Source of the DNA: a virus
Virus record (IMG/VR): IMGVR_UViG_3300002026_000042
Span: 1 to 51,883 of that record
DNA: 51,883 nucleotides
Direction: 5' to 3' (one strand)
Both the position numbers and the translations under genes were made by a program. The notes under the pieces are model-generated. The model was not told the origin of the DNA. It searched no databases and saw only the letters and a program-made list of their open reading frames with translations. Of this stretch, positions 1 to 51,883 are shown one piece after another (the first letter of the stretch is position 1; each line of letters begins with the position of its first letter).

Positions 1-179
1 TAAGTTATACAAACCTATACTTGTTTTGTCCTATGAGAAACGGTAAGTTTCTCATCTTGAACACCACAAAATTCATAGCATCCAAGTTTTTACAAAGACC
101 ATGAAAACACTTCTTAATCAACACGGTTGATTTCAAACAAAATGTTCTCATAACACCATCAACCTATTTCGCAACCCCT
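1..179. repeat. 192-bp intergenic direct repeat, copy A (51793..51805 + 1..179 across the circular junction)
   Basis: 1..179 aligns base-for-base with 16925..17103, with substitutions only at 9, 92 and 100. Carries two perfect palindromes: ATGAGAAAC-ggtaa-GTTTCTCAT (33..55) and AATCAAC-acg-GTTGATT (116..132). Ends next to the stop codon of the upstream gene (182..184). Confidence 0.9.
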
Positions 180-181
180 GA

Positions 182-1258
182 TTACGGGGCAACGAATCCA
201 CCAGTCGAGCTGGACATCAAGCAAGGAGGCTGTGCGATGTTGTTGTAGCAACGACCGCCCATGCCCTTGAGGTTGAACGCACGGTTGGTGACATCATTCT
301 GTCCCTTGACGCCGTAGTCATCCGACTCGATAACCGCAGCGGGAACCTCGATGTACACGTCGTTCGCGGAACCAGCAATCGTCACGCGCAGCCAAGTGTT
401 CGCGGCATACAGATACGGGTTCAGCAGCGACCCCGTGCCGTTAGGCCCAAGGATCGGATCGAACACGCCCTCTGGATGATACAGCGTGACAGCCCCAGAC
501 ACGGACATCGCACCCATAAGCACTGCCGTCGGCAAACGATTGCCATTACAGGTGTAAAGGATCGTCTGGTTCTGGGTCACATCGACATTCCATTCCACCG
601 TCTCCATGCCCGTCTGGGGAACCACCCCGCCGTTGAACGGCTCTGTCCAAGTACCCGTGAGCAACTGGGCGTTCGTCTTCCAGTAAGGAATCGGATCCAC
701 GTTGTTGCCACCAGGGTTCAGGGGGTTGGTGGTATTGAAGATCGAGCAGTCCGCGCCGTTCACACCCGTCTTCTGACGGATATACGAGTAGGCATCATAC
801 CCACCCGTGCCACCAGCAGGATTGACTTCGTCACGGTAAATCGCCACAAGACCAAGGGACGCAGTGACGAACGAGTCCTGAGAGGTGGAAAGACCCAGAC
901 TCGTATTCCACGCGCCTTCAAGGTCATAGTTGACCCCATACGCCGCACTCGTCCTGTACTGGTACACACGCGCTCCATCAGGGCTGATATCGAAAGACCG
1001 CCCATACGCCCGCTCCGTGATGCACCACTTGACAATGAAATCCCAGATAGAACCGCCAGCCCCAAGCTGCAACTCGGTTTCAACAGAACCCTCATACCGA
1101 ACCGCATTGTCCGCATAATGAGCCGACTCGGCGGCATTATACCAACCCGCGCCCCACACCGCGTTCGAGAAGATCGGTTCAAGCTGCAAGTTGACACTAG
1201 ATCCCGTACAAAGCATCAGCATCGGCCCCACAGCAGGCCCATCTTGGTACATTCTCAC
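182..1258 (-). CDS. virion structural protein candidate (358-aa ORF; true start uncertain, see intron candidate)
   Basis: Long minus-strand ORF at the distal end of the gene array. Gly/Asn/Thr/Val-rich beta-type composition, no catalytic motif. The GTG at 1258 and ATG at 1252 lack the GGAGG-type SD seen on neighbouring genes (only AAGG about 11 nt upstream). Confidence 0.6.
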   Translation of the reverse strand: MRMYQDGPAVGPMLMLCTGSSVNLQLEPIFSNAVWGAGWYNAAESAHYADNAVRYEGSVETELQLGAGGSIWDFIVKWCITERAYGRSFDISPDGARVYQYRTSAAYGVNYDLEGAWNTSLGLSTSQDSFVTASLGLVAIYRDEVNPAGGTGGYDAYSYIRQKTGVNGADCSIFNTTNPLNPGGNNVDPIPYWKTNAQLLTGTWTEPFNGGVVPQTGMETVEWNVDVTQNQTILYTCNGNRLPTAVLMGAMSVSGAVTLYHPEGVFDPILGPNGTGSLLNPYLYAANTWLRVTIAGSANDVYIEVPAAVIESDDYGVKGQNDVTNRAFNLKGMGGRCYNNIAQPPCLMSSSTGGFVAP

Positions 1259-1531
1259 GAAGCCTTGATCACTCTGTTACTTCAGCCTTTCGGCCTAATG
1301 ACCATCTTTCAATGGCGGGTCAACCTCTTCGGATCAACCTCTCCCGCTTAATTCAAAAGATTATACGGGAGATCAGACTGTCGCTTACGAATAGATTTTA
1401 CTTGACCGGGAAAGCCTTTTCAAACCTGTTCGCCCCTACCACTCAGTCGTTCACGGTCCCTTTCGGGTTCCGCCCTGTCATCCATCACTGGACTTCCAAG
1501 TCAATCAGGTAAGGTGAGATGGGGCACATCT
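1258..1531 (-). ncRNA. candidate group I intron (alternatively a structured 5' leader)
   Basis: Non-coding gap of about 350 nt in an otherwise tightly packed genome. On the minus strand, exon-like AUGGGGU (1538..1532) pairs with GCCCCAU (1525..1519), ending in a U-G wobble at the putative 5' splice site (P1-like). GUGAACGACUGAG (1454..1442) resembles the group I R element and AAGCGACAGUC (1386..1376) the S element, with complementary GACUG/CAGUC (P7-like). Further hairpins: CGG-AA-CCC-GAAA-GGG-A-CCG, GGCC-GAAA-GGCU, UCCA-GUGA-UGGA and UCUCCCG...CGGGAGA. In-frame G residues at 1270, 1264 and 1258 could serve as the terminal G. Confidence 0.4.
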
Positions 1532-1557
1532 ACCCCATTCCCATAATAACACCTCCT
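1530..1557 (-). promoter_or_regulatory. strong SD + ATG opening only a 4-codon ORF (MGMG-stop): putative exon 1 or leader mini-ORF
   Basis: AGGAGG (1557..1552), a 7-nt spacer, then ATG GGA ATG GGG TAG (1544..1530). This is the best ribosome-binding context in the 1259..1608 gap, yet it leads to a stop after 4 codons unless spliced. Confidence 0.45.
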
Positions 1558-1608
1558 ATTTATTCCGCCGTACTAGAGAATGGGATCAGCCCACCTCCCA
1601 CTTCAACA

Positions 1609-2403
1609 CTAAAGCACAATCTGTCTTTCCTTCTTATTCCAGACCGTCAACACATCTCCAACCGTTCCGTCAGCCACGCCCGTGTACTCAACCCCGATCA
1701 AATCTAAGAAACGGTCATTCGCCGTCCCCACGTCAATCAGGCTACCATCAGGCGTACCACCAGCAATAACCATATCCACACTATGTGTGGTATTATTTAA
1801 TTTTTTTACACGTAGCGTTATTGACAGATCCGCAGCCCCGAAACTGTCCACTCGAATCTGCAACTGCGTCCCCGCATAATGTGAACCGTCAGCAGGGGTA
1901 TTCAAGTCCCCATCCCCATAGTTGACCCCGTCCATGAACATCAGCACAAGCCCTGCGTCGACCTCTACCGTCCCGAACAGATCAGCAGACTCTGAAAACA
2001 CGTTGGGTGCCATCATGTACCTACTCGTGATCGCCTTGTGAACCTGCGCAAAATAATAACTGACCCGAACATCATGTGCTTGCAGGTACCCATCCCACCC
2101 GCCGGACTGAAGCGATGCCCCGTTCTGATCCTTGCGAGCGAAGTGGGCAATCATCCCCCAGACGACACCAGACATCAAGGTCCCATTCTTCGCGATACTT
2201 CCAGCATCAAAATCAGAGTCAAGATTAACACTAGGAGATAGTAAGGGAATCTCGACATCAGCGTCATCTGTCCCCGTAACAACATCTGCATAATACCCAC
2301 TCCACTGCTGCTTCGCAGCGTCCGCCGCGTCTTTCAACAACTTGAACTGATAGGCCATCCTGTCTGCAATCCTCAACAACACGTTTGAAGCAATCAAAGC
2401 CAC
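1609..2403 (-). CDS. hypothetical protein (264 aa), probable virion-module protein
   Basis: GTG start at 2403 with GGAGG (2415..2411) 7 nt upstream. No recognisable motif. Confidence 0.65.
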   Translation of the reverse strand: MALIASNVLLRIADRMAYQFKLLKDAADAAKQQWSGYYADVVTGTDDADVEIPLLSPSVNLDSDFDAGSIAKNGTLMSGVVWGMIAHFARKDQNGASLQSGGWDGYLQAHDVRVSYYFAQVHKAITSRYMMAPNVFSESADLFGTVEVDAGLVLMFMDGVNYGDGDLNTPADGSHYAGTQLQIRVDSFGAADLSITLRVKKLNNTTHSVDMVIAGGTPDGSLIDVGTANDRFLDLIGVEYTGVADGTVGDVLTVWNKKERQIVL

Positions 2404-2693
2404 GGCTTTACCTCCGCCAAATATAGATCACATTTCTTTATCATCTCCTCAACCACAGCACGGGTCTTGCTTGCGTGCATCCCGACCACCTCTGCGTAGT
2501 CTCCAGCATTCCGCCTCAATATGCGCTCGTCCTGCTCCGTCTGCCGACTGCGCAGCTTGACCCCCGTCCTGTAGACATTGATCGTCGCCTGCTTTGCCCC
2601 CTCAAGGTATCTCACAATATCCTCAAAGTCGCCGAATATGTCAGCGTCTAATACAGCAGGAATATCGTCCACCGCTACCATTGACCTACTCAT
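2394..2693 (-). CDS. hypothetical protein (99 aa)
   Basis: ATG at 2693 lies 4 nt after AAGGAG (2703..2698) and overlaps the end of the upstream ORF. The longer ORF-track start at 2738 would overlap by 53 nt. Confidence 0.55.
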   Translation of the reverse strand: MSRSMVAVDDIPAVLDADIFGDFEDIVRYLEGAKQATINVYRTGVKLRSRQTEQDERILRRNAGDYAEVVGMHASKTRAVVEEMIKKCDLYLAEVKPWL

Positions 2694-2922
2694 ACAACTC
2701 CTTAGAGACCTTTGCCGCTTCCCGCTCCAGATCAACACAAGCAGCCCGTGCCTTGATAAGCCCAGCCTTCATCTTGGTGAATGCCTGATGCCCCTTGCGG
2801 GCATTCGCATTGACGTCAAGCTCAAGCATCGCCGTACGATGATCCCTGTACGGCTGCGCCAGCCACCCGTGAATATACCCTATGTTTCTGGCTAACTGCC
2901 GAGCCATGTCTTCCAAAATCAT
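2686..2922 (-). CDS. hypothetical protein (78 aa)
   Basis: ATG at 2922 preceded by AAGGGGTGG. N-terminus MILEDMARQLARNIGY is an amphipathic helix. Confidence 0.55.
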   Translation of the reverse strand: MILEDMARQLARNIGYIHGWLAQPYRDHRTAMLELDVNANARKGHQAFTKMKAGLIKARAACVDLEREAAKVSKELYE

Positions 2923-2965
2923 TTTAACCACCCCTTATACTGTGCGAAGATTATCAAATAATCCG

Positions 2966-3502
2966 TCACGGCGCAACAACAACAGGACGCAGTACCGTCG
3001 GCAACACGGGATCACCGATCCTGAATGCGCTATCAGGGAACGGTTCATGCACCACCACATACCAGTTGAACTCCGCCGCCCGCATCGTACCGTCCTTGAC
3101 CGCCCCATAGGTCACGTCATCAACAAAGCTGTTCAGCATATATGTGTCATGCTGCCCCCCGTAGGCATCCCACTTCGTCTCATTCAATATCTTCAGTTGC
3201 AGGTTCTCGGGACTGTTCATAATCGCCGTGATTGTTGTCGCCAGCGTACAGATATACTCCGCCCCATACTTCTCGTTGTCATTCCGAACCGTAAGCGTAC
3301 ACCTGAATGTGTACCGTGGCCGCTGCGCCCGCGTCGTCGCCCACTCATTCGATCCCGACTGTGGCTCCACCTCGAACGACGGATAAGCAGACAAAGGCAA
3401 GGTTGTCCTCATGCCCTCAAATAAGTTCAGGCACTTGGACTCCTCGTACTCCCGAAGCACCTTGTTGATCAATGGGGATTTCGTTTCCAACAGCGCAAGC
3501 AA
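2966..3502 (-). CDS. hypothetical protein (178 aa), possible head-closure/tail-completion protein
   Basis: Size and position beside a connector-like gene. No firm motif. Confidence 0.5.
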   Translation of the reverse strand: MLALLETKSPLINKVLREYEESKCLNLFEGMRTTLPLSAYPSFEVEPQSGSNEWATTRAQRPRYTFRCTLTVRNDNEKYGAEYICTLATTITAIMNSPENLQLKILNETKWDAYGGQHDTYMLNSFVDDVTYGAVKDGTMRAAEFNWYVVVHEPFPDSAFRIGDPVLPTVLRPVVVAP

Positions 3503-3518
3503 GGTCTTGATGATATTG

Positions 3519-3842
3519 CTAGGATTGGTTTGAATAATCGACCTCCAGCTTATTCCTCCGCGCCAGCTTCTTGACCAACGCCTCCATCTCCCTGATCATC
3601 GACTCCACCGCCTCATGCTCCGACAATGCCACGGTCAGCTTGACCCGATCCGCATGATCCTCCTTTACCAGCTTCGTCTGCACCCCCTCATTGTGCCTGT
3701 ACCGATCCAGCAAGTCCTCCATCTCTGAAATCATCTTGCGCAAAGCCCTGTCGGCATCATTGGAATCTGGACGATCAATCGTGAAAGACTCCTTCGCCGC
3801 CCACTCCCCCGCAACCCGCATTGCTAACGCTCTCTCATTCAT
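3519..3842 (-). CDS. hypothetical protein (107 aa) with leader-like N-terminus
   Basis: ATG at 3842 lies just after the stop of the upstream ORF (3847). N-terminus MNERALAMRVAGEWAAK resembles the shared leader motif. Coiled-coil-like remainder. Confidence 0.55.
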   Translation of the reverse strand: MNERALAMRVAGEWAAKESFTIDRPDSNDADRALRKMISEMEDLLDRYRHNEGVQTKLVKEDHADRVKLTVALSEHEAVESMIREMEALVKKLARRNKLEVDYSNQS

Positions 3843-3846
3843 CGCG

Positions 3847-4335
3847 CTATATCTCCTGCTCAGGCCACGCAGCAGGTTGAAGAGCTGGTGGCATTGTGCG
3901 ACTGACATTAGACTTGATGTCCTGACCATACATCCGATGGTCAAACTTGCGCAAGCTGAATATCTGACGCTTGGCCGTCTCCATGTACGTCTGCATCTGC
4001 TCCGTCATGTTCTGCGACAACTGCTGGAACTCGCTCATCAGCAACAGCCCCGCCGTCCAGTAAAGCGCAGCGTGCCGCAGGTCGCCGGGAAACACACGCA
4101 CGGTTTGACCATTAGGCATGACTTTGTTCATCGCCCTGATCGGGGTATGATACACCTCCCCCAGTATCCCGTCAATGTACCTATCCACCCGTTCCTGATA
4201 CCGATTAACCATCATCTGGTCTATCTTTGCCATCTTGCCAGCATCAATGTTCAGAACAGACAGCACGTCGCGTAGCTCTCCCCAGTCCCCTGAATAGTAG
4301 CTCTCGCCTGTTGTCGGTGATAGGTCAGCCATCAT
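3847..4335 (-). CDS. head-tail connector-like protein (Mu gp36/DUF1320-like pattern)
   Basis: 162 aa. The pattern ...RVDRYIDGILGEVYHTPI...GDLRHAALYWTAGLLLMSEF... resembles head-tail connector families. Motif-level call only. Confidence 0.35.
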   Translation of the reverse strand: MMADLSPTTGESYYSGDWGELRDVLSVLNIDAGKMAKIDQMMVNRYQERVDRYIDGILGEVYHTPIRAMNKVMPNGQTVRVFPGDLRHAALYWTAGLLLMSEFQQLSQNMTEQMQTYMETAKRQIFSLRKFDHRMYGQDIKSNVSRTMPPALQPAAWPEQEI

Positions 4336-4586
4336 CCCCTCCTAATGTTGATCCCGATCACCTTGTCGGCGATACGCGACACCGTAGCCTCTGGAATCGC
4401 CGCACGTATCCTGCGCCCCATGACTTCAGCATCTTCCCCCACGGCAACCGCCTCGTAGCGACCATCAGACACAGACGCCTTGCCAGCACTACGCAGTGCC
4501 TTGTTGACCGCGATCATTGTCGCCGCCCGATGCAGCAACGATCCGATCCTCGCAACCTCAACGTCTATGCCCTTGTCGCTTTTCAT
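4332..4586 (-). CDS. hypothetical protein (84 aa)
   Basis: Minus-strand ORF whose stop overlaps the downstream start by 4 nt. Confidence 0.5.
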   Translation of the reverse strand: MKSDKGIDVEVARIGSLLHRAATMIAVNKALRSAGKASVSDGRYEAVAVGEDAEVMGRRIRAAIPEATVSRIADKVIGINIRRG

Positions 4587-4596
4587 AGCTTACCGC

Positions 4597-5028
4597 CTAG
4601 TACACGCCCATGTCCATGTCGTATGTTTCCCAGACATCACGTCCCGCGCCGATGCGTCCAGTCGCATTCGCCCTCACCATTACGCTTATCTCCGTTGGCC
4701 GCTGCTTGTCGTTCACGAACCGAACGACATACTTCCATTCCTTATGATCATTGGGAGAGTTTTTGCCGCCGTTCTCTTTAAGAATCCGCTGCCACTCTTC
4801 GCTTGCCCAATACCTCGACGCCCCGACCTGCTCCCAGTCCCAGCCCATAGAATCGAATGCCTTGACCATGTTGCTGACAGGAACCCACGCCTCGTCATGG
4901 AACAGCCCATTCGTCACCCGACCAACTAGATCGGAAACGACCTTGCGAGCCTTGGCATTGCTAAGTCCGTCCAATGTGCTTTCCAAAGCACCAGCCACTT
5001 TCATAATCTCACTCACAATTTTGTTCAT
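4597..5028 (-). CDS. hypothetical protein (143 aa) with shared N-terminal leader
   Basis: ATG at 5028 preceded by GGGGGTG, placed after the stop (5042) of the upstream ORF. Starts MNKIVSEIMKVAGALEST. Confidence 0.6.
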   Translation of the reverse strand: MNKIVSEIMKVAGALESTLDGLSNAKARKVVSDLVGRVTNGLFHDEAWVPVSNMVKAFDSMGWDWEQVGASRYWASEEWQRILKENGGKNSPNDHKEWKYVVRFVNDKQRPTEISVMVRANATGRIGAGRDVWETYDMDMGVY

Positions 5029-5041
5029 AAAAACACCCCCA

Positions 5042-5662
5042 TCAATGACCATACCCGCTTGCTGTCTGCTCCGCTGGATTCCCGTCCCACTTGCTTGCCC
5101 ACTCATTGCTTGAAATCTTGACAGACCCACTCGGGCTGACCCGCTTTACAACCGCCTGCTCATGCCGATTGAAAGAGTCGGGAATAGGAACCACGCGAAC
5201 CACCCCATACGCAGTATCGCTAACGACCTTCTTGTTTAGGCTGCGAACCTTAACGCTCTTGTCTGTCACTGCCAGCACCTGATAAAAGCTCGCGTTTGTC
5301 TGATCATATCCCCAGCTAGACTCTAGAATGTCCCCTACAACCAGACTATGCTTGTAGTCAACACGGGTCTGCTTGCTTTCGTTCTTAACCTGCGCCTTCT
5401 TCTTGGCATTATCCACAGCGATCTCCACGAGCCGATCAAAGCGGGAACGGTCATTAAACCGATAGTACCAATCGGGCTTTGACTTCTTGCCCGAGAACAG
5501 CATCCCTACTGGCTTCCCGTTTGACCCGTTCGCCTTGTACAAGGCGACAATCCCGTACTCTGGGTATTCCACCCGCTCCGCGTCGTCCCCCATCTTCTGC
5601 TCGTACGCCGAACGCCCTGGGACGATCAACGCTGCCACCTTCAGAATCTCCCTGGCTATCAT
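5042..5662 (-). CDS. hypothetical protein (206 aa) with leader-like N-terminus
   Basis: ATG at 5662 preceded by CAGGAGGG. Starts MIAREILKVAALIVPG. Confidence 0.6.
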   Translation of the reverse strand: MIAREILKVAALIVPGRSAYEQKMGDDAERVEYPEYGIVALYKANGSNGKPVGMLFSGKKSKPDWYYRFNDRSRFDRLVEIAVDNAKKKAQVKNESKQTRVDYKHSLVVGDILESSWGYDQTNASFYQVLAVTDKSVKVRSLNKKVVSDTAYGVVRVVPIPDSFNRHEQAVVKRVSPSGSVKISSNEWASKWDGNPAEQTASGYGH

Positions 5663-5718
5663 AATCTTAACCCTCCTGACCCCCTATCACCATCAGGCAA
5701 CAAGTTTATACAAGAATA

Positions 5719-6528
5719 CTAAATAAAACGTGTCGGCTTCCAGCCCCTCAACCTGCCACTAAGGAACGGGATGCCGTGCCGACCTCGCGCCCCGCCAACA
5801 CCCCTGATGGCATCATAATAAGCAACCGTAGGATAAGCAAGGTAGTTGCCCGTCTTGAACTTCTCGTTCTGCATCGCCTCCCTCGCCCTGCTTTCAGCAT
5901 TTTCCTTCAGCGTCGTAATCTGATTGACGATATCCCCTCCAGACCCCTCGTACACCTCCTGCGGCCCCGTGGCAAACACAAGACGATAACGCCACAGGTC
6001 ATAGTCAAGCAGCAGCTTCTCCATGCACATCGCAAAAGCCGCATCAAGCACCACACCCTCCCAGTTGCGCGGGAAGTTGTCTATCGTGTAATCCGTGGGT
6101 GGCCCGACCGCAGTCATGTTGACAATAGACAACGCAGCCGTCAGGAACCCCTCCTGTATCGGCGTAGGGAAGTAATCGAACCAGTAGGTCGCCTCCACCA
6201 CATCCCTCGGCCTCCCGTCCAGCCCGACGTCAACAGTACCGACGGAGAACGTACCCTCGGAATAGCTTATCACTGTCACGTCAGACGCGTGCGGCCCGCT
6301 CGTCAGTACAGCCCCGTTCTTGCGCACAACCAGCGGGGCATCCTCCAGCCAGTTCATGTAGGTACAGTTCCACGTCGCCCTGTCTGGCCGCAGCTCGGCA
6401 AGCTCATCGTGGATGCGAATCTGCCTGAACGACATCAGCTTCGGGGTCATCATGGTGTCAATCAAGTGATTGAACCGATCCGTTGACGCCACTGCCGTTT
6501 TGATGTATGTGCCTGGGAAAACGCTCAT
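5719..6528 (-). CDS. hypothetical protein (269 aa)
   Basis: Long minus-strand ORF. Its start overlaps the upstream stop (6525..6528). No recognisable motif. Confidence 0.6.
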   Translation of the reverse strand: MSVFPGTYIKTAVASTDRFNHLIDTMMTPKLMSFRQIRIHDELAELRPDRATWNCTYMNWLEDAPLVVRKNGAVLTSGPHASDVTVISYSEGTFSVGTVDVGLDGRPRDVVEATYWFDYFPTPIQEGFLTAALSIVNMTAVGPPTDYTIDNFPRNWEGVVLDAAFAMCMEKLLLDYDLWRYRLVFATGPQEVYEGSGGDIVNQITTLKENAESRAREAMQNEKFKTGNYLAYPTVAYYDAIRGVGGARGRHGIPFLSGRLRGWKPTRFI

Positions 6529-6890
6529 TCCATACCCCCTAGCAGATCATCCATCTCACGCATCACGTCAAGCACCGACACCCCGCCCCGCTCCGTCTCC
6601 TTCAGCCCAACCACGTTAGATGCAACCTTTGTCTGCCCAAGGAACGCCTCGAAGTTGAACAGCACCTTGACGTTCTTGTTCCGAACCAGAATGTCCTCCA
6701 GCGAATCATCAAGCCCGCCGTTGGCAAGGAAGTTGACAACAACGCGGGGATCAACATACGACCCTATCGTGGTCGCCACATCCGAATGGCTTAACGCCTC
6801 CTGCGCCTTGCCCATCACGGTCTTCATGCGCAGTTGAGGCATGGCCTCCAACCGCCGAACAGCCGTAATCAATGTTGCCGAAACCTTCAT
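6525..6890 (-). CDS. hypothetical protein (121 aa)
   Basis: ATG at 6890 preceded by AAGGGGTG. First gene after the terminator at 6932..6956. Confidence 0.6.
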   Translation of the reverse strand: MKVSATLITAVRRLEAMPQLRMKTVMGKAQEALSHSDVATTIGSYVDPRVVVNFLANGGLDDSLEDILVRNKNVKVLFNFEAFLGQTKVASNVVGLKETERGGVSVLDVMREMDDLLGGME

Positions 6891-6931
6891 TAAACACCCC
6901 TTATGAATAATGAATCAAATATCAAACTTTA

Positions 6932-6956
6932 TGAAAAAGAAGGCTGGAGCAGCCTG
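6932..6956 (-). terminator. rho-independent terminator
   Basis: Minus strand reads AGGCTG-ctc-CAGCCT followed by TTCTTTTTCAT. Lies in the 118-bp gap after the 7009..7278 gene. Confidence 0.6.
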
Positions 6957-7008
6957 CGCCACCCCAGCCCACCCGTCGCCGCCCTATTGCTAGGGAGATT
7001 CCTTTAAG

Positions 7009-7278
7009 CTAGGTGTACACCATCGCCTTTAATGATTTCAGATTGTCAACGAACTTGCGAGCCTTGACGCTACCAGTACCCCCGAAGTACAGAGCCTTTG
7101 CCTTGTTCAGGTCGCTGTCTGCGACACGAAGAACGAACACGACGCGAGCAGAACTTCCCGTACCTGTCCTTTCAGATCCGTGCAACGGAAAATCTAGCGC
7201 AACAAGATACGCACAAAAGTAGATATCCGAGGTGCGATACAGCGGAACTACCATTTCGTTATTCGTGTTGACACTCAT
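7009..7278 (-). CDS. DUF5659-like small protein (89 aa)
   Basis: The pattern YRTSDIYFCAYLVALDFPL...VVFVL...KALYFGG...ARKFVDNLKSLKAMV resembles the DUF5659 family as I recall it. Not searched. Confidence 0.4.
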   Translation of the reverse strand: MSVNTNNEMVVPLYRTSDIYFCAYLVALDFPLHGSERTGTGSSARVVFVLRVADSDLNKAKALYFGGTGSVKARKFVDNLKSLKAMVYT

Positions 7279-7283
7279 TGTGA

Positions 7284-7565
7284 TTAAACCTCCCGAACAT
7301 CACCGCCTCCGTGATCATAGGCAACGGTACGAACTGGGGCTTTGCGCCCCTTCATCCGATAAGCAGCCTCTTCGTTCTTCGCCTTCTGCTGCTCCCCGAA
7401 CGATGACGGGCGACGCACGCCGCTGACAACAATGCCAGTCGCCATGTACACCCGCTTGCAGTCACCGCCACAGTTCTCGCACTTGACATCCGTAGGGGGC
7501 TTGCCGATAGGGGCAATCCGATCCTGATGCTTTTTACACTTTGAACACACGAAAGGGAATAACAT
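7284..7565 (-). CDS. FmdB-type zinc-ribbon protein (93 aa)
   Basis: FVCSKCKKH...17 aa...CENCGGDCKRVY: two CxxC pairs in the arrangement typical of FmdB-family zinc ribbons. Confidence 0.55.
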   Translation of the reverse strand: MLFPFVCSKCKKHQDRIAPIGKPPTDVKCENCGGDCKRVYMATGIVVSGVRRPSSFGEQQKAKNEEAAYRMKGRKAPVRTVAYDHGGGDVREV

Positions 7566-7568
7566 CTC

Positions 7569-8360
7569 CTACTCCCCCTTCCCCGACTCAAGCGCAGCGA
7601 GGCGAGCTTTCAGCGCAGCGATCTCTGCGTCCTTGTCAGCAGCGGGAGTTGCCTTGGGTTTAGGGCCGGGTTTAGCAGCACCCTCGGTGCGTTTGCTCCC
7701 CGGCTTAGGCCCGGGCTTCCGCTTCGAGCTCTCCGCCGATGCGACCCGCGCAGCCCCCTCCTTCGGCCCGAACTGTTGCCCCGCGTTGCGCGATACCGTC
7801 TTTTCACCAACCGCCATGCCAAGACTATCATCATGGACAATCGGCATCTTTGCCTTGTTCGTCTCCTTGAGCCGAGCCCGTTCAGCAAGCGATGCAATAT
7901 CATTCTTCTTGTTAAGCTCCGCGATACGCTCCTCCACAGACTCGTCCCCGCGAATGATCTCCAGCTTGTGCCCCTCCGCCTTCTTACCTACCCGCGCCCG
8001 ATCCACAGCCGCCTGCTTGTTCTTGCCTATCTGCGTATCCTTGCAATCCACAGGCTCCATCAGATCCTCGTCGCAGTGGATGACTTTCATCTTCTCCGTT
8101 GCCCGCACAATCTTCTTTGCAGCACTCGCAGCCTGAATATCCCCAGCGATCTTCTCTGCAAGCTCCTTGTCGTAAGGAACCGATATGGGATTGGACTCAT
8201 ACCGACGATTCGCCATCTTCATGTGATCGTACTTTATCGTCCCTTTGTATTCCGTCCCGTTGATTAGCACCATGCCATCATTCACCTCTATCACCGACCC
8301 CCGATTAACCCCGACCCCGTCTAACGCCGCCTGCCGAACCACCAGCCACTTCTCACTCAT
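7569..8360 (-). CDS. hypothetical protein (263 aa), Lys/Pro-rich basic C-terminus
   Basis: Long ORF. C-terminal KRKPGPKPGSKRTEGAAKPGPKPK low-complexity tail followed by a coiled-coil segment. Confidence 0.6.
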   Translation of the reverse strand: MSEKWLVVRQAALDGVGVNRGSVIEVNDGMVLINGTEYKGTIKYDHMKMANRRYESNPISVPYDKELAEKIAGDIQAASAAKKIVRATEKMKVIHCDEDLMEPVDCKDTQIGKNKQAAVDRARVGKKAEGHKLEIIRGDESVEERIAELNKKNDIASLAERARLKETNKAKMPIVHDDSLGMAVGEKTVSRNAGQQFGPKEGAARVASAESSKRKPGPKPGSKRTEGAAKPGPKPKATPAADKDAEIAALKARLAALESGKGE

Positions 8361-8462
8361 CCCGTCCTCCTTGTTTTCATATTACCCACTACATAGTGGA
8401 AAAGCCAAAACGAAACTGCTACGGCTGGACGCCCAGCCATAGCATCACCGACAAACCACCAA

Positions 8463-8855
8463 CTACTCACTCCCGATAACCGAGCCGAAGGTAGGCCCGA
8501 TGCCCAGACGATACTTCTGGCCTGAATCACCTACGTTTTCAACAAGACCTTGTACAAGTAATTTCTCCGCAGCCGTAAGCGGAATCTTGCGGATGTCACG
8601 GGATATAACCTCAAGCATCTTCCAGACGATGTTTAAGGGTTCATCGCTGACATACCCTTTGTATCCGCTTGCAACGGCAAGCGACGCAAACTTAGGGGCA
8701 AGCCAAGGTCTGGTTCCAGTATTGGTATTCGCATTCCAGAACTGTCCTATCGCTGCAATAACGCCACCACCACCCGATGTGGTCAAGCGAGCGTTGCGTG
8801 AAATGTTCCGAAGCATCCGACTGTACTGCCAATTGTCAACAAGATCCCATCCCAT
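8463..8855 (-). CDS. hypothetical protein (130 aa)
   Basis: Minus-strand ORF with a Gly-rich hydrophobic stretch (GGGGVIAAIGQFW). Function unknown. Confidence 0.5.
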   Translation of the reverse strand: MGWDLVDNWQYSRMLRNISRNARLTTSGGGGVIAAIGQFWNANTNTGTRPWLAPKFASLAVASGYKGYVSDEPLNIVWKMLEVISRDIRKIPLTAAEKLLVQGLVENVGDSGQKYRLGIGPTFGSVIGSE

Positions 8856-8906
8856 AATAACACCCCGTTCTTAGATATTTCCAATCAACACCGCGCTTGC
8901 TTCCGA

Positions 8907-9167
8907 TTACTGCTTGGCCGCGTTCAACAGAACGTCAATCAACGCCTCGACCTTGTCGCTCGTCTTGATGACACCCTCCACACCCAACTGACGCAGGGTC
9001 TTGGACTTCTTGTTCACCAGCTTGGGAAGCATCGCCCGCAGGTCTTTGATCTTGCTGGCAAACGCAGCATCAATCTCCGCCCCCGCCGCATCGCCCTCAG
9101 CCGCAGCAATGGTCTTGGCAACCCGAATCAGCATCTGACTCGCAATCTTATCATTCATCTTGATCAT
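8907..9167 (-). CDS. hypothetical protein (86 aa) with leader-like N-terminus
   Basis: ATG at 9167 lies 5 nt after GGAGGGTG. Sequence MIKMNDKIASQMLIRVAKTIAAAEG matches the shared leader motif. Confidence 0.55.
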   Translation of the reverse strand: MIKMNDKIASQMLIRVAKTIAAAEGDAAGAEIDAAFASKIKDLRAMLPKLVNKKSKTLRQLGVEGVIKTSDKVEALIDVLLNAAKQ

Positions 9168-9218
9168 TTCAGCACCCTCCACGTTTCACACCCACCCGTT
9201 AAACCAAATCCAGAAAAA

Positions 9219-9443
9219 CTACTTCCCTGGCTGCTCAAAGACGTTCGGCTTGTCATTCGCCGACATGATGACGCCCGCGTTCTTGCGAATGTTCACATCA
9301 TACGAAACCCGCTCCGCCATCCCATTCGCGCCCTTGCGAACAACCTTGGTCGTCGCATCAGCAAACACTGGGATACCACCCTCGAACGTAGCCTGCTCCA
9401 GCTCGCTCTGCGCCTTGTCCGTCAAATTACTGCGATAGCTCAT
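9219..9443 (-). CDS. hypothetical protein (74 aa)
   Basis: ATG at 9443 preceded by GGAGGG. First ORF after the tmRNA terminator. Confidence 0.55.
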   Translation of the reverse strand: MSYRSNLTDKAQSELEQATFEGGIPVFADATTKVVRKGANGMAERVSYDVNIRKNAGVIMSANDKPNVFEQPGK

Positions 9444-9503
9444 TTCCTACCCTCCAAGTTTCCCACTTCAAACACCAACCTCTAACACATTGTGATTAAA
9501 TAT

Positions 9504-9538
9504 CAAAAAATAAAAAGGCATGATTTTTAGTCATGCCT
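9504..9538 (-). terminator. rho-independent terminator downstream of tmRNA
   Basis: Minus strand reads AGGCATGA-ctaaaaa-TCATGCCT followed by TTTTTTATTTTTTG. An extended -10-like TGGTATAAT (9548..9540) sits immediately upstream of the hairpin. Confidence 0.8.
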
Positions 9539-9576
9539 GATTATACCATCTGTCCTATCAAAACCCATATATAAAA

Positions 9577-9944
9577 TGGCGGAGGTGGCGGGAGTTGAAC
9601 CCGCGTCCGTGAAAGCCAGTCTTGAAAGCGTCTACGTGCATAGTCACTGTTTCTCGACATGTAACCCGTCTATTCAGTTCTTAGCTGACAAGCAGGGAGT
9701 TCTTTCAACACCCAAAGCCAGCGTTCTTAGCCGCCATCAATCTCTGTAATCGACACTACTGACACCTACCGAGACAATCTCGGTGCCTTCGTGCTGGTTG
9801 CTTACGCAGCCAGAGCAAAAGCTCTGGCACCAGGGAATGCAATTGAGTTATCAATTGACTTGTAACCGGCTATTAACGAGGCCAACCGGTCAACCTCGGC
9901 ACGCAACTCCCAACCCTCGACCCACGTCGAAACCAGTCACCCCC
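9577..9944 (-). ncRNA. ssrA: tmRNA (SsrA), full length
   Basis: 5' GGGGGTGACTGGTTTCGACGTGGG... and 3' ...GGACGCGGGTTCAACTCCCGCCACCTCCGCCA. Acceptor stem has a G3-U wobble, the T-arm is GCGGG-TTCAACT-CCCGC, and the terminus is CCA. The internal tag reading frame ends GCA TTC CCT GGT GCC AGA GCT TTT GCT CTG GCT GCG TAA (...AFPGARAFALAA-stop). A possible resume codon GCC follows UUAAUA. Confidence 0.9.
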
Positions 9945-10228
9945 TTTATTTCTCTGAAAATCCCACAAAGCCTAGAAATCGTACTCTCCGTCAGCGGCAA
10001 CTCCGCAACCCCAAACCCACGCATAGCATTGTTTTCCCACCCGAGCTGAACCACCTCTGCCTGCTCCTTCGGAACCCCTACGGACATCAGCGCAGACGAG
10101 ATCGTGCTTCGCATCTCATGCACGTCGGCGTGACTTACCGCCTTTGATTTGACAAGCAACCGCGCCTTGTCACCGCTACGATACCACTTGGCACTAACAC
10201 CCGATTCCCGACGCTTGAATATACTCAT
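9945..10228 (-). pseudogene. degenerate C-terminal remnant of a P4-type tyrosine integrase
   Basis: HEMRSTISSALMSVGVPKEQAEVVQLGWENNAMRGF aligns with the integrase box II region (H-x-x-R...LGH...Y), with His replaced by Trp and Tyr by Phe. Only about 93 codons, with no N-terminal or box I region. The tracked ORF (9890..10228) runs on into the tmRNA 5' end. Confidence 0.35.
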
Positions 10229-10280
10229 AACGAAGAACCCTTGTGCTTATTGTGATCGCTGATGCAGCATCGGGGGTAAC

Positions 10281-10307
10281 ACTATACGAGCAGCATGACC
10301 TTGTCAA
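10281..10307 (-). promoter_or_regulatory. sigma70-like promoter candidate for the integrase-remnant/tmRNA unit
   Basis: Minus strand TTGACA (10307..10302), a 15-nt spacer, then TATAGT (10286..10281). The -35 overlaps the stop codon of the upstream gene. Confidence 0.4.
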
Positions 10308-10690
10308 CACGAAACAATCGCTTTTGGATCTAAAACTACAATCGGGTTTTTCATCCCGTCAAGCATTATCTTTACCTTGTCCCCAGCCATCAGGTTGAAC
10401 TTGTTCGCAGCCGCAAGCATATCAGCCATCGGGATGCCTAGCGCGTGGGCCGCAGAACAGAACTTGGTGACGGCATACACGATCACCTCTTGCGCCAGCC
10501 CCTCGGGAAGCTCCCGCCCCTCGCAGGTCACAACCTTGTCCCCGATGATCGAAACAATCGCATTCAACGGACGTGTATCCTCTGTCGGAACCTTGGCGTC
10601 GCTACTGTCAGGCCACACCCTGTCAAACAGCTTTCCAGCCTTCTTCGGCAAGGACTCGTAAACCTTCATCCGTTCGTTGTTATGATGCAA
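10304..10690 (-). CDS. hypothetical protein (128 aa)
   Basis: Minus-strand ORF in the array. No recognisable motif. Confidence 0.55.
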   Translation of the reverse strand: MHHNNERMKVYESLPKKAGKLFDRVWPDSSDAKVPTEDTRPLNAIVSIIGDKVVTCEGRELPEGLAQEVIVYAVTKFCSAAHALGIPMADMLAAANKFNLMAGDKVKIMLDGMKNPIVVLDPKAIVSC

Positions 10691-10714
10691 AATGCCAGTC
10701 TGCTGTAAAGTAAA

Positions 10715-11449
10715 TCATCTCGACACCTCTATCTTAATCATCCTAGACCTCATGCTCTCTGGCATCTCCGACAGCTTCTTGTTGAACTCCCGCTCAGCCA
10801 GATACGTTGCCCGCATATCCTGAAAGTCCGACTCGTTCCACCGCTCCTGCATCGCATCCCAGACAAAGGACAGGTTGTTGTTCTCAATCTTCCCGCTGCC
10901 CAACGACTCCACGAACCCTATAAACTCCTTGTCAAGCCACGGAGGCACCCAGCAGCCCGAACGGCACACATGGATGCCCACAACGTCGTTCCTGTCAACC
11001 CGCACCTCCTGCGACCCCGACAGGTCCAGCCGAGCGGCCCTAGGCATCCCAAACGCTGAATGATCTGGCCTGCACCACCTCGCCGTCCTCCTGCGACTCC
11101 CACGCAGCCACAGCTTGAGCCAGTTATGGCACTGCGGGTAGCAGGCCCCCGCCCCGACAGGCCAGCAGTCATGGTGCGCATCAAACATGACGATGTGATC
11201 CGCCTTTGTCTCCAACGCCACATGATACGCCGACAGGTGCGACTCGGACACATACACCTTCGGAAACCCAGCCACCCCGATACGATCCCAGAACCCGACC
11301 TGCCTCCCGTCGCATCGCATCTTGCTTTCCAGAAACCCTCGGGTCTTCCAGATCATGCTCAGGTGCAACCCGTTCTCCTGATGCCCCAGATCCCAATCTG
11401 GATCCTCGGGACAAAAGTAATCAAAGTCAACGCTAATTAAGGTCTTCAT
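10715..11449 (-). CDS. hypothetical protein (244 aa), His/Asp/Cys-rich, possible metal-dependent enzyme
   Basis: Motifs SVDFDYF and FDAHHDCW, plus several Cys and His residues. No confident family assignment. Confidence 0.55.
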   Translation of the reverse strand: MKTLISVDFDYFCPEDPDWDLGHQENGLHLSMIWKTRGFLESKMRCDGRQVGFWDRIGVAGFPKVYVSESHLSAYHVALETKADHIVMFDAHHDCWPVGAGACYPQCHNWLKLWLRGSRRRTARWCRPDHSAFGMPRAARLDLSGSQEVRVDRNDVVGIHVCRSGCWVPPWLDKEFIGFVESLGSGKIENNNLSFVWDAMQERWNESDFQDMRATYLAEREFNKKLSEMPESMRSRMIKIEVSR

Positions 11450-11455
11450 ATCCCC

Positions 11456-11812
11456 CTAAAAGCTGTTGGCCTGAACGCTCATGTCAACGTGGGAGTAGTA
11501 TTTGATCCATGTCTGGATGCCGTTCAGGGGCTTGGTCGGTTTGGTGAATCTGGCGCATTCCCAGTCGCAGAAGGCTTCCCATTTCTGCTTGTCACTCATC
11601 CGGACTTCCTGATGGTGGCCTGAAAAGCGGCGGTGCAGTTTGGTGGCGATCTTGTCGCCGACAACCAGAATCATAATCATCTTGACCGTGTCGTGCATCA
11701 GGGCACGGGTCAGGCTGATGTTGGCCGTCAGGACGGAGCTCTGGCGGCGAACCTGCAAGAAGGCCAGCTTGTGGTCAAAAACTTCTTTGCAATCTTTAAT
11801 ACGTTGGTTCAT
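11456..11812 (-). CDS. hypothetical protein (118 aa)
   Basis: ATG at 11812 preceded by AAGGAGG. No motif. Confidence 0.55.
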   Translation of the reverse strand: MNQRIKDCKEVFDHKLAFLQVRRQSSVLTANISLTRALMHDTVKMIMILVVGDKIATKLHRRFSGHHQEVRMSDKQKWEAFCDWECARFTKPTKPLNGIQTWIKYYSHVDMSVQANSF

Positions 11813-11861
11813 ATCAAACCTCCTTACAACCCCCTATCACCAGAATGTCAAAAGTTTCTAC

Positions 11862-12980
11862 TCACCACTCAAGCAATATCAGCGACCTGAAAAGCTGCTC
11901 TATCCCCTTTTCATCCGCATCCCGTGGCAGCTTCGATTCCGCCTTGACCGTTTCAAGCTCCGCCATCCGCCGTTCCACGTCCGCCATAAGCGTTTCATAC
12001 GGAACGTTGCCAGCACGGATGTTCATCAGGTAGTCAAGCTCCGCCCCTGCAAAGCGCACAATCGGCTCACCCGTGCGCAGGATCGCCTCCCCCGACATCA
12101 ACAGCCTGATGCAGTGTAAAGCGTTTTTAGCGTCGTAGTCCACCACGCCTCGCTCCTGATCGACCCACCTGTTCTGGTTCCGATTCTTTACCCAGTCCCA
12201 GTACCCCGTCCATTGTGACACTGCCTTCTCGTACGCGTCCTCCGCATAGATAAGCAGCCCTATGAAGTACTTCTCATCCTCCAGCGAAATACTCCCGCAG
12301 ACAAGATTCCCGTCCCGAAACACGCCCTTCGAGGTTTTCTCGTCATCCCTGTAAAGCCTGTAGACGTCTTTGCCGTGTTCCAGCCCAGCCACCTTGCAGG
12401 CATCAAGCCGATACACCTGCCTGTTATACTCGCAGCCACTAAGCAGTTCCTGATACGGTACGGGACGGCAAGGCTGCTTCTTGTTGTTCATGTGTGACGC
12501 TGGGATGATCCAGCAGAAGTCCTCCCGTTTCGGTTTATCCTCTGGCATCGGGTTATTCACAAACTTGTTCTGACCCCTCATCTTTTTAATTTGTGCAAAT
12601 GCGTACCCTGAAAATGTGTGGAAAGCCTTCTGGGAAACGAACAGGCCCCTGTGCTTCAGGACATGATCCCAAGCGGGCGTCGTCTTCTTGATGCAATCAT
12701 CGGGCATGAATATAAGTTCGATTATGTTCGGGCTGGCATCCTTCGCCAGCGCAAAGAACTTCTCCAACTCATAATACTTGACGTCCTCTGGACTTTCCTG
12801 CCCCACCTCCGTCGGCAACTGCTTTGTCGTTATCCGATCAGACAACGGACGCAAAAACACGCCCCTATAGTCAAAGTCAGAATGATAACTATCCGTATCT
12901 ATTGCCGTTCCATACGCCCTTGACCCAGTCAACAGCTTACACATGATCATCCCAGACTTTTCCAACTGTTCTATATTCAT
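11862..12980 (-). CDS. RlaP-like nucleotidyltransferase (Pol-beta superfamily, COG3541/pfam10127-type)
   Basis: N-terminal LLTGSRAYGTAIDTDSYHSDFDYRGVF (GS-x-AYG...SD-x-D-x-RGV) followed by YELEKFFALAKDASPNIIELIF and GYAFAQIKKM, as in the RNA-repair-associated nucleotidyltransferase family. Confidence 0.6.
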   Translation of the reverse strand: MNIEQLEKSGMIMCKLLTGSRAYGTAIDTDSYHSDFDYRGVFLRPLSDRITTKQLPTEVGQESPEDVKYYELEKFFALAKDASPNIIELIFMPDDCIKKTTPAWDHVLKHRGLFVSQKAFHTFSGYAFAQIKKMRGQNKFVNNPMPEDKPKREDFCWIIPASHMNNKKQPCRPVPYQELLSGCEYNRQVYRLDACKVAGLEHGKDVYRLYRDDEKTSKGVFRDGNLVCGSISLEDEKYFIGLLIYAEDAYEKAVSQWTGYWDWVKNRNQNRWVDQERGVVDYDAKNALHCIRLLMSGEAILRTGEPIVRFAGAELDYLMNIRAGNVPYETLMADVERRMAELETVKAESKLPRDADEKGIEQLFRSLILLEW

Positions 12981-13717
12981 ATCTTCCCCTCCTTCTCAAT
13001 CACATCCCAGCTATGGAAGTCCCGTAAGTCACCCGACCATACGCTGCCGAAGTCTCCGCCCGCCGCGCTGTCTGTCTCAAACGCCTTAATAAATCTGGCC
13101 CGCGTCTTGCCGCCAATCAGCGGATACCGAGGCGACCCCTCCTCTATCGGATACCCGAGCATTTCCCGCCACCCATTCCCATAGAGGCAAATGTACTTTA
13201 TGTCGCAAACCTCAATCTCCACAGCCGTAAAACAGTAATCACTACCCTGCTGCAAATCATAAACCACCCGCTCTTTTTCAAACGCCTCGCTGGGAACATC
13301 CAAGTGGCATCCCAGAATGTCGCCATGATACACTGGCGGCAAGGTTTCCCATTTGATTGCAACTGGCAGCGAAACCATCGCGGTCACACTGTTTAGCTTG
13401 TCACCGCAAGCCTGCGCTCCGAACGTCACCCCACCAGCCTCGGCCATGAAGCAGACCTTTGATTTGACCTCCCGAGCCACAGGTTCAAACCCCGCATCAG
13501 AAAATGCCCCACGCATCCTGTTGAAAAACGCTTCAGCCGTTGCCACATTGCCCTGCATGTCCCGCAGCCACGCTTGGTTCCCGCCTTCAAAGTCAAACCC
13601 CAACGTAGTCGCGACCGCCTTGATCGGCTCTAGGTCAAACCCGTCTGGATGCACCCAGACAAGTTTCTGATCTGAATAGCTTTCCCCATCACTCGGAATT
13701 GAAATCAATCGTCCCAT
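12977..13717 (-). CDS. hypothetical protein (246 aa)
   Basis: ATG at 13717 preceded by GGGAGG (13730..13725). The longer tracked start (13831) has no SD. Its stop overlaps the downstream start. Confidence 0.55.
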   Translation of the reverse strand: MGRLISIPSDGESYSDQKLVWVHPDGFDLEPIKAVATTLGFDFEGGNQAWLRDMQGNVATAEAFFNRMRGAFSDAGFEPVAREVKSKVCFMAEAGGVTFGAQACGDKLNSVTAMVSLPVAIKWETLPPVYHGDILGCHLDVPSEAFEKERVVYDLQQGSDYCFTAVEIEVCDIKYICLYGNGWREMLGYPIEEGSPRYPLIGGKTRARFIKAFETDSAAGGDFGSVWSGDLRDFHSWDVIEKEGKI

Positions 13718-13761
13718 ATCAACACCTCCCTTGAATATCAGCCAACTCCGCCTTGATCCGT

Positions 13762-14025
13762 TCAACCTCTTGCTGCATATACTGCTGCCGCATGGTTCTT
13801 TCCTCTGACTCTGGCTCCCCCGTCGACCCAAGCCTCCTCGGGAACAGCATCATGCCCGAACTTGAACAATTCAAGTTTCAAAGGCTTATACTTATCCTCC
13901 GTGTTTATGCGTGGCACCCGAACTAGAATCCGACCGTCCGTTGCGAAAGTCCAGTCCCCCGCACTCCACGGCCTGCTGATGCTTTCCCGCCCAGGTTCAT
14001 TAGAACATAACAATTGCAAATCCAT
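13762..14025 (-). CDS. hypothetical protein (87 aa)
   Basis: Minus-strand ORF between the radical SAM gene and the 246-aa ORF. Confidence 0.5.
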   Translation of the reverse strand: MDLQLLCSNEPGRESISRPWSAGDWTFATDGRILVRVPRINTEDKYKPLKLELFKFGHDAVPEEAWVDGGARVRGKNHAAAVYAARG

Positions 14026-14077
14026 ATCACACCCCCCTTATTTCATTTCCTCCCTATCACCAGCCCCGCCAGATTTT

Positions 14078-15421
14078 CTACTTCACCAGCCCCCGCTCCG
14101 ACAACCTCTTTATCCCCACCTCTGGCAAATACCCCCACACGTTGCGTGCTGGCAGGTCATCCCAAGTGTATTGCTTGAAAAGCCTGTCCTTGTCAAACAG
14201 CGTTTCCAACGCCGCCAGCCGCCTCGTCGAGTTCCCCTCGCTCCAGAACTTCTTTGCCAAAGCCAGCTTCTCCACATTGGCAGAATCACTTTCCACGCCA
14301 CGCAAGACTATCGCCTCAAGGAAAATAGCAGACAGGCTTTCCACAATCCCACCGACCGTGACACGCAAATGTTCCCCAAGAGCAACATGCTGACGAACAG
14401 CCCCACCCATTTTCTCAACATCATCACGATGGTTTTTATACGACATCTTCCATATACCAGACGGGGTTGCAGGCATTGCCCTGAAGGGGGTGAAATGGAA
14501 TTGGACATCAGTCCTCTGGCACCCATTCCCAACAGCATCTACAGCCGCCTTCTTGCAAATCACCGAGAGTTCTCGAATATCGTCATCTGTTTCAGTTGGC
14601 AACCCGATAAGATTATATACCCGAACTGGATGCCTGATTGCGCTTCGTGTCAGCCCCATCAAAAAATCATACAACATCTCATTGCTGATCGGCTTGTTAA
14701 CCATTACCCGCAATCTTTCACTTGCCCCATCCAGTCCTACATTTCTAATATACCTTGGATAATCATCACTATTTTTCAAGTCAAAGTCAAAAAGAGTGAA
14801 CTCCTGATCTAACGAAAATGGATTATTCCCAGTCTTGCCCGACGACTGCCGCTGCCCTAGGTATTTCCTTGTCCAAGTGTAATGACAGAATGAACACTTG
14901 CGCTGGCACCCTATCGCCCCCTCCGTACACTCATTCCCCTTTGCATCCTTGAACGGCTCTGGATACGATTGGCCGACCTGCGCATAGATGTACTTGCGAT
15001 CCATGCTGAATGAATCACTGTAGCAAATCGACTCATGTTCAAACCGACCCCCAGAAAGCTCCGCCTCGATCAACGGGACAATCAGGTTCTCCGCCCTCCC
15101 ATAGACTGCCACATCAAAGAACGGAAGCAACGCCCGCACGTTGCAAACCCCGTGCCCGCCGACAATCACCCTAGGCTGCCTACCCTTCCACCGCAGCCGC
15201 TCTGCCAGAAAAGACCACCAATCGCACTGGCTCGTGATCGGAACCAGCAAAACCTTGTAGTCTGATACCGTCTCCATCCCCGCATACCCGACCTCAAACC
15301 CAGCCTTCTCAATCACATGCTTTACCAACTCCATCCCGAACCACCACCGCGTACAGTAGCTGTCAACAGCATAAGACGACTTGGCATACCCACCCTGAAT
15401 ATACACCGCAATGTCTTTCAC
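14078..15421 (-). CDS. radical SAM enzyme with N-terminal B12-binding-like (class B-type) domain
   Basis: CQRKCSFCHY is the CxxxCxxC [4Fe-4S]/SAM motif. It is preceded by a Rossmann-like segment (KVLLVPITSQCDWW...RVIVGGHGV). The likely GTG start at 15421 overlaps the ParB-like stop (GTGA). The start is uncertain; the track gives 15469. Confidence 0.75.
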   Translation of the reverse strand: MKDIAVYIQGGYAKSSYAVDSYCTRWWFGMELVKHVIEKAGFEVGYAGMETVSDYKVLLVPITSQCDWWSFLAERLRWKGRQPRVIVGGHGVCNVRALLPFFDVAVYGRAENLIVPLIEAELSGGRFEHESICYSDSFSMDRKYIYAQVGQSYPEPFKDAKGNECTEGAIGCQRKCSFCHYTWTRKYLGQRQSSGKTGNNPFSLDQEFTLFDFDLKNSDDYPRYIRNVGLDGASERLRVMVNKPISNEMLYDFLMGLTRSAIRHPVRVYNLIGLPTETDDDIRELSVICKKAAVDAVGNGCQRTDVQFHFTPFRAMPATPSGIWKMSYKNHRDDVEKMGGAVRQHVALGEHLRVTVGGIVESLSAIFLEAIVLRGVESDSANVEKLALAKKFWSEGNSTRRLAALETLFDKDRLFKQYTWDDLPARNVWGYLPEVGIKRLSERGLVK

Positions 15422-15948
15422 CTCTTCCCTTTCACCCCGAAAACAAAGCCACACTTGCCGCATGTACACTTGACCCGCTGTTCATCCTTCACAATGTCAG
15501 CAAGAAGATCGGAAATGTCCCCCACATCCCCGAGGCCGTCACGGATCATACTGCCGAAGTCCACCTTCAGCAACGCCTTGAACTCCTCGTCCATAACATC
15601 AAGACGCGCCGTGATTACATCCCAGTTCCATTCCGACCCCAACGCCACATCAGACGCACGGTTGTCCATCAGCCCGTACGCCATCGCCTCCTCATCCCCT
15701 ATGTCCAGACGAATCGCGGCAATCCGCTTCCACCCCAGCTTCCCCGCCGCCTCCAACAGCCCATGCCCAGCCCTGCAAATACCGTCACGATCAAGCACGA
15801 CTGGCTTTGTCTGACCGAACCGAGTCAAACTGCCGACCAGCATATCAACATTCGTATCAGAATGGATCTTGGAGTTTAACGGGTCTAGCGTTATCCCGTC
15901 GATAGGAACAATGAATCCATGCAAGCTCTCAACAATAACCTCTTTCAT
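15418..15948 (-). CDS. ParB/Srx-fold (ParB-like nuclease domain) protein with C-terminal zinc ribbon, copy 2
   Basis: ATG at 15948 after GGAGG. IVPIDGITLDPLNSKIHS...FGQTKPVVLDRDGICRAGHGLLEAAGKLGWKRIAAI is a ParB N-terminal domain pattern. C-terminal CTCGKCGF. Confidence 0.65.
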   Translation of the reverse strand: MKEVIVESLHGFIVPIDGITLDPLNSKIHSDTNVDMLVGSLTRFGQTKPVVLDRDGICRAGHGLLEAAGKLGWKRIAAIRLDIGDEEAMAYGLMDNRASDVALGSEWNWDVITARLDVMDEEFKALLKVDFGSMIRDGLGDVGDISDLLADIVKDEQRVKCTCGKCGFVFGVKGKR

Positions 15949-16504
15949 TCCTCCCCTCCATATCCTCGTCACCCGTACCCGTAGGCCACGGATTGTCATG
16001 CCCGCAGCGGGGACACCGCGCCAGCTTTTCCTTCTTGCCAGCCGCCTTCTTCTCTTTTTCCCCACTGGATGCCCCCATCCCCAACGCCTTTGCAAGCGAC
16101 GACTTCTCTGTATCCCCGATGCAAAGCAGGTCTAAGTCAAACGACCCCTTAATCCTCCCGACAATCTCCCGAACATTGTCCTCGTTCCACTCACTGCCTA
16201 TGTCTGCATCAGACGAACGATTGTCAATGATCTCGTATTCCTGAAACTGTTCCTCCGTCCAGTTCGGAAACACAGCAGCAATCTTGTCAGCCCCAAGCCG
16301 TTTCATCGCAGCGAACACCAGATTGCCAACCCGAACCACATTGTTCTTGTCAACAATCACGGGCCTCACCTGCCCGAACCTCTCTATGCTCGCCTTCAGC
16401 ACATTCAGGTTCTTTGCCGAATGAATCTTGACAACCGCTGGATTGTCTTGCAGCGTCGCCATATCCACGATCAAATCTTTCAACCCGTCCTGTATCTTTG
16501 CCAT
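15929..16504 (-). CDS. ParB/Srx-fold (ParB-like nuclease domain) protein with C-terminal zinc ribbon, copy 1
   Basis: KIHSAKNLNVLKASIERFGQVRPVIVDKNNVVRVGNLVFAAMKRLGADKIAAV is a ParB N-terminal domain pattern. C-terminal CPRCGH. Paralogous to the next gene. Confidence 0.65.
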   Translation of the reverse strand: MAKIQDGLKDLIVDMATLQDNPAVVKIHSAKNLNVLKASIERFGQVRPVIVDKNNVVRVGNLVFAAMKRLGADKIAAVFPNWTEEQFQEYEIIDNRSSDADIGSEWNEDNVREIVGRIKGSFDLDLLCIGDTEKSSLAKALGMGASSGEKEKKAAGKKEKLARCPRCGHDNPWPTGTGDEDMEGRNERGYC

Positions 16505-16514
16505 ACCCACACCC

Positions 16515-16817
16515 TTACCCCTCTACATTTTCAAGTTCATCCTGACAGTCATCGGGAAACTGAATCATGTTGTTTGCCACGAACCGCCTGACAGCATTGT
16601 CGGCATAGCACTCAAGCAGGCTTGGAACCTCCCTCGCCACATGCTCATACCAATAGCACTCATCCTTCACCGATTCCCCCTTGCCCCCAGACGCAGCCAT
16701 CGCAATCAGCATCCGCTCCGCCCACCGCAACCCATCCTCCGCATCCTCAAGCACCTCCTGCGCATTATGCTTGTGCAACCTAGGCATATACACCGACACC
16801 ACAGATCCATCACCCAT
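16515..16817 (-). CDS. hypothetical protein (100 aa)
   Basis: ATG at 16817 lies 6 nt after AAGGAGG. First gene downstream of repeat copy B. A TATAAT hexamer lies about 35 nt upstream. Confidence 0.6.
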   Translation of the reverse strand: MGDGSVVSVYMPRLHKHNAQEVLEDAEDGLRWAERMLIAMAASGGKGESVKDECYWYEHVAREVPSLLECYADNAVRRFVANNMIQFPDDCQDELENVEG

Positions 16818-16911
16818 AGCCACCCTCCTTGGTTCCTACCACCCATTATACGCCAAAGCCCCCGCCAAGAACTTACATTCCAAACGGAGGCTTTGCAACA
16901 ACCATTACAGG

Positions 16912-17103
16912 CAACCGTTCAAGTTAAGTTATGCAAACCTATACTTGTTTTGTCCTATGAGAAACGGTAAGTTTCTCATCTTGAACACCACAAAATTCAT
17001 AGCATCCAAGTTTTTGCAAAGACTATGAAAACACTTCTTAATCAACACGGTTGATTTCAAACAAAATGTTCTCATAACACCATCAACCTATTTCGCAACC
17101 CCT
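16912..17103. repeat. 192-bp intergenic direct repeat, copy B
   Basis: Matches 51793..51805 + 1..179 at 189 of 192 positions. Same palindromes at 16957..16979 and 17040..17056. Bounded by the stop of 17102..17893 and the leader of 16515..16817. Confidence 0.9.
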
Positions 17104-17893
17104 ACAGCATCCCCTTCTCGAAGCACCCCCCGATGTTCAAGTTGAACTTGGTATGCGGCTTGTCAACAAGGTCTATATCAGTGTAGTAGTCATCCGCGTC
17201 GGGCGTCTCCTGCCACCCCGCCCCACCACACTCCTGCCCCTTGTACTCCCCAGCCGTGAACACCACACGGTTCTTGCCAGCAGCCCCGTGAATCACACTG
17301 TCCTGATTCATCATCGTGCCAATATCGTTCAGGTGACTCTCCAGACTCTTCATCGTCGCCTCATCCTTGTGATGAACCATGACTGACTTTTCCGTCTTTT
17401 CCGTCAAGTCGGTGTCATCATGCAGGATCATAAAGCTCGGTTCCTTGCCCCCGTAATGCCCCACCGTCTCCGTGTACGGGATGTTGCGCTTCTCCAACTC
17501 CCCGCGCAACTGCAAATGCCGCTCGTGGAAGAACGGATCATCAGGCTCCATCTGCTTCTCCTTTGGATCCCTAGGATTACGACCTGCGGATAGAATGGAG
17601 AAATGACCCTTTGACAACACATTCTCCAGATCAACGCGTTTCAACTTACGGTGATACTTGTACCCTGACGCTTTGCCAGTCGCCTGCCCAGATGGCGGCT
17701 TTAATCCGTCGTCACCCATCCCGACGTCCTCGTTCGGCTTCTCCTCACTGTACTCGTACTCACCTTTTGAAACCTCCCGACGCCACGTATCCCTGTTCTC
17801 ATTCGGCGGCTCCCACTTCCCCCCGCCGCAAAGAACCCGCCGCGCAATACGTTCAGCCATCGCCACACGCTTATAAACATTTCCAATATCCAT
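17102..17893 (-). CDS. hypothetical protein (263 aa)
   Basis: ATG at 17893 preceded by GGAGGG. No confident motif. Confidence 0.6.
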   Translation of the reverse strand: MDIGNVYKRVAMAERIARRVLCGGGKWEPPNENRDTWRREVSKGEYEYSEEKPNEDVGMGDDGLKPPSGQATGKASGYKYHRKLKRVDLENVLSKGHFSILSAGRNPRDPKEKQMEPDDPFFHERHLQLRGELEKRNIPYTETVGHYGGKEPSFMILHDDTDLTEKTEKSVMVHHKDEATMKSLESHLNDIGTMMNQDSVIHGAAGKNRVVFTAGEYKGQECGGAGWQETPDADDYYTDIDLVDKPHTKFNLNIGGCFEKGML

Positions 17894-17959
17894 CTCTAAA
17901 ACCCTCCTATGCCTATGACGTGATTATCAAAAAACATACACCAGCAATCTCAATCACCA

Positions 17960-18238
17960 TCAATGATTGTTTCCACCGTTCACCGCCACGGGAGTCGCCT
18001 TGTGAACCACACGCCCATTGAACTTGACCCTGAATCCCCATTTTAGGTTTCCCGTGTCTTTCCCATCCACCTCAAGTTCCCTCAGTACCCTGCCAACTGG
18101 AACGATCCACTCTGGCGTCATATCATCAAAACACTTCTCAAGCCCGCTGTAATTAGACCCACGATTATTCATACTCCCCCATAACCTGCATTCGCCCGAA
18201 ATCAAGCACTCTTGCGACAAACAAAAATCGGCTCCCAC
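17960..18238 (-). CDS. hypothetical small protein (70-92 aa, start uncertain)
   Basis: The ORF overlaps the methyltransferase stop if started at 18238. An internal ATG at 18172 would avoid the overlap. Confidence 0.45.
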   Translation of the reverse strand: MGADFCLSQECLISGECRLWGSMNNRGSNYSGLEKCFDDMTPEWIVPVGRVLRELEVDGKDTGNLKWGFRVKFNGRVVHKATPVAVNGGNNH

Positions 18239-20151
18239 TTCTCGCCCCTCCCAAACAAAGAACTAGCCACAAGCCGATGCTCCTTGTAAATACCGTGCCC
18301 CGCCGTAAGATACATCCTAACGTCATCAGCGATATTGTGATCTACCACGTTGGCAATGTTAAGTGCAAAACACCCCCCAACAGACAAGTGCCGCATCGCC
18401 TTCTCTATCAGCGGAAACAGAAACAACTCCTTCCACGCCCCGTAATCCTTATAGCGAAACGCGCTTTGTCTGTCATCGCCCCCATACCACTCCGCATCGA
18501 AATAAGGGGGAGACGTGAATATGAAATCAAACAGCCCACCAACCTCGTAGTCCTCGAATGCCGTGTTGACTATTTTAACCTCTTTCCCATTCCCAACCTT
18601 TGCCGCAAGCCTGTTAAGCCCTGCAACTGTCTCTTTTTCAACCTCCACCCCAACATACTCACTTGCCGCAGAGCAACAAAACCCAAACAATCGTCCGCCC
18701 CACCCCGCACAGGGATCTAAAACGCGTCCCCCAGAAACACAATACCGATCAATTAAAGCCTTCGCAACAACTGGCCTGAAATTGTGAACTCCACCAAATG
18801 TTGCAAGCTCCGCCCGAACCGCAGAATCCGTCACCGACTTCCTATGCTTAATGCAGTCTGTTATCGCATGACGCAACAGCGAATCATCATCGAACACCGC
18901 TATCGGACTCAACTTGCCCTTGCGTTTCGCCGACCAGAACCCTTTGAAAAACGAAAGACACTCTGCACACCCCGCCGTATTGCCAGCAGGAATGTCCGTG
19001 TCAAACTCAAGCCTAGAACCAACAACAGACTGCACCGCCTTTGACACCCCTTCCGCCGTGCTATACGGAAATGAAAACCCAGCACGACGCAAGTGCGCAA
19101 ACACCGTATCGACCCACATGTCCACGTCGCAATCTACAGACAATACATCCCGAGACGCATCAAGCATTACACGCTGATGATTGCACGGGGTACCCCCGAG
19201 ACTAGGCGAAACCTTATACATCATACTTGGGTGCATATGGGGTTTTATCATTTCAAAGAACAGACCCTTGTTTTCAATCACAATGATAGATATGTCGTCC
19301 CGTTCGGCAACTTTAACGTCTAATCCTCGACCATCCATAAACCGCTTGATCCTATCAATATCCTCCCGACAGAATCCTGACGAAATCGTAGGCACCCCAT
19401 CCTTGCACCTGTCAGACAAATGCCCGTCATCCATGTACCAGACAGCAAGAGCCATAGGAGTTAGCATAATCTCAAAACCCACTGGCAACCGCTTCCCGCC
19501 GTCCCCGTAAAACATCTCCTTGAATGGTTGGAACACCCCATGAGAACAAGTATGAAACACATGCCCATAAGCAATCCGACCATCCTCCAGCAGCTTGTCC
19601 TCTCGCCTAATGCGCCCCGAGTACGGGAAAAACACCGCCTGCTTCCATTTCAAATAATCTAGCTGCTCTAAACAGTGCGACTCCTTATACCTTGACGTAC
19701 CCACGCCGCTTATCGCTAAATGTCCATCTCCCAATAATGACCCAAACAAAACGGCCTTCTGTTCTTCAGTCAATGACGATGGGTATGTTGCCTGATTTCG
19801 ATCCGACTTGCCAACCACAGGAATCCCGAACTCACCCCTAATCGTCTTGATCAACATCCTGCTACAACCAAACATCTTAGCCAGTTTGCTTTCTCCCGTT
19901 TGCCAATACATCTCTTCAAACTCACCACGGGTCAGACTGCGAATGTCACGCAGCCCAGAACGACAGGCCCGCCTCGATATCCGATCCCTTGCCGATATGG
20001 TTCCAATACCATATTTTCGACGATAATACGATACCGCGACATCACTTATTCCGTGTATGTCCCCAATCTCCCGATCAGACAATAATTGTTCAACATACAA
20101 CGACTCAATAACATCCTTTGTCAGATCATGCTCTTTATGCGTTTTCTTCAT
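18202..20151 (-). CDS. fusion ORF: two HTH repeats + double-motif LAGLIDADG homing endonuclease + SAM-dependent (SPPY) DNA methyltransferase
   Basis: ATG at 20151 lies 7 nt after AAGGAG. The upstream 63 tracked codons are intergenic and contain a promoter and terminator. HTH-like LSDREIGDIHGISDVAVSYYRRKYGI and ESKLAKMFGCSRMLIKTIRGEFGI. LAGLIDADG motifs LFGSLLGDGHL and LAVWYMDDGHL. Methyltransferase motif I RVLDPCAGWGGRLFG and motif IV FDFIFTSPPYF. Confidence 0.75.
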   Translation of the reverse strand: MKKTHKEHDLTKDVIESLYVEQLLSDREIGDIHGISDVAVSYYRRKYGIGTISARDRISRRACRSGLRDIRSLTRGEFEEMYWQTGESKLAKMFGCSRMLIKTIRGEFGIPVVGKSDRNQATYPSSLTEEQKAVLFGSLLGDGHLAISGVGTSRYKESHCLEQLDYLKWKQAVFFPYSGRIRREDKLLEDGRIAYGHVFHTCSHGVFQPFKEMFYGDGGKRLPVGFEIMLTPMALAVWYMDDGHLSDRCKDGVPTISSGFCREDIDRIKRFMDGRGLDVKVAERDDISIIVIENKGLFFEMIKPHMHPSMMYKVSPSLGGTPCNHQRVMLDASRDVLSVDCDVDMWVDTVFAHLRRAGFSFPYSTAEGVSKAVQSVVGSRLEFDTDIPAGNTAGCAECLSFFKGFWSAKRKGKLSPIAVFDDDSLLRHAITDCIKHRKSVTDSAVRAELATFGGVHNFRPVVAKALIDRYCVSGGRVLDPCAGWGGRLFGFCCSAASEYVGVEVEKETVAGLNRLAAKVGNGKEVKIVNTAFEDYEVGGLFDFIFTSPPYFDAEWYGGDDRQSAFRYKDYGAWKELFLFPLIEKAMRHLSVGGCFALNIANVVDHNIADDVRMYLTAGHGIYKEHRLVASSLFGRGEKWEPIFVCRKSA

Positions 20152-20181
20152 AAAATACTCCTTGTTAAACGTATAACTTGC

Positions 20182-20210
20182 ATTTAACCGAAAAACAATC
20201 GGCTTGTCAA
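20182..20210 (-). promoter_or_regulatory. sigma70-type promoter
   Basis: Minus strand TTGACA (20210..20205), a 17-nt spacer, then TTAAAT (20187..20182). Sits about 30 nt upstream of the ATG at 20151 and directly after the capsid terminator. Confidence 0.55.
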
Positions 20211-20291
20211 CTTGTATGTTTCCGAAAAACAAACAAGCAGTAAACCTAAACCAAAGAACACAAGAATAGTATTTCAGACTTTTGAAGAAAG

Positions 20292-20334
20292 CAAACAAAA
20301 ACAAAAAACCCTTGGGAGGTTTATTTCCCAAGGG
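20292..20334 (-). terminator. strong rho-independent terminator after the major capsid gene
   Basis: Minus strand CCCTTGGGA-aataaacc-TCCCAAGGG (9-bp perfect stem) followed by TTTTTTGTTTTTGTTTG. Confidence 0.85.
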
Positions 20335-20365
20335 TCTCAAACGCCTACATTACAGGCATTTACGC

Positions 20366-21229
20366 TTACGGACGCGTTATCTCTATTACTTGAAGTGCGA
20401 AGGGATTATAAGCGCCGATGCCGATTTGCTCGAAGATCGAGAAACCGATCAGACGGTTTTTCGGATCATCAGCAGACAGCACGGTCAGCTCCGTACGCAC
20501 AGGAATGCGACCGAAGAACTCGGGCTCGCCGCAAACGTACACGGTGCCTTCGGGCACGATACGCGACACGATCAGCTTGGCACCCCAGATGGTTGCCATC
20601 AGACCAGTCTTCAGCAGCACTGCCTGGGTCTCGATGTCGAGGGTATCCCGATCCCACTTGCGCAGGTCGGCATAGTCCTTGGCATTCAGGAACACAGAGG
20701 CGACACGCACGTCGGTACGCTCGATGTTGGCAAAAGCATCTGCCAGAGCGTTAGCCGTGAGGTTGCCCATGACGGGAATCACCGGGTTCGGGTTGGTCGG
20801 GTCAGCGGCCAGAGCGTCCATGACGGCGAAGGTCTTGCGATCCTCTTCCGCCTGAATCTCGGCTTTGCCCAGATCCACAGCACGTTCGATCAGATCGAAC
20901 CGACGCTGCTTGATCTCGGTGAGCTGGATCTCGGGGTTCGAGGCGATCTCGAACAGCGGGAACAGCACACGTTTCGGCTTGGCAACCGCGACGATGTTCT
21001 CCCCCTCTTCACCAACGACATACGCCGTGATGTTCGGGTCCTTATCGTAGATCGGCAGGGCTCCATCGGGCAACGCCTCGACAAAGAACGCCTTACGGCC
21101 TACGCTGGAATAGTCACGCCGACGGCGCAACGGCTGAATCATGCTTGCAGCCAAACGCTGACGCCCTGCGGCGGTGCGGATGTGCTGGGAAATGATCTGC
21201 TGACGGGTCTCATTAGTCATCTTGCTCAT
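20366..21229 (-). CDS. major capsid protein, HK97 fold (encapsulin-like, no delta domain)
   Basis: 287 aa. Pattern ...FPLFEIASNPEIQLTEIKQRRFDLIERAVDLGKAEIQAEEDRKTFAVMDAL...FLNAKDYADLRKWDRD...TGLMATIWGAKLIVSRIVPEGTVYVCGEPEFFGRIPVR... is typical of HK97-type coat and encapsulin shell proteins. Sits after scaffold-like genes and before the strongest terminator. Confidence 0.8.
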   Translation of the reverse strand: MSKMTNETRQQIISQHIRTAAGRQRLAASMIQPLRRRRDYSSVGRKAFFVEALPDGALPIYDKDPNITAYVVGEEGENIVAVAKPKRVLFPLFEIASNPEIQLTEIKQRRFDLIERAVDLGKAEIQAEEDRKTFAVMDALAADPTNPNPVIPVMGNLTANALADAFANIERTDVRVASVFLNAKDYADLRKWDRDTLDIETQAVLLKTGLMATIWGAKLIVSRIVPEGTVYVCGEPEFFGRIPVRTELTVLSADDPKNRLIGFSIFEQIGIGAYNPFALQVIEITRP

Positions 21230-21262
21230 GTTCTTATTCTCCTTCTTCGCTTCCGATTACTA

Positions 21263-21769
21263 TCAGAGACGCATATCAACACCCAGAGTGGGCGATGCGG
21301 TTGTTGGGGCCTTGGTGACAACACCAATAACAGTTTTCGGAGCAGTCTCGGAAGACGCTTCGTTCGTCAACAGACCTTGAGCCGAGCTGTAGACGAGATT
21401 GCCAACAGCCCAGACCAGATCGGCACTGTCAGCGGCGTCACGGGTCTCGTACACGTCCACTTCAACCGATGCCATACCCTTCATCACAGCGATCTTGCCA
21501 GATGCAACTGCGGGGCTGTTCTCGAACGCAGCACCAGCGGCGTCGTTCACAAACAGACCAATCGGACGCAATGAAGCGTCACACGGCACAGCCACATAAC
21601 TACCTTCGGTCGGATCAACCGCCGCCACGGAACCACCAAGAACACCACGCGGGGTGTTCACGCTCAGCGTATCGTTCGTGTTCACTCCATAGTTTGCTTT
21701 GGTAAAGCAATCATTGGAAAGAACAGGAATCGAATTAAGCTGGCCACGAATCAGAATCGTCATTGCCAT
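21263..21769 (-). CDS. putative head decoration/auxiliary capsid protein (168 aa)
   Basis: Gly/Ala/Val-rich beta-type protein immediately upstream of the capsid gene. Call is by position and composition only. Confidence 0.4.
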   Translation of the reverse strand: MAMTILIRGQLNSIPVLSNDCFTKANYGVNTNDTLSVNTPRGVLGGSVAAVDPTEGSYVAVPCDASLRPIGLFVNDAAGAAFENSPAVASGKIAVMKGMASVEVDVYETRDAADSADLVWAVGNLVYSSAQGLLTNEASSETAPKTVIGVVTKAPTTASPTLGVDMRL

Positions 21770-21811
21770 TTTCTCTTCTCCTTCTCTCTACTTCCACACG
21801 TTCGGCAACAG

Positions 21812-22840
21812 TTAGAACAGATGGTTCACATCAGGGGCCGATTCCCAGAGCGAACTGAGGTCAACCTTGCCGCCGCGAGACGCGACCTTGGGCTGGCCTC
21901 CCAGTTTCTTAATACCAGCTTTACGGCTCGACGCCTCGACAGCTTTGTCAAGTTCGGCCTCACCCGTGATCGACTCATCGTCGAACAAGGATTCAAGCTG
22001 TTCGTCAGCGATAGCATCGGGTTCCAGCTCGTCGTCAATCGGGCCAGACAGCTCGATATCGGAATCACTGGCACTCTTCTCCTCCACCGACTCGTCGGTT
22101 TCCTCTGCGTCATCCGCAGCGGTCACTTCCGATTCCGTCTCAACGGTCTCATCTTCCGACGCCTTGCAAGCCTCGGTCGTTTCCTCCGCATCATCAGTCT
22201 TTTCATCTTCGCCATCAGCAGCGACCAGCGAGGCAACCTTGGCGGCCATTGCGGTCATCTGCTTCTGCATCGCCAGAAACGCTTCACGCGCCTCGGCGGG
22301 CCAGTTCTGCATCGCCCGATCATTCTGGTCATTCGGGCCTACGGGAGCGTCTTCCGCGTTCTTGACAGCGGCTTCCTTCTCCTCCGTCACAGGCGCAGCT
22401 TCCTCTTCGTCCTCGCTGGCATACAGCTTCTGCGTCTTGGCAAAGCGGTCAAGCGAACGATCAAGGGCTTCGCGATCCAACTCCATAAAGTCGTTGGCCT
22501 GCTCCTCAATCACTTCCTCGTCCACCTTCTCGCCCAGCAACAGAACCGCCAGACGAACCGCCTTGGATGCAGCTACGCGAACGCTGGCCATCGTCGGGCG
22601 ACCCTTGGCGACACGGACACCGAACGGGAACACCGACGCGTCAGGCACGCCGAAACCGATTTCATCACGGGGATTCTCTTTCCAATCGGTGCGCAGATCA
22701 GGCAACTCGTGATTGACCTGCTGCTCAAACGTGTGATACTGCTCCATGTCGGGATCCACCCGATCAGGCTGATTGACATTTCCTGGATAAGGAATGCTCA
22801 TATCCGCCGCCCGTTTCGTCAGTCGAACTCTATTGCTCAT
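21812..22840 (-). CDS. acidic scaffold-like protein (342 aa)
   Basis: Long Glu/Asp/Ala-rich helical region. C-terminal ...ASSRKAGIKKLGGQPKVASRGGKVDLSS. Sits in the classical scaffold position. Confidence 0.5.
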   Translation of the reverse strand: MSNRVRLTKRAADMSIPYPGNVNQPDRVDPDMEQYHTFEQQVNHELPDLRTDWKENPRDEIGFGVPDASVFPFGVRVAKGRPTMASVRVAASKAVRLAVLLLGEKVDEEVIEEQANDFMELDREALDRSLDRFAKTQKLYASEDEEEAAPVTEEKEAAVKNAEDAPVGPNDQNDRAMQNWPAEAREAFLAMQKQMTAMAAKVASLVAADGEDEKTDDAEETTEACKASEDETVETESEVTAADDAEETDESVEEKSASDSDIELSGPIDDELEPDAIADEQLESLFDDESITGEAELDKAVEASSRKAGIKKLGGQPKVASRGGKVDLSSLWESAPDVNHLF

Positions 22841-22876
22841 CTTATAACTCCCACTTCCCAGTCTTGTTTCGACTGA

Positions 22877-23482
22877 TTACCGAACCTGCTTGATTTTGGC
22901 ATCCACTGCATCAGCGATGCGATCAATACGACACGCCAGCTTGACGCGCCCCGTCTTTTCGAGATAGCTCGCAACGCGGTCAAGGCGAGCGGAGGCTTCA
23001 CGCATCTTCGCCACATACGCCTTCTTGCCAACGCTGAGCATCGAGTCATGCGTCTTGGACTGCGTACCCTTAGTCACCCCGAGAACTTCGCTAAGGGAAT
23101 CCTGCGAGATCTGCTCCTCCACGCCGTCAGGATCGACTTCGCTGGCTTCGACTTCATCGTCAAACCCATCCAGATCAATGTCCTCAGCAGCTTCTACATC
23201 AGTGTCGTCCTCTTCGGCGTCATCTGCGTCGTCTTCGTCGTCATCATCAGAGGCAAGCGTTTCGAGATCAAACATGTCTTCCTCGCCCTCGACTTCGTCC
23301 TCGGCAAGCTCCACGTCGTCAATCCCGAACTCATCCTCGGAATCAAGATCTTCCAGCTCCGCCATGCGGGCTTCCATATCCTTGACCGCATCCACTTCAA
23401 CCTCATCCGCAGCCTTACGCCGCAGCTTGCTTTCCAGCATCGCTACTCGGCGCGACAACCGACCGATGTTTCCAACACTCAT
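22877..23482 (-). CDS. highly acidic protein (201 aa), scaffold-like or DNA-mimic-like
   Basis: ATG at 23482 after AAGGAG. Contains runs such as DDDDEDDADDAEEDDTD. N-terminal coiled-coil segment (GRLSRRVAMLESKLRRKA). Confidence 0.5.
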   Translation of the reverse strand: MSVGNIGRLSRRVAMLESKLRRKAADEVEVDAVKDMEARMAELEDLDSEDEFGIDDVELAEDEVEGEEDMFDLETLASDDDDEDDADDAEEDDTDVEAAEDIDLDGFDDEVEASEVDPDGVEEQISQDSLSEVLGVTKGTQSKTHDSMLSVGKKAYVAKMREASARLDRVASYLEKTGRVKLACRIDRIADAVDAKIKQVR

Positions 23483-23581
23483 GTCTAACTCCTTCTGTCA
23501 ATTGACAAACCCATTCGGGGTACACACCCCATAGCTATGTCTAATGTGAAAATATAAAAAAATTATTAAACCCGAATTAAA

Positions 23582-24583
23582 TCAAAATCTAATCTGCTGG
23601 GCAGCCACCCGACCAATTAGATGCTCCCGACTTAAACGGGCCATTTGACGACGGGCAACCTTGAGAACCATCATCCCCGCCTTGTCGGCGACACGCAACT
23701 TGAATATATCATCAACACACGCATGCAAGGACGTTATAGACGAAGCGGCACGTGCTATATGCTCGGGAACCTCGGAGATGTAATGATTTATCTGCGCCCC
23801 CTCGAACGCGGGCCGCTCCACCCAGCTCGCCTCAATGAATTGAACCGACTTCGGATCAGCAACCATAACCCCGTTCTTCTTGACCATCCGACCGCACAAT
23901 TCCGACGTCACCCGAATCTGACCCTGCTTGTCAGTGTACTTGTTCAGCAATTGATTCTGGATGTGGTCACAGCTAACCTCGTTATCCCCGAACACCTTTC
24001 CGCACCGAGAACATTGAACCCAGTCGCAGAGGCAACCCATTGACAGGCAGTTTGTCACCCCAGACTCAATATCTGCCACAAGGTCTTTATGCTTGCGATC
24101 AGTCGCAATCAATAGGTCCACATAGAAAACATTAGCCTTGTTTCCCTTGCCATCAGAATAAACAATAGGTCTTGCAACTGCATCCAAAATCTTACCCTTG
24201 GATAACGATTCTATCTGAACATGTTCGAGGAAATTATCCCCGCCGATGAACGTCTTGAACGTAGCAAGCAGAACATCATTAGACCAAGCATTGCCGTTGT
24301 TGTTCACGAGATCATTGCAGGCAACCTTGATCGTATGTCCATCAGGTTCAACCTCGACGGAGCTGACAATGGAAACATGAGTGAATAGAAACCGCTCTGG
24401 CGTATATGCAGACCAGTCAGTATCAATACGACGGGCAACGCGAACCCTGTTACCACCCGACGCAATCCGCTTCCACTCGTCCCTAGGATTTACAAGCACA
24501 GTAGCATAAGGCAGATCAAAGCTGACGCTCATCGCACCCGCCTTTGCCTGACACCCCGACGTTGTACACCTACGATCACTCAT
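23582..24583 (-). CDS. putative prohead protease / head-morphogenesis protein (333 aa)
   Basis: Located between the cargo-like genes and the scaffold-like genes. Weak XkdF/S78-like pattern (NNNGNAWSNDVL...GGDNFLEHVQIESLSKGKILDAV) plus a Cys cluster (CDWVQCSRCG...CDH). Start chosen at the ATG 6 nt after AAGGGAG. Confidence 0.3.
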   Translation of the reverse strand: MSDRRCTTSGCQAKAGAMSVSFDLPYATVLVNPRDEWKRIASGGNRVRVARRIDTDWSAYTPERFLFTHVSIVSSVEVEPDGHTIKVACNDLVNNNGNAWSNDVLLATFKTFIGGDNFLEHVQIESLSKGKILDAVARPIVYSDGKGNKANVFYVDLLIATDRKHKDLVADIESGVTNCLSMGCLCDWVQCSRCGKVFGDNEVSCDHIQNQLLNKYTDKQGQIRVTSELCGRMVKKNGVMVADPKSVQFIEASWVERPAFEGAQINHYISEVPEHIARAASSITSLHACVDDIFKLRVADKAGMMVLKVARRQMARLSREHLIGRVAAQQIRF

Positions 24584-24667
24584 GGACATCTCCCTTACTA
24601 GGGAACCTGCGCGGGGTTTTACCCCCGCGCCATCCCTCCGCTGCAACGCGAACTGCGATTCCTGTCT

Positions 24668-26371
24668 TTAGCCACGAATGTACTTGGCTTCTTCGTAGCC
24701 CTTGCCAACCTTCAAACTCTTGTGCGCTTCCATCGCCCTGATAGCCTTCGGCCACTCCGTCACCTCTGGAACCTTGAATCCCTTCAGGGTCAAGTTGTAG
24801 TGCCGCTCGATGTTGTTGATCTTACCCGAGCAGTTCCACGAAGAATAGACCGTTTCGCCATTCTCAATGGTACGGCTGAAGATCACGTAGTAGTGGTACT
24901 TGTTGGAGTTGACCCCAGTCCGCTCGCCGCCATGATCAAGGAAGGTGTAGTAGGAGGAGTGTTCGCGCTTGAGATCGTTGGGCTGAACGCCAAGGTCATC
25001 CGCCGCACGCTTCGCCATCATCACCTTCAACCGTGGGGCAAACGATGTAAGCGAATCCTGAATCGAGTTCAGGCGATTAACTTGGATCCCCTCGATGATC
25101 GAGTCCCACGGGGCCGCTTGCAGCAGCTTGGCAACCCGAACCAGTTCACTAGCAACCCGACGCATCATAACCCGATCATTCATTCCCGCAATCTTCCTGC
25201 TGCTTGTCTTAACGTCCTCGTCATCCGATAGTGCCGACAGAACAATGTCAAAATCCTGCGGGCTCATCTTCTTGATCCTCTCCTGCGCTGCCTTGAATGC
25301 CTCTGGGCTATCGTAGCTTGCTGGATTCATCATCTTGATGAAGTCGGCTTTCAATTGCGCGGGATTGCGACCATTGCCACGTTCTCCAAGAGTCTTTTTG
25401 AAAACCGCCATCTCGGCAATCTCGGTGTCGTCCTCGTAAAGGTCATTCTTTTCCAGAACAGGTTTTGCCTTCGGGGAAACCTTTGTCTTGACCTTGACTG
25501 GCTTCTTGGCCTCCTGCGCCTCTTGCGAATATCTTAATATATTCGCTGTCGCGGAATAGCTGTCGTACAGATCCTGCGCCGCCGCACGCACCGACTCTGG
25601 CAACTCGCTGCTTTTCGCCATGTTGTTAAGTTCATTCGTGCTTATGTCTGACGACCCCTGTCCCTGTAGGAACCTGATTATCTTGGCCGACAAACCCTTG
25701 ATCCTTTCCCGCGATGCTGATTCAAACTCCTTCGCAGCCGCCTGCAACGCTTCTGGAGAATCAGATTTAGCATGGGTCTTCAAAGCCTTCTCGAACCCCG
25801 CCGTAGTCTGCCCCATCTCCCTCAACCCGCTTGCGTCAGCCGTTGACGGATGATTGTTCGCGGGATGATCCTGCGGGTCGGAAACGCCACTGGAATAAAC
25901 AGTATCAGAATCAAGCCCCTTGTCCTTGATCACCTTGTCGATGTTCTGCTTGATCTTCTTGGCAAGACTCGGATTCGACTTACGGGCAGCCTTGTAGTCA
26001 TCCACCCACTTCGACAGACCATCTGACAACGCTTTCTGGGTATTCTGCTTGGAATCACCAGCGGGCTTTTTCGCATTACCCTGATTGAAATCCGTTATCT
26101 CGTCAACCGACAAGTCTTTCGGATCCTTGCCGTAGAAGTCGCCGATCTCTTTCATCTTCTTGGCGTTATCCCGCTCACGCATCTGGTTGTAAGGATTCTG
26201 GGCCATATCCCGCTGGGGTTTCTCCTGCTTCTTGACGGTGTGCTTTGACTTATCAGCAGCAGGGTGGTCATTCAGATACTTCTTCCTCTGCTCGTCCGTG
26301 TCAAACTCCATCGAAACCCGATTAACCATTGCCTTGCGCAACACCATGCCAGCTATCTTTTTCAAGTCCAT
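24668..26371 (-). CDS. multidomain protein (567 aa) with C-terminal WGR-like domain
   Basis: C-terminus ...NSNKYHYYVIFSRTIENGETVYSSWNCSGKINNIERHYNLT...KAIRAMEAHKSLKVGKGYEE fits the WGR domain pattern. An internal SSRKIAG-MNDRVMMRRVASELVRVAKLLQAA junction lies at aa 390..420. Confidence 0.5.
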   Translation of the reverse strand: MDLKKIAGMVLRKAMVNRVSMEFDTDEQRKKYLNDHPAADKSKHTVKKQEKPQRDMAQNPYNQMRERDNAKKMKEIGDFYGKDPKDLSVDEITDFNQGNAKKPAGDSKQNTQKALSDGLSKWVDDYKAARKSNPSLAKKIKQNIDKVIKDKGLDSDTVYSSGVSDPQDHPANNHPSTADASGLREMGQTTAGFEKALKTHAKSDSPEALQAAAKEFESASRERIKGLSAKIIRFLQGQGSSDISTNELNNMAKSSELPESVRAAAQDLYDSYSATANILRYSQEAQEAKKPVKVKTKVSPKAKPVLEKNDLYEDDTEIAEMAVFKKTLGERGNGRNPAQLKADFIKMMNPASYDSPEAFKAAQERIKKMSPQDFDIVLSALSDDEDVKTSSRKIAGMNDRVMMRRVASELVRVAKLLQAAPWDSIIEGIQVNRLNSIQDSLTSFAPRLKVMMAKRAADDLGVQPNDLKREHSSYYTFLDHGGERTGVNSNKYHYYVIFSRTIENGETVYSSWNCSGKINNIERHYNLTLKGFKVPEVTEWPKAIRAMEAHKSLKVGKGYEEAKYIRG

Positions 26372-26383
26372 CTTCTCAACTCC

Positions 26384-26686
26384 TTAACAACCGATTGTAA
26401 TCCCGTTTTGATCCCCACCATCCAGCCACCTGAAGAATGAATTGTTTATCAACTTTTTCAAACGAGGCGCGGTAAGCCTTGTCACAGGTGATCCAGAATA
26501 CACCACGATATACCCGTTCATCCCCTCGAAACAGCGTACTGGATTCTGGTTCCCGAACACAGCCCTCAGCATCTTTACCCGATCCTCTGGAATCTCGGCA
26601 AAGTCGATTTCAGCCGACGCCGTGACCGACTTGGCCTTGACAAGCGAACTCGCGACCATCTTCAACTCTTTCGCAATCCTGTTCAT
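26384..26686 (-). CDS. hypothetical protein (100 aa) with shared N-terminal leader
   Basis: ATG at 26686 follows the upstream stop (26697). Starts MNRIAKELKMVASSLVKA. Confidence 0.6.
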   Translation of the reverse strand: MNRIAKELKMVASSLVKAKSVTASAEIDFAEIPEDRVKMLRAVFGNQNPVRCFEGMNGYIVVYSGSPVTRLTAPRLKKLINNSFFRWLDGGDQNGITIGC

Positions 26687-26696
26687 AACACCATCC

Positions 26697-27755
26697 TTAA
26701 AAAGACCGTTCTGCAAACTCCCTACCGATCACACTGTCGGGCCAAGCATGAAACTCCTTCCACACCGCATCCTCGTCATTCATGTCAATTCCGAACTTTT
26801 CAGAAATCTCCTTCGTGATTAACTCCTTCGTCTTATCAGTCATTGACCTTGACGGCAAGACGAACTTGACCTGCGGAAGGGAATTATCCCGATTCGTGTA
26901 TTCATACAAGTCCTGCATCCCGTCAAAGCTCCCGTACTGGTACTTGCTAACCAGCTTGTTGACCGCCTCTGACGTCGGGCCATCAGCCCACCTGATGCTG
27001 ACTGAATTGCCGCCAGAATAAGAACTAGACCTGACCTCGAACTTGGTTCTAGGGAATGTCTTTTTCAGCAAGGTCTTGATTACAGCCGAAGCGGCAGCAT
27101 GATCGGTAGCGGCCTGCACCACCTTTGCGATCACCAGACCATTGACTTTGTTGAACCGACCAGCAACCTTACGGGAACCCATCTGACCGTTCAACGACTT
27201 GGCATAGATGATTGTCAGGGCAAGTCTCGCAACCTCCCACCCGTTCTCGTCCCCCGAATCAGCAAGGTCAAGAATCACGGAACGCGCCCCGCGCTTGTAC
27301 GTTTCGCGCTTCTCTGGGGTCATTTGGCTCAGCTTGTCGTAAACGATCTTTGACAGCTTCTGTATCTCCGAATCGGAAAGACCATGATCGTAAGCATCAA
27401 GTTCATCTTTCAGGAACGATAGAGGAAGCAATCCCCCACCAGACACCGTTTGATTGCGGGTCTTCTCCTCCGCCATCATGTCTGAAATAAGATCATTGAC
27501 CATGCGTGCTGTCGTCTGCCTGCTCGTGGATGTCTCATGGTCTAACGACCCGACACTCACATCCCAGAACCCATAGGTCTTCAACTCCCTGTCTGGCGGA
27601 TTCCATACTACCGTCAAGGGAATACCGTCAACCCGTCCGTCCAAGCGATACGCCCCGCTATACCCCAAAGGCTTCTTTTGCAACTTGCCTAGGTAATTGA
27701 CGCCAGCGACAATGCTTTTGGCCACCTGAATCAGATCTCTTGAAATCTTGTTCAT
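26697..27755 (-). CDS. leader-bearing protein (352 aa) with C-terminal polyvalent-protein-type domain (LPD29-like)
   Basis: Starts MNKISRDLIQVAKSIVAG. C-terminal FPRTKFEVRSSSYSGGNSVSIRWADGPTSEAVNKLVSKYQYGSFDGMQDLYEY resembles a large-polyvalent-protein-associated domain as I recall it. Internal GSRKVAG. Confidence 0.5.
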   Translation of the reverse strand: MNKISRDLIQVAKSIVAGVNYLGKLQKKPLGYSGAYRLDGRVDGIPLTVVWNPPDRELKTYGFWDVSVGSLDHETSTSRQTTARMVNDLISDMMAEEKTRNQTVSGGGLLPLSFLKDELDAYDHGLSDSEIQKLSKIVYDKLSQMTPEKRETYKRGARSVILDLADSGDENGWEVARLALTIIYAKSLNGQMGSRKVAGRFNKVNGLVIAKVVQAATDHAAASAVIKTLLKKTFPRTKFEVRSSSYSGGNSVSIRWADGPTSEAVNKLVSKYQYGSFDGMQDLYEYTNRDNSLPQVKFVLPSRSMTDKTKELITKEISEKFGIDMNDEDAVWKEFHAWPDSVIGREFAERSF

Positions 27756-27833
27756 TTGATTGCCCCGATAAAGAGAGACAAAGCGCAGGGAATGTGTTTT
27801 ACCACACCCCTATGCTTAGCCTCGATTCACGAC

Positions 27834-28076
27834 CTAGCTCGACTGATTCGCGTTCTGGTTGTAAGCAGACAGGTTATCGCTAACCGTGCCAGCCTTACCA
27901 ACACCAACGTGCTGCATGACGTCCTTCTCAATCGTCGGCTGCGGTTTGCCCCCGAGATTGACAAAGTTCGACACACGCGCTGGGGTAGCGATCTTGTTCT
28001 TGCCAAAGAACGCAATCTGCTCATCCTCCCGAACCCGCCCCGCTATCACTTCCTGATACGCATTCGCCATAGCCAT
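27834..28076 (-). CDS. hypothetical protein (80 aa)
   Basis: Minus-strand ORF in the array. Confidence 0.5.
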   Translation of the reverse strand: MAMANAYQEVIAGRVREDEQIAFFGKNKIATPARVSNFVNLGGKPQPTIEKDVMQHVGVGKAGTVSDNLSAYNQNANQSS

Positions 28077-28125
28077 AATCTTACCCTCACTTTCCTACCA
28101 ACACATCGACAACGTCAAACGCAGA

Positions 28126-28437
28126 CTACTCCGCCTTGACTTCAAGCCCCGTCGGATCCAGCTTGAACGTGAACGAATACGTCCGACTGATCGTATCATC
28201 CGCTGCCATCGCTTGCGCCTTGGTGATCGTCATCTTGGTCGCCTTGTCCGCAGCCGCCAACGCATTGAACACGCTGAACCACTGATCAACGAACGCAAAG
28301 ATGCAAGGCCGCGCATCCGCCGTACCCTGCGCCTCGGCAGAAGTCAACTGCTGGAAGCTCGTAAGCGGAACACTGATCGTGCCCGTCGCCTCGTCAAACC
28401 CAGTCATAAAATCATCATTTGTAGAAGCCCAAGCCAT
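28126..28437 (-). CDS. hypothetical protein (103 aa)
   Basis: Minus-strand ORF preceded by GGAGGTGG. Confidence 0.55.
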   Translation of the reverse strand: MAWASTNDDFMTGFDEATGTISVPLTSFQQLTSAEAQGTADARPCIFAFVDQWFSVFNALAAADKATKMTITKAQAMAADDTISRTYSFTFKLDPTGLEVKAE

Positions 28438-28496
28438 AATACCACCTCCTATATCTATCCATCACCACACTCGCGGGAACACCCCGCACTTAAACA

Positions 28497-30266
28497 CTAT
28501 TTCATCCGCCGCTTCAATTCCTTCTTGACTGCCACCGCGACAGGGCCTTTCCACGAGGACAGGTTTGACAGCAGGTAAGCCACAATCGAATAGCCGCTAT
28601 CCATACCGTATGAATCATCAATATGATCCATTCCGTACATGGCACTAAGATATGGCTTTGCCCCGAAATTAACCTGTTTGCCATTCGCCCTGTGATCCTT
28701 CTGGATCAATTCCGCGATGTCGCTTATCTTCATCAATTTAAGGTCAGCGGCAAGTTGTGGATCAGCGTCAACAGCAGCACGACGCGACCCCGAGAACTCC
28801 ATAGAAATGTCACCCTGCGAGTCCACGTCAATCTGGATGCTCTGCTTGACGACCTTGCTCGTCGGAACCTTGAACCTGCACTCGGGGCATACATACATCT
28901 TTTCTGTCCGCGTGAATGATTCCAAAGCCATTTCAGCCTTGCACTGCGGGCACTGTATAGGACTGCCTTCCTGCTCACACTTTGTCATCCTGTACGTCCT
29001 GTCGGGAGCGCACCAGTACATCGCCTTGCGACCACGACGGGACGCAACGGTCGGCTTAATCATCTCTGGCTTGAACGTGTCACGCTGGGTCTGCACAAGC
29101 TGCTGCATAACATCAAACCCACCACCGATAGGCTGCTCAACCCCACGGGCTTCGGGTTCCCCGACCGACTGCTCCGTCTGACCAATCGCCTGTTCCTCAG
29201 ATGCCGTTTTGCTATCCTTCTCATAAACCAGTGTGGACGTTGTCAGCCCAGCCCTTGTCCGAACCAGACTCCATCCAGCATTTTCAAGCGTAGCCTTCAT
29301 CTTCTCCGCCCGCCGAATGCTTCCCGAATCATTCCAGTCAACAATAATGGATTTCTGCTGGCCTGCCACTTTCCGCGAAGCCGTCTTGGCAAGCCCATTG
29401 TCAATGACAAGGATACCCGATCCGTCCTCCCCAGCCATCAGAACCTTCTGGTGCAACGACGCAGCCCCCGACTCCTCCTCCACCTGCTCCGCAAGGAACC
29501 ACGCGGACAGCGTCTTGACAGCCGCATTCTCGCCCTTCTGCGCTTCAGCATCAATCGTTTTCCAGCGAGCCGTCACCTGCATCTCGTGATCAAGCACATC
29601 CCGCGTGACCTCCGCCATACTCTCCCATGTCGTTGTCGGGGCTGGGATTTCAGGAAACGCCGATTGCGACCCCGTCTCCATAAGAACGTCCATGATCTTC
29701 TTGGCGTGCAACACTTCGTCATTGCCCTGACTATTAAGCCATCCAGCAAACCCATCAAGACCCTTTGCGCTAACCCAAGCAGACGCCGCCCAGTAGATGT
29801 ACGCCGAGTACAACTCGAACGCAACCTGCTGGTTAAGCATATCCTCCATCGGATCGGCAACGAAATCAGTCTGTTCCTCGCTCTCCTCGGGACTGTCAAT
29901 TCCGTCCTCCTCGTCAACTTGTTCGGTGTCATCTCCCGATCCGGGCTCTCGAGCATCTTCGCTGGCATCATCTTGGACATCGACCTCGGGCAAGACATCT
30001 TCTTCCGCAACCCGCATTGACGCGGTACGACGGGATGAGGCGGTGGCGTTCAGGACAAGCTGAACCTCCTCAGGATCATGCTGGGATATATCCCCGCCGC
30101 CCCAAGCAACCATCAGCTTGTTCGTTTTAGGGCATACGTCTCGAATGACCCCGTGAAAAGCGGAGTCCTTTACAATGACAGGACGAACCAGATCACCCAC
30201 ATTGAATTGGGCAACCATATCCCCGTTTCCACTACCCCATAATGAACTTGAACGTCTCGATCTCAT
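28497..30266 (-). CDS. multidomain protein with ferritin-like domain and zinc ribbon (about 589 aa)
   Basis: LNQQVAFELYSAYIYWAASAWVSAKGLDGFAGWLNSQGNDEVLHAKKIMDVLMETG matches the ferritin four-helix-bundle iron-site region. N-terminal SH3/Tudor-like segment, acidic linker, and CPQCKAEM...CPECRF zinc ribbon. Internal ASSRRTAS, TASRKVAG and GSRRAAV motifs. Start (30266 versus 30278) is uncertain. Confidence 0.65.
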   Translation of the reverse strand: MRSRRSSSLWGSGNGDMVAQFNVGDLVRPVIVKDSAFHGVIRDVCPKTNKLMVAWGGGDISQHDPEEVQLVLNATASSRRTASMRVAEEDVLPEVDVQDDASEDAREPGSGDDTEQVDEEDGIDSPEESEEQTDFVADPMEDMLNQQVAFELYSAYIYWAASAWVSAKGLDGFAGWLNSQGNDEVLHAKKIMDVLMETGSQSAFPEIPAPTTTWESMAEVTRDVLDHEMQVTARWKTIDAEAQKGENAAVKTLSAWFLAEQVEEESGAASLHQKVLMAGEDGSGILVIDNGLAKTASRKVAGQQKSIIVDWNDSGSIRRAEKMKATLENAGWSLVRTRAGLTTSTLVYEKDSKTASEEQAIGQTEQSVGEPEARGVEQPIGGGFDVMQQLVQTQRDTFKPEMIKPTVASRRGRKAMYWCAPDRTYRMTKCEQEGSPIQCPQCKAEMALESFTRTEKMYVCPECRFKVPTSKVVKQSIQIDVDSQGDISMEFSGSRRAAVDADPQLAADLKLMKISDIAELIQKDHRANGKQVNFGAKPYLSAMYGMDHIDDSYGMDSGYSIVAYLLSNLSSWKGPVAVAVKKELKRRMK

Positions 30267-30305
30267 TTCACCCTCCATACCCTTACCATAAATATCAAAA
30301 AAAAG

Positions 30306-30713
30306 TTATGCTATTTTCACCGGCCATTTCGGCGCAAACTTGCGATCACTGATTGTCACGTTGCGAATGTTGGACTGGACAAACGACTTGATATGCCGAT
30401 CCACCATATCGTAAGCATAAAGCACCTTGCGAAGCCCGATCTTCAAACGCCTGTACTTCCACTCGTATGGTGCAACCACATATGTCTTGAACTCCCCCGT
30501 GGTAATCTTCTTGTACCGTATGATCATCTGCGCCCGCCGCAACGCAGCCTCCCGAATCGTAAGCCGCTTGTTTCGGATTGCCCATAGCGTTCCCCGTGTC
30601 GGTTTCTTGCCAATCCGCTTCGGCTTGCGCCTCGGAGCCTTCGCCTCCTGCTCCCTTATGAACGCATCCCTGCTTACCTTGCCCTGTACCAACTCTGCGA
30701 AATCAATAGCCAT
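30306..30713 (-). CDS. small basic protein (135 aa) with WYL-like domain pattern
   Basis: ATG at 30713 lies 1 nt after the upstream stop. TYVVAPYEWKYRRLKIGLRKVLYAYDMVDRHIKSFVQSNI resembles the WYL domain core. Low-confidence motif call. Confidence 0.4.
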   Translation of the reverse strand: MAIDFAELVQGKVSRDAFIREQEAKAPRRKPKRIGKKPTRGTLWAIRNKRLTIREAALRRAQMIIRYKKITTGEFKTYVVAPYEWKYRRLKIGLRKVLYAYDMVDRHIKSFVQSNIRNVTISDRKFAPKWPVKIA

Positions 30714-30714
30714 A

Positions 30715-31047
30715 TCAAGGTCTCCTCGATGAACCCGTCGCCTCATCCGTCAACCCGCACCGATTGGCCTCGGAGGCAATCCCCAGAGTTTCCATCTCCT
30801 CGTTCTTCGCAAGATCATCAGCCGTCGGTGTTCCCGTGATCTTGGCGGCGGGATTGTCAGACCATGACCCGCACGCCGTACCGATCCTTGTGTCCGTTAT
30901 CGGTTCCTCCCGCAACGCCACACCAGCAGGCCCCCGACGCATCCAGTATAGCGCAGTACAATAAGCCTTGTGGACGCAAGACAGGCACCCCTGACCCGCA
31001 CGCCTTGCTGGCCTTATCGTCTGCGGGTATGGAAATGAAAGTGCCAT
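30715..31047 (-). CDS. Cys-rich hypothetical protein (110 aa)
   Basis: CLSCVHKAYC...CGSW. C-terminus ...TGSSRRP. Confidence 0.5.
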   Translation of the reverse strand: MALSFPYPQTIRPARRAGQGCLSCVHKAYCTALYWMRRGPAGVALREEPITDTRIGTACGSWSDNPAAKITGTPTADDLAKNEEMETLGIASEANRCGLTDEATGSSRRP

Positions 31048-31052
31048 CGCTA

Positions 31053-31340
31053 CTACTCCCCTCCGAACACACCGACCGCCTTTACCATGTCAGCCAGATA
31101 CGGCATGACCCCGTTCTCAAAAGCATCCCTGAACGAATCAAGACCCGCCTGCTGGGGGACGTTATCCGCCTTGATCTTGTCAATGTTGTCCTCTATCACC
31201 TTGGAGGCTGCAATCATCATGTCAATCGCCTGATCGACCAACGACATCGGCTCATCGTCAACCCCTTCCTCCGCTCCAACCCGACTCATTACACCCATCG
31301 CAACATTATCAGCCATAGCTGCCACCCTTTTGTTGTCCAT
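31053..31340 (-). CDS. hypothetical protein (95 aa)
   Basis: Starts MDNKRVAAMADNVAMGVMS, a weak match to the leader motif. Acidic helical remainder. Confidence 0.5.
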   Translation of the reverse strand: MDNKRVAAMADNVAMGVMSRVGAEEGVDDEPMSLVDQAIDMMIAASKVIEDNIDKIKADNVPQQAGLDSFRDAFENGVMPYLADMVKAVGVFGGE

Positions 31341-31343
31341 GAT

Positions 31344-32102
31344 CTAACCCTTCCTTCCCGCAACCTTGCGATCTGGCTCCGCCAGCCGATCCTCAATAAT
31401 ACCACCATCGTTCATAATGCTGTTGACAAGCGACTGCTCGATCACATACCACGAGCTGCCAAACTTGCGCTGCTGTTTGTATTTGAGAAGATTCTTATCC
31501 ATAGAGATAACCATTGCTGCCCACGGGTAGTTCCGCCGATCCAAATGCCGTTTTATGTCATTTCTTTCAAAAATAAACTGATTCTTGTTTATCACCTGAC
31601 AATACTTCTTCCCGTTGAAGTGATGAATCAAGACGACCCCGACAGTCTTTGCCTCCACGTCATCAGATACCTCCAGCACGTCAATCTGCTCGATCACGGG
31701 TATGTCAAGCCCCGACTTGCTTTTCATCTCCCGCAGCTTGGCGTAGAAGTTCGCCCCATGCCCTCCTGGCCTCTCATTCAACCCCAGTTTGGTCATCACC
31801 CACACATGGATCATCTCGTGTATAAGAATCGCGTCAGCCCTGTCCTGATCCATCTTCATAAAATCCGAAAGCTCCAGCTTCCTGACCGTTATGTCCGCCT
31901 GCCCCGTACGCTTGTATAATTCACGGTTAAGAATAAGTGCCCGAGCAACGACCCGACCGCCAATTGTCTTTGACCTAGTCCACCCCAGCGGCACATCAGT
32001 AAGCTCCCCGCCGAACAAGCGGGTATTCCAGTACCTGTACCGCGACTTTAGATCAAAGTCATCACGAATGCCAGCCGTACGATCTATATAATGCCTGTTC
32101 AT
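31344..32102 (-). CDS. SprT-like zinc metalloprotease domain protein (252 aa)
   Basis: YWNTRLFGGEL near the N-terminus and HExxH (AILIHEMIHVWV), as in the SprT/Spartan family. C-terminus ends DRKVAGRKG. No SD before the ATG. Confidence 0.65.
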   Translation of the reverse strand: MNRHYIDRTAGIRDDFDLKSRYRYWNTRLFGGELTDVPLGWTRSKTIGGRVVARALILNRELYKRTGQADITVRKLELSDFMKMDQDRADAILIHEMIHVWVMTKLGLNERPGGHGANFYAKLREMKSKSGLDIPVIEQIDVLEVSDDVEAKTVGVVLIHHFNGKKYCQVINKNQFIFERNDIKRHLDRRNYPWAAMVISMDKNLLKYKQQRKFGSSWYVIEQSLVNSIMNDGGIIEDRLAEPDRKVAGRKG

Positions 32103-32144
32103 ATAGCGTAGTCCAATTATTACTTTGTCAAAACCAGAACACCT

Positions 32145-33413
32145 TTAGGTTCCCCGCGTCACCCAATCAGGAACGACCTTAGACTTCCCGAAATAATAAG
32201 TATTCCCGTCAATACTCATAGACCCCCTTGAAGACTCTCCAATACTATCAGGCTTTTCATTGATAGAAACTGAATCAGCATCGGGAATCCCCACCGTCTT
32301 CCCATCAATACCCAAACTGTAAGCACTTGGCGATTCGCCCTCTAAAACACTCAAGAACTTGGATTTACCACTATCACTCATTGAATCCGCCATCTTCTTG
32401 AGCTTATCAGGAACAATAGCCATTAGTTTTTGTGCTCTGTCCATATGAAAAACAAAACCCTCAAATGGAAACCGAACCCTATTTTCCAATATATTCTGTT
32501 TCGCAGTGCGTCTATCAAAGGTTTGATGCTGGAGGTTTATTTCACCATTTATTTCCTTCAACCAAGCATTTAATAGGTCTGGATCTAAAGTCTTCAGATA
32601 ATCACCGACATCATTGTTAAGATATTTAACTAAGTCACTGAGATCATTTTCAGCCTTCCGAATGGCATCCGCAAAAACAGACTCAACTTCCGAGATGAAC
32701 TTGGAGGTCTGAGCCGCACTGAGCATATAGAAACTTTTGTAAGGATATCCAGCACCAACAAGTTGCCCCTTGTAGAGTCGCAACTTAAATCCACCCGACG
32801 TCAAAAACCCATGTTCCTGATAAATCCAGAACTTCTTTCGCTCTCTGCGTATCTCCCCACCCTTGTAAAAGGCATCAACATCAACCTCCACCTCGTCGCT
32901 ATATGCTTTGGTGATACCCCAACCGGTGGGAGGATGTATAAATGTAACCATCGGGGTTCTTATCTCATCTAAGTCCTCAAAAGTAACACCAGCATTACTA
33001 CTGCTTTTATCTGTCCACACCTCTTTCACAGGAGTGTGAGAATCATATTTCCACACCTTACCCTTCTCATACATATCCTGAATCTCTGAAGTCGGCTTTT
33101 TATTCAACTCCTCCTTCGTTTCTTCTTTCTTAACATCCCCGATCATGTTCAGGTAAAACACCTTCTCGACCTTGCGGGCGTCGTTTGCCTCGTACCCCTT
33201 GACCGCCATCTCCCCCTTCATCGGGAATACCTGCAACGGTACAAGCTCCCGCTTGCTCTTGGATCCATCCTTCTTCGTGTACTCGAACTGGACAGTATCC
33301 CCGTCCTTGATCGCCTCCTTGAACTCCCGCTCAAGATTGTCCTTCTCGTCAACCTTGCGAACACCAGCAGACAACACCTTGGCAATCCTAACTAATTCCT
33401 TAGCAATGTTCAT
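32145..33413 (-). CDS. leader-bearing protein (422 aa) with WYL-like N-terminal domain
   Basis: ATG at 33413 lies 7 nt after GGGAGG. Starts MNIAKELVRIAKVLSAG. TVQFEYTKKDGSKSKRELVPLQVF...VKGYE...KVFYLNMI is a WYL-like pattern. Confidence 0.55.
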   Translation of the reverse strand: MNIAKELVRIAKVLSAGVRKVDEKDNLEREFKEAIKDGDTVQFEYTKKDGSKSKRELVPLQVFPMKGEMAVKGYEANDARKVEKVFYLNMIGDVKKEETKEELNKKPTSEIQDMYEKGKVWKYDSHTPVKEVWTDKSSSNAGVTFEDLDEIRTPMVTFIHPPTGWGITKAYSDEVEVDVDAFYKGGEIRRERKKFWIYQEHGFLTSGGFKLRLYKGQLVGAGYPYKSFYMLSAAQTSKFISEVESVFADAIRKAENDLSDLVKYLNNDVGDYLKTLDPDLLNAWLKEINGEINLQHQTFDRRTAKQNILENRVRFPFEGFVFHMDRAQKLMAIVPDKLKKMADSMSDSGKSKFLSVLEGESPSAYSLGIDGKTVGIPDADSVSINEKPDSIGESSRGSMSIDGNTYYFGKSKVVPDWVTRGT

Positions 33414-33415
33414 AA

Positions 33416-34903
33416 TCACGCCTCCCATCGTTTCAAAAGTTCCCTCTCCGCCAGATCCTTGTCCAGCGGGATCCGTTTGACCGCAGCATCATCCATGATG
33501 TCCTGAACGATCCCCATAGCCCGCCCGACGTCCTTCCCAGGTTTGACCCCGAGAATACGCATGACGTCACGCCCGTCAAGAATAGGTTTCCCCCCGACTG
33601 GCGCGTCCTTGACCGCATCTTCAATCCGTTCCCGCAGATCAGGAATCTCGTTGTGCGACGGGATTGTCCCGAGTGAATCCGCCTCGGCCAGATCCAGAAC
33701 AGCATCCACCAGTTCCTCTCCCACCTCCCTAACAAACTTACGTATGGATTTTTCCGACACCCCTTCGTTCATCCGCCCGAGACTGTGTGGGCGCATGTGG
33801 TTTTCCACCAGTTTGCGAACCTTGCTGACCGCCGCGTTATCAAACTTCATCCGTCGCATCATTGCCTCAGCCATCTCCCCGCCCGCAACCTCGTGTCCGA
33901 TGAACTTGACGAACTCCCCGAACCGTTCCTGTGTTGCAGGTTTGCCGATGTCGTGAAGCAACGCCGCCATCTGCGACTCGACCCCCGGCTTCGCACCCTT
34001 CAGCACCATCAAGGTGTGTCTGAATACGTCCCCCTCTTGGTGCCATCCGCCTTTGTTCGTCTGCTCGACACCCTTGAGAGCTTCAACCTCTGGGAGAATA
34101 TGCTTCAGAAGACCGACCACGCTCATAGCCCGCACGGCCTGCGCCAGCTTCCCGATCTTCATCACCTTGACCAGCTCCTCCCTGACCCGCTCCGCCGACA
34201 CGATGGCGATCCTACCAGCGTTCGCCTTGACTATCTTCAGGACCGACAACGGAACCTTCCACCCGTATTTCGCTTGGAAACGAATAAGACGCATCATCCT
34301 TAGAGGATCGTCGCGAAGAATCTTGTTGAAGTCCACCCCCGGATGCCCCCTGAGAATCCCGTTCTGGATGTCCGAGACACTGGTTCCCGTGAGATCGACA
34401 AGCTCCCCGCTGGACAAGTCCTTCATCAGCATATTGACGGTGAAATCTCGACGCTCCACATCGTCCGCTATGCTTCCGGGAGTCGTGACCCGCTGTCTGC
34501 TATCCTCGTCTGGAAACGACTCTTTCTGAGAATCCGAAACCTCAAGCTCCCCGCCCTTTGTCTCGTAGACCTCCCCATCGAACTCTATGTCCTCCTTGAA
34601 CGTGATCTGCCAGATGGGATACCCCGCCCCAAGCTGCCGTGGAGTCGAGACCTCGTTACCGAACTGGTTCTTGATCCAGTGCGTGAACTCCTTTGCTCCT
34701 CCCTCCCCCTCCACGACTAGATCAAGGTCTTTCGCATCCAGTCCAAGTAGTTGATCCCGTACATATCCGCCGACCGCCATCACGCGACCCTTCCAAATGG
34801 AGCTAGGAAGAATTGCCTTCATCAGACGCTCTATCTCGGCCTCCGCAGACGACGCCTCCATATTCCTTGCAATCCTCAACAACTCACTCGCGATCTTGTT
34901 CAT
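33416..34903 (-). CDS. cca: class II tRNA nucleotidyltransferase (CCA-adding enzyme) with HD domain, preceded by shared leader
   Basis: AVGGYVRDQLLGLDAKDLDLVVEG (GGxVRD...DxD), RRDFTVN, DDPLRMMRLIRF, and HD motif ...H...LLHDIGKP. N-terminus MNKIASELLRIARNMEA. Confidence 0.85.
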   Translation of the reverse strand: MNKIASELLRIARNMEASSAEAEIERLMKAILPSSIWKGRVMAVGGYVRDQLLGLDAKDLDLVVEGEGGAKEFTHWIKNQFGNEVSTPRQLGAGYPIWQITFKEDIEFDGEVYETKGGELEVSDSQKESFPDEDSRQRVTTPGSIADDVERRDFTVNMLMKDLSSGELVDLTGTSVSDIQNGILRGHPGVDFNKILRDDPLRMMRLIRFQAKYGWKVPLSVLKIVKANAGRIAIVSAERVREELVKVMKIGKLAQAVRAMSVVGLLKHILPEVEALKGVEQTNKGGWHQEGDVFRHTLMVLKGAKPGVESQMAALLHDIGKPATQERFGEFVKFIGHEVAGGEMAEAMMRRMKFDNAAVSKVRKLVENHMRPHSLGRMNEGVSEKSIRKFVREVGEELVDAVLDLAEADSLGTIPSHNEIPDLRERIEDAVKDAPVGGKPILDGRDVMRILGVKPGKDVGRAMGIVQDIMDDAAVKRIPLDKDLAERELLKRWEA

Positions 34904-34928
34904 TTCTATCTCCTTTAGTCACACACCA

Positions 34929-37900
34929 TCATCCACGACGGGAAGCCCACACCGTTATCAAATCAGCAGCAGCGGGATTCTGGCGCAAATCGTAATCCAC
35001 CACAGCCGTCCCTGGGTTCAAATCCATGCGAACCTGCTTTGAATCAGGCCCCTTCGTTTTCAACCGCTCCGAAAGCCAATCCCTAACCGACTCATTCACT
35101 GCCTTGGAGTTCAGACCACGAAGGTCACTACGGTATTCAGCGTGGCTCGACCAGTCGACCTCCACGTCCCGCTTCTTCGACATCGGCAGCGTCTGACCAT
35201 AATCATACGGCCCGTAGATAGACTTGACCTCCGCATTGCTCAAATCATCCGCTGGGCTCTTGGTCTTCACGAACCGTTGCAGCTTCTCAAGAATCTTTCC
35301 AAGCGTGTCGGGCGTGAACCGATTCTTTGCCTTCTGCAATACGTCCATGATCCCCGCCTCGAACGCCCGCCCCTCATGGGTCATGCGCAAGTCAGCCTTG
35401 TCCTTCTGACGCTTCGTCTTGTGGAACTTGCTCTTATCCCGATGAACCCGTGTCCCCAAGTTCCGATCAGTGGGCATCCGATGCTTTGTCGGCATTGCAG
35501 CAGCACGGGCAAGCCCGTAGGTGGCGTCGCTGGGTCTCGGGGGACGCTTGGCCTGCGGGGCTGGATAGACTTCAAGATCAGCCTTTGCCTCGCTCAAGTC
35601 CGCGCTGGAATAATTCGGGATGACCGTGTACTTATCCACAATCCCCTTCAGCACCCCGAACGACTTGACGATAGACTTGGACTGCTCCAGAATCAAGTCC
35701 TCTGGAACAAAACGCGGCCTGTTGCGATTGCGGAACAGGCTGACCTCCACGGGCACCCAAGCATAGATCAGGAATATCCGATACCCCTCTGCCCGCGCAA
35801 CCTGCGCCTTGCTGATGATACTGCGGGGGTCACGCCCCGTACCGTCAACAATCACGGGATCACCCGTTCCGCTCGTGACAATCTGCTTGTACTGTGCGTC
35901 TGAAATCTGCTTGCTCAGATCATGCAACTTGCCAGGGTTCTCGGAATCATACTCGGGGTGCGCTTGCTTTATTTCATCGGGATCAACCACCTTGGAGTTC
36001 AGATACTTCATGTAGCGTTTCGACCGCAGCCACGATTTTCCGGACCCCGCCGGACCTATGAATAAAACGGCTTGCCAGCGAATGTCCTGCGGCCCAGCGA
36101 CCTTGCATAACCCAGCAACCCCCATCTCCCGCAACGCCGCTATGATCGGGTCTCGATCAATACTTGAAAGTTTCATATCAGGATCTCCATCTATATCTTT
36201 ATCCCGTTGCTCATCCGTCTTGGTCTTAGTCCTCCACGGCTTCTTGACATCCTCGCGAGGGGATCGCTGCTCGACATCATGCGTGTGCTTCTTTGATGTA
36301 CCACCCGTGTCAGAAATCAGATCTCGGTCTTTCCTATTGACCTGTAGCCCCCTCGCTCCACGACGCGACATGGACGCCGCCTTGCCCGTTAGGTACTCCA
36401 TCTCGCTCTGGAACAACGGCCACTGTTTCAACTTTGATGCAAGCTGCGACGGGTTACCAGCATCCTGATCAAAGGAGTCCATAAGCTCGCGGAACTCCTG
36501 CTCCGTCATCTTTTCCTTTACGCTAGACAGGCTATGGCGAGCCTTGGCGACGGCCCCCGGTGCTCCCAACTCAATGTCCTTTGCCGCCGCCCGAAGGTCA
36601 TGCCGCCCCGTCTTCTTCAGGAACGACTTCATAACCTCCGTCGCCGCCGAATCAACAGGGGACTTGTCTACCCCATCGATGTTCAACTGCGTCACGGCCT
36701 TGCCATCCTTGTTGGAGAACTGCGTAGACCCCGTCTTTCCCTTGACTGGCTTACCCTTCATATCCTTTGTGAACTTGTCGAACTGCCTCTCTGCAACCTC
36801 GTCCCCGAACAGGGAATCAACAATCTCCCCATCTGGCGAATAGGTCATGTTGACATTCATCATCTTGTTGGCCTTGTCAAACTCAAAGCTGTTCAGCCGC
36901 CCGCTGTACCGACTAAGAACGTCCGCGCTGACAGAGAACTTGCCCTCGATCATATCCGACACCTGACGGTGCAACAGATCCTTGTCAACATCGGCAATGT
37001 CATTGTCCCCGTCAATATGCTCGTGCAACGCATTCTTGTTCGCGTCCTGCATCTGCTTCGACTTCTTTACCTTTTCCTGAACCTCTGGTGATTCGTACTT
37101 TTCCTTGTCCTGTTTGAACTTGGCAACCGCCGCCTCATACTCCTCGGGCTTCGCGAACTTTGCCTGCTCTGGCTCCTTCGGCTTCGGCGGCTCCATCTCC
37201 GCAGCCAGCCGCAACTTACAAACCGTTTCCATCGTTTCAGGCTTGCGGATGAAAAGTTCCTGAACCTTGTCAGTACCGAACAACGCCGTGTTATCAGCAA
37301 GACGGACGGCAGATGCCACTGGTTCCTTGTCCCAGTCCATCTCCGCCGCGTCATGCGTGGTAACCAGATTCTTGTACTTCTCGAATCCGTCCTTTCCGAA
37401 CAGCTTTGCGTACCGATCCGTCTCCTCCCCGATTGCCACGACAGACGCATCCTTGTGACCGCTACCCTTTGTTGCATCCGTGGCGATAGCCCCCATAGTA
37501 TAACCAATGTCGTGATTCGCCATTACCGACATGACCATGACCTTGTCTATACCATTGATCGGCGAACCAGTCTTGGAAAGCTGACCCATCATCTGCATCG
37601 CACTCTCGCAGTTTCCAGCAACGTGCCTTACCCCGTGATCACCAATCGGACGCCGCCTCTGCTCCACCTCCTGATGCAACATCCGCTTGACGTCCTCCCG
37701 CAAGAACTCGTCCAGATCCTCTTGTGAAACATCTCCAAGCGACCCGTCGTTTGCCGCCTCCTCTACCGCGCTTGCAAAATGTTCAACGAACTTGTCAGCC
37801 CTCGGACGGGCGTCATCAGACAATGATGCTGCAAACTTGTCAATCACGCTGGTTGCGTTCTTCTTCAACTCCCCAGCAAAGGCTTTCGCATTTTCCTTGC

Positions 37901-38711
37901 TGACAGGCTCCTTGCTGACCGACTTCGTCTCCTTGATCTGAGGGTTATCATAACGGGAAAGATTACGGCCCACGTTCTTCGTGAAGGTCTCAAGATCCGC
38001 CTTGTTGTAATCAGGCAACCCAGCACTCGCCGCACGCCCCGCCTCAATCGCCTTGTCAACCATTGCCTTCTGCTCTGGCGTCAAGTCCTTGACCTTTGCA
38101 GCCGTTCCATCAGGAAACCTGACAACCACATTCTTTGTCAACTGCGTCGGATGCAGCTTGTGCGCCTCCCACCCCTCACCAGCGGGGAATGCGGGGTGAT
38201 CCGTCACCGATACCTCTCGGTCAATCTTGTACGGCTTTTTCTTCTGATCTTCCTGCTGCTTAGGCTTCTGCTTATCCTTCTGATCGTCCTGCTGCTTAGC
38301 CTTCTCATCCTGTTCCTTGACGTGATGCAACGATCTATCAGCATCAGGATGTGCTTCCAGATAGGTGTCTATCTGATTCTTCGTGTCAAAGTCGATTGCG
38401 AAGCGACGGGAAGCGGTTGTCACCTGTGGGAGCAAGGATATAACGCCCTCCCCCTCATCTAGCTTCTTCCAGTCGATCTCCTCTTTATCCCCAGACGGAG
38501 CATCCCCTTTCGCCTCCTCGTCCCCAGCCTCTGGTTGTTCATTCCCGTCAGACTCGGGCGCAGCGGGTGTTTCAGACGATTCTCCCTCAGATGAATTAGG
38601 CTCTGGATCAGCCGTATCCTCGGACTCCCCGCCCGACTGCAACACCTCAAGCATCTTCTGCTTGATTTCATCTTTCAGCTTTTCGTCAACCGCCGCACGC
38701 CTTGTCATCAT
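34929..38711 (-). CDS. 1260-aa polyvalent-type protein: acidic N-terminus, HD phosphohydrolase domain, P-loop kinase (zeta-toxin/AAA_33-like) domain, C-terminal small domain
   Basis: HD: GDHGVRHVAG...MANHDIGYTMG (about 37500..37640). Walker A LFIGPAGSGKSW (about 36027..36056) followed by a D-x-TG Walker B-like segment. C-terminal HAEYRSDLRGL... resembles DUF4258-type small nuclease/toxin domains (weak). The ATG overlaps the portal stop (ATGA). Confidence 0.65.
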   Translation of the reverse strand: MMTRRAAVDEKLKDEIKQKMLEVLQSGGESEDTADPEPNSSEGESSETPAAPESDGNEQPEAGDEEAKGDAPSGDKEEIDWKKLDEGEGVISLLPQVTTASRRFAIDFDTKNQIDTYLEAHPDADRSLHHVKEQDEKAKQQDDQKDKQKPKQQEDQKKKPYKIDREVSVTDHPAFPAGEGWEAHKLHPTQLTKNVVVRFPDGTAAKVKDLTPEQKAMVDKAIEAGRAASAGLPDYNKADLETFTKNVGRNLSRYDNPQIKETKSVSKEPVSKENAKAFAGELKKNATSVIDKFAASLSDDARPRADKFVEHFASAVEEAANDGSLGDVSQEDLDEFLREDVKRMLHQEVEQRRRPIGDHGVRHVAGNCESAMQMMGQLSKTGSPINGIDKVMVMSVMANHDIGYTMGAIATDATKGSGHKDASVVAIGEETDRYAKLFGKDGFEKYKNLVTTHDAAEMDWDKEPVASAVRLADNTALFGTDKVQELFIRKPETMETVCKLRLAAEMEPPKPKEPEQAKFAKPEEYEAAVAKFKQDKEKYESPEVQEKVKKSKQMQDANKNALHEHIDGDNDIADVDKDLLHRQVSDMIEGKFSVSADVLSRYSGRLNSFEFDKANKMMNVNMTYSPDGEIVDSLFGDEVAERQFDKFTKDMKGKPVKGKTGSTQFSNKDGKAVTQLNIDGVDKSPVDSAATEVMKSFLKKTGRHDLRAAAKDIELGAPGAVAKARHSLSSVKEKMTEQEFRELMDSFDQDAGNPSQLASKLKQWPLFQSEMEYLTGKAASMSRRGARGLQVNRKDRDLISDTGGTSKKHTHDVEQRSPREDVKKPWRTKTKTDEQRDKDIDGDPDMKLSSIDRDPIIAALREMGVAGLCKVAGPQDIRWQAVLFIGPAGSGKSWLRSKRYMKYLNSKVVDPDEIKQAHPEYDSENPGKLHDLSKQISDAQYKQIVTSGTGDPVIVDGTGRDPRSIISKAQVARAEGYRIFLIYAWVPVEVSLFRNRNRPRFVPEDLILEQSKSIVKSFGVLKGIVDKYTVIPNYSSADLSEAKADLEVYPAPQAKRPPRPSDATYGLARAAAMPTKHRMPTDRNLGTRVHRDKSKFHKTKRQKDKADLRMTHEGRAFEAGIMDVLQKAKNRFTPDTLGKILEKLQRFVKTKSPADDLSNAEVKSIYGPYDYGQTLPMSKKRDVEVDWSSHAEYRSDLRGLNSKAVNESVRDWLSERLKTKGPDSKQVRMDLNPGTAVVDYDLRQNPAAADLITVWASRRG

Positions 38712-41700
38712 TTTCTCAACCTCCCAACCGCTTCAGCCGCAACCTCCGCCGCCGTATCAATTTCATCATCGCTAGGGTTATCCCCCAACGTCTCTATTGC
38801 CGCCGCAGCAGCCGACTCAATCTGACTATCCCCACCGCTATCACCCGACATCGTTCCATCAGCCTCCTCGGAAAGCCCCCAGTCACCCCCGCCACCTTGG
38901 TATTCTCCCGAGCCACCATCTGCATACCCAGACTCGTCCCCTCCGCCTCCGCCCATTCCTCCATCCCCCTCGTCGGGCTTGGCGTATTTCAGACCTAGGT
39001 ACTTGGCAATGCGTTCAACAACGTCAGAGTTCTCAACGATATTCCGACCCACCTCACTACTGATTTCCTCAAGCAGCCTGTTGAAGTTGGCGTCCTTTAC
39101 GGTAAGCATATCCTTCTTCAGTCCCTCGCTTATCTCGTCTGCATTAAGGTTGAATAATTCATAAATTATATCAACAGGAATACTTCCCTTCTGATACAAC
39201 TGGAACAAGGACTCAAAGACCTCCTGATTGTCTCGGATCGTTATGCGATTGAAACCGACCGTCGGATGCAGGTACTTCTTTATCCCATTAGCCCCCATCT
39301 CGTACCACTTGTGCGCCTCGCAGATCGGAATGAAAAGCTGTTCCTCTATGTAATTCCGAAGCATCTCTCGGGTCAACACGAACGTGGTGTTCATAATCTC
39401 AACGGTTATCCTGTTGCCCGTGAAGTTCCCCTCACCCGTCATCAGCTCCCGCGTTATCCCCAAGGCGGCAAACACCTGATTCTCGATCCGCTCGTACTCC
39501 TGACTCAAATCCAACAACCGATCCTGCGCCCCGATCTGATTCCATTCGATCTGGTAGTTCGTGACAACGCTGTAGTCTGGATCCAGCATCGACATATCTA
39601 TCTGAGTGCGAAGCTCATCGACCTCGCTCGGCATCAGCCCCGGCGCTGAAATCACGTTTCGGGGCGTCATGTTCCTGCTTGCCAGACTCAACTGCGCATA
39701 CCGATACTGCTCCTTCTGCAACATCGGAACCAGCACCCGCTCCAGCACCGACGCGCCCAGATCAAGATACGGGCTCTTACGCCTCGCGAAATGATGAACG
39801 AAAGAACCCGTCATAGGATCACTGTCCATAACGATACAATCATTCTCGACCACCATATCCACAAGCTCTTGCGGTATGTTGTCGAGGATCTCCGAGTTCA
39901 TATCCGACCTGTCGCAAGACCCGTCAGGCAACTCGCTGCCCGTGTCATCGGATGCCCCAGCCTGCTGTTTGATCAGTTGGATCAACCGCGTCGGCCTGTA
40001 CTCCACCCGCTTCTTGTCGGAGAATGGGTATTGGAATACCCCCACCTCCTCGGGCGGCAACATGATAGCCTTACTCCACATCTTCTTTTCCTCATCCCAC
40101 TCATGGAACAGGAAGCAATTATGAGTACGGATACCAGCAGCGCAGTACGTGTGAGAGCCTTTTACCTCGAAGTTGTACACATGTCCTGAATAAAAAGGTC
40201 TATCAACTTCGTCAACCCTATAGTAAAACTTGCCATCAACCTGTTTGAACGTCGGATTAACTTCTACGACTTCGCTCCACGTTGCCTCTTTTTCTTTAAG
40301 GCACCCATGAATCAACGATTCAACAAAACCACGAGTTCCGATATTGACGTTAAAACATATTTTATTACCAACAACACGTTGGTCTCCGATAGATGTATCC
40401 ACCATCCTCTTACTTGCACTGAATGTCATTGGGAATCCACATTTTATTGAAATGTGAAAAAGTTGAATCATTAGCTCCTTGTTCGTCCCCGCTATTCCCA
40501 CGGTTAGTCCAGACTCTTTTTCAGATACACATCCGTCACTGTCGATAAGCCCACGAAGCAACCACACTAATTTTTCTTTCGGCAACTCCATTACCCAACC
40601 AGGGATTTTCTTACTACCACACTCGGATCCGAAGTTTATATTCCACCACGAAGCAAATACAGGGTCTCTAACAACGACATGATCCATGTGATCGTAAATC
40701 ACCTTTTCACTAGACACCGCCTCGTCTCCAAACAACGAAACAGCAATGTCGTTTATTCGGTTGAAAAACTCTGGGACCAACGGAGAAACACAAATGTCCA
40801 ACCCGATAAACTCCCGTGAAAACTTGTTCTTATTCTTCCACAGCCAACCATCTCCAAGCCAATACCCAAGATAATACAAAAAGTCTTCATCAATGCGGAT
40901 AGACCTCGGAACAAGCGATTCCATGCGAATGGTACGATCCACGACAGACTCTTCGTCTCTTTTGTCTGTCGGAAACCACCGCATAGAACTTCCACCGCCA
41001 TAACCAAGGCTAGTTCTTTCCGTTTTTATAACCCCCTTCTGTCTAAGATAATATGCCGCACTTCTAACTCTTACACCGTCTGAGACCCCGAGCATCAAAG
41101 CGACCTCAGAGCACTCCTTAACAACTGGTTCTTTAAGAGTCGAAAGCCACGAAACAATTGACTCTCGAACCTCCTTGGATGACACGTTTATTCCCGACGG
41201 AGTCTCGTATTCACAAACAACCCCAGAATCATCAACCGAAACAGACGAATAGAACGATCTTAAAGAAGGAAGAACCTCGTCAAACCAATCAATCTTGTCT
41301 ATGTCTACATTCTTTTCTATTCCCCCGATCCCGATCCAGTCCCCCCTATGAACTTCCTCGGCTTTCACCATCTTCTCTTGACCGTCTCTCAACACAAAGA
41401 CAGGATGCTCACTCGTTGGCGAGAACTCCAAACCAGAAAGTCGCGACACCCCTAGACTGACAAGCCGTTCCGACACCTTGCGCCGTGCAATCCCTGAAAC
41501 TTCCGAAAAGTTCCCATCAGCGTCAAGCACCATGTCTCCTTCTCTTATATCACTGATAGGAACAACACCTTCACGAGTAAGAATAGGAGTGTCTCCCTTA
41601 AAGCAGTTCCCGATCATGGAGGCCTCCATCAGGATAGACTGGGCAAGGTCAAACATGTGAAGCACCTTCATCTGGTTCTCGAAAAACTCCTTGATCTCCG

Positions 41701-42835
41701 CCTGCTTCTCCTTGTCCTGCATCTTCGGCATGTGCAAAGTGAACTTGGACATCGGCAAGTCAGATAGCAAGTCAAGCCCGCGACCGACATACGCATCGGT
41801 GTTGTGAGTCACCATGCCGTTGCAGATATAGGACTTCTCATCTCCTTCCGCATCAACCTCTATGTTGTGAACGATGTCATCTTCTTGCGAGAACGTCACC
41901 TCTTTGACCTGGAATGCCGCATAGCCATTTATCAAAAAGGCACCAGGAGCAGACTCTTTCGTTTCAACTGGATCCCACAAGACAGAATCTGAAACAAGCC
42001 CATTCGCACTCCACGATGGAATCGAGATATGAATCTGCTTGTTGCCACTGTCATATCCAGACCCCGAAGTCCGATCATACACCGCATACCGACACATCAC
42101 CCTTGCTTGTTCGTTCGTAATCTCCCCCGCCCTAGACGACGGCAATGGAGGAAGAAGAACATAGTCCCCCGGCTTGACATCCTCGGCATGAACCCATTCA
42201 GGATTGAATTGGATGTTATTCTTGAACCGCCCTCCATTCGCATAACGCAACTTCTCACCGCGAAGTATCCAGTAAGGATGATGGTGGGTTGTTTTAAGAT
42301 GATTCTGTAGGCACCACGCTTTGATCGTCGTAGCCTTGTCGTCTGCAAATCGACGCTCAAACTTATCTTTAACTAGCCTCACGGTTCCCAGTCCCGTAAC
42401 GACACTATCCCCGATCTGTACATCTCGGATGTCTTTTACCGTGCCATCAGCCATCGTCACTAGACCTAGGTCGTTGTCGCTTAGGTAGATACAACGGGCG
42501 AAATATCTGTACCACTGGTATTTCTCTGCCAGCGTGACGGGCCAATACAACCGCCCGCCGTTCTGCTGGTTCATCATTGTGAAATACATCGGAACGTCAT
42601 ACGTCCCCGTACGATCCCCAAGCCCGTAGGCGTAGCTCGACCTGTACGCCTCCATCCTGTACCCAGACTGGTATGGGGCGGCCTGCTGCGCATCGTCCAG
42701 CAGCATACCTGCGGTTCTATCAAACCCGAACCCGCCAGCCCCCTCTGCCTTCTTGGCAATACGAGCCTTCAGCGGATCAGCCTTGCCGACCGCCACCTTA
42801 GGCACCTTCATTCCCGCCGTAACTTTCCCAGCCAT
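38708..42835 (-). CDS. portal protein interrupted by two inteins (extein about 648 aa)
   Basis: The extein sequence reads through as ...KYQWYRYFAR/TDAYVGRGLDLLSDLPMSKF...MEASMIGN/CFLFHEWDEEKKMW.... Sits downstream of the terminase as expected for a portal. Gly/Asp/Ser-rich acidic C-terminal tail. Confidence 0.8.
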   Translation of the reverse strand: MAGKVTAGMKVPKVAVGKADPLKARIAKKAEGAGGFGFDRTAGMLLDDAQQAAPYQSGYRMEAYRSSYAYGLGDRTGTYDVPMYFTMMNQQNGGRLYWPVTLAEKYQWYRYFARCIYLSDNDLGLVTMADGTVKDIRDVQIGDSVVTGLGTVRLVKDKFERRFADDKATTIKAWCLQNHLKTTHHHPYWILRGEKLRYANGGRFKNNIQFNPEWVHAEDVKPGDYVLLPPLPSSRAGEITNEQARVMCRYAVYDRTSGSGYDSGNKQIHISIPSWSANGLVSDSVLWDPVETKESAPGAFLINGYAAFQVKEVTFSQEDDIVHNIEVDAEGDEKSYICNGMVTHNTDAYVGRGLDLLSDLPMSKFTLHMPKMQDKEKQAEIKEFFENQMKVLHMFDLAQSILMEASMIGNCFKGDTPILTREGVVPISDIREGDMVLDADGNFSEVSGIARRKVSERLVSLGVSRLSGLEFSPTSEHPVFVLRDGQEKMVKAEEVHRGDWIGIGGIEKNVDIDKIDWFDEVLPSLRSFYSSVSVDDSGVVCEYETPSGINVSSKEVRESIVSWLSTLKEPVVKECSEVALMLGVSDGVRVRSAAYYLRQKGVIKTERTSLGYGGGSSMRWFPTDKRDEESVVDRTIRMESLVPRSIRIDEDFLYYLGYWLGDGWLWKNKNKFSREFIGLDICVSPLVPEFFNRINDIAVSLFGDEAVSSEKVIYDHMDHVVVRDPVFASWWNINFGSECGSKKIPGWVMELPKEKLVWLLRGLIDSDGCVSEKESGLTVGIAGTNKELMIQLFHISIKCGFPMTFSASKRMVDTSIGDQRVVGNKICFNVNIGTRGFVESLIHGCLKEKEATWSEVVEVNPTFKQVDGKFYYRVDEVDRPFYSGHVYNFEVKGSHTYCAAGIRTHNCFLFHEWDEEKKMWSKAIMLPPEEVGVFQYPFSDKKRVEYRPTRLIQLIKQQAGASDDTGSELPDGSCDRSDMNSEILDNIPQELVDMVVENDCIVMDSDPMTGSFVHHFARRKSPYLDLGASVLERVLVPMLQKEQYRYAQLSLASRNMTPRNVISAPGLMPSEVDELRTQIDMSMLDPDYSVVTNYQIEWNQIGAQDRLLDLSQEYERIENQVFAALGITRELMTGEGNFTGNRITVEIMNTTFVLTREMLRNYIEEQLFIPICEAHKWYEMGANGIKKYLHPTVGFNRITIRDNQEVFESLFQLYQKGSIPVDIIYELFNLNADEISEGLKKDMLTVKDANFNRLLEEISSEVGRNIVENSDVVERIAKYLGLKYAKPDEGDGGMGGGGGDESGYADGGSGEYQGGGGDWGLSEEADGTMSGDSGGDSQIESAAAAAIETLGDNPSDDEIDTAAEVAAEAVGRLRK
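40118..41605 (-). mobile_element. portal intein 2 (496 aa) with LAGLIDADG homing endonuclease
   Basis: aa 411..906. Starts CFKGDTPILTREGVVPISDIREGDMV, has block B SPTSEHPVFV, LAGLIDADG motifs YLGYWLGDGW and LLRGLIDSDGC, and ends HVYNFEVKGSHTYCAAGIRTHN followed by Cys. The DNA is visibly more AT-rich than the flanks. Confidence 0.85.
41801..42493 (-). mobile_element. portal intein 1 (231 aa, no clear endonuclease motifs)
   Basis: aa 115..345. Starts CIYLSDNDLGLVTMADGTVKDIRDVQIGD (block A), has KTTHHHPYW (block B TxxH), and ends IVHNIEVDAEGDEKSYICNGMVTHN followed by Thr. Confidence 0.8.
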
Positions 42836-43338
42836 TATTCAACCTCCTTGATGCGTGACTCACCAATCATCTTTATCATCGCACCAGTCCCCCGATACAA
42901 ACGGGTAGCAACCATTGTCGCCTCCCGCGAAATACCCAAGTCCTTCTCCCCTGAATGCAGAATCCCGAACAACGCCTGCAAGGCAGCACTTGCCTTTTTA
43001 GCAGCAGCATTAACAGATAAGGCTGACGCATTGAACGCCTTGACCTCTTTCTCCCGATCCTCCGCTTGCCTGCTTTCATTCCTGATGGACTTACGTTCCT
43101 TATCCGCCTTGACCTTCTTGAAGGCAACGTGCTGCCTTGCGGCAACCCGAATCGGATGACCAGCAGGCAGGTCGGCCAGCGTACCGCCCATCGCTTCCTT
43201 GATCCTTAATAGCTCGACCCGTAGCGGATGCCCCTCTGGGAACACGTCCTCTAACCCGTCACTATCGCCATCTGCGAGCTTCCGCTCAGCTGCCGCCACA
43301 CCCTCAAGCAGCCCCGCTGTTGCTTTCTTATCTGCCAC
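42835..43338 (-). CDS. hypothetical protein (167 aa)
   Basis: Helical Ala/Lys/Glu-rich protein. Its stop overlaps the portal start (TAATG). Confidence 0.55.
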   Translation of the reverse strand: MADKKATAGLLEGVAAAERKLADGDSDGLEDVFPEGHPLRVELLRIKEAMGGTLADLPAGHPIRVAARQHVAFKKVKADKERKSIRNESRQAEDREKEVKAFNASALSVNAAAKKASAALQALFGILHSGEKDLGISREATMVATRLYRGTGAMIKMIGESRIKEVE

Positions 43339-43383
43339 GTTTCCCTATTCCTTTCATATTATCACCCTCCCGTCGGAAGGATG

Positions 43384-43971
43384 TCACACCTTAACGGAAG
43401 TGAACAGTAGATAACTACCTTCCACATCCGAACCATTCCTTATAACACCATACCCTGTATGAATCTTGTTTGGCTTGAACTCCTTGGTAATCCGCCCCCT
43501 GTCACTGACATAAAGCAAGTCGCATGCGGAGTAGACAAGGGGGTTTCCGATACTGTCAACCTCCTCGTAAACATAGACCCGCGCAAGAACGTCGTCAGCA
43601 ATAAGCATAGAGGCAACCCGAGTACCGACCCGCTGCAACTGGGTAAGGCTGTCAAACTCAAATGCCAATGTTGAATCCTGCGCCGTCATGTCCATTCGAT
43701 TGTCCCCGCCATCGCGCTGTCTTGTGTCTGTCGTCCACTGGTCTGACAACCGTTCGACATGACGACTGTGCTGCGGCCCGTTGATCAGCATCCCAGCAAG
43801 TTGCCCGTAGCCATCAGATACCTCAACGGTGCAAAGTGCCCCAGAGAATGTCAACGGGGCATTGGAATACTTAACCCAAGTCCCCGGCATCCACCCCGAG
43901 TCTAACCCGACCCCAGTTGGCTCCACGGGAATAACCAGCCCGCCCTTCATCAGATATACTTGATCGCCCAT
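43384..43971 (-). CDS. hypothetical protein (195 aa)
   Basis: Minus-strand ORF between terminase and portal. No motif. Confidence 0.55.
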   Translation of the reverse strand: MGDQVYLMKGGLVIPVEPTGVGLDSGWMPGTWVKYSNAPLTFSGALCTVEVSDGYGQLAGMLINGPQHSRHVERLSDQWTTDTRQRDGGDNRMDMTAQDSTLAFEFDSLTQLQRVGTRVASMLIADDVLARVYVYEEVDSIGNPLVYSACDLLYVSDRGRITKEFKPNKIHTGYGVIRNGSDVEGSYLLFTSVKV

Positions 43972-44006
43972 CGCTTAATCCCTCCTGTATATCATACAGG
44001 CTTTTA

Positions 44007-47000
44007 TCAAAATCTAATTAAAGGAACACCCACGCTGCCCTTACGCTGGTAAGCCCCACGCGGGTGATCCCCATGCCTTTTCATTCTATCCACCATGAAC
44101 CCAAGCGACGTCTGCATCCCAAGGCTGCTCCTCCCGCCCGTAGCACTGCCACTAACGACGTTCATCCCACCATCCTTGGAATCGTTATAGCACGCCCAGA
44201 CCGCACGCGCAAGTGCGTCGCTTATGTCATCGTGAGCCCCAGCCCGATGCGGGGCACGAACAAGAACCCGATGCTTGTTCTTCATCTCCGCCTCCAGCGA
44301 CAATATCTCTGGAATCAGCACGGGGTCATCATAGAGAACCAGAAGCTCCTCGGCGTACATCCGCTTTAGCAACTGGTAGATGGAACTGTTCAGCAAATCG
44401 TTGAACTCCTTCATCTCCAGCATCCCCAGACCACAGGTTTTAAGCATTTCAGCAAGTGCATACCCGTTGTGCTGGTCAAACAACCCCTTCTTGAACGGGA
44501 ACCATTTGTGCGTTTCCTTGATCTCCCCGATCATATCCGCCATAGACAACAAGTCCTTGTCCGAGTACTTGCCGCACCCCGCATAGATCGACCTGTCCGA
44601 ATCCCAGACATCAGACGCCCCAGAGTACCAGACCTTCGAGTAGTCCAAGTACACCTTTCTGGTTTGCATATCCTTATGGACAACACACAAGGCTGTACCG
44701 TCGTTCTTGAAACCCAAGTCAATCCCAGCATAGTATTCGATGCCAGTCTGCCCACGGCGGGGTGCTGACGGTAGGGTGATACACTTCTTCATCTCGTTCT
44801 CATCCTCGACCCACGCCTTTACGGAGTCGGAGAACTCCGCCCCGTATTCGCACATGAAAGATGACCTGTCACGACGCTTGGCAGCAACCAGAATCTCCTT
44901 CGGCAAATCGGGATTCATCATTGCAGAGTACATCTTGAAGCTGAGGGTCACATCGGTTTCGTCAAACGACTGTATGAACCGCTCGTAGAATATCCCGAAC
45001 TTTGCATAGGGTGAAGAGATGCATATCACCTTCCCGTCATTCTGGAACGATGCGACAGACGGCGTTAGCGCACGATAGACTTCCTTACCGCTGAACCTGC
45101 CCGTGTTGTCTATGAAGAAGGCCATCTCGTCCATGATTACGACAATCGCGTTCTTACCACGGAGGGTGTTGGAGGAGCAGCCGCCAGACAGCATGATCAG
45201 TGACGGAATCGCCTTAGGCCCCAGAGCGATATCCGCATCCGTCTGGAAGTCAAAGTACGTTTGCGTCGAATGCACACCACGCCCCTGAAGGTATGGGCAC
45301 TGGATGGCAAGCGTCTTTGCCATGCCGAACACCGTGTCTGATTGATCATCCGCTGGGGCGACGTTTAGGATGTAGCACTTGGTGAAAGCTGGGAATCCAT
45401 AAGAAGCAGACGGGTCGCCCTTCTTGATCAGCTTGTACATCTCGTAATTCGACATACACGCAGAAAGGGTGGAGTTGTGAGAAACGACATCACCACCGAT
45501 AATGTGAGTGCCCGAAACCTCCACGTCAACCGTCAGTCTCTTTCCCACGCAATTCAACGACGACACCTCATCCCACATAACATCCGATGTTCCCATATTC
45601 ATCAAGAAATCGTCACATATTTTTTCCCCATACAACTGTACCTTTCTCCTGCTTGGAGCATAATTCCACCTTAACCTTCCCCTAGCCCCAACACCATGTT
45701 CCCCCACGACATCTGCCCCAGACAATCCTCTTTCCGACATAACTTTCTTTACGTATCTCCATATCCCTTTGGGAACAGAACCAAATTCACTTTTAGACAC
45801 CTCCCGTCTCCTGGCCGACTCAACAACCAAGTCAACCTCTTTCTCTTTTGAAAGAATACCAATATCATTCCGAAATTTTTCAAGACTGTCCGCCCGTGCA
45901 ATGCAAAGACTCCACGATTCAAATGACTTACCCCCACATGTGTTTTTCTTTTTATTCACAATGGAATGTATTCCATACTTAAGAAGCAAATGCCGCACCC
46001 CGTCTATCATCTTTCGCGACGCTGAACAATACCCGATATGCGCACTAGGACTGCCGCCATGTCCCGCCGCAACTTTCCCTTTCACGGTTGCCCACCCATC
46101 ACATCCAAAAAGACGAGACAAAAAAGCAGAAACCTCGACCCGTGATCCTCTCAAAATACAATCAGGGACTTCCTTTATTACAGCCTTTTTGCCAAAACAC
46201 CCCACACTCCGAAGCCACTCCTTGACTTCATTTTTCCGGCTCCCATATTGTTTGAATCGCCCAGATTCTTTTTGCACCTCATATCCAAGACGAAATGACT
46301 TAAGACCCTTCTTCCTCACAACGTATCCGGGAAACTCAAGAGCAATAAGTTTCTTCAAATCGCCCAACATCACTTCGCTTCCAGTAGTATATCCAACAGA
46401 ACATGTAGTCCCTCCATCGCCTTGGAAATGTCCCAGCAACGCCGCTCTTGCCACTCCGACTCCAGCCAGTCCAAATAACTCCGTACAAGCCGCAATCGCA
46501 ACCTTGTCTCCTACCATCAGGTTTTTCATTTCGACGAAATCAGGCTTATCCATGTCATCCCGCCATACCAGATAAGGATGATTCCAAGATGAGGTTTCCC
46601 TTATCCCCCGCTTCGTTACCAACTCACAACATTCAACTCGCCCATTATACTGCGCTTTTATTTGATCAGAAATAGATCGACGCAAGGTAACAGGATCGTA
46701 AGTACCTATTCCTATTTTTTCTCCATTTCCCAACCGATCACAAAGCTCACCGAATGTTATCGACCCAGCCGTCGTTGCAATCAGATCATCCTTATCCCGG
46801 CACTTGCCCGACCGACGACCGATAGACCATACCAACTCACGGAACAGCATGCCATCCGTCTCGTCCACGTTGCAACGCCCTTCGGCATACAACCACTTCA
46901 GGAAATCCGCCTCGTTGAACTCATACAAGATCCGCTCATTGGTTTCGTCTGGAACCTTGATCGTCTTGGAACCACGATCAAGTGGCAGACCGTACGCGCA

Positions 47001-47144
47001 CTTGACGCAGAACTTCTGGACAGGCTTGAGCTTGACCCGTAGCCCCCACGGAGCCTCGATGAATGTTATCGGGTCAACGTCTGCCGCCCCGCTTGACAGG
47101 AAGTCGCGGGCAATATCAGCAAACAACGAGTTTGAATCAGCCAT
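44007..47144 (-). CDS. terL: terminase large subunit interrupted by an intein in the Walker A P-loop
   Basis: Walker A split as SIGRRSGK/intein/STLSAC. Walker B NAIVVIMDEMAFF. RNase-H-like nuclease motifs YYAGIDLGFKNDGTALCVV and GAHDDISDALARAVW. Confidence 0.9.
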   Translation of the reverse strand: MADSNSLFADIARDFLSSGAADVDPITFIEAPWGLRVKLKPVQKFCVKCAYGLPLDRGSKTIKVPDETNERILYEFNEADFLKWLYAEGRCNVDETDGMLFRELVWSIGRRSGKCRDKDDLIATTAGSITFGELCDRLGNGEKIGIGTYDPVTLRRSISDQIKAQYNGRVECCELVTKRGIRETSSWNHPYLVWRDDMDKPDFVEMKNLMVGDKVAIAACTELFGLAGVGVARAALLGHFQGDGGTTCSVGYTTGSEVMLGDLKKLIALEFPGYVVRKKGLKSFRLGYEVQKESGRFKQYGSRKNEVKEWLRSVGCFGKKAVIKEVPDCILRGSRVEVSAFLSRLFGCDGWATVKGKVAAGHGGSPSAHIGYCSASRKMIDGVRHLLLKYGIHSIVNKKKNTCGGKSFESWSLCIARADSLEKFRNDIGILSKEKEVDLVVESARRREVSKSEFGSVPKGIWRYVKKVMSERGLSGADVVGEHGVGARGRLRWNYAPSRRKVQLYGEKICDDFLMNMGTSDVMWDEVSSLNCVGKRLTVDVEVSGTHIIGGDVVSHNSTLSACMSNYEMYKLIKKGDPSASYGFPAFTKCYILNVAPADDQSDTVFGMAKTLAIQCPYLQGRGVHSTQTYFDFQTDADIALGPKAIPSLIMLSGGCSSNTLRGKNAIVVIMDEMAFFIDNTGRFSGKEVYRALTPSVASFQNDGKVICISSPYAKFGIFYERFIQSFDETDVTLSFKMYSAMMNPDLPKEILVAAKRRDRSSFMCEYGAEFSDSVKAWVEDENEMKKCITLPSAPRRGQTGIEYYAGIDLGFKNDGTALCVVHKDMQTRKVYLDYSKVWYSGASDVWDSDRSIYAGCGKYSDKDLLSMADMIGEIKETHKWFPFKKGLFDQHNGYALAEMLKTCGLGMLEMKEFNDLLNSSIYQLLKRMYAEELLVLYDDPVLIPEILSLEAEMKNKHRVLVRAPHRAGAHDDISDALARAVWACYNDSKDGGMNVVSGSATGGRSSLGMQTSLGFMVDRMKRHGDHPRGAYQRKGSVGVPLIRF
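45474..46802 (-). mobile_element. terminase intein (443 aa) with LAGLIDADG homing endonuclease
   Basis: aa 115..557. Starts CRDKDDLIATTAGSITFGEL, has LAGLIDADG motifs LLGHFQGDGG and LSRLFGCDGW, and ends LTVDVEVSGTHIIGGDVVSHN followed by Ser. Confidence 0.85.
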
Positions 47145-47154
47145 ACCGCCCCTA

Positions 47155-47733
47155 TTATCCCACAGAGTTCGCCGCGTCCAGCAACCGTTCCTTCAAGTCC
47201 TTCTTCCAGTTCCCAGTCTTGTCAACGATGGCCCTGAAGAACAAGTCCTTCTGTTCCGCCGTAGACCCCATCAGGATAAGCGACTCGCTGGCCTTCTCCA
47301 TGAAATACCTGAAAACGATCTCCATGTTCGGCGAGTCTATGTCCAGCCCAGACTGCTTTTCTATGTCCCGCTTTGTCTGTACCGCCTTGATCGCCTTTTC
47401 CAGAACCTCCGCCCGCTTGAATGAAATGATACTCGCATCCCTCAAATCCCCGTTGTGCGTCGCAACAAGCTCGTTCCCCAGCAGGTGATCGGTTTCCTTG
47501 ACGACCTGCTCAATCAAGCCCGTGAGAAGCCCCGTGATACCCGTCTCACCAGCTTTCCGCAAAGCGGATACAAGCCCCTGCTGACCCCCGTAGTATTTCT
47601 TTACAAGCTGTTCCCGAAACTCAACGACGCTGCTAACAGGAACGGGCAACGACGTATCCTTCTGAATCACTGCAATAGAACCAGAGAAACCAGACGCCTC
47701 TTTGTCAACCTCGACAAACTCATCCGTTACCAT
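47155..47733 (-). CDS. possible small terminase subunit (192 aa)
   Basis: Positional call only: it lies immediately upstream of terL. Helical protein, no motif. Confidence 0.3.
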   Translation of the reverse strand: MVTDEFVEVDKEASGFSGSIAVIQKDTSLPVPVSSVVEFREQLVKKYYGGQQGLVSALRKAGETGITGLLTGLIEQVVKETDHLLGNELVATHNGDLRDASIISFKRAEVLEKAIKAVQTKRDIEKQSGLDIDSPNMEIVFRYFMEKASESLILMGSTAEQKDLFFRAIVDKTGNWKKDLKERLLDAANSVG

Positions 47734-48944
47734 TCCATCCCTCCGCCGCGTTGAACATCAAGCTCTCCATCTCGCTCCGCCTCCTCGTCCACGCAAACCT
47801 CGTCAACACCGTTCCACACTCCTGTAAGCTCGGGTGTCATGTCTATATCCTGAAAGGAATCAGCAGTCCCGAACTCAACCCCATTCATCTCCCCATACGG
47901 ATTGACATCAATCTGGCTCGGGACGACCTCCTCCGCGTCGATAGGAAGGGGGGCGACGTGGGTAGGTTCAACCGTCTGGATGTCCAGCGTCTTGCGCACA
48001 ACCTTCGGGTCATTCACCGTGATGTCTGGCCGACTAACCCCTACCGACATCGGAACCTGCGACTTGTCAACCATCTGCTCCAACTCAACATTCATCGGGG
48101 CGATAGCGATCCGCTCAACATCCTTGGACGCATCCACGGCCTTCTTGACCTGCGCCTTGCGATCAAGCCAGCGGAAAGCCATCATCACCTTGGCGGCATT
48201 TCTGCACTTCGCCTTCTTGATCTCTTTCGCCACCTTGCTTGGAAGCCCGACCGCCCCCTCCATGTTCATCAGGGTGTCGTCTGTCCACTTATCATCCAAG
48301 TCACCACGGGAGCCTACCAGCTCCAACGCCGTACTCGGACAGCGGCAATCCGTCCCCTGCTGGTACAACGACTCGTCTGCAAGGCAAGCATCCATACCGC
48401 ACGCCACGTCCTGAATCTCCACAGCAGCGAAACGGGAGGTGGGGGTATGCAGGGGGTCGCCGCAACGGCACCCGATGACCATTGATACAAACCGTTTATA
48501 CGGACTCTTTGCAGCAGACGCCATCGCGACCTTGCAGTTCTTGTACCCACGGGCATCAACTGCGACACGGCCAACAAGCCCGTCTAGTGACAACTGCTTG
48601 TCCACGGACGCCTGAATGCTCTTAGGCAGCTTGCCATACTTAACAGCTACCCGACGCTTGACCTCCGCCGCCGTCCGTCCCTGATTCATCAAGTCCCGCG
48701 CAAACAGGATGATAGGATCCCCTACGGGCACCTGCGACTCTGCGGGAAGGTTGCGATTCACGACGCCAGCAGGCGCATCCACAAAGATGTCCGCCGACCC
48801 GCCGCCCCACTCCATCTCCAGTTCGGGCTTGATGTTGTTCGGATTCTTAGACCCGACCTCCGCACCATCCTCAATCCCTTTTACAAGCCAGTCGTGATCA
48901 ACAATACCGCGCTGCGGCTCCGCGAGAACAGAGTCAAGATTCAT
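47727..48944 (-). CDS. hypothetical protein (405 aa) with central Cys cluster
   Basis: Long ORF. GCRCGDPLH...ACGMDAC...DCRCP cluster. Acidic C-terminus. Confidence 0.6.
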   Translation of the reverse strand: MNLDSVLAEPQRGIVDHDWLVKGIEDGAEVGSKNPNNIKPELEMEWGGGSADIFVDAPAGVVNRNLPAESQVPVGDPIILFARDLMNQGRTAAEVKRRVAVKYGKLPKSIQASVDKQLSLDGLVGRVAVDARGYKNCKVAMASAAKSPYKRFVSMVIGCRCGDPLHTPTSRFAAVEIQDVACGMDACLADESLYQQGTDCRCPSTALELVGSRGDLDDKWTDDTLMNMEGAVGLPSKVAKEIKKAKCRNAAKVMMAFRWLDRKAQVKKAVDASKDVERIAIAPMNVELEQMVDKSQVPMSVGVSRPDITVNDPKVVRKTLDIQTVEPTHVAPLPIDAEEVVPSQIDVNPYGEMNGVEFGTADSFQDIDMTPELTGVWNGVDEVCVDEEAERDGELDVQRGGGMEW

Positions 48945-49210
48945 TCCGTACCACCTTCCATCGCCTCCGTGACATCTTCTGCCGAAAGCACGTCGTTTTC
49001 AAACACAGGCTCAATCGACTTCTTGTCCTGCGACATCCGCCACAGGCACTTGGTTGTCTTGTGTACCAGCAGATCGTTACCCGCTGCCACGAACATAGTT
49101 GACGCACGAATGTTCCAAGGCATCTTCACGACTTTGCTCGGAGCCTTTAACGCCTGATCAATGCCTATCGAACTATGCCAGTCAAACGAATCAAATATGT
49201 CAGCACTCAT
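48941..49210 (-). CDS. hypothetical protein (89 aa)
   Basis: ATG at 49210 preceded by GGAGGG, after the upstream stop (49243). Confidence 0.5.
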   Translation of the reverse strand: MSADIFDSFDWHSSIGIDQALKAPSKVVKMPWNIRASTMFVAAGNDLLVHKTTKCLWRMSQDKKSIEPVFENDVLSAEDVTEAMEGGTE

Positions 49211-49242
49211 TTTACAACCCTCCATACAAACACGGGCAAATA

Positions 49243-49803
49243 TCAAGTTTTCTTAACAATCACCCTCGCCTTGTTCCCCTTGTACTCCCGACGGACAATG
49301 TTTAGGTTGCCGCAGATTATAGAGTAAAGTTCGTACAAAGGCCACATCTTTAGTGATTTCAGCTTTTTCAAACACCGCCTGAATACATACCTGACGTTGA
49401 CCTGCGACTTGCCGAGCAGCTTGGCGGCAAGCGTATAGGAGGAGGTGTAAAGCATCAGCGTCATCACCGCCGTCTCGTCCTCCGTGAAACGATCATCTCC
49501 CGCCTCCCTCCCCGCCAGATACTCCGCATACCGATCAAGCATCGGCTGTAAATAGAATATGAACTTCAGCCGTTTCCTTATCCTCTTTATGTCATAGCAC
49601 AAAGACGGCTGGCTGCGCCCCGTAATCGTCTGAACATCCTTCTGCTTCTTCCTTGAAACAAATATCAGAAAGAGGATGTCCTTGTCCTTGCTATTCAGAA
49701 ACCCGAAAACATTACCTAGAAGACTTATCTCGTCTTTGCCAAGGTATGGGATTGCCGACTCCTCATGCTTTCGCACCCTTATTTTTTCAGCGACATTGCC
49801 CAT
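49243..49803 (-). CDS. transcription regulator with two sigma-70 region-4-like HTH units (186 aa)
   Basis: ILFLIFVSRKKQKDVQTITGRSQPSLCYDIKRIRKRLK and AVMTLMLYTSSYTLAAKLLGKSQVNVRYVFRRCLKKLK both resemble the region-4 HTH. Confidence 0.45.
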   Translation of the reverse strand: MGNVAEKIRVRKHEESAIPYLGKDEISLLGNVFGFLNSKDKDILFLIFVSRKKQKDVQTITGRSQPSLCYDIKRIRKRLKFIFYLQPMLDRYAEYLAGREAGDDRFTEDETAVMTLMLYTSSYTLAAKLLGKSQVNVRYVFRRCLKKLKSLKMWPLYELYSIICGNLNIVRREYKGNKARVIVKKT

Positions 49804-49805
49804 AC

Positions 49806-50321
49806 TTACCCAATCACAGGGACCTTTAGTTTCTCATACACATTATACTGCCTGATGACTTTTGACAAAGCAACCTTTACGATTGCACTCCCGACATGAA
49901 ACCTGAAGAAAACGTCGCAGTCCCGTTCCCGCTTCTTTGTCACGACCCCTGTCAACCCGCCGAATGCCCCTTCAGTACTCTCCACAACATCCCCGACGTT
50001 TATATCCACGCACTCAATGGGAAGTGTGGACAGCACAAAGTTCGAGACTTCTTTGTCCACCATGAACATCGGCTTGTCCCCGACGGATGCGATACTATCA
50101 ACAGCCCCAGTCCGTAGGATCTTTGAATGTATGTCACGATTCCACCCTGAACACTTCAACAGGAAATAATACTCCCCCGTCCCATCCCGTTGCCCATCCC
50201 CGACAAACCGATGATCAACCCATACGTCCTTGGTAACGGAGCTGACGACAGACATGACCGCACCACGATCCCCATGCCTGAATGATTCTCGAACCGACAT
50301 ACAGACCCACGCTGGAAGCAT
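49806..50321 (-). CDS. NusG/RfaH-like protein (NGN-like N-terminus + KOW motif)
   Basis: GEYYFLLKCSGWNRD (NGN-like) and VGDVVESTEGAFGGLTGVVTKKRERDCDVFFRFHVGSAIVKVALSKV (KOW pattern). Start uncertain. Confidence 0.5.
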   Translation of the reverse strand: MLPAWVCMSVRESFRHGDRGAVMSVVSSVTKDVWVDHRFVGDGQRDGTGEYYFLLKCSGWNRDIHSKILRTGAVDSIASVGDKPMFMVDKEVSNFVLSTLPIECVDINVGDVVESTEGAFGGLTGVVTKKRERDCDVFFRFHVGSAIVKVALSKVIRQYNVYEKLKVPVIG

Positions 50322-50322
50322 A

Positions 50323-50760
50323 TCACCCCCGATTGAACAGGCCCTTGATCTTGGACAGCAAGCTGGAGTGTTTTCTTATGGATATTGACAGGTCAACAGA
50401 GCAGTTTTTCATAAGAACCCAGATAAGGACAGCCAGCTTAGGATACTCCTCCCCGCACCGCTCGGGTGATCTTAGGATTTCCTCGAACTCTTTTTTAACA
50501 CCATCACGGGTGTTCTTGCAATTAAAATATGAACACCGTCCCGCGATTTCATCCGTATCGCATACGAAAACCTGCCCCCTTGCCTTCTCCAGAACATCAG
50601 CACATTGGCAGAACCCCACGGTTCCCTTTTCCCGCAACCGCATACTCTGGTTGTACGTACAGTTTTTTGGACTCCTGCTCAAGAACTCCTTGAACCGCTT
50701 TGACAAGCACTTTGCCATGTGCTTCTCAAACATCTCTGCGATCTCACTTTCCCCGCGCAT
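50323..50760 (-). CDS. Cys-rich hypothetical protein (145 aa)
   Basis: ATG at 50760 lies 6 nt after GGAGG. Multiple Cys residues (CTYN, CQC, C..., CSYFNC). Confidence 0.55.
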   Translation of the reverse strand: MRGESEIAEMFEKHMAKCLSKRFKEFLSRSPKNCTYNQSMRLREKGTVGFCQCADVLEKARGQVFVCDTDEIAGRCSYFNCKNTRDGVKKEFEEILRSPERCGEEYPKLAVLIWVLMKNCSVDLSISIRKHSSLLSKIKGLFNRG

Positions 50761-51376
50761 CAAATGCCTCCAGTGCTGCGATCAGCTTCTTGAATGATGA
50801 CCAACCACCACAGCGTTCAACCTCTCCCGTTAGATTCACCCCGTTTAGGAAAGCCTCCTTCTGGCTGACCTTGCGCCCTAGCCGCTGGCACAGCACCATG
50901 TACCTGCGTATCGACTCCTCTATCGACATTGCAGCAGCCGTCTCTTTCAGCACCGAGAACCTACCCCAGCGAGTGACAATCATTCGTGTTGACGGGGCAA
51001 TTTCAGGATTAGCACGCCTGAACGCAAGATACTTGGCGAACGTCCAAAGCCCGAATTGGATTACCAGCTTTACCATGTATGCTGGATCATCGGGTGCCCT
51101 CCTCTCCCATAGGGGCTTGGACGGCCCGAACGCCTCCTCCTTCGCAATCCCCCACTGCTTGAACTCCTTGAGGTAATCAGAGAAGGTAGGATCGCCCACT
51201 TTGCGCCCACGCTCCACCATTGACTTGCTGGTGAAGTTGTTTTTACGCAAGTACTCGATAAGCTCGTCCCTCGTCCTTGCCCGACGACGATGCTTCTTGT
51301 ACTTTTTACGCCTCTTGACCAACGCTAGATTTGCGCGGGCAGCGTCCGACAGTTTCAGAACGTCCATAGGATTCAT
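50744..51376 (-). CDS. protein with two homing-endonuclease-associated-repeat-like units (210 aa)
   Basis: TRDELIEYLRKNNF...DPTFSDYLKEFKQWGIAKEEAF and SIEESIRRYMVLCQRLGRKVSQKEAF...VERCGGWSSFKKLIAALE resemble HEAR-type repeats. Motif-level call only. Confidence 0.35.
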   Translation of the reverse strand: MNPMDVLKLSDAARANLALVKRRKKYKKHRRRARTRDELIEYLRKNNFTSKSMVERGRKVGDPTFSDYLKEFKQWGIAKEEAFGPSKPLWERRAPDDPAYMVKLVIQFGLWTFAKYLAFRRANPEIAPSTRMIVTRWGRFSVLKETAAAMSIEESIRRYMVLCQRLGRKVSQKEAFLNGVNLTGEVERCGGWSSFKKLIAALEAFDARGK

Positions 51377-51377
51377 A

Positions 51378-51725
51378 TTAACCCAGCTTTTTCAGGACAG
51401 CGATTGTCTCTGGATCCGTCACCTCTGGCTCGATTGGCCTATCCGACGACAGGACAATGTCAATCCGATGCGACTGTTTCATTATGATTTGCAGGTTTCG
51501 GATGATCGCAACATACGGAACTGGGCCATGCAACAGGCAATTCACCGTCTGGTCTGCCGCACCTGCTTGTTCATTGTGAAGCCCGATGATTGCAACCATG
51601 ATCCGATTGGCATCCACGTCAATTGTCTCAACCGTAGGCTCCGACGAAACCTCCACCACCGCATCATACGTCTCCCCATGATGCTCGTGCAACTTGTTAG
51701 ATGCACACACAAAAAGCGTCATCAT
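51378..51725 (-). CDS. hypothetical protein (115 aa), first gene downstream of repeat copy A
   Basis: ATG at 51725 lies 7 nt after AAGGAG. The tracked upstream extension to 51803 runs into the repeat. A TATAGT hexamer lies about 45 nt upstream. Confidence 0.55.
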   Translation of the reverse strand: MMTLFVCASNKLHEHHGETYDAVVEVSSEPTVETIDVDANRIMVAIIGLHNEQAGAADQTVNCLLHGPVPYVAIIRNLQIIMKQSHRIDIVLSSDRPIEPEVTDPETIAVLKKLG

Positions 51726-51792
51726 CCTGATTCTCCTTTGTTTAATAATATCGCACACGCGCCATCCCGCTGATGACACTATACGCCAACAC

Positions 51793-51883
51793 CAACCGTT
51801 CAAGTTAAGTTATACAAACCTATACTTGTTTTGTCCTATGAGAAACGGTAAGTTTCTCATCTTGAACACCACAAAATTCATAG
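51793..51883. repeat. 5' part of repeat copy A plus 78-bp window-end overlap (51806..51883 = 1..78)
   Basis: 51806..51883 is identical to 1..78, which indicates a circular or terminally redundant assembly. The repeat homology with copy B starts at 51793 (CAACCGTTCAAGTTAAGTTA). Confidence 0.9.

Follow-up and report, generated by a model that had tools for sequence, protein, structure and literature searches.

Organization and product of the CCA-enzyme gene

The window, by which we mean the whole 51,883-nt stretch of virus DNA that was analysed, contains an ORF located exactly at 33416..34903 (minus strand). It starts with ATG and is preceded by an AAAGGAG Shine-Dalgarno sequence 7 nt upstream. 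On the evidence of the ORF, Pfam, PHROG, PDB, AF2 and Foldseek, it encodes a predicted 495-amino-acid class II tRNA nucleotidyltransferase (NTase) with a C-terminal HDIG domain, referred to here as the CCA enzyme. Pfam placed the PolyA_pol head (PF01743) at aa 43-185 (3.9e-16), PolyA_pol_RNAbd at aa 222-275 (1.8e-11) and HD (PF01966) at aa 294-411 (2.2e-11). The PHROG tRNA nucleotidyltransferase profile phrog_2244 matched with 2.1e-55 and spanned aa 41-462 only.

The pol-beta head domain (aa 40-185; 34349..34786, minus strand) carries motif A, the A-B loop and motif B. Motif A (GGxVRD...DxD, the catalytic carboxylates) is GGYVRDQLLGLDAKDLD at aa 45-61, with GGYVRD..DLD, and motif B (RRDxTxN, ribose recognition) is RRDFTVN at aa 151-157. 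Motifs C, D and E lie in aa 170-246, in the neck region (34166..34396, minus strand). Motif C occupies aa 170-185, and motif E is ERVREELVK at aa 238-246. Motif D, the EDxxR amino-acid template, is DDPLRMMRLIRF at aa 198-209, in which D198 takes the place of the canonical Glu. The HD (HDIG) phosphohydrolase domain (aa 294-411; 33671..34024, minus strand) was identified by Pfam, by its invariant HD residues and by alignment to the HD part of 3wfo. Its signature H...HD...H...H...D is formed by H296, H317-D318 (in LLHDIGKP), H337, H369 and D409.

Residue conservation was read from an alignment of 57 sequences. Invariant positions were G45, G46, R49, D50, D59 and D61 in motif A; R151, R152 and N157 in motif B; D170, G173 and D178 in motif C; D199, R202, R205, R208 and F209 in motif D; E243 and K246 in motif E; and all six HD residues, H296, H317, D318, H337, H369 and D409. 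The remaining motif positions were nearly invariant or variable. The AF2 model had a pLDDT of 92.6 and a pTM of 0.87. All 46 significant Foldseek matches in the PDB were CCA-, CC- or A-adding enzymes or bacterial poly(A) polymerase, and the model aligned with 3wfr, 3h38, 1miv, 9kma and 4x4w at TM scores of 0.55-0.71 in the head-neck-body-tail fold. By sequence and predicted structure, the product is thus a structurally complete class II tRNA NTase of the CCA-adding type fused to an HDIG domain. A sequence-only reading of this DNA had claimed a full set of class II motifs and a C-terminal HD domain. Pfam, PHROG, motifs A-E and the invariant residues bear this out, and the structure prediction that it had named as a check gave a confident model whose significant matches were all class II tRNA NTases or poly(A) polymerase.

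The activity of the enzyme is a question separate from that of its N-terminus. We consider it unlikely that the protein adds CC, A or poly(A) instead of complete CCA, or that its main substrate is the phage tmRNA or some other RNA. Sequence is a poor guide to the specificity of class II enzymes; the top PDB matches by sequence and by fold are the CC-adding-type enzyme of A. aeolicus (3wfo/3wfr), and motif D reads DDxxR and not EDxxR. However, the 3wfo match comes from the HD and neck regions, whereas the head aligns best with CCA enzymes, and neither of the templating residues, D199 and R202, varies. CC-adding enzymes reportedly have a shortened A-B loop; here the loop appears to be full length and is strongly conserved. 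It is the segment QKESFPDEDSRQR at aa 126-138, in which E128, R136 and R138 are invariant; its likeness to characterised loops is one of length and not of residue-level alignment. The HD domain of E. coli Cca is said to have 2',3'-cyclic phosphodiesterase and phosphatase activity. Neither the window nor any of eight related loci had a tRNA gene, and the tmRNA gene of the window already encodes its own CCA.

Location in the head-morphogenesis block

The CCA-enzyme gene lies in a block with the order TerL, portal, portal-adjacent multidomain protein, CCA enzyme, and further on prohead protease, scaffold and major capsid protein (MCP). The large terminase gene (TerL; 44007..47144, minus strand) has a LAGLIDADG insert, and the portal gene (38708..42835, minus strand) carries an intein. 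The portal-adjacent gene (34929..38711, minus strand) encodes a 1260-amino-acid protein with a Zeta/AAA_33-type P-loop kinase and an internal leader-like segment with a GLQVNRKDRDLISDTGG linker. This protein had been called an HD + kinase protein. The kinase was confirmed, but the HD domain was not supported: its H..HD..H..H signature is seen by eye only, Pfam gave nothing at E up to 5, and the hhalign probability was 1%. On the other side of the CCA enzyme is a SprT-like zinc metallopeptidase gene (31344..32102, minus strand).

The prohead (head maturation) protease gene (23582..24646, minus strand) was recognized by 41% identity to Tunturi_5 gp331 (9e-48) and by phrog_18299 (1.2e-11); Pfam and PDB sequence searches pointed to neither a family nor a specificity for it. 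An HK97-style targeting role for a leader-like C-terminus of this protease was considered and set aside, the resemblance being weak and below the HMM threshold. Two very acidic scaffold-like proteins of 201 and 342 amino acids (21812..23482, minus strand) were assigned from sequence, position and orthologs. The MCP (20366..21229, minus strand) belongs to the contractile-phage lineage of phage G, Tunturi_5 and LR745208. Just past the MCP gene lies an intrinsic-terminator-like hairpin with a 13-bp stem (20305..20338, minus strand). It is the sole long-stem candidate on the coding strand within 20000-39999; the stems of the other minus-strand candidates in this range measure 5-6 bp, and the total number of candidates does not differ from that in shuffles. 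This layout suggests late co-transcription of the block together with the CCA-enzyme gene.

The order of the block, CCA-enzyme gene included, is kept in seven contig types. Matching synteny was found in loci L004, L007, L008, L010, L011/L013 and L014, with portal identities of 48-67%, and a ferritin-like protein is also conserved in the block. Judged from these predicted neighbours, the CCA-enzyme gene belongs to the head-morphogenesis block and is conserved there. When 25 kb of the window was compared by megablast with 50,697 phage records, no match was returned; therefore, the virus has no close cultured relative in this collection.

The N-terminal leader of the CCA enzyme

The first 19 residues of the CCA enzyme, MNKIASELLRIARNMEASS (34847..34903, minus strand), form a predicted basic amphipathic helix, here called the leader, that falls outside the tRNA NTase family profile. 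HMM matches, the limits of PHROG and tblastn matches, and AF2 define it. In the PHROG and tblastn comparisons, the matched region starts at aa 38-44, past the leader, which is not part of the tRNA NTase enzyme family. AF2 gave the helix at residues 2-15 a pLDDT of 54-57, with aa 10-17 below 50, while the enzyme body was confidently modelled. Inspection excluded a Sec or Tat signal peptide, because the leader lacks a hydrophobic core and is instead charged and amphipathic.

A leader HMM was trained only on 82 foreign CCA-enzyme homologues, from other phages, and used at a threshold of 5.7 bits. Its top match was the CCA enzyme of the window (10.8 bits). Seven matches in the window reached the threshold, all on the coding strand and six at start Mets, against a mean of 0.1 in thirty shuffles, and the N-termini of five other window proteins were recovered. 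All five matches of a strict leader regex were on the coding strand, each right behind a start Met; the opposite strand had none. That the CCA enzyme carries a leader had been claimed before; the regex, and the foreign-trained HMM set against shuffles, uphold it as a peptide shared with other proteins of the same phage. The codons of the leaders differ synonymously, which indicates that selection acts on the peptide and rules out conservation at the RNA or DNA level.

Several genes near the CCA enzyme bear the leader. The gene directly downstream (32145..33413, minus strand) has the leader MNIAKELVRIAKVLSAG and a weak WYL-like match. An LPD29 protein (26697..27755, minus strand) and a 100-amino-acid protein (26384..26686, minus strand) begin with MNKISRDLIQVAKSIVAG and MNRIAKELKMVASSLVKA, respectively. 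A 567-amino-acid protein (24668..26371, minus strand) has two leaders, a weak one at its N-terminus and a strong one, MMRRVASELVRVAKLLQAA, inside the protein at nt 25165; in L004, the C-terminal module is encoded by a gene of its own that bears a leader. Farther away are a 206-amino-acid protein with MIAREILKVAALIV (5042..5662, minus strand), matched by PHROG 37844 from aa 27, and a 143-amino-acid protein with MNKIVSEIMKVAGALES (4597..5028, minus strand), whose homologue adjoins the CCA-enzyme gene in L005. A small protein (8907..9182, minus strand) has the variant MNDKIASQMLIRVAKTIAAA, one residue longer. PHROG and Pfam gave nothing useful for the small ORFs in 2394-9182 or for the conserved small head-block genes.

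Downstream of the leader helix, the tagged proteins have small residues only (AG, AS, AA). A [SAG]-x-E sequence occurs within about 20 residues in some of them and is not conserved; no conserved cleavage motif was found after the leader among the tagged proteins, and no (L/I/A)-x-E site was established. An IMG/VR scan for exact back-translated IAKELLKIAK returned a single locus, L012; the tag varies too much to be found by exact patterns. The leader is missing in the relatives phage G and Tunturi_5, which are the nearest isolates, and in LR745208, L009 and the LR756501 fusion; no cultured phage of the tag-bearing clade was found among the records compared. A literature search with leader strings (ELLKIAK and similar) gave no match, and a second one, directed at packaged proteins and targeting peptides in huge phages, had no relevant result.

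These comparisons identify the leader as a predicted transferable tag, acting at the peptide level, on at least six window proteins and on many proteins of related huge-phage contigs. An improbable alternative, to our mind, is that the helix is an intrinsic part of this CCA-enzyme subfamily, serving for example in dimerisation or tRNA contact, and resembles other N-termini only as amphipathic helices generally do. Its length is indeed tightly conserved: in 38 of 106 homologues, 18 residues precede the 'AEKEVERLL' anchor. Fusion proteins retain the helix internally, and a degenerate form persists in L015 with no other tagged gene nearby. However, the profile built on CCA-enzyme leaders alone matches unrelated window proteins at their start Mets, 70-fold over shuffles and on the coding strand only. 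AF2 gives the helix low confidence and no confident placement against the body, and the PHROG tRNA NTase profile and all cultured-phage homologues begin past it.

Fusions and exceptions among homologues

CCA-enzyme homologues occur in several fusions. In P0018 and P0042, the SprT-like peptidase forms the N-terminal part of a fusion with the CCA enzyme; a kinase is the partner in P0059, SET and topoisomerase domains in P0106, and the ortholog of the 1260-amino-acid upstream protein in P0051. At each of these junctions the leader is kept, Met included.

Two loci depart from the head-block arrangement. In L005, at least 12 tagged genes lie in an array within 11 kb and no head genes are found within 10 kb. 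In L015, the CCA-enzyme gene sits in an RNA-repair island with RlaP, RtcB and AAA_33, and its product has the degenerate helix mentioned above. The helix may therefore also have an enzyme-intrinsic role, and linkage to head genes is not universal.

These loci also bear on the reading that the protein is an ordinary intracellular enzyme of tRNA maturation or repair, whose helix docks or localises it elsewhere (a multi-enzyme assembly, a membrane or replication-factory site, a chaperone or unfoldase), with the head-block position a mere matter of gene order. We consider this rather unlikely. Binding to membranes or to partner proteins is common among basic amphipathic helices, phage CCA enzymes of other lineages are not known as virion proteins, and the small tagged proteins of L005 and the grouping with RlaP, RtcB and kinase in L015 fit it as well. 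Against it, synteny with portal, protease, scaffold and MCP is kept across the seven contig types, and the neighbours and fusions are of the polyvalent-protein kind that is predicted to be packaged. A repair enzyme made late would also be of little use unless carried into the next cell.

Translation-repair genes in the window

The sequence-only reading had placed the CCA enzyme among other genes for repair of the translation apparatus. The tmRNA was confirmed at 9577-9944 (minus strand) by ARAGORN and Rfam (130 bits), and the RlaP-like nucleotidyltransferase at 11862-12980 by PF10127 (6.9e-18).

Comparison with known systems

Homologues of the CCA enzyme are carried by 408 phage records. The CCA enzyme by itself is ordinary, because phage-encoded CCA enzymes are already well known. 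Phage class II NTases of PHROG 2244, such as those of Klebsiella phage vB_KpnM_KB57 and of jumbo-phage groups 2 and 3, belong to the same family and have the same domain order. They have been proposed to act in tRNA 3'-end repair or maturation, often together with RlaP and RNA ligases. CCA and RlaP enzymes of jumbo phages have already been reviewed as RNA repair (PMC7824862), and the idea that a phage CCA enzyme defends against nucleases is not new. The PHROG 2244 homologues differ in being leaderless, starting at about residue 38-44 of the window protein, and no reports place them in a portal-to-MCP block. What is new relative to the known phage CCA enzymes is the leader and the head-block position. 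E. coli Cca and the A. aeolicus enzyme (PDB 3wfo-3wfs), which include the best sequence and fold matches, likewise have an NTase head and neck followed by an HD(IG) domain; they differ in being cellular, at about 20% identity, with no N-terminal tag, and the A. aeolicus enzyme adds CC only.

The capsid-targeting sequences (CTSs) of T4 are N-terminal propeptides of 10-20 residues (PMC5694885). [quoted passage not shown] The T4, phiKZ and SPN3US peptides send enzymes into the prohead for later injection, whereas the window tag is a predicted one and has no recognisable sequence similarity to them. An RNA-repair enzyme as cargo has not been reported for T4 or phiKZ.

Effectors linked to portal or MuF genes have been argued to be packaged and injected (Iyer et al. 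2017, PMC5512222). Such polyvalent proteins share with the CCA enzyme the proximity to portal and terminase genes, and the SprT-like MPTase, the P-loop kinase (Pfam Zeta_toxin/AAA_33) and LPD29 found among them also lie near the CCA-enzyme gene. Polyvalent proteins have at least two effector domains per polypeptide. The window CCA protein has its NTase and its own HD domain only, whereas the homologues P0018, P0042, P0059, P0106 and P0051 do combine several. Unlike polyvalent fusions, the modules of the window are mostly separate genes, each bearing a leader. The survey of Iyer et al. (PMC5512222) makes no mention of a CCA-adding domain.

Encapsulins offer an analogy only: their HK97-fold shell is loaded with diverse enzymes, ferritin-like proteins among them, by means of a short terminal tag, and the head block of the window likewise has a conserved ferritin-like protein. 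The window is not an encapsulin system, having a terminase, a portal, a protease and an MCP of a contractile-phage lineage, and the leader differs from encapsulin cargo-loading peptides in sequence and in being mainly N-terminal.

A proposed head-loading tag on an injected repair enzyme

The head-block location and the tag suggest that the CCA enzyme may be taken up by the capsid and enter the host cell together with the DNA. Packaging directed by the leader, which the sequence-only reading had raised as a conditional idea, is now circumstantially supported by the head-block position, the placement of the terminator, neighbours and fusions of the polyvalent type, and the low-confidence leader helix. 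By analogy with T4, we propose that the leader may be a CTS-like head-loading tag on an injected tRNA-repair enzyme, and give this reading a probability of roughly one half.

The role of the tag would resemble that of the capsid-targeting sequence in T4, or of propeptides in the ejection proteins of phiKZ and SPN3US. Through the tag, a freshly synthesised protein would bind to the acidic scaffold or to the inner surface of the prohead and become enclosed while the head assembles. Trimming of the tag might follow, either by the prohead protease or by the SprT-like peptidase encoded nearby. The enzyme would leave the capsid with the DNA and be in the cell ahead of all phage gene expression. In the infected cell, the HD domain could take off 2',3'-cyclic or 3'-phosphate ends, and the NTase could restore 3' CCA on the tRNAs of the host, later of the phage, or on tmRNA, mending RNA damaged by host or competitor RNases. 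The adjoining kinase protein would plausibly be co-delivered.

A broader form of the proposal, which we hold more tentatively and rate at somewhat below even odds, extends it to the uncultured huge-phage lineage. A terminal amphipathic helix of about 17 residues would be a general capsid-loading tag, mobile between genes and surviving their fusion and fission. Heads would be pre-loaded with an RNA-repair kit (the CCA/HD enzyme and the kinase protein), a peptidase, LPD29 and many small proteins, to be injected against tRNA-targeting defences before phage expression.

Phage tRNA-repair enzymes are usually regarded as made after infection. If the proposal is true, delivery of a CCA-adding/HD enzyme by the virion would define a new class of injected counter-defence, by which tRNA damage, such as 3'-end trimming or the cyclic-phosphate ends left by HEPN/BECR RNases, would be countered at time zero. 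The tag may outweigh the enzyme in importance. It would tie the polyvalent-protein idea to a concrete targeting and junction element, would be a candidate tool to load foreign proteins into capsids, and would serve as a portable marker for listing the injected proteome of uncultured huge phages from metagenomes.

The CCA gene product

The CCA gene (33416-34903, minus strand) is an ORF of 495 aa starting with ATG, with a strong Shine-Dalgarno sequence, AAAGGAG, 7 nt 5′ of the start. Pfam detected a poly(A) polymerase/CCA head domain (aa 43-185, 3.9e-16), a PolyA_pol_RNAbd neck (aa 222-275, 1.8e-11) and an HD domain (aa 294-411, 2.2e-11). In PHROGs the protein matched tRNA nucleotidyltransferase phrog_2244 (2.1e-55) over residues 41-462 only. 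The closest solved structure is that of the HD-containing class II enzyme from A. aeolicus (3wfo, 7.7e-25), and other top solved relatives are fission-yeast-type cca1/cca2 and the CCA-adding enzymes of T. maritima, Arabidopsis and B. stearothermophilus.

The protein has all five class II motifs: A (aa 45-61), B (aa 151-157), C (aa 170-185), D (aa 198-209) and E (aa 238-246). Motif D reads DDPLR, with Asp in place of the usual Glu and with D199 and R202 intact. The HD signature comprises H296, H317-D318, H337, H369 and D409. In 57 homologues (53-71% identity), every motif's catalytic residues were invariant, as were the HD residues and much of the A-B motif loop, including E128, R136 and R138. 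The AlphaFold2 model built from the alignment of these homologues had a mean pLDDT of 92.6 and a pTM of 0.87, and all 46 Foldseek matches in the PDB (E≤0.001) were bacterial poly(A) polymerase or class II enzymes that add CC, A or CCA. Because Pfam and PHROGs domains, motifs, invariant residues, model and fold matches agree, the sequence-only reading described the enzyme correctly. By these predictions the gene product is a class II tRNA nucleotidyltransferase whose specificity among CCA, CC, A and poly(A) is not readable from sequence.

A leader shared by unrelated proteins

Residues 1-19 of the enzyme, MNKIASELLRIARNMEASS, lie outside every family profile. A strict motif regex for this leader gave five matches, all on the coding strand and each beginning right behind a start Met; the other strand gave none. 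As an independent test, a leader HMM trained only on the N-termini preceding 'AEKEVERLL' of 82 CCA homologues from other contigs was scanned against the six-frame translation of the window. Its best seven matches were all on the coding strand, and six of them started at model position 1 on a start Met, at nt 34903 (CCA), 5028, 27755, 33413, 26686 and 5662; the seventh is an internal copy at nt 25165 in a 567-aa ORF. At the same threshold, 30 residue shuffles averaged 0.1 matches. The regex matches at start Mets, and the foreign-trained HMM set against the shuffles, bear out the leader noticed from the sequence alone; it is real and transferable between proteins. The leader codons differ synonymously, and therefore selection acts on the peptide. 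In the AlphaFold2 model, leader residues 2-15 were helical at a pLDDT of only 54-57 (10-17, <50) and the body from residue 20 exceeded 90, which is consistent with a flexible appendage. No conserved cleavage motif was found after the leader.

With the leader HMM, at least 12 tagged genes were found within 11 kb of the related huge-phage contig L005, and more in L004, L007, L008, L010, L012 and L016. In the 40-kb head regions of phage G, LR745208 and Tunturi_5 it gave a single match, at 5.1 bits in Tunturi_5, which was spurious. The tag is clade-specific. Three L005 proteins, one of them rubrerythrin-like, carry C-terminal leader-like helices (3082-3381, 3374-3733 and 8895-9452; two Met-preceded), which are genuine tags at the C-terminus or else what is left of decayed tagged genes downstream.

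Place in the head block

The MCP (20366-21229) shares 68% identity with that of the uncultured 485-kb phage LR745208.1, 49% with Tunturiibacter jumbo phage Tunturi_5 and 38% with Bacillus phage G; no nucleotide-level relative was found among 50,697 phage records. The minus strand carries the identified genes and almost every long ORF. In transcription order, the large terminase (44007-47144, LAGLIDADG insert) is followed by the putatively intein-bearing portal (38708-42835), a 1260-aa multidomain protein, the CCA enzyme and a 422-aa tagged protein. After a SprT-like metallopeptidase and several conserved small genes comes a ferritin-like protein, followed by three tagged proteins, the first of which is the LPD29 protein. 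Downstream of the prohead protease (23582-24646; phrog_18299; 41% to Tunturi_5 gp331, 9e-48) lie two scaffold-like proteins, both very acidic, then a decoration-like protein and finally the MCP. A scan of 20000-39999 gave one strong terminator-like hairpin on the coding strand, at 20305-20338, just past the MCP gene. The HD part proposed earlier for the neighbouring 1260-aa kinase protein was not confirmed.

BLAST synteny tables showed the order TerL, small gene, portal, 1260-aa ortholog, CCA, the same small genes, ferritin-like gene and, further on, protease, scaffold and MCP in L004, L007, L008, L010, L011 and L014, and it persists though portal identity drops to 48%. L011 is the same as L013 and was binned in a Paludibacteraceae MAG, which hints at a Bacteroidota host for this low-GC sub-lineage. 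There are exceptions. In L016 the CCA gene lies among homologues of window genes 182-6528, adjoining a >2651-aa protein. In L005 it ends an array of tagged small genes. Its L015 counterpart sits in an RNA-repair island beside RlaP, RtcB and an AAA_33 kinase; the enzyme there bears only a degenerate N-terminal helix, and its surroundings contain no further tagged gene. From the last two contexts, head linkage is therefore not universal. In L009 and the 735-kb phage LR756501, a larger protein in non-structural surroundings ends in the CCA domain, which has no leader.

In L011 (10162-13842) and L013 (JALNVE010000002.1) the CCA gene is split between its N-terminal and HD parts by a ~1.2 kb gap; the 376-aa ORF within it is rich in zinc fingers and may be a mobile insertion. 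The 593-aa ferritin-like protein (28497-30278, minus strand; PF00210, 1.3e-24) is kept in the head block of L004, L007, L008, L010, L011 and L014, and a rubrerythrin-like gene sits within the L005 tag-gene array; both resemble encapsulin cargo.

Fusions at the leader

Among the 120 closest CCA homologues, the enzyme was fused to SprT (P0018, P0042), a kinase (P0059), SET/topoisomerase (P0106) and the upstream-gene ortholog (P0051), the last joined at '...ITVWAS', the C-terminus of the window's 1260-aa protein. The leader was kept at the junction in every fusion, usually with its original Met. Within the window, a Met-preceded internal leader, MMRRVASELVRVAKLLQAA (25109-25165, minus strand), lies at about residue 403 of the 567-aa ORF. 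In L004 the C-terminal module of this ORF forms a gene of its own, with a leader (17722-18303). The internal copy marks a gene fusion or fission at the leader boundary. Since fusions keep the leader and the 567-aa module is separate in L004, modules fuse and split at leaders, as would be expected if the leader or the junction were a processing or docking element that made fused and split forms functionally equal.

A conserved ~45-aa linker lacking a Pfam match, 'ARGLQVxRKDKDLxxDTGGxSKGRDREPxxKPPRDDVK', follows a leader-like helix inside the 1260-aa protein (aa 785-825; 36240-36360, minus strand), in some CCA homologues at the N-terminus, and as a 193-aa protein that almost stands alone; besides the window it is found at L008 9136-9717 and in P0015, P0021, P0027, P0034, P0035 and P0063. 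Different head-block proteins also share a short motif, 'FDTxxxxxxYLxxHPxADxSxHxVK', which lies close behind a leader or close to the N-terminus; it occurs in the 567-aa (aa 21-47; 26230-26310) and 1260-aa proteins (aa 105-131; 38320-38400), both on the minus strand. In the L010/L011 lineage, leaders are followed by 'YxYDPxHxNKPxGxGWxxTxxGW' instead.

Other elements of the window

The tmRNA (9577-9944, minus strand; Rfam 130 bits) and the RlaP-like gene (PF10127) of the sequence-only reading are both present. The tmRNA encodes the tag peptide AGYKSIDNSIAFPGARAFALAA and already its 3′ CCA; its acceptor stem contains a G3-U pair, and G seems to replace the usual A as discriminator. No tRNA genes were found in the window or in eight related loci. 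RlaP lies in a non-structural block between MCP and tmRNA (11862-17893, minus strand). The block also encodes a radical-SAM-like protein (14078-15469) and a protein weakly similar to S-AdoMet lyase (17102-17893), whose N-terminus faintly resembles the leader (3.2 bits).

The portal has 1375 aa versus 645-653 aa in L004, L008 and L014, and contains Intein_splicing/Hint modules, a LAGLIDADG homing endonuclease and a second Hint-like match at ~aa 126-155, which suggests one or two inteins. The large terminase (1045 aa versus ~601 aa in relatives) has LAGLIDADG_3 at aa 338-429 and is therefore probably an intein host too. Just downstream of the MCP terminator, a 712-aa ORF (18202-20340, minus strand) joins methyltransferase-like segments to a LAGLIDADG_2 homing endonuclease; LR745208.1 has a homologue with 31% identity at the same position.

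Proposed role of the leader

A repair-enzyme gene within a presumably late head block makes most sense if its product is carried into the next cell. Its neighbours share hallmark domains (SprT-like MPTase, Zeta-toxin-type P-loop kinase, LPD29) with the polyvalent proteins predicted by Iyer et al. to be packaged and injected (PMC5512222). By analogy, the tag may act like the T4 capsid-targeting sequences of 10-20 residues (PMC5694885) and the propeptides of SPN3US/phiKZ ejection proteins (PMC10052503). It would dock cargo onto the acidic scaffold core, so that the cargo is enclosed in the prohead, after which either the prohead protease or the SprT-like peptidase might trim the tag; for comparison, P1 DdrB is processed before packaging (PMC5512222). 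The CCA enzyme would be ejected together with the DNA. In E. coli Cca, the HD domain acts on 2′,3′-cyclic and 3′-phosphate ends. The phage HD domain could heal such ends and the nucleotidyltransferase could rebuild CCA. We put the probability of this composite reading, loading by the tag and ejection for tRNA repair, at about one half.

Phage CCA-adding enzymes are common, with homologues in 408 phage records, and those of jumbo phages have been reviewed together with RlaP (PMC7824862); the enzyme alone is not new. The searchable literature yielded no account of the tag, of its occurrence on many unrelated proteins, of how it behaves where proteins are fused, or of a tRNA-repair enzyme with a fixed position in the head-assembly block. 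If the proposed role holds, these features would together represent a variant of known head-targeting systems.
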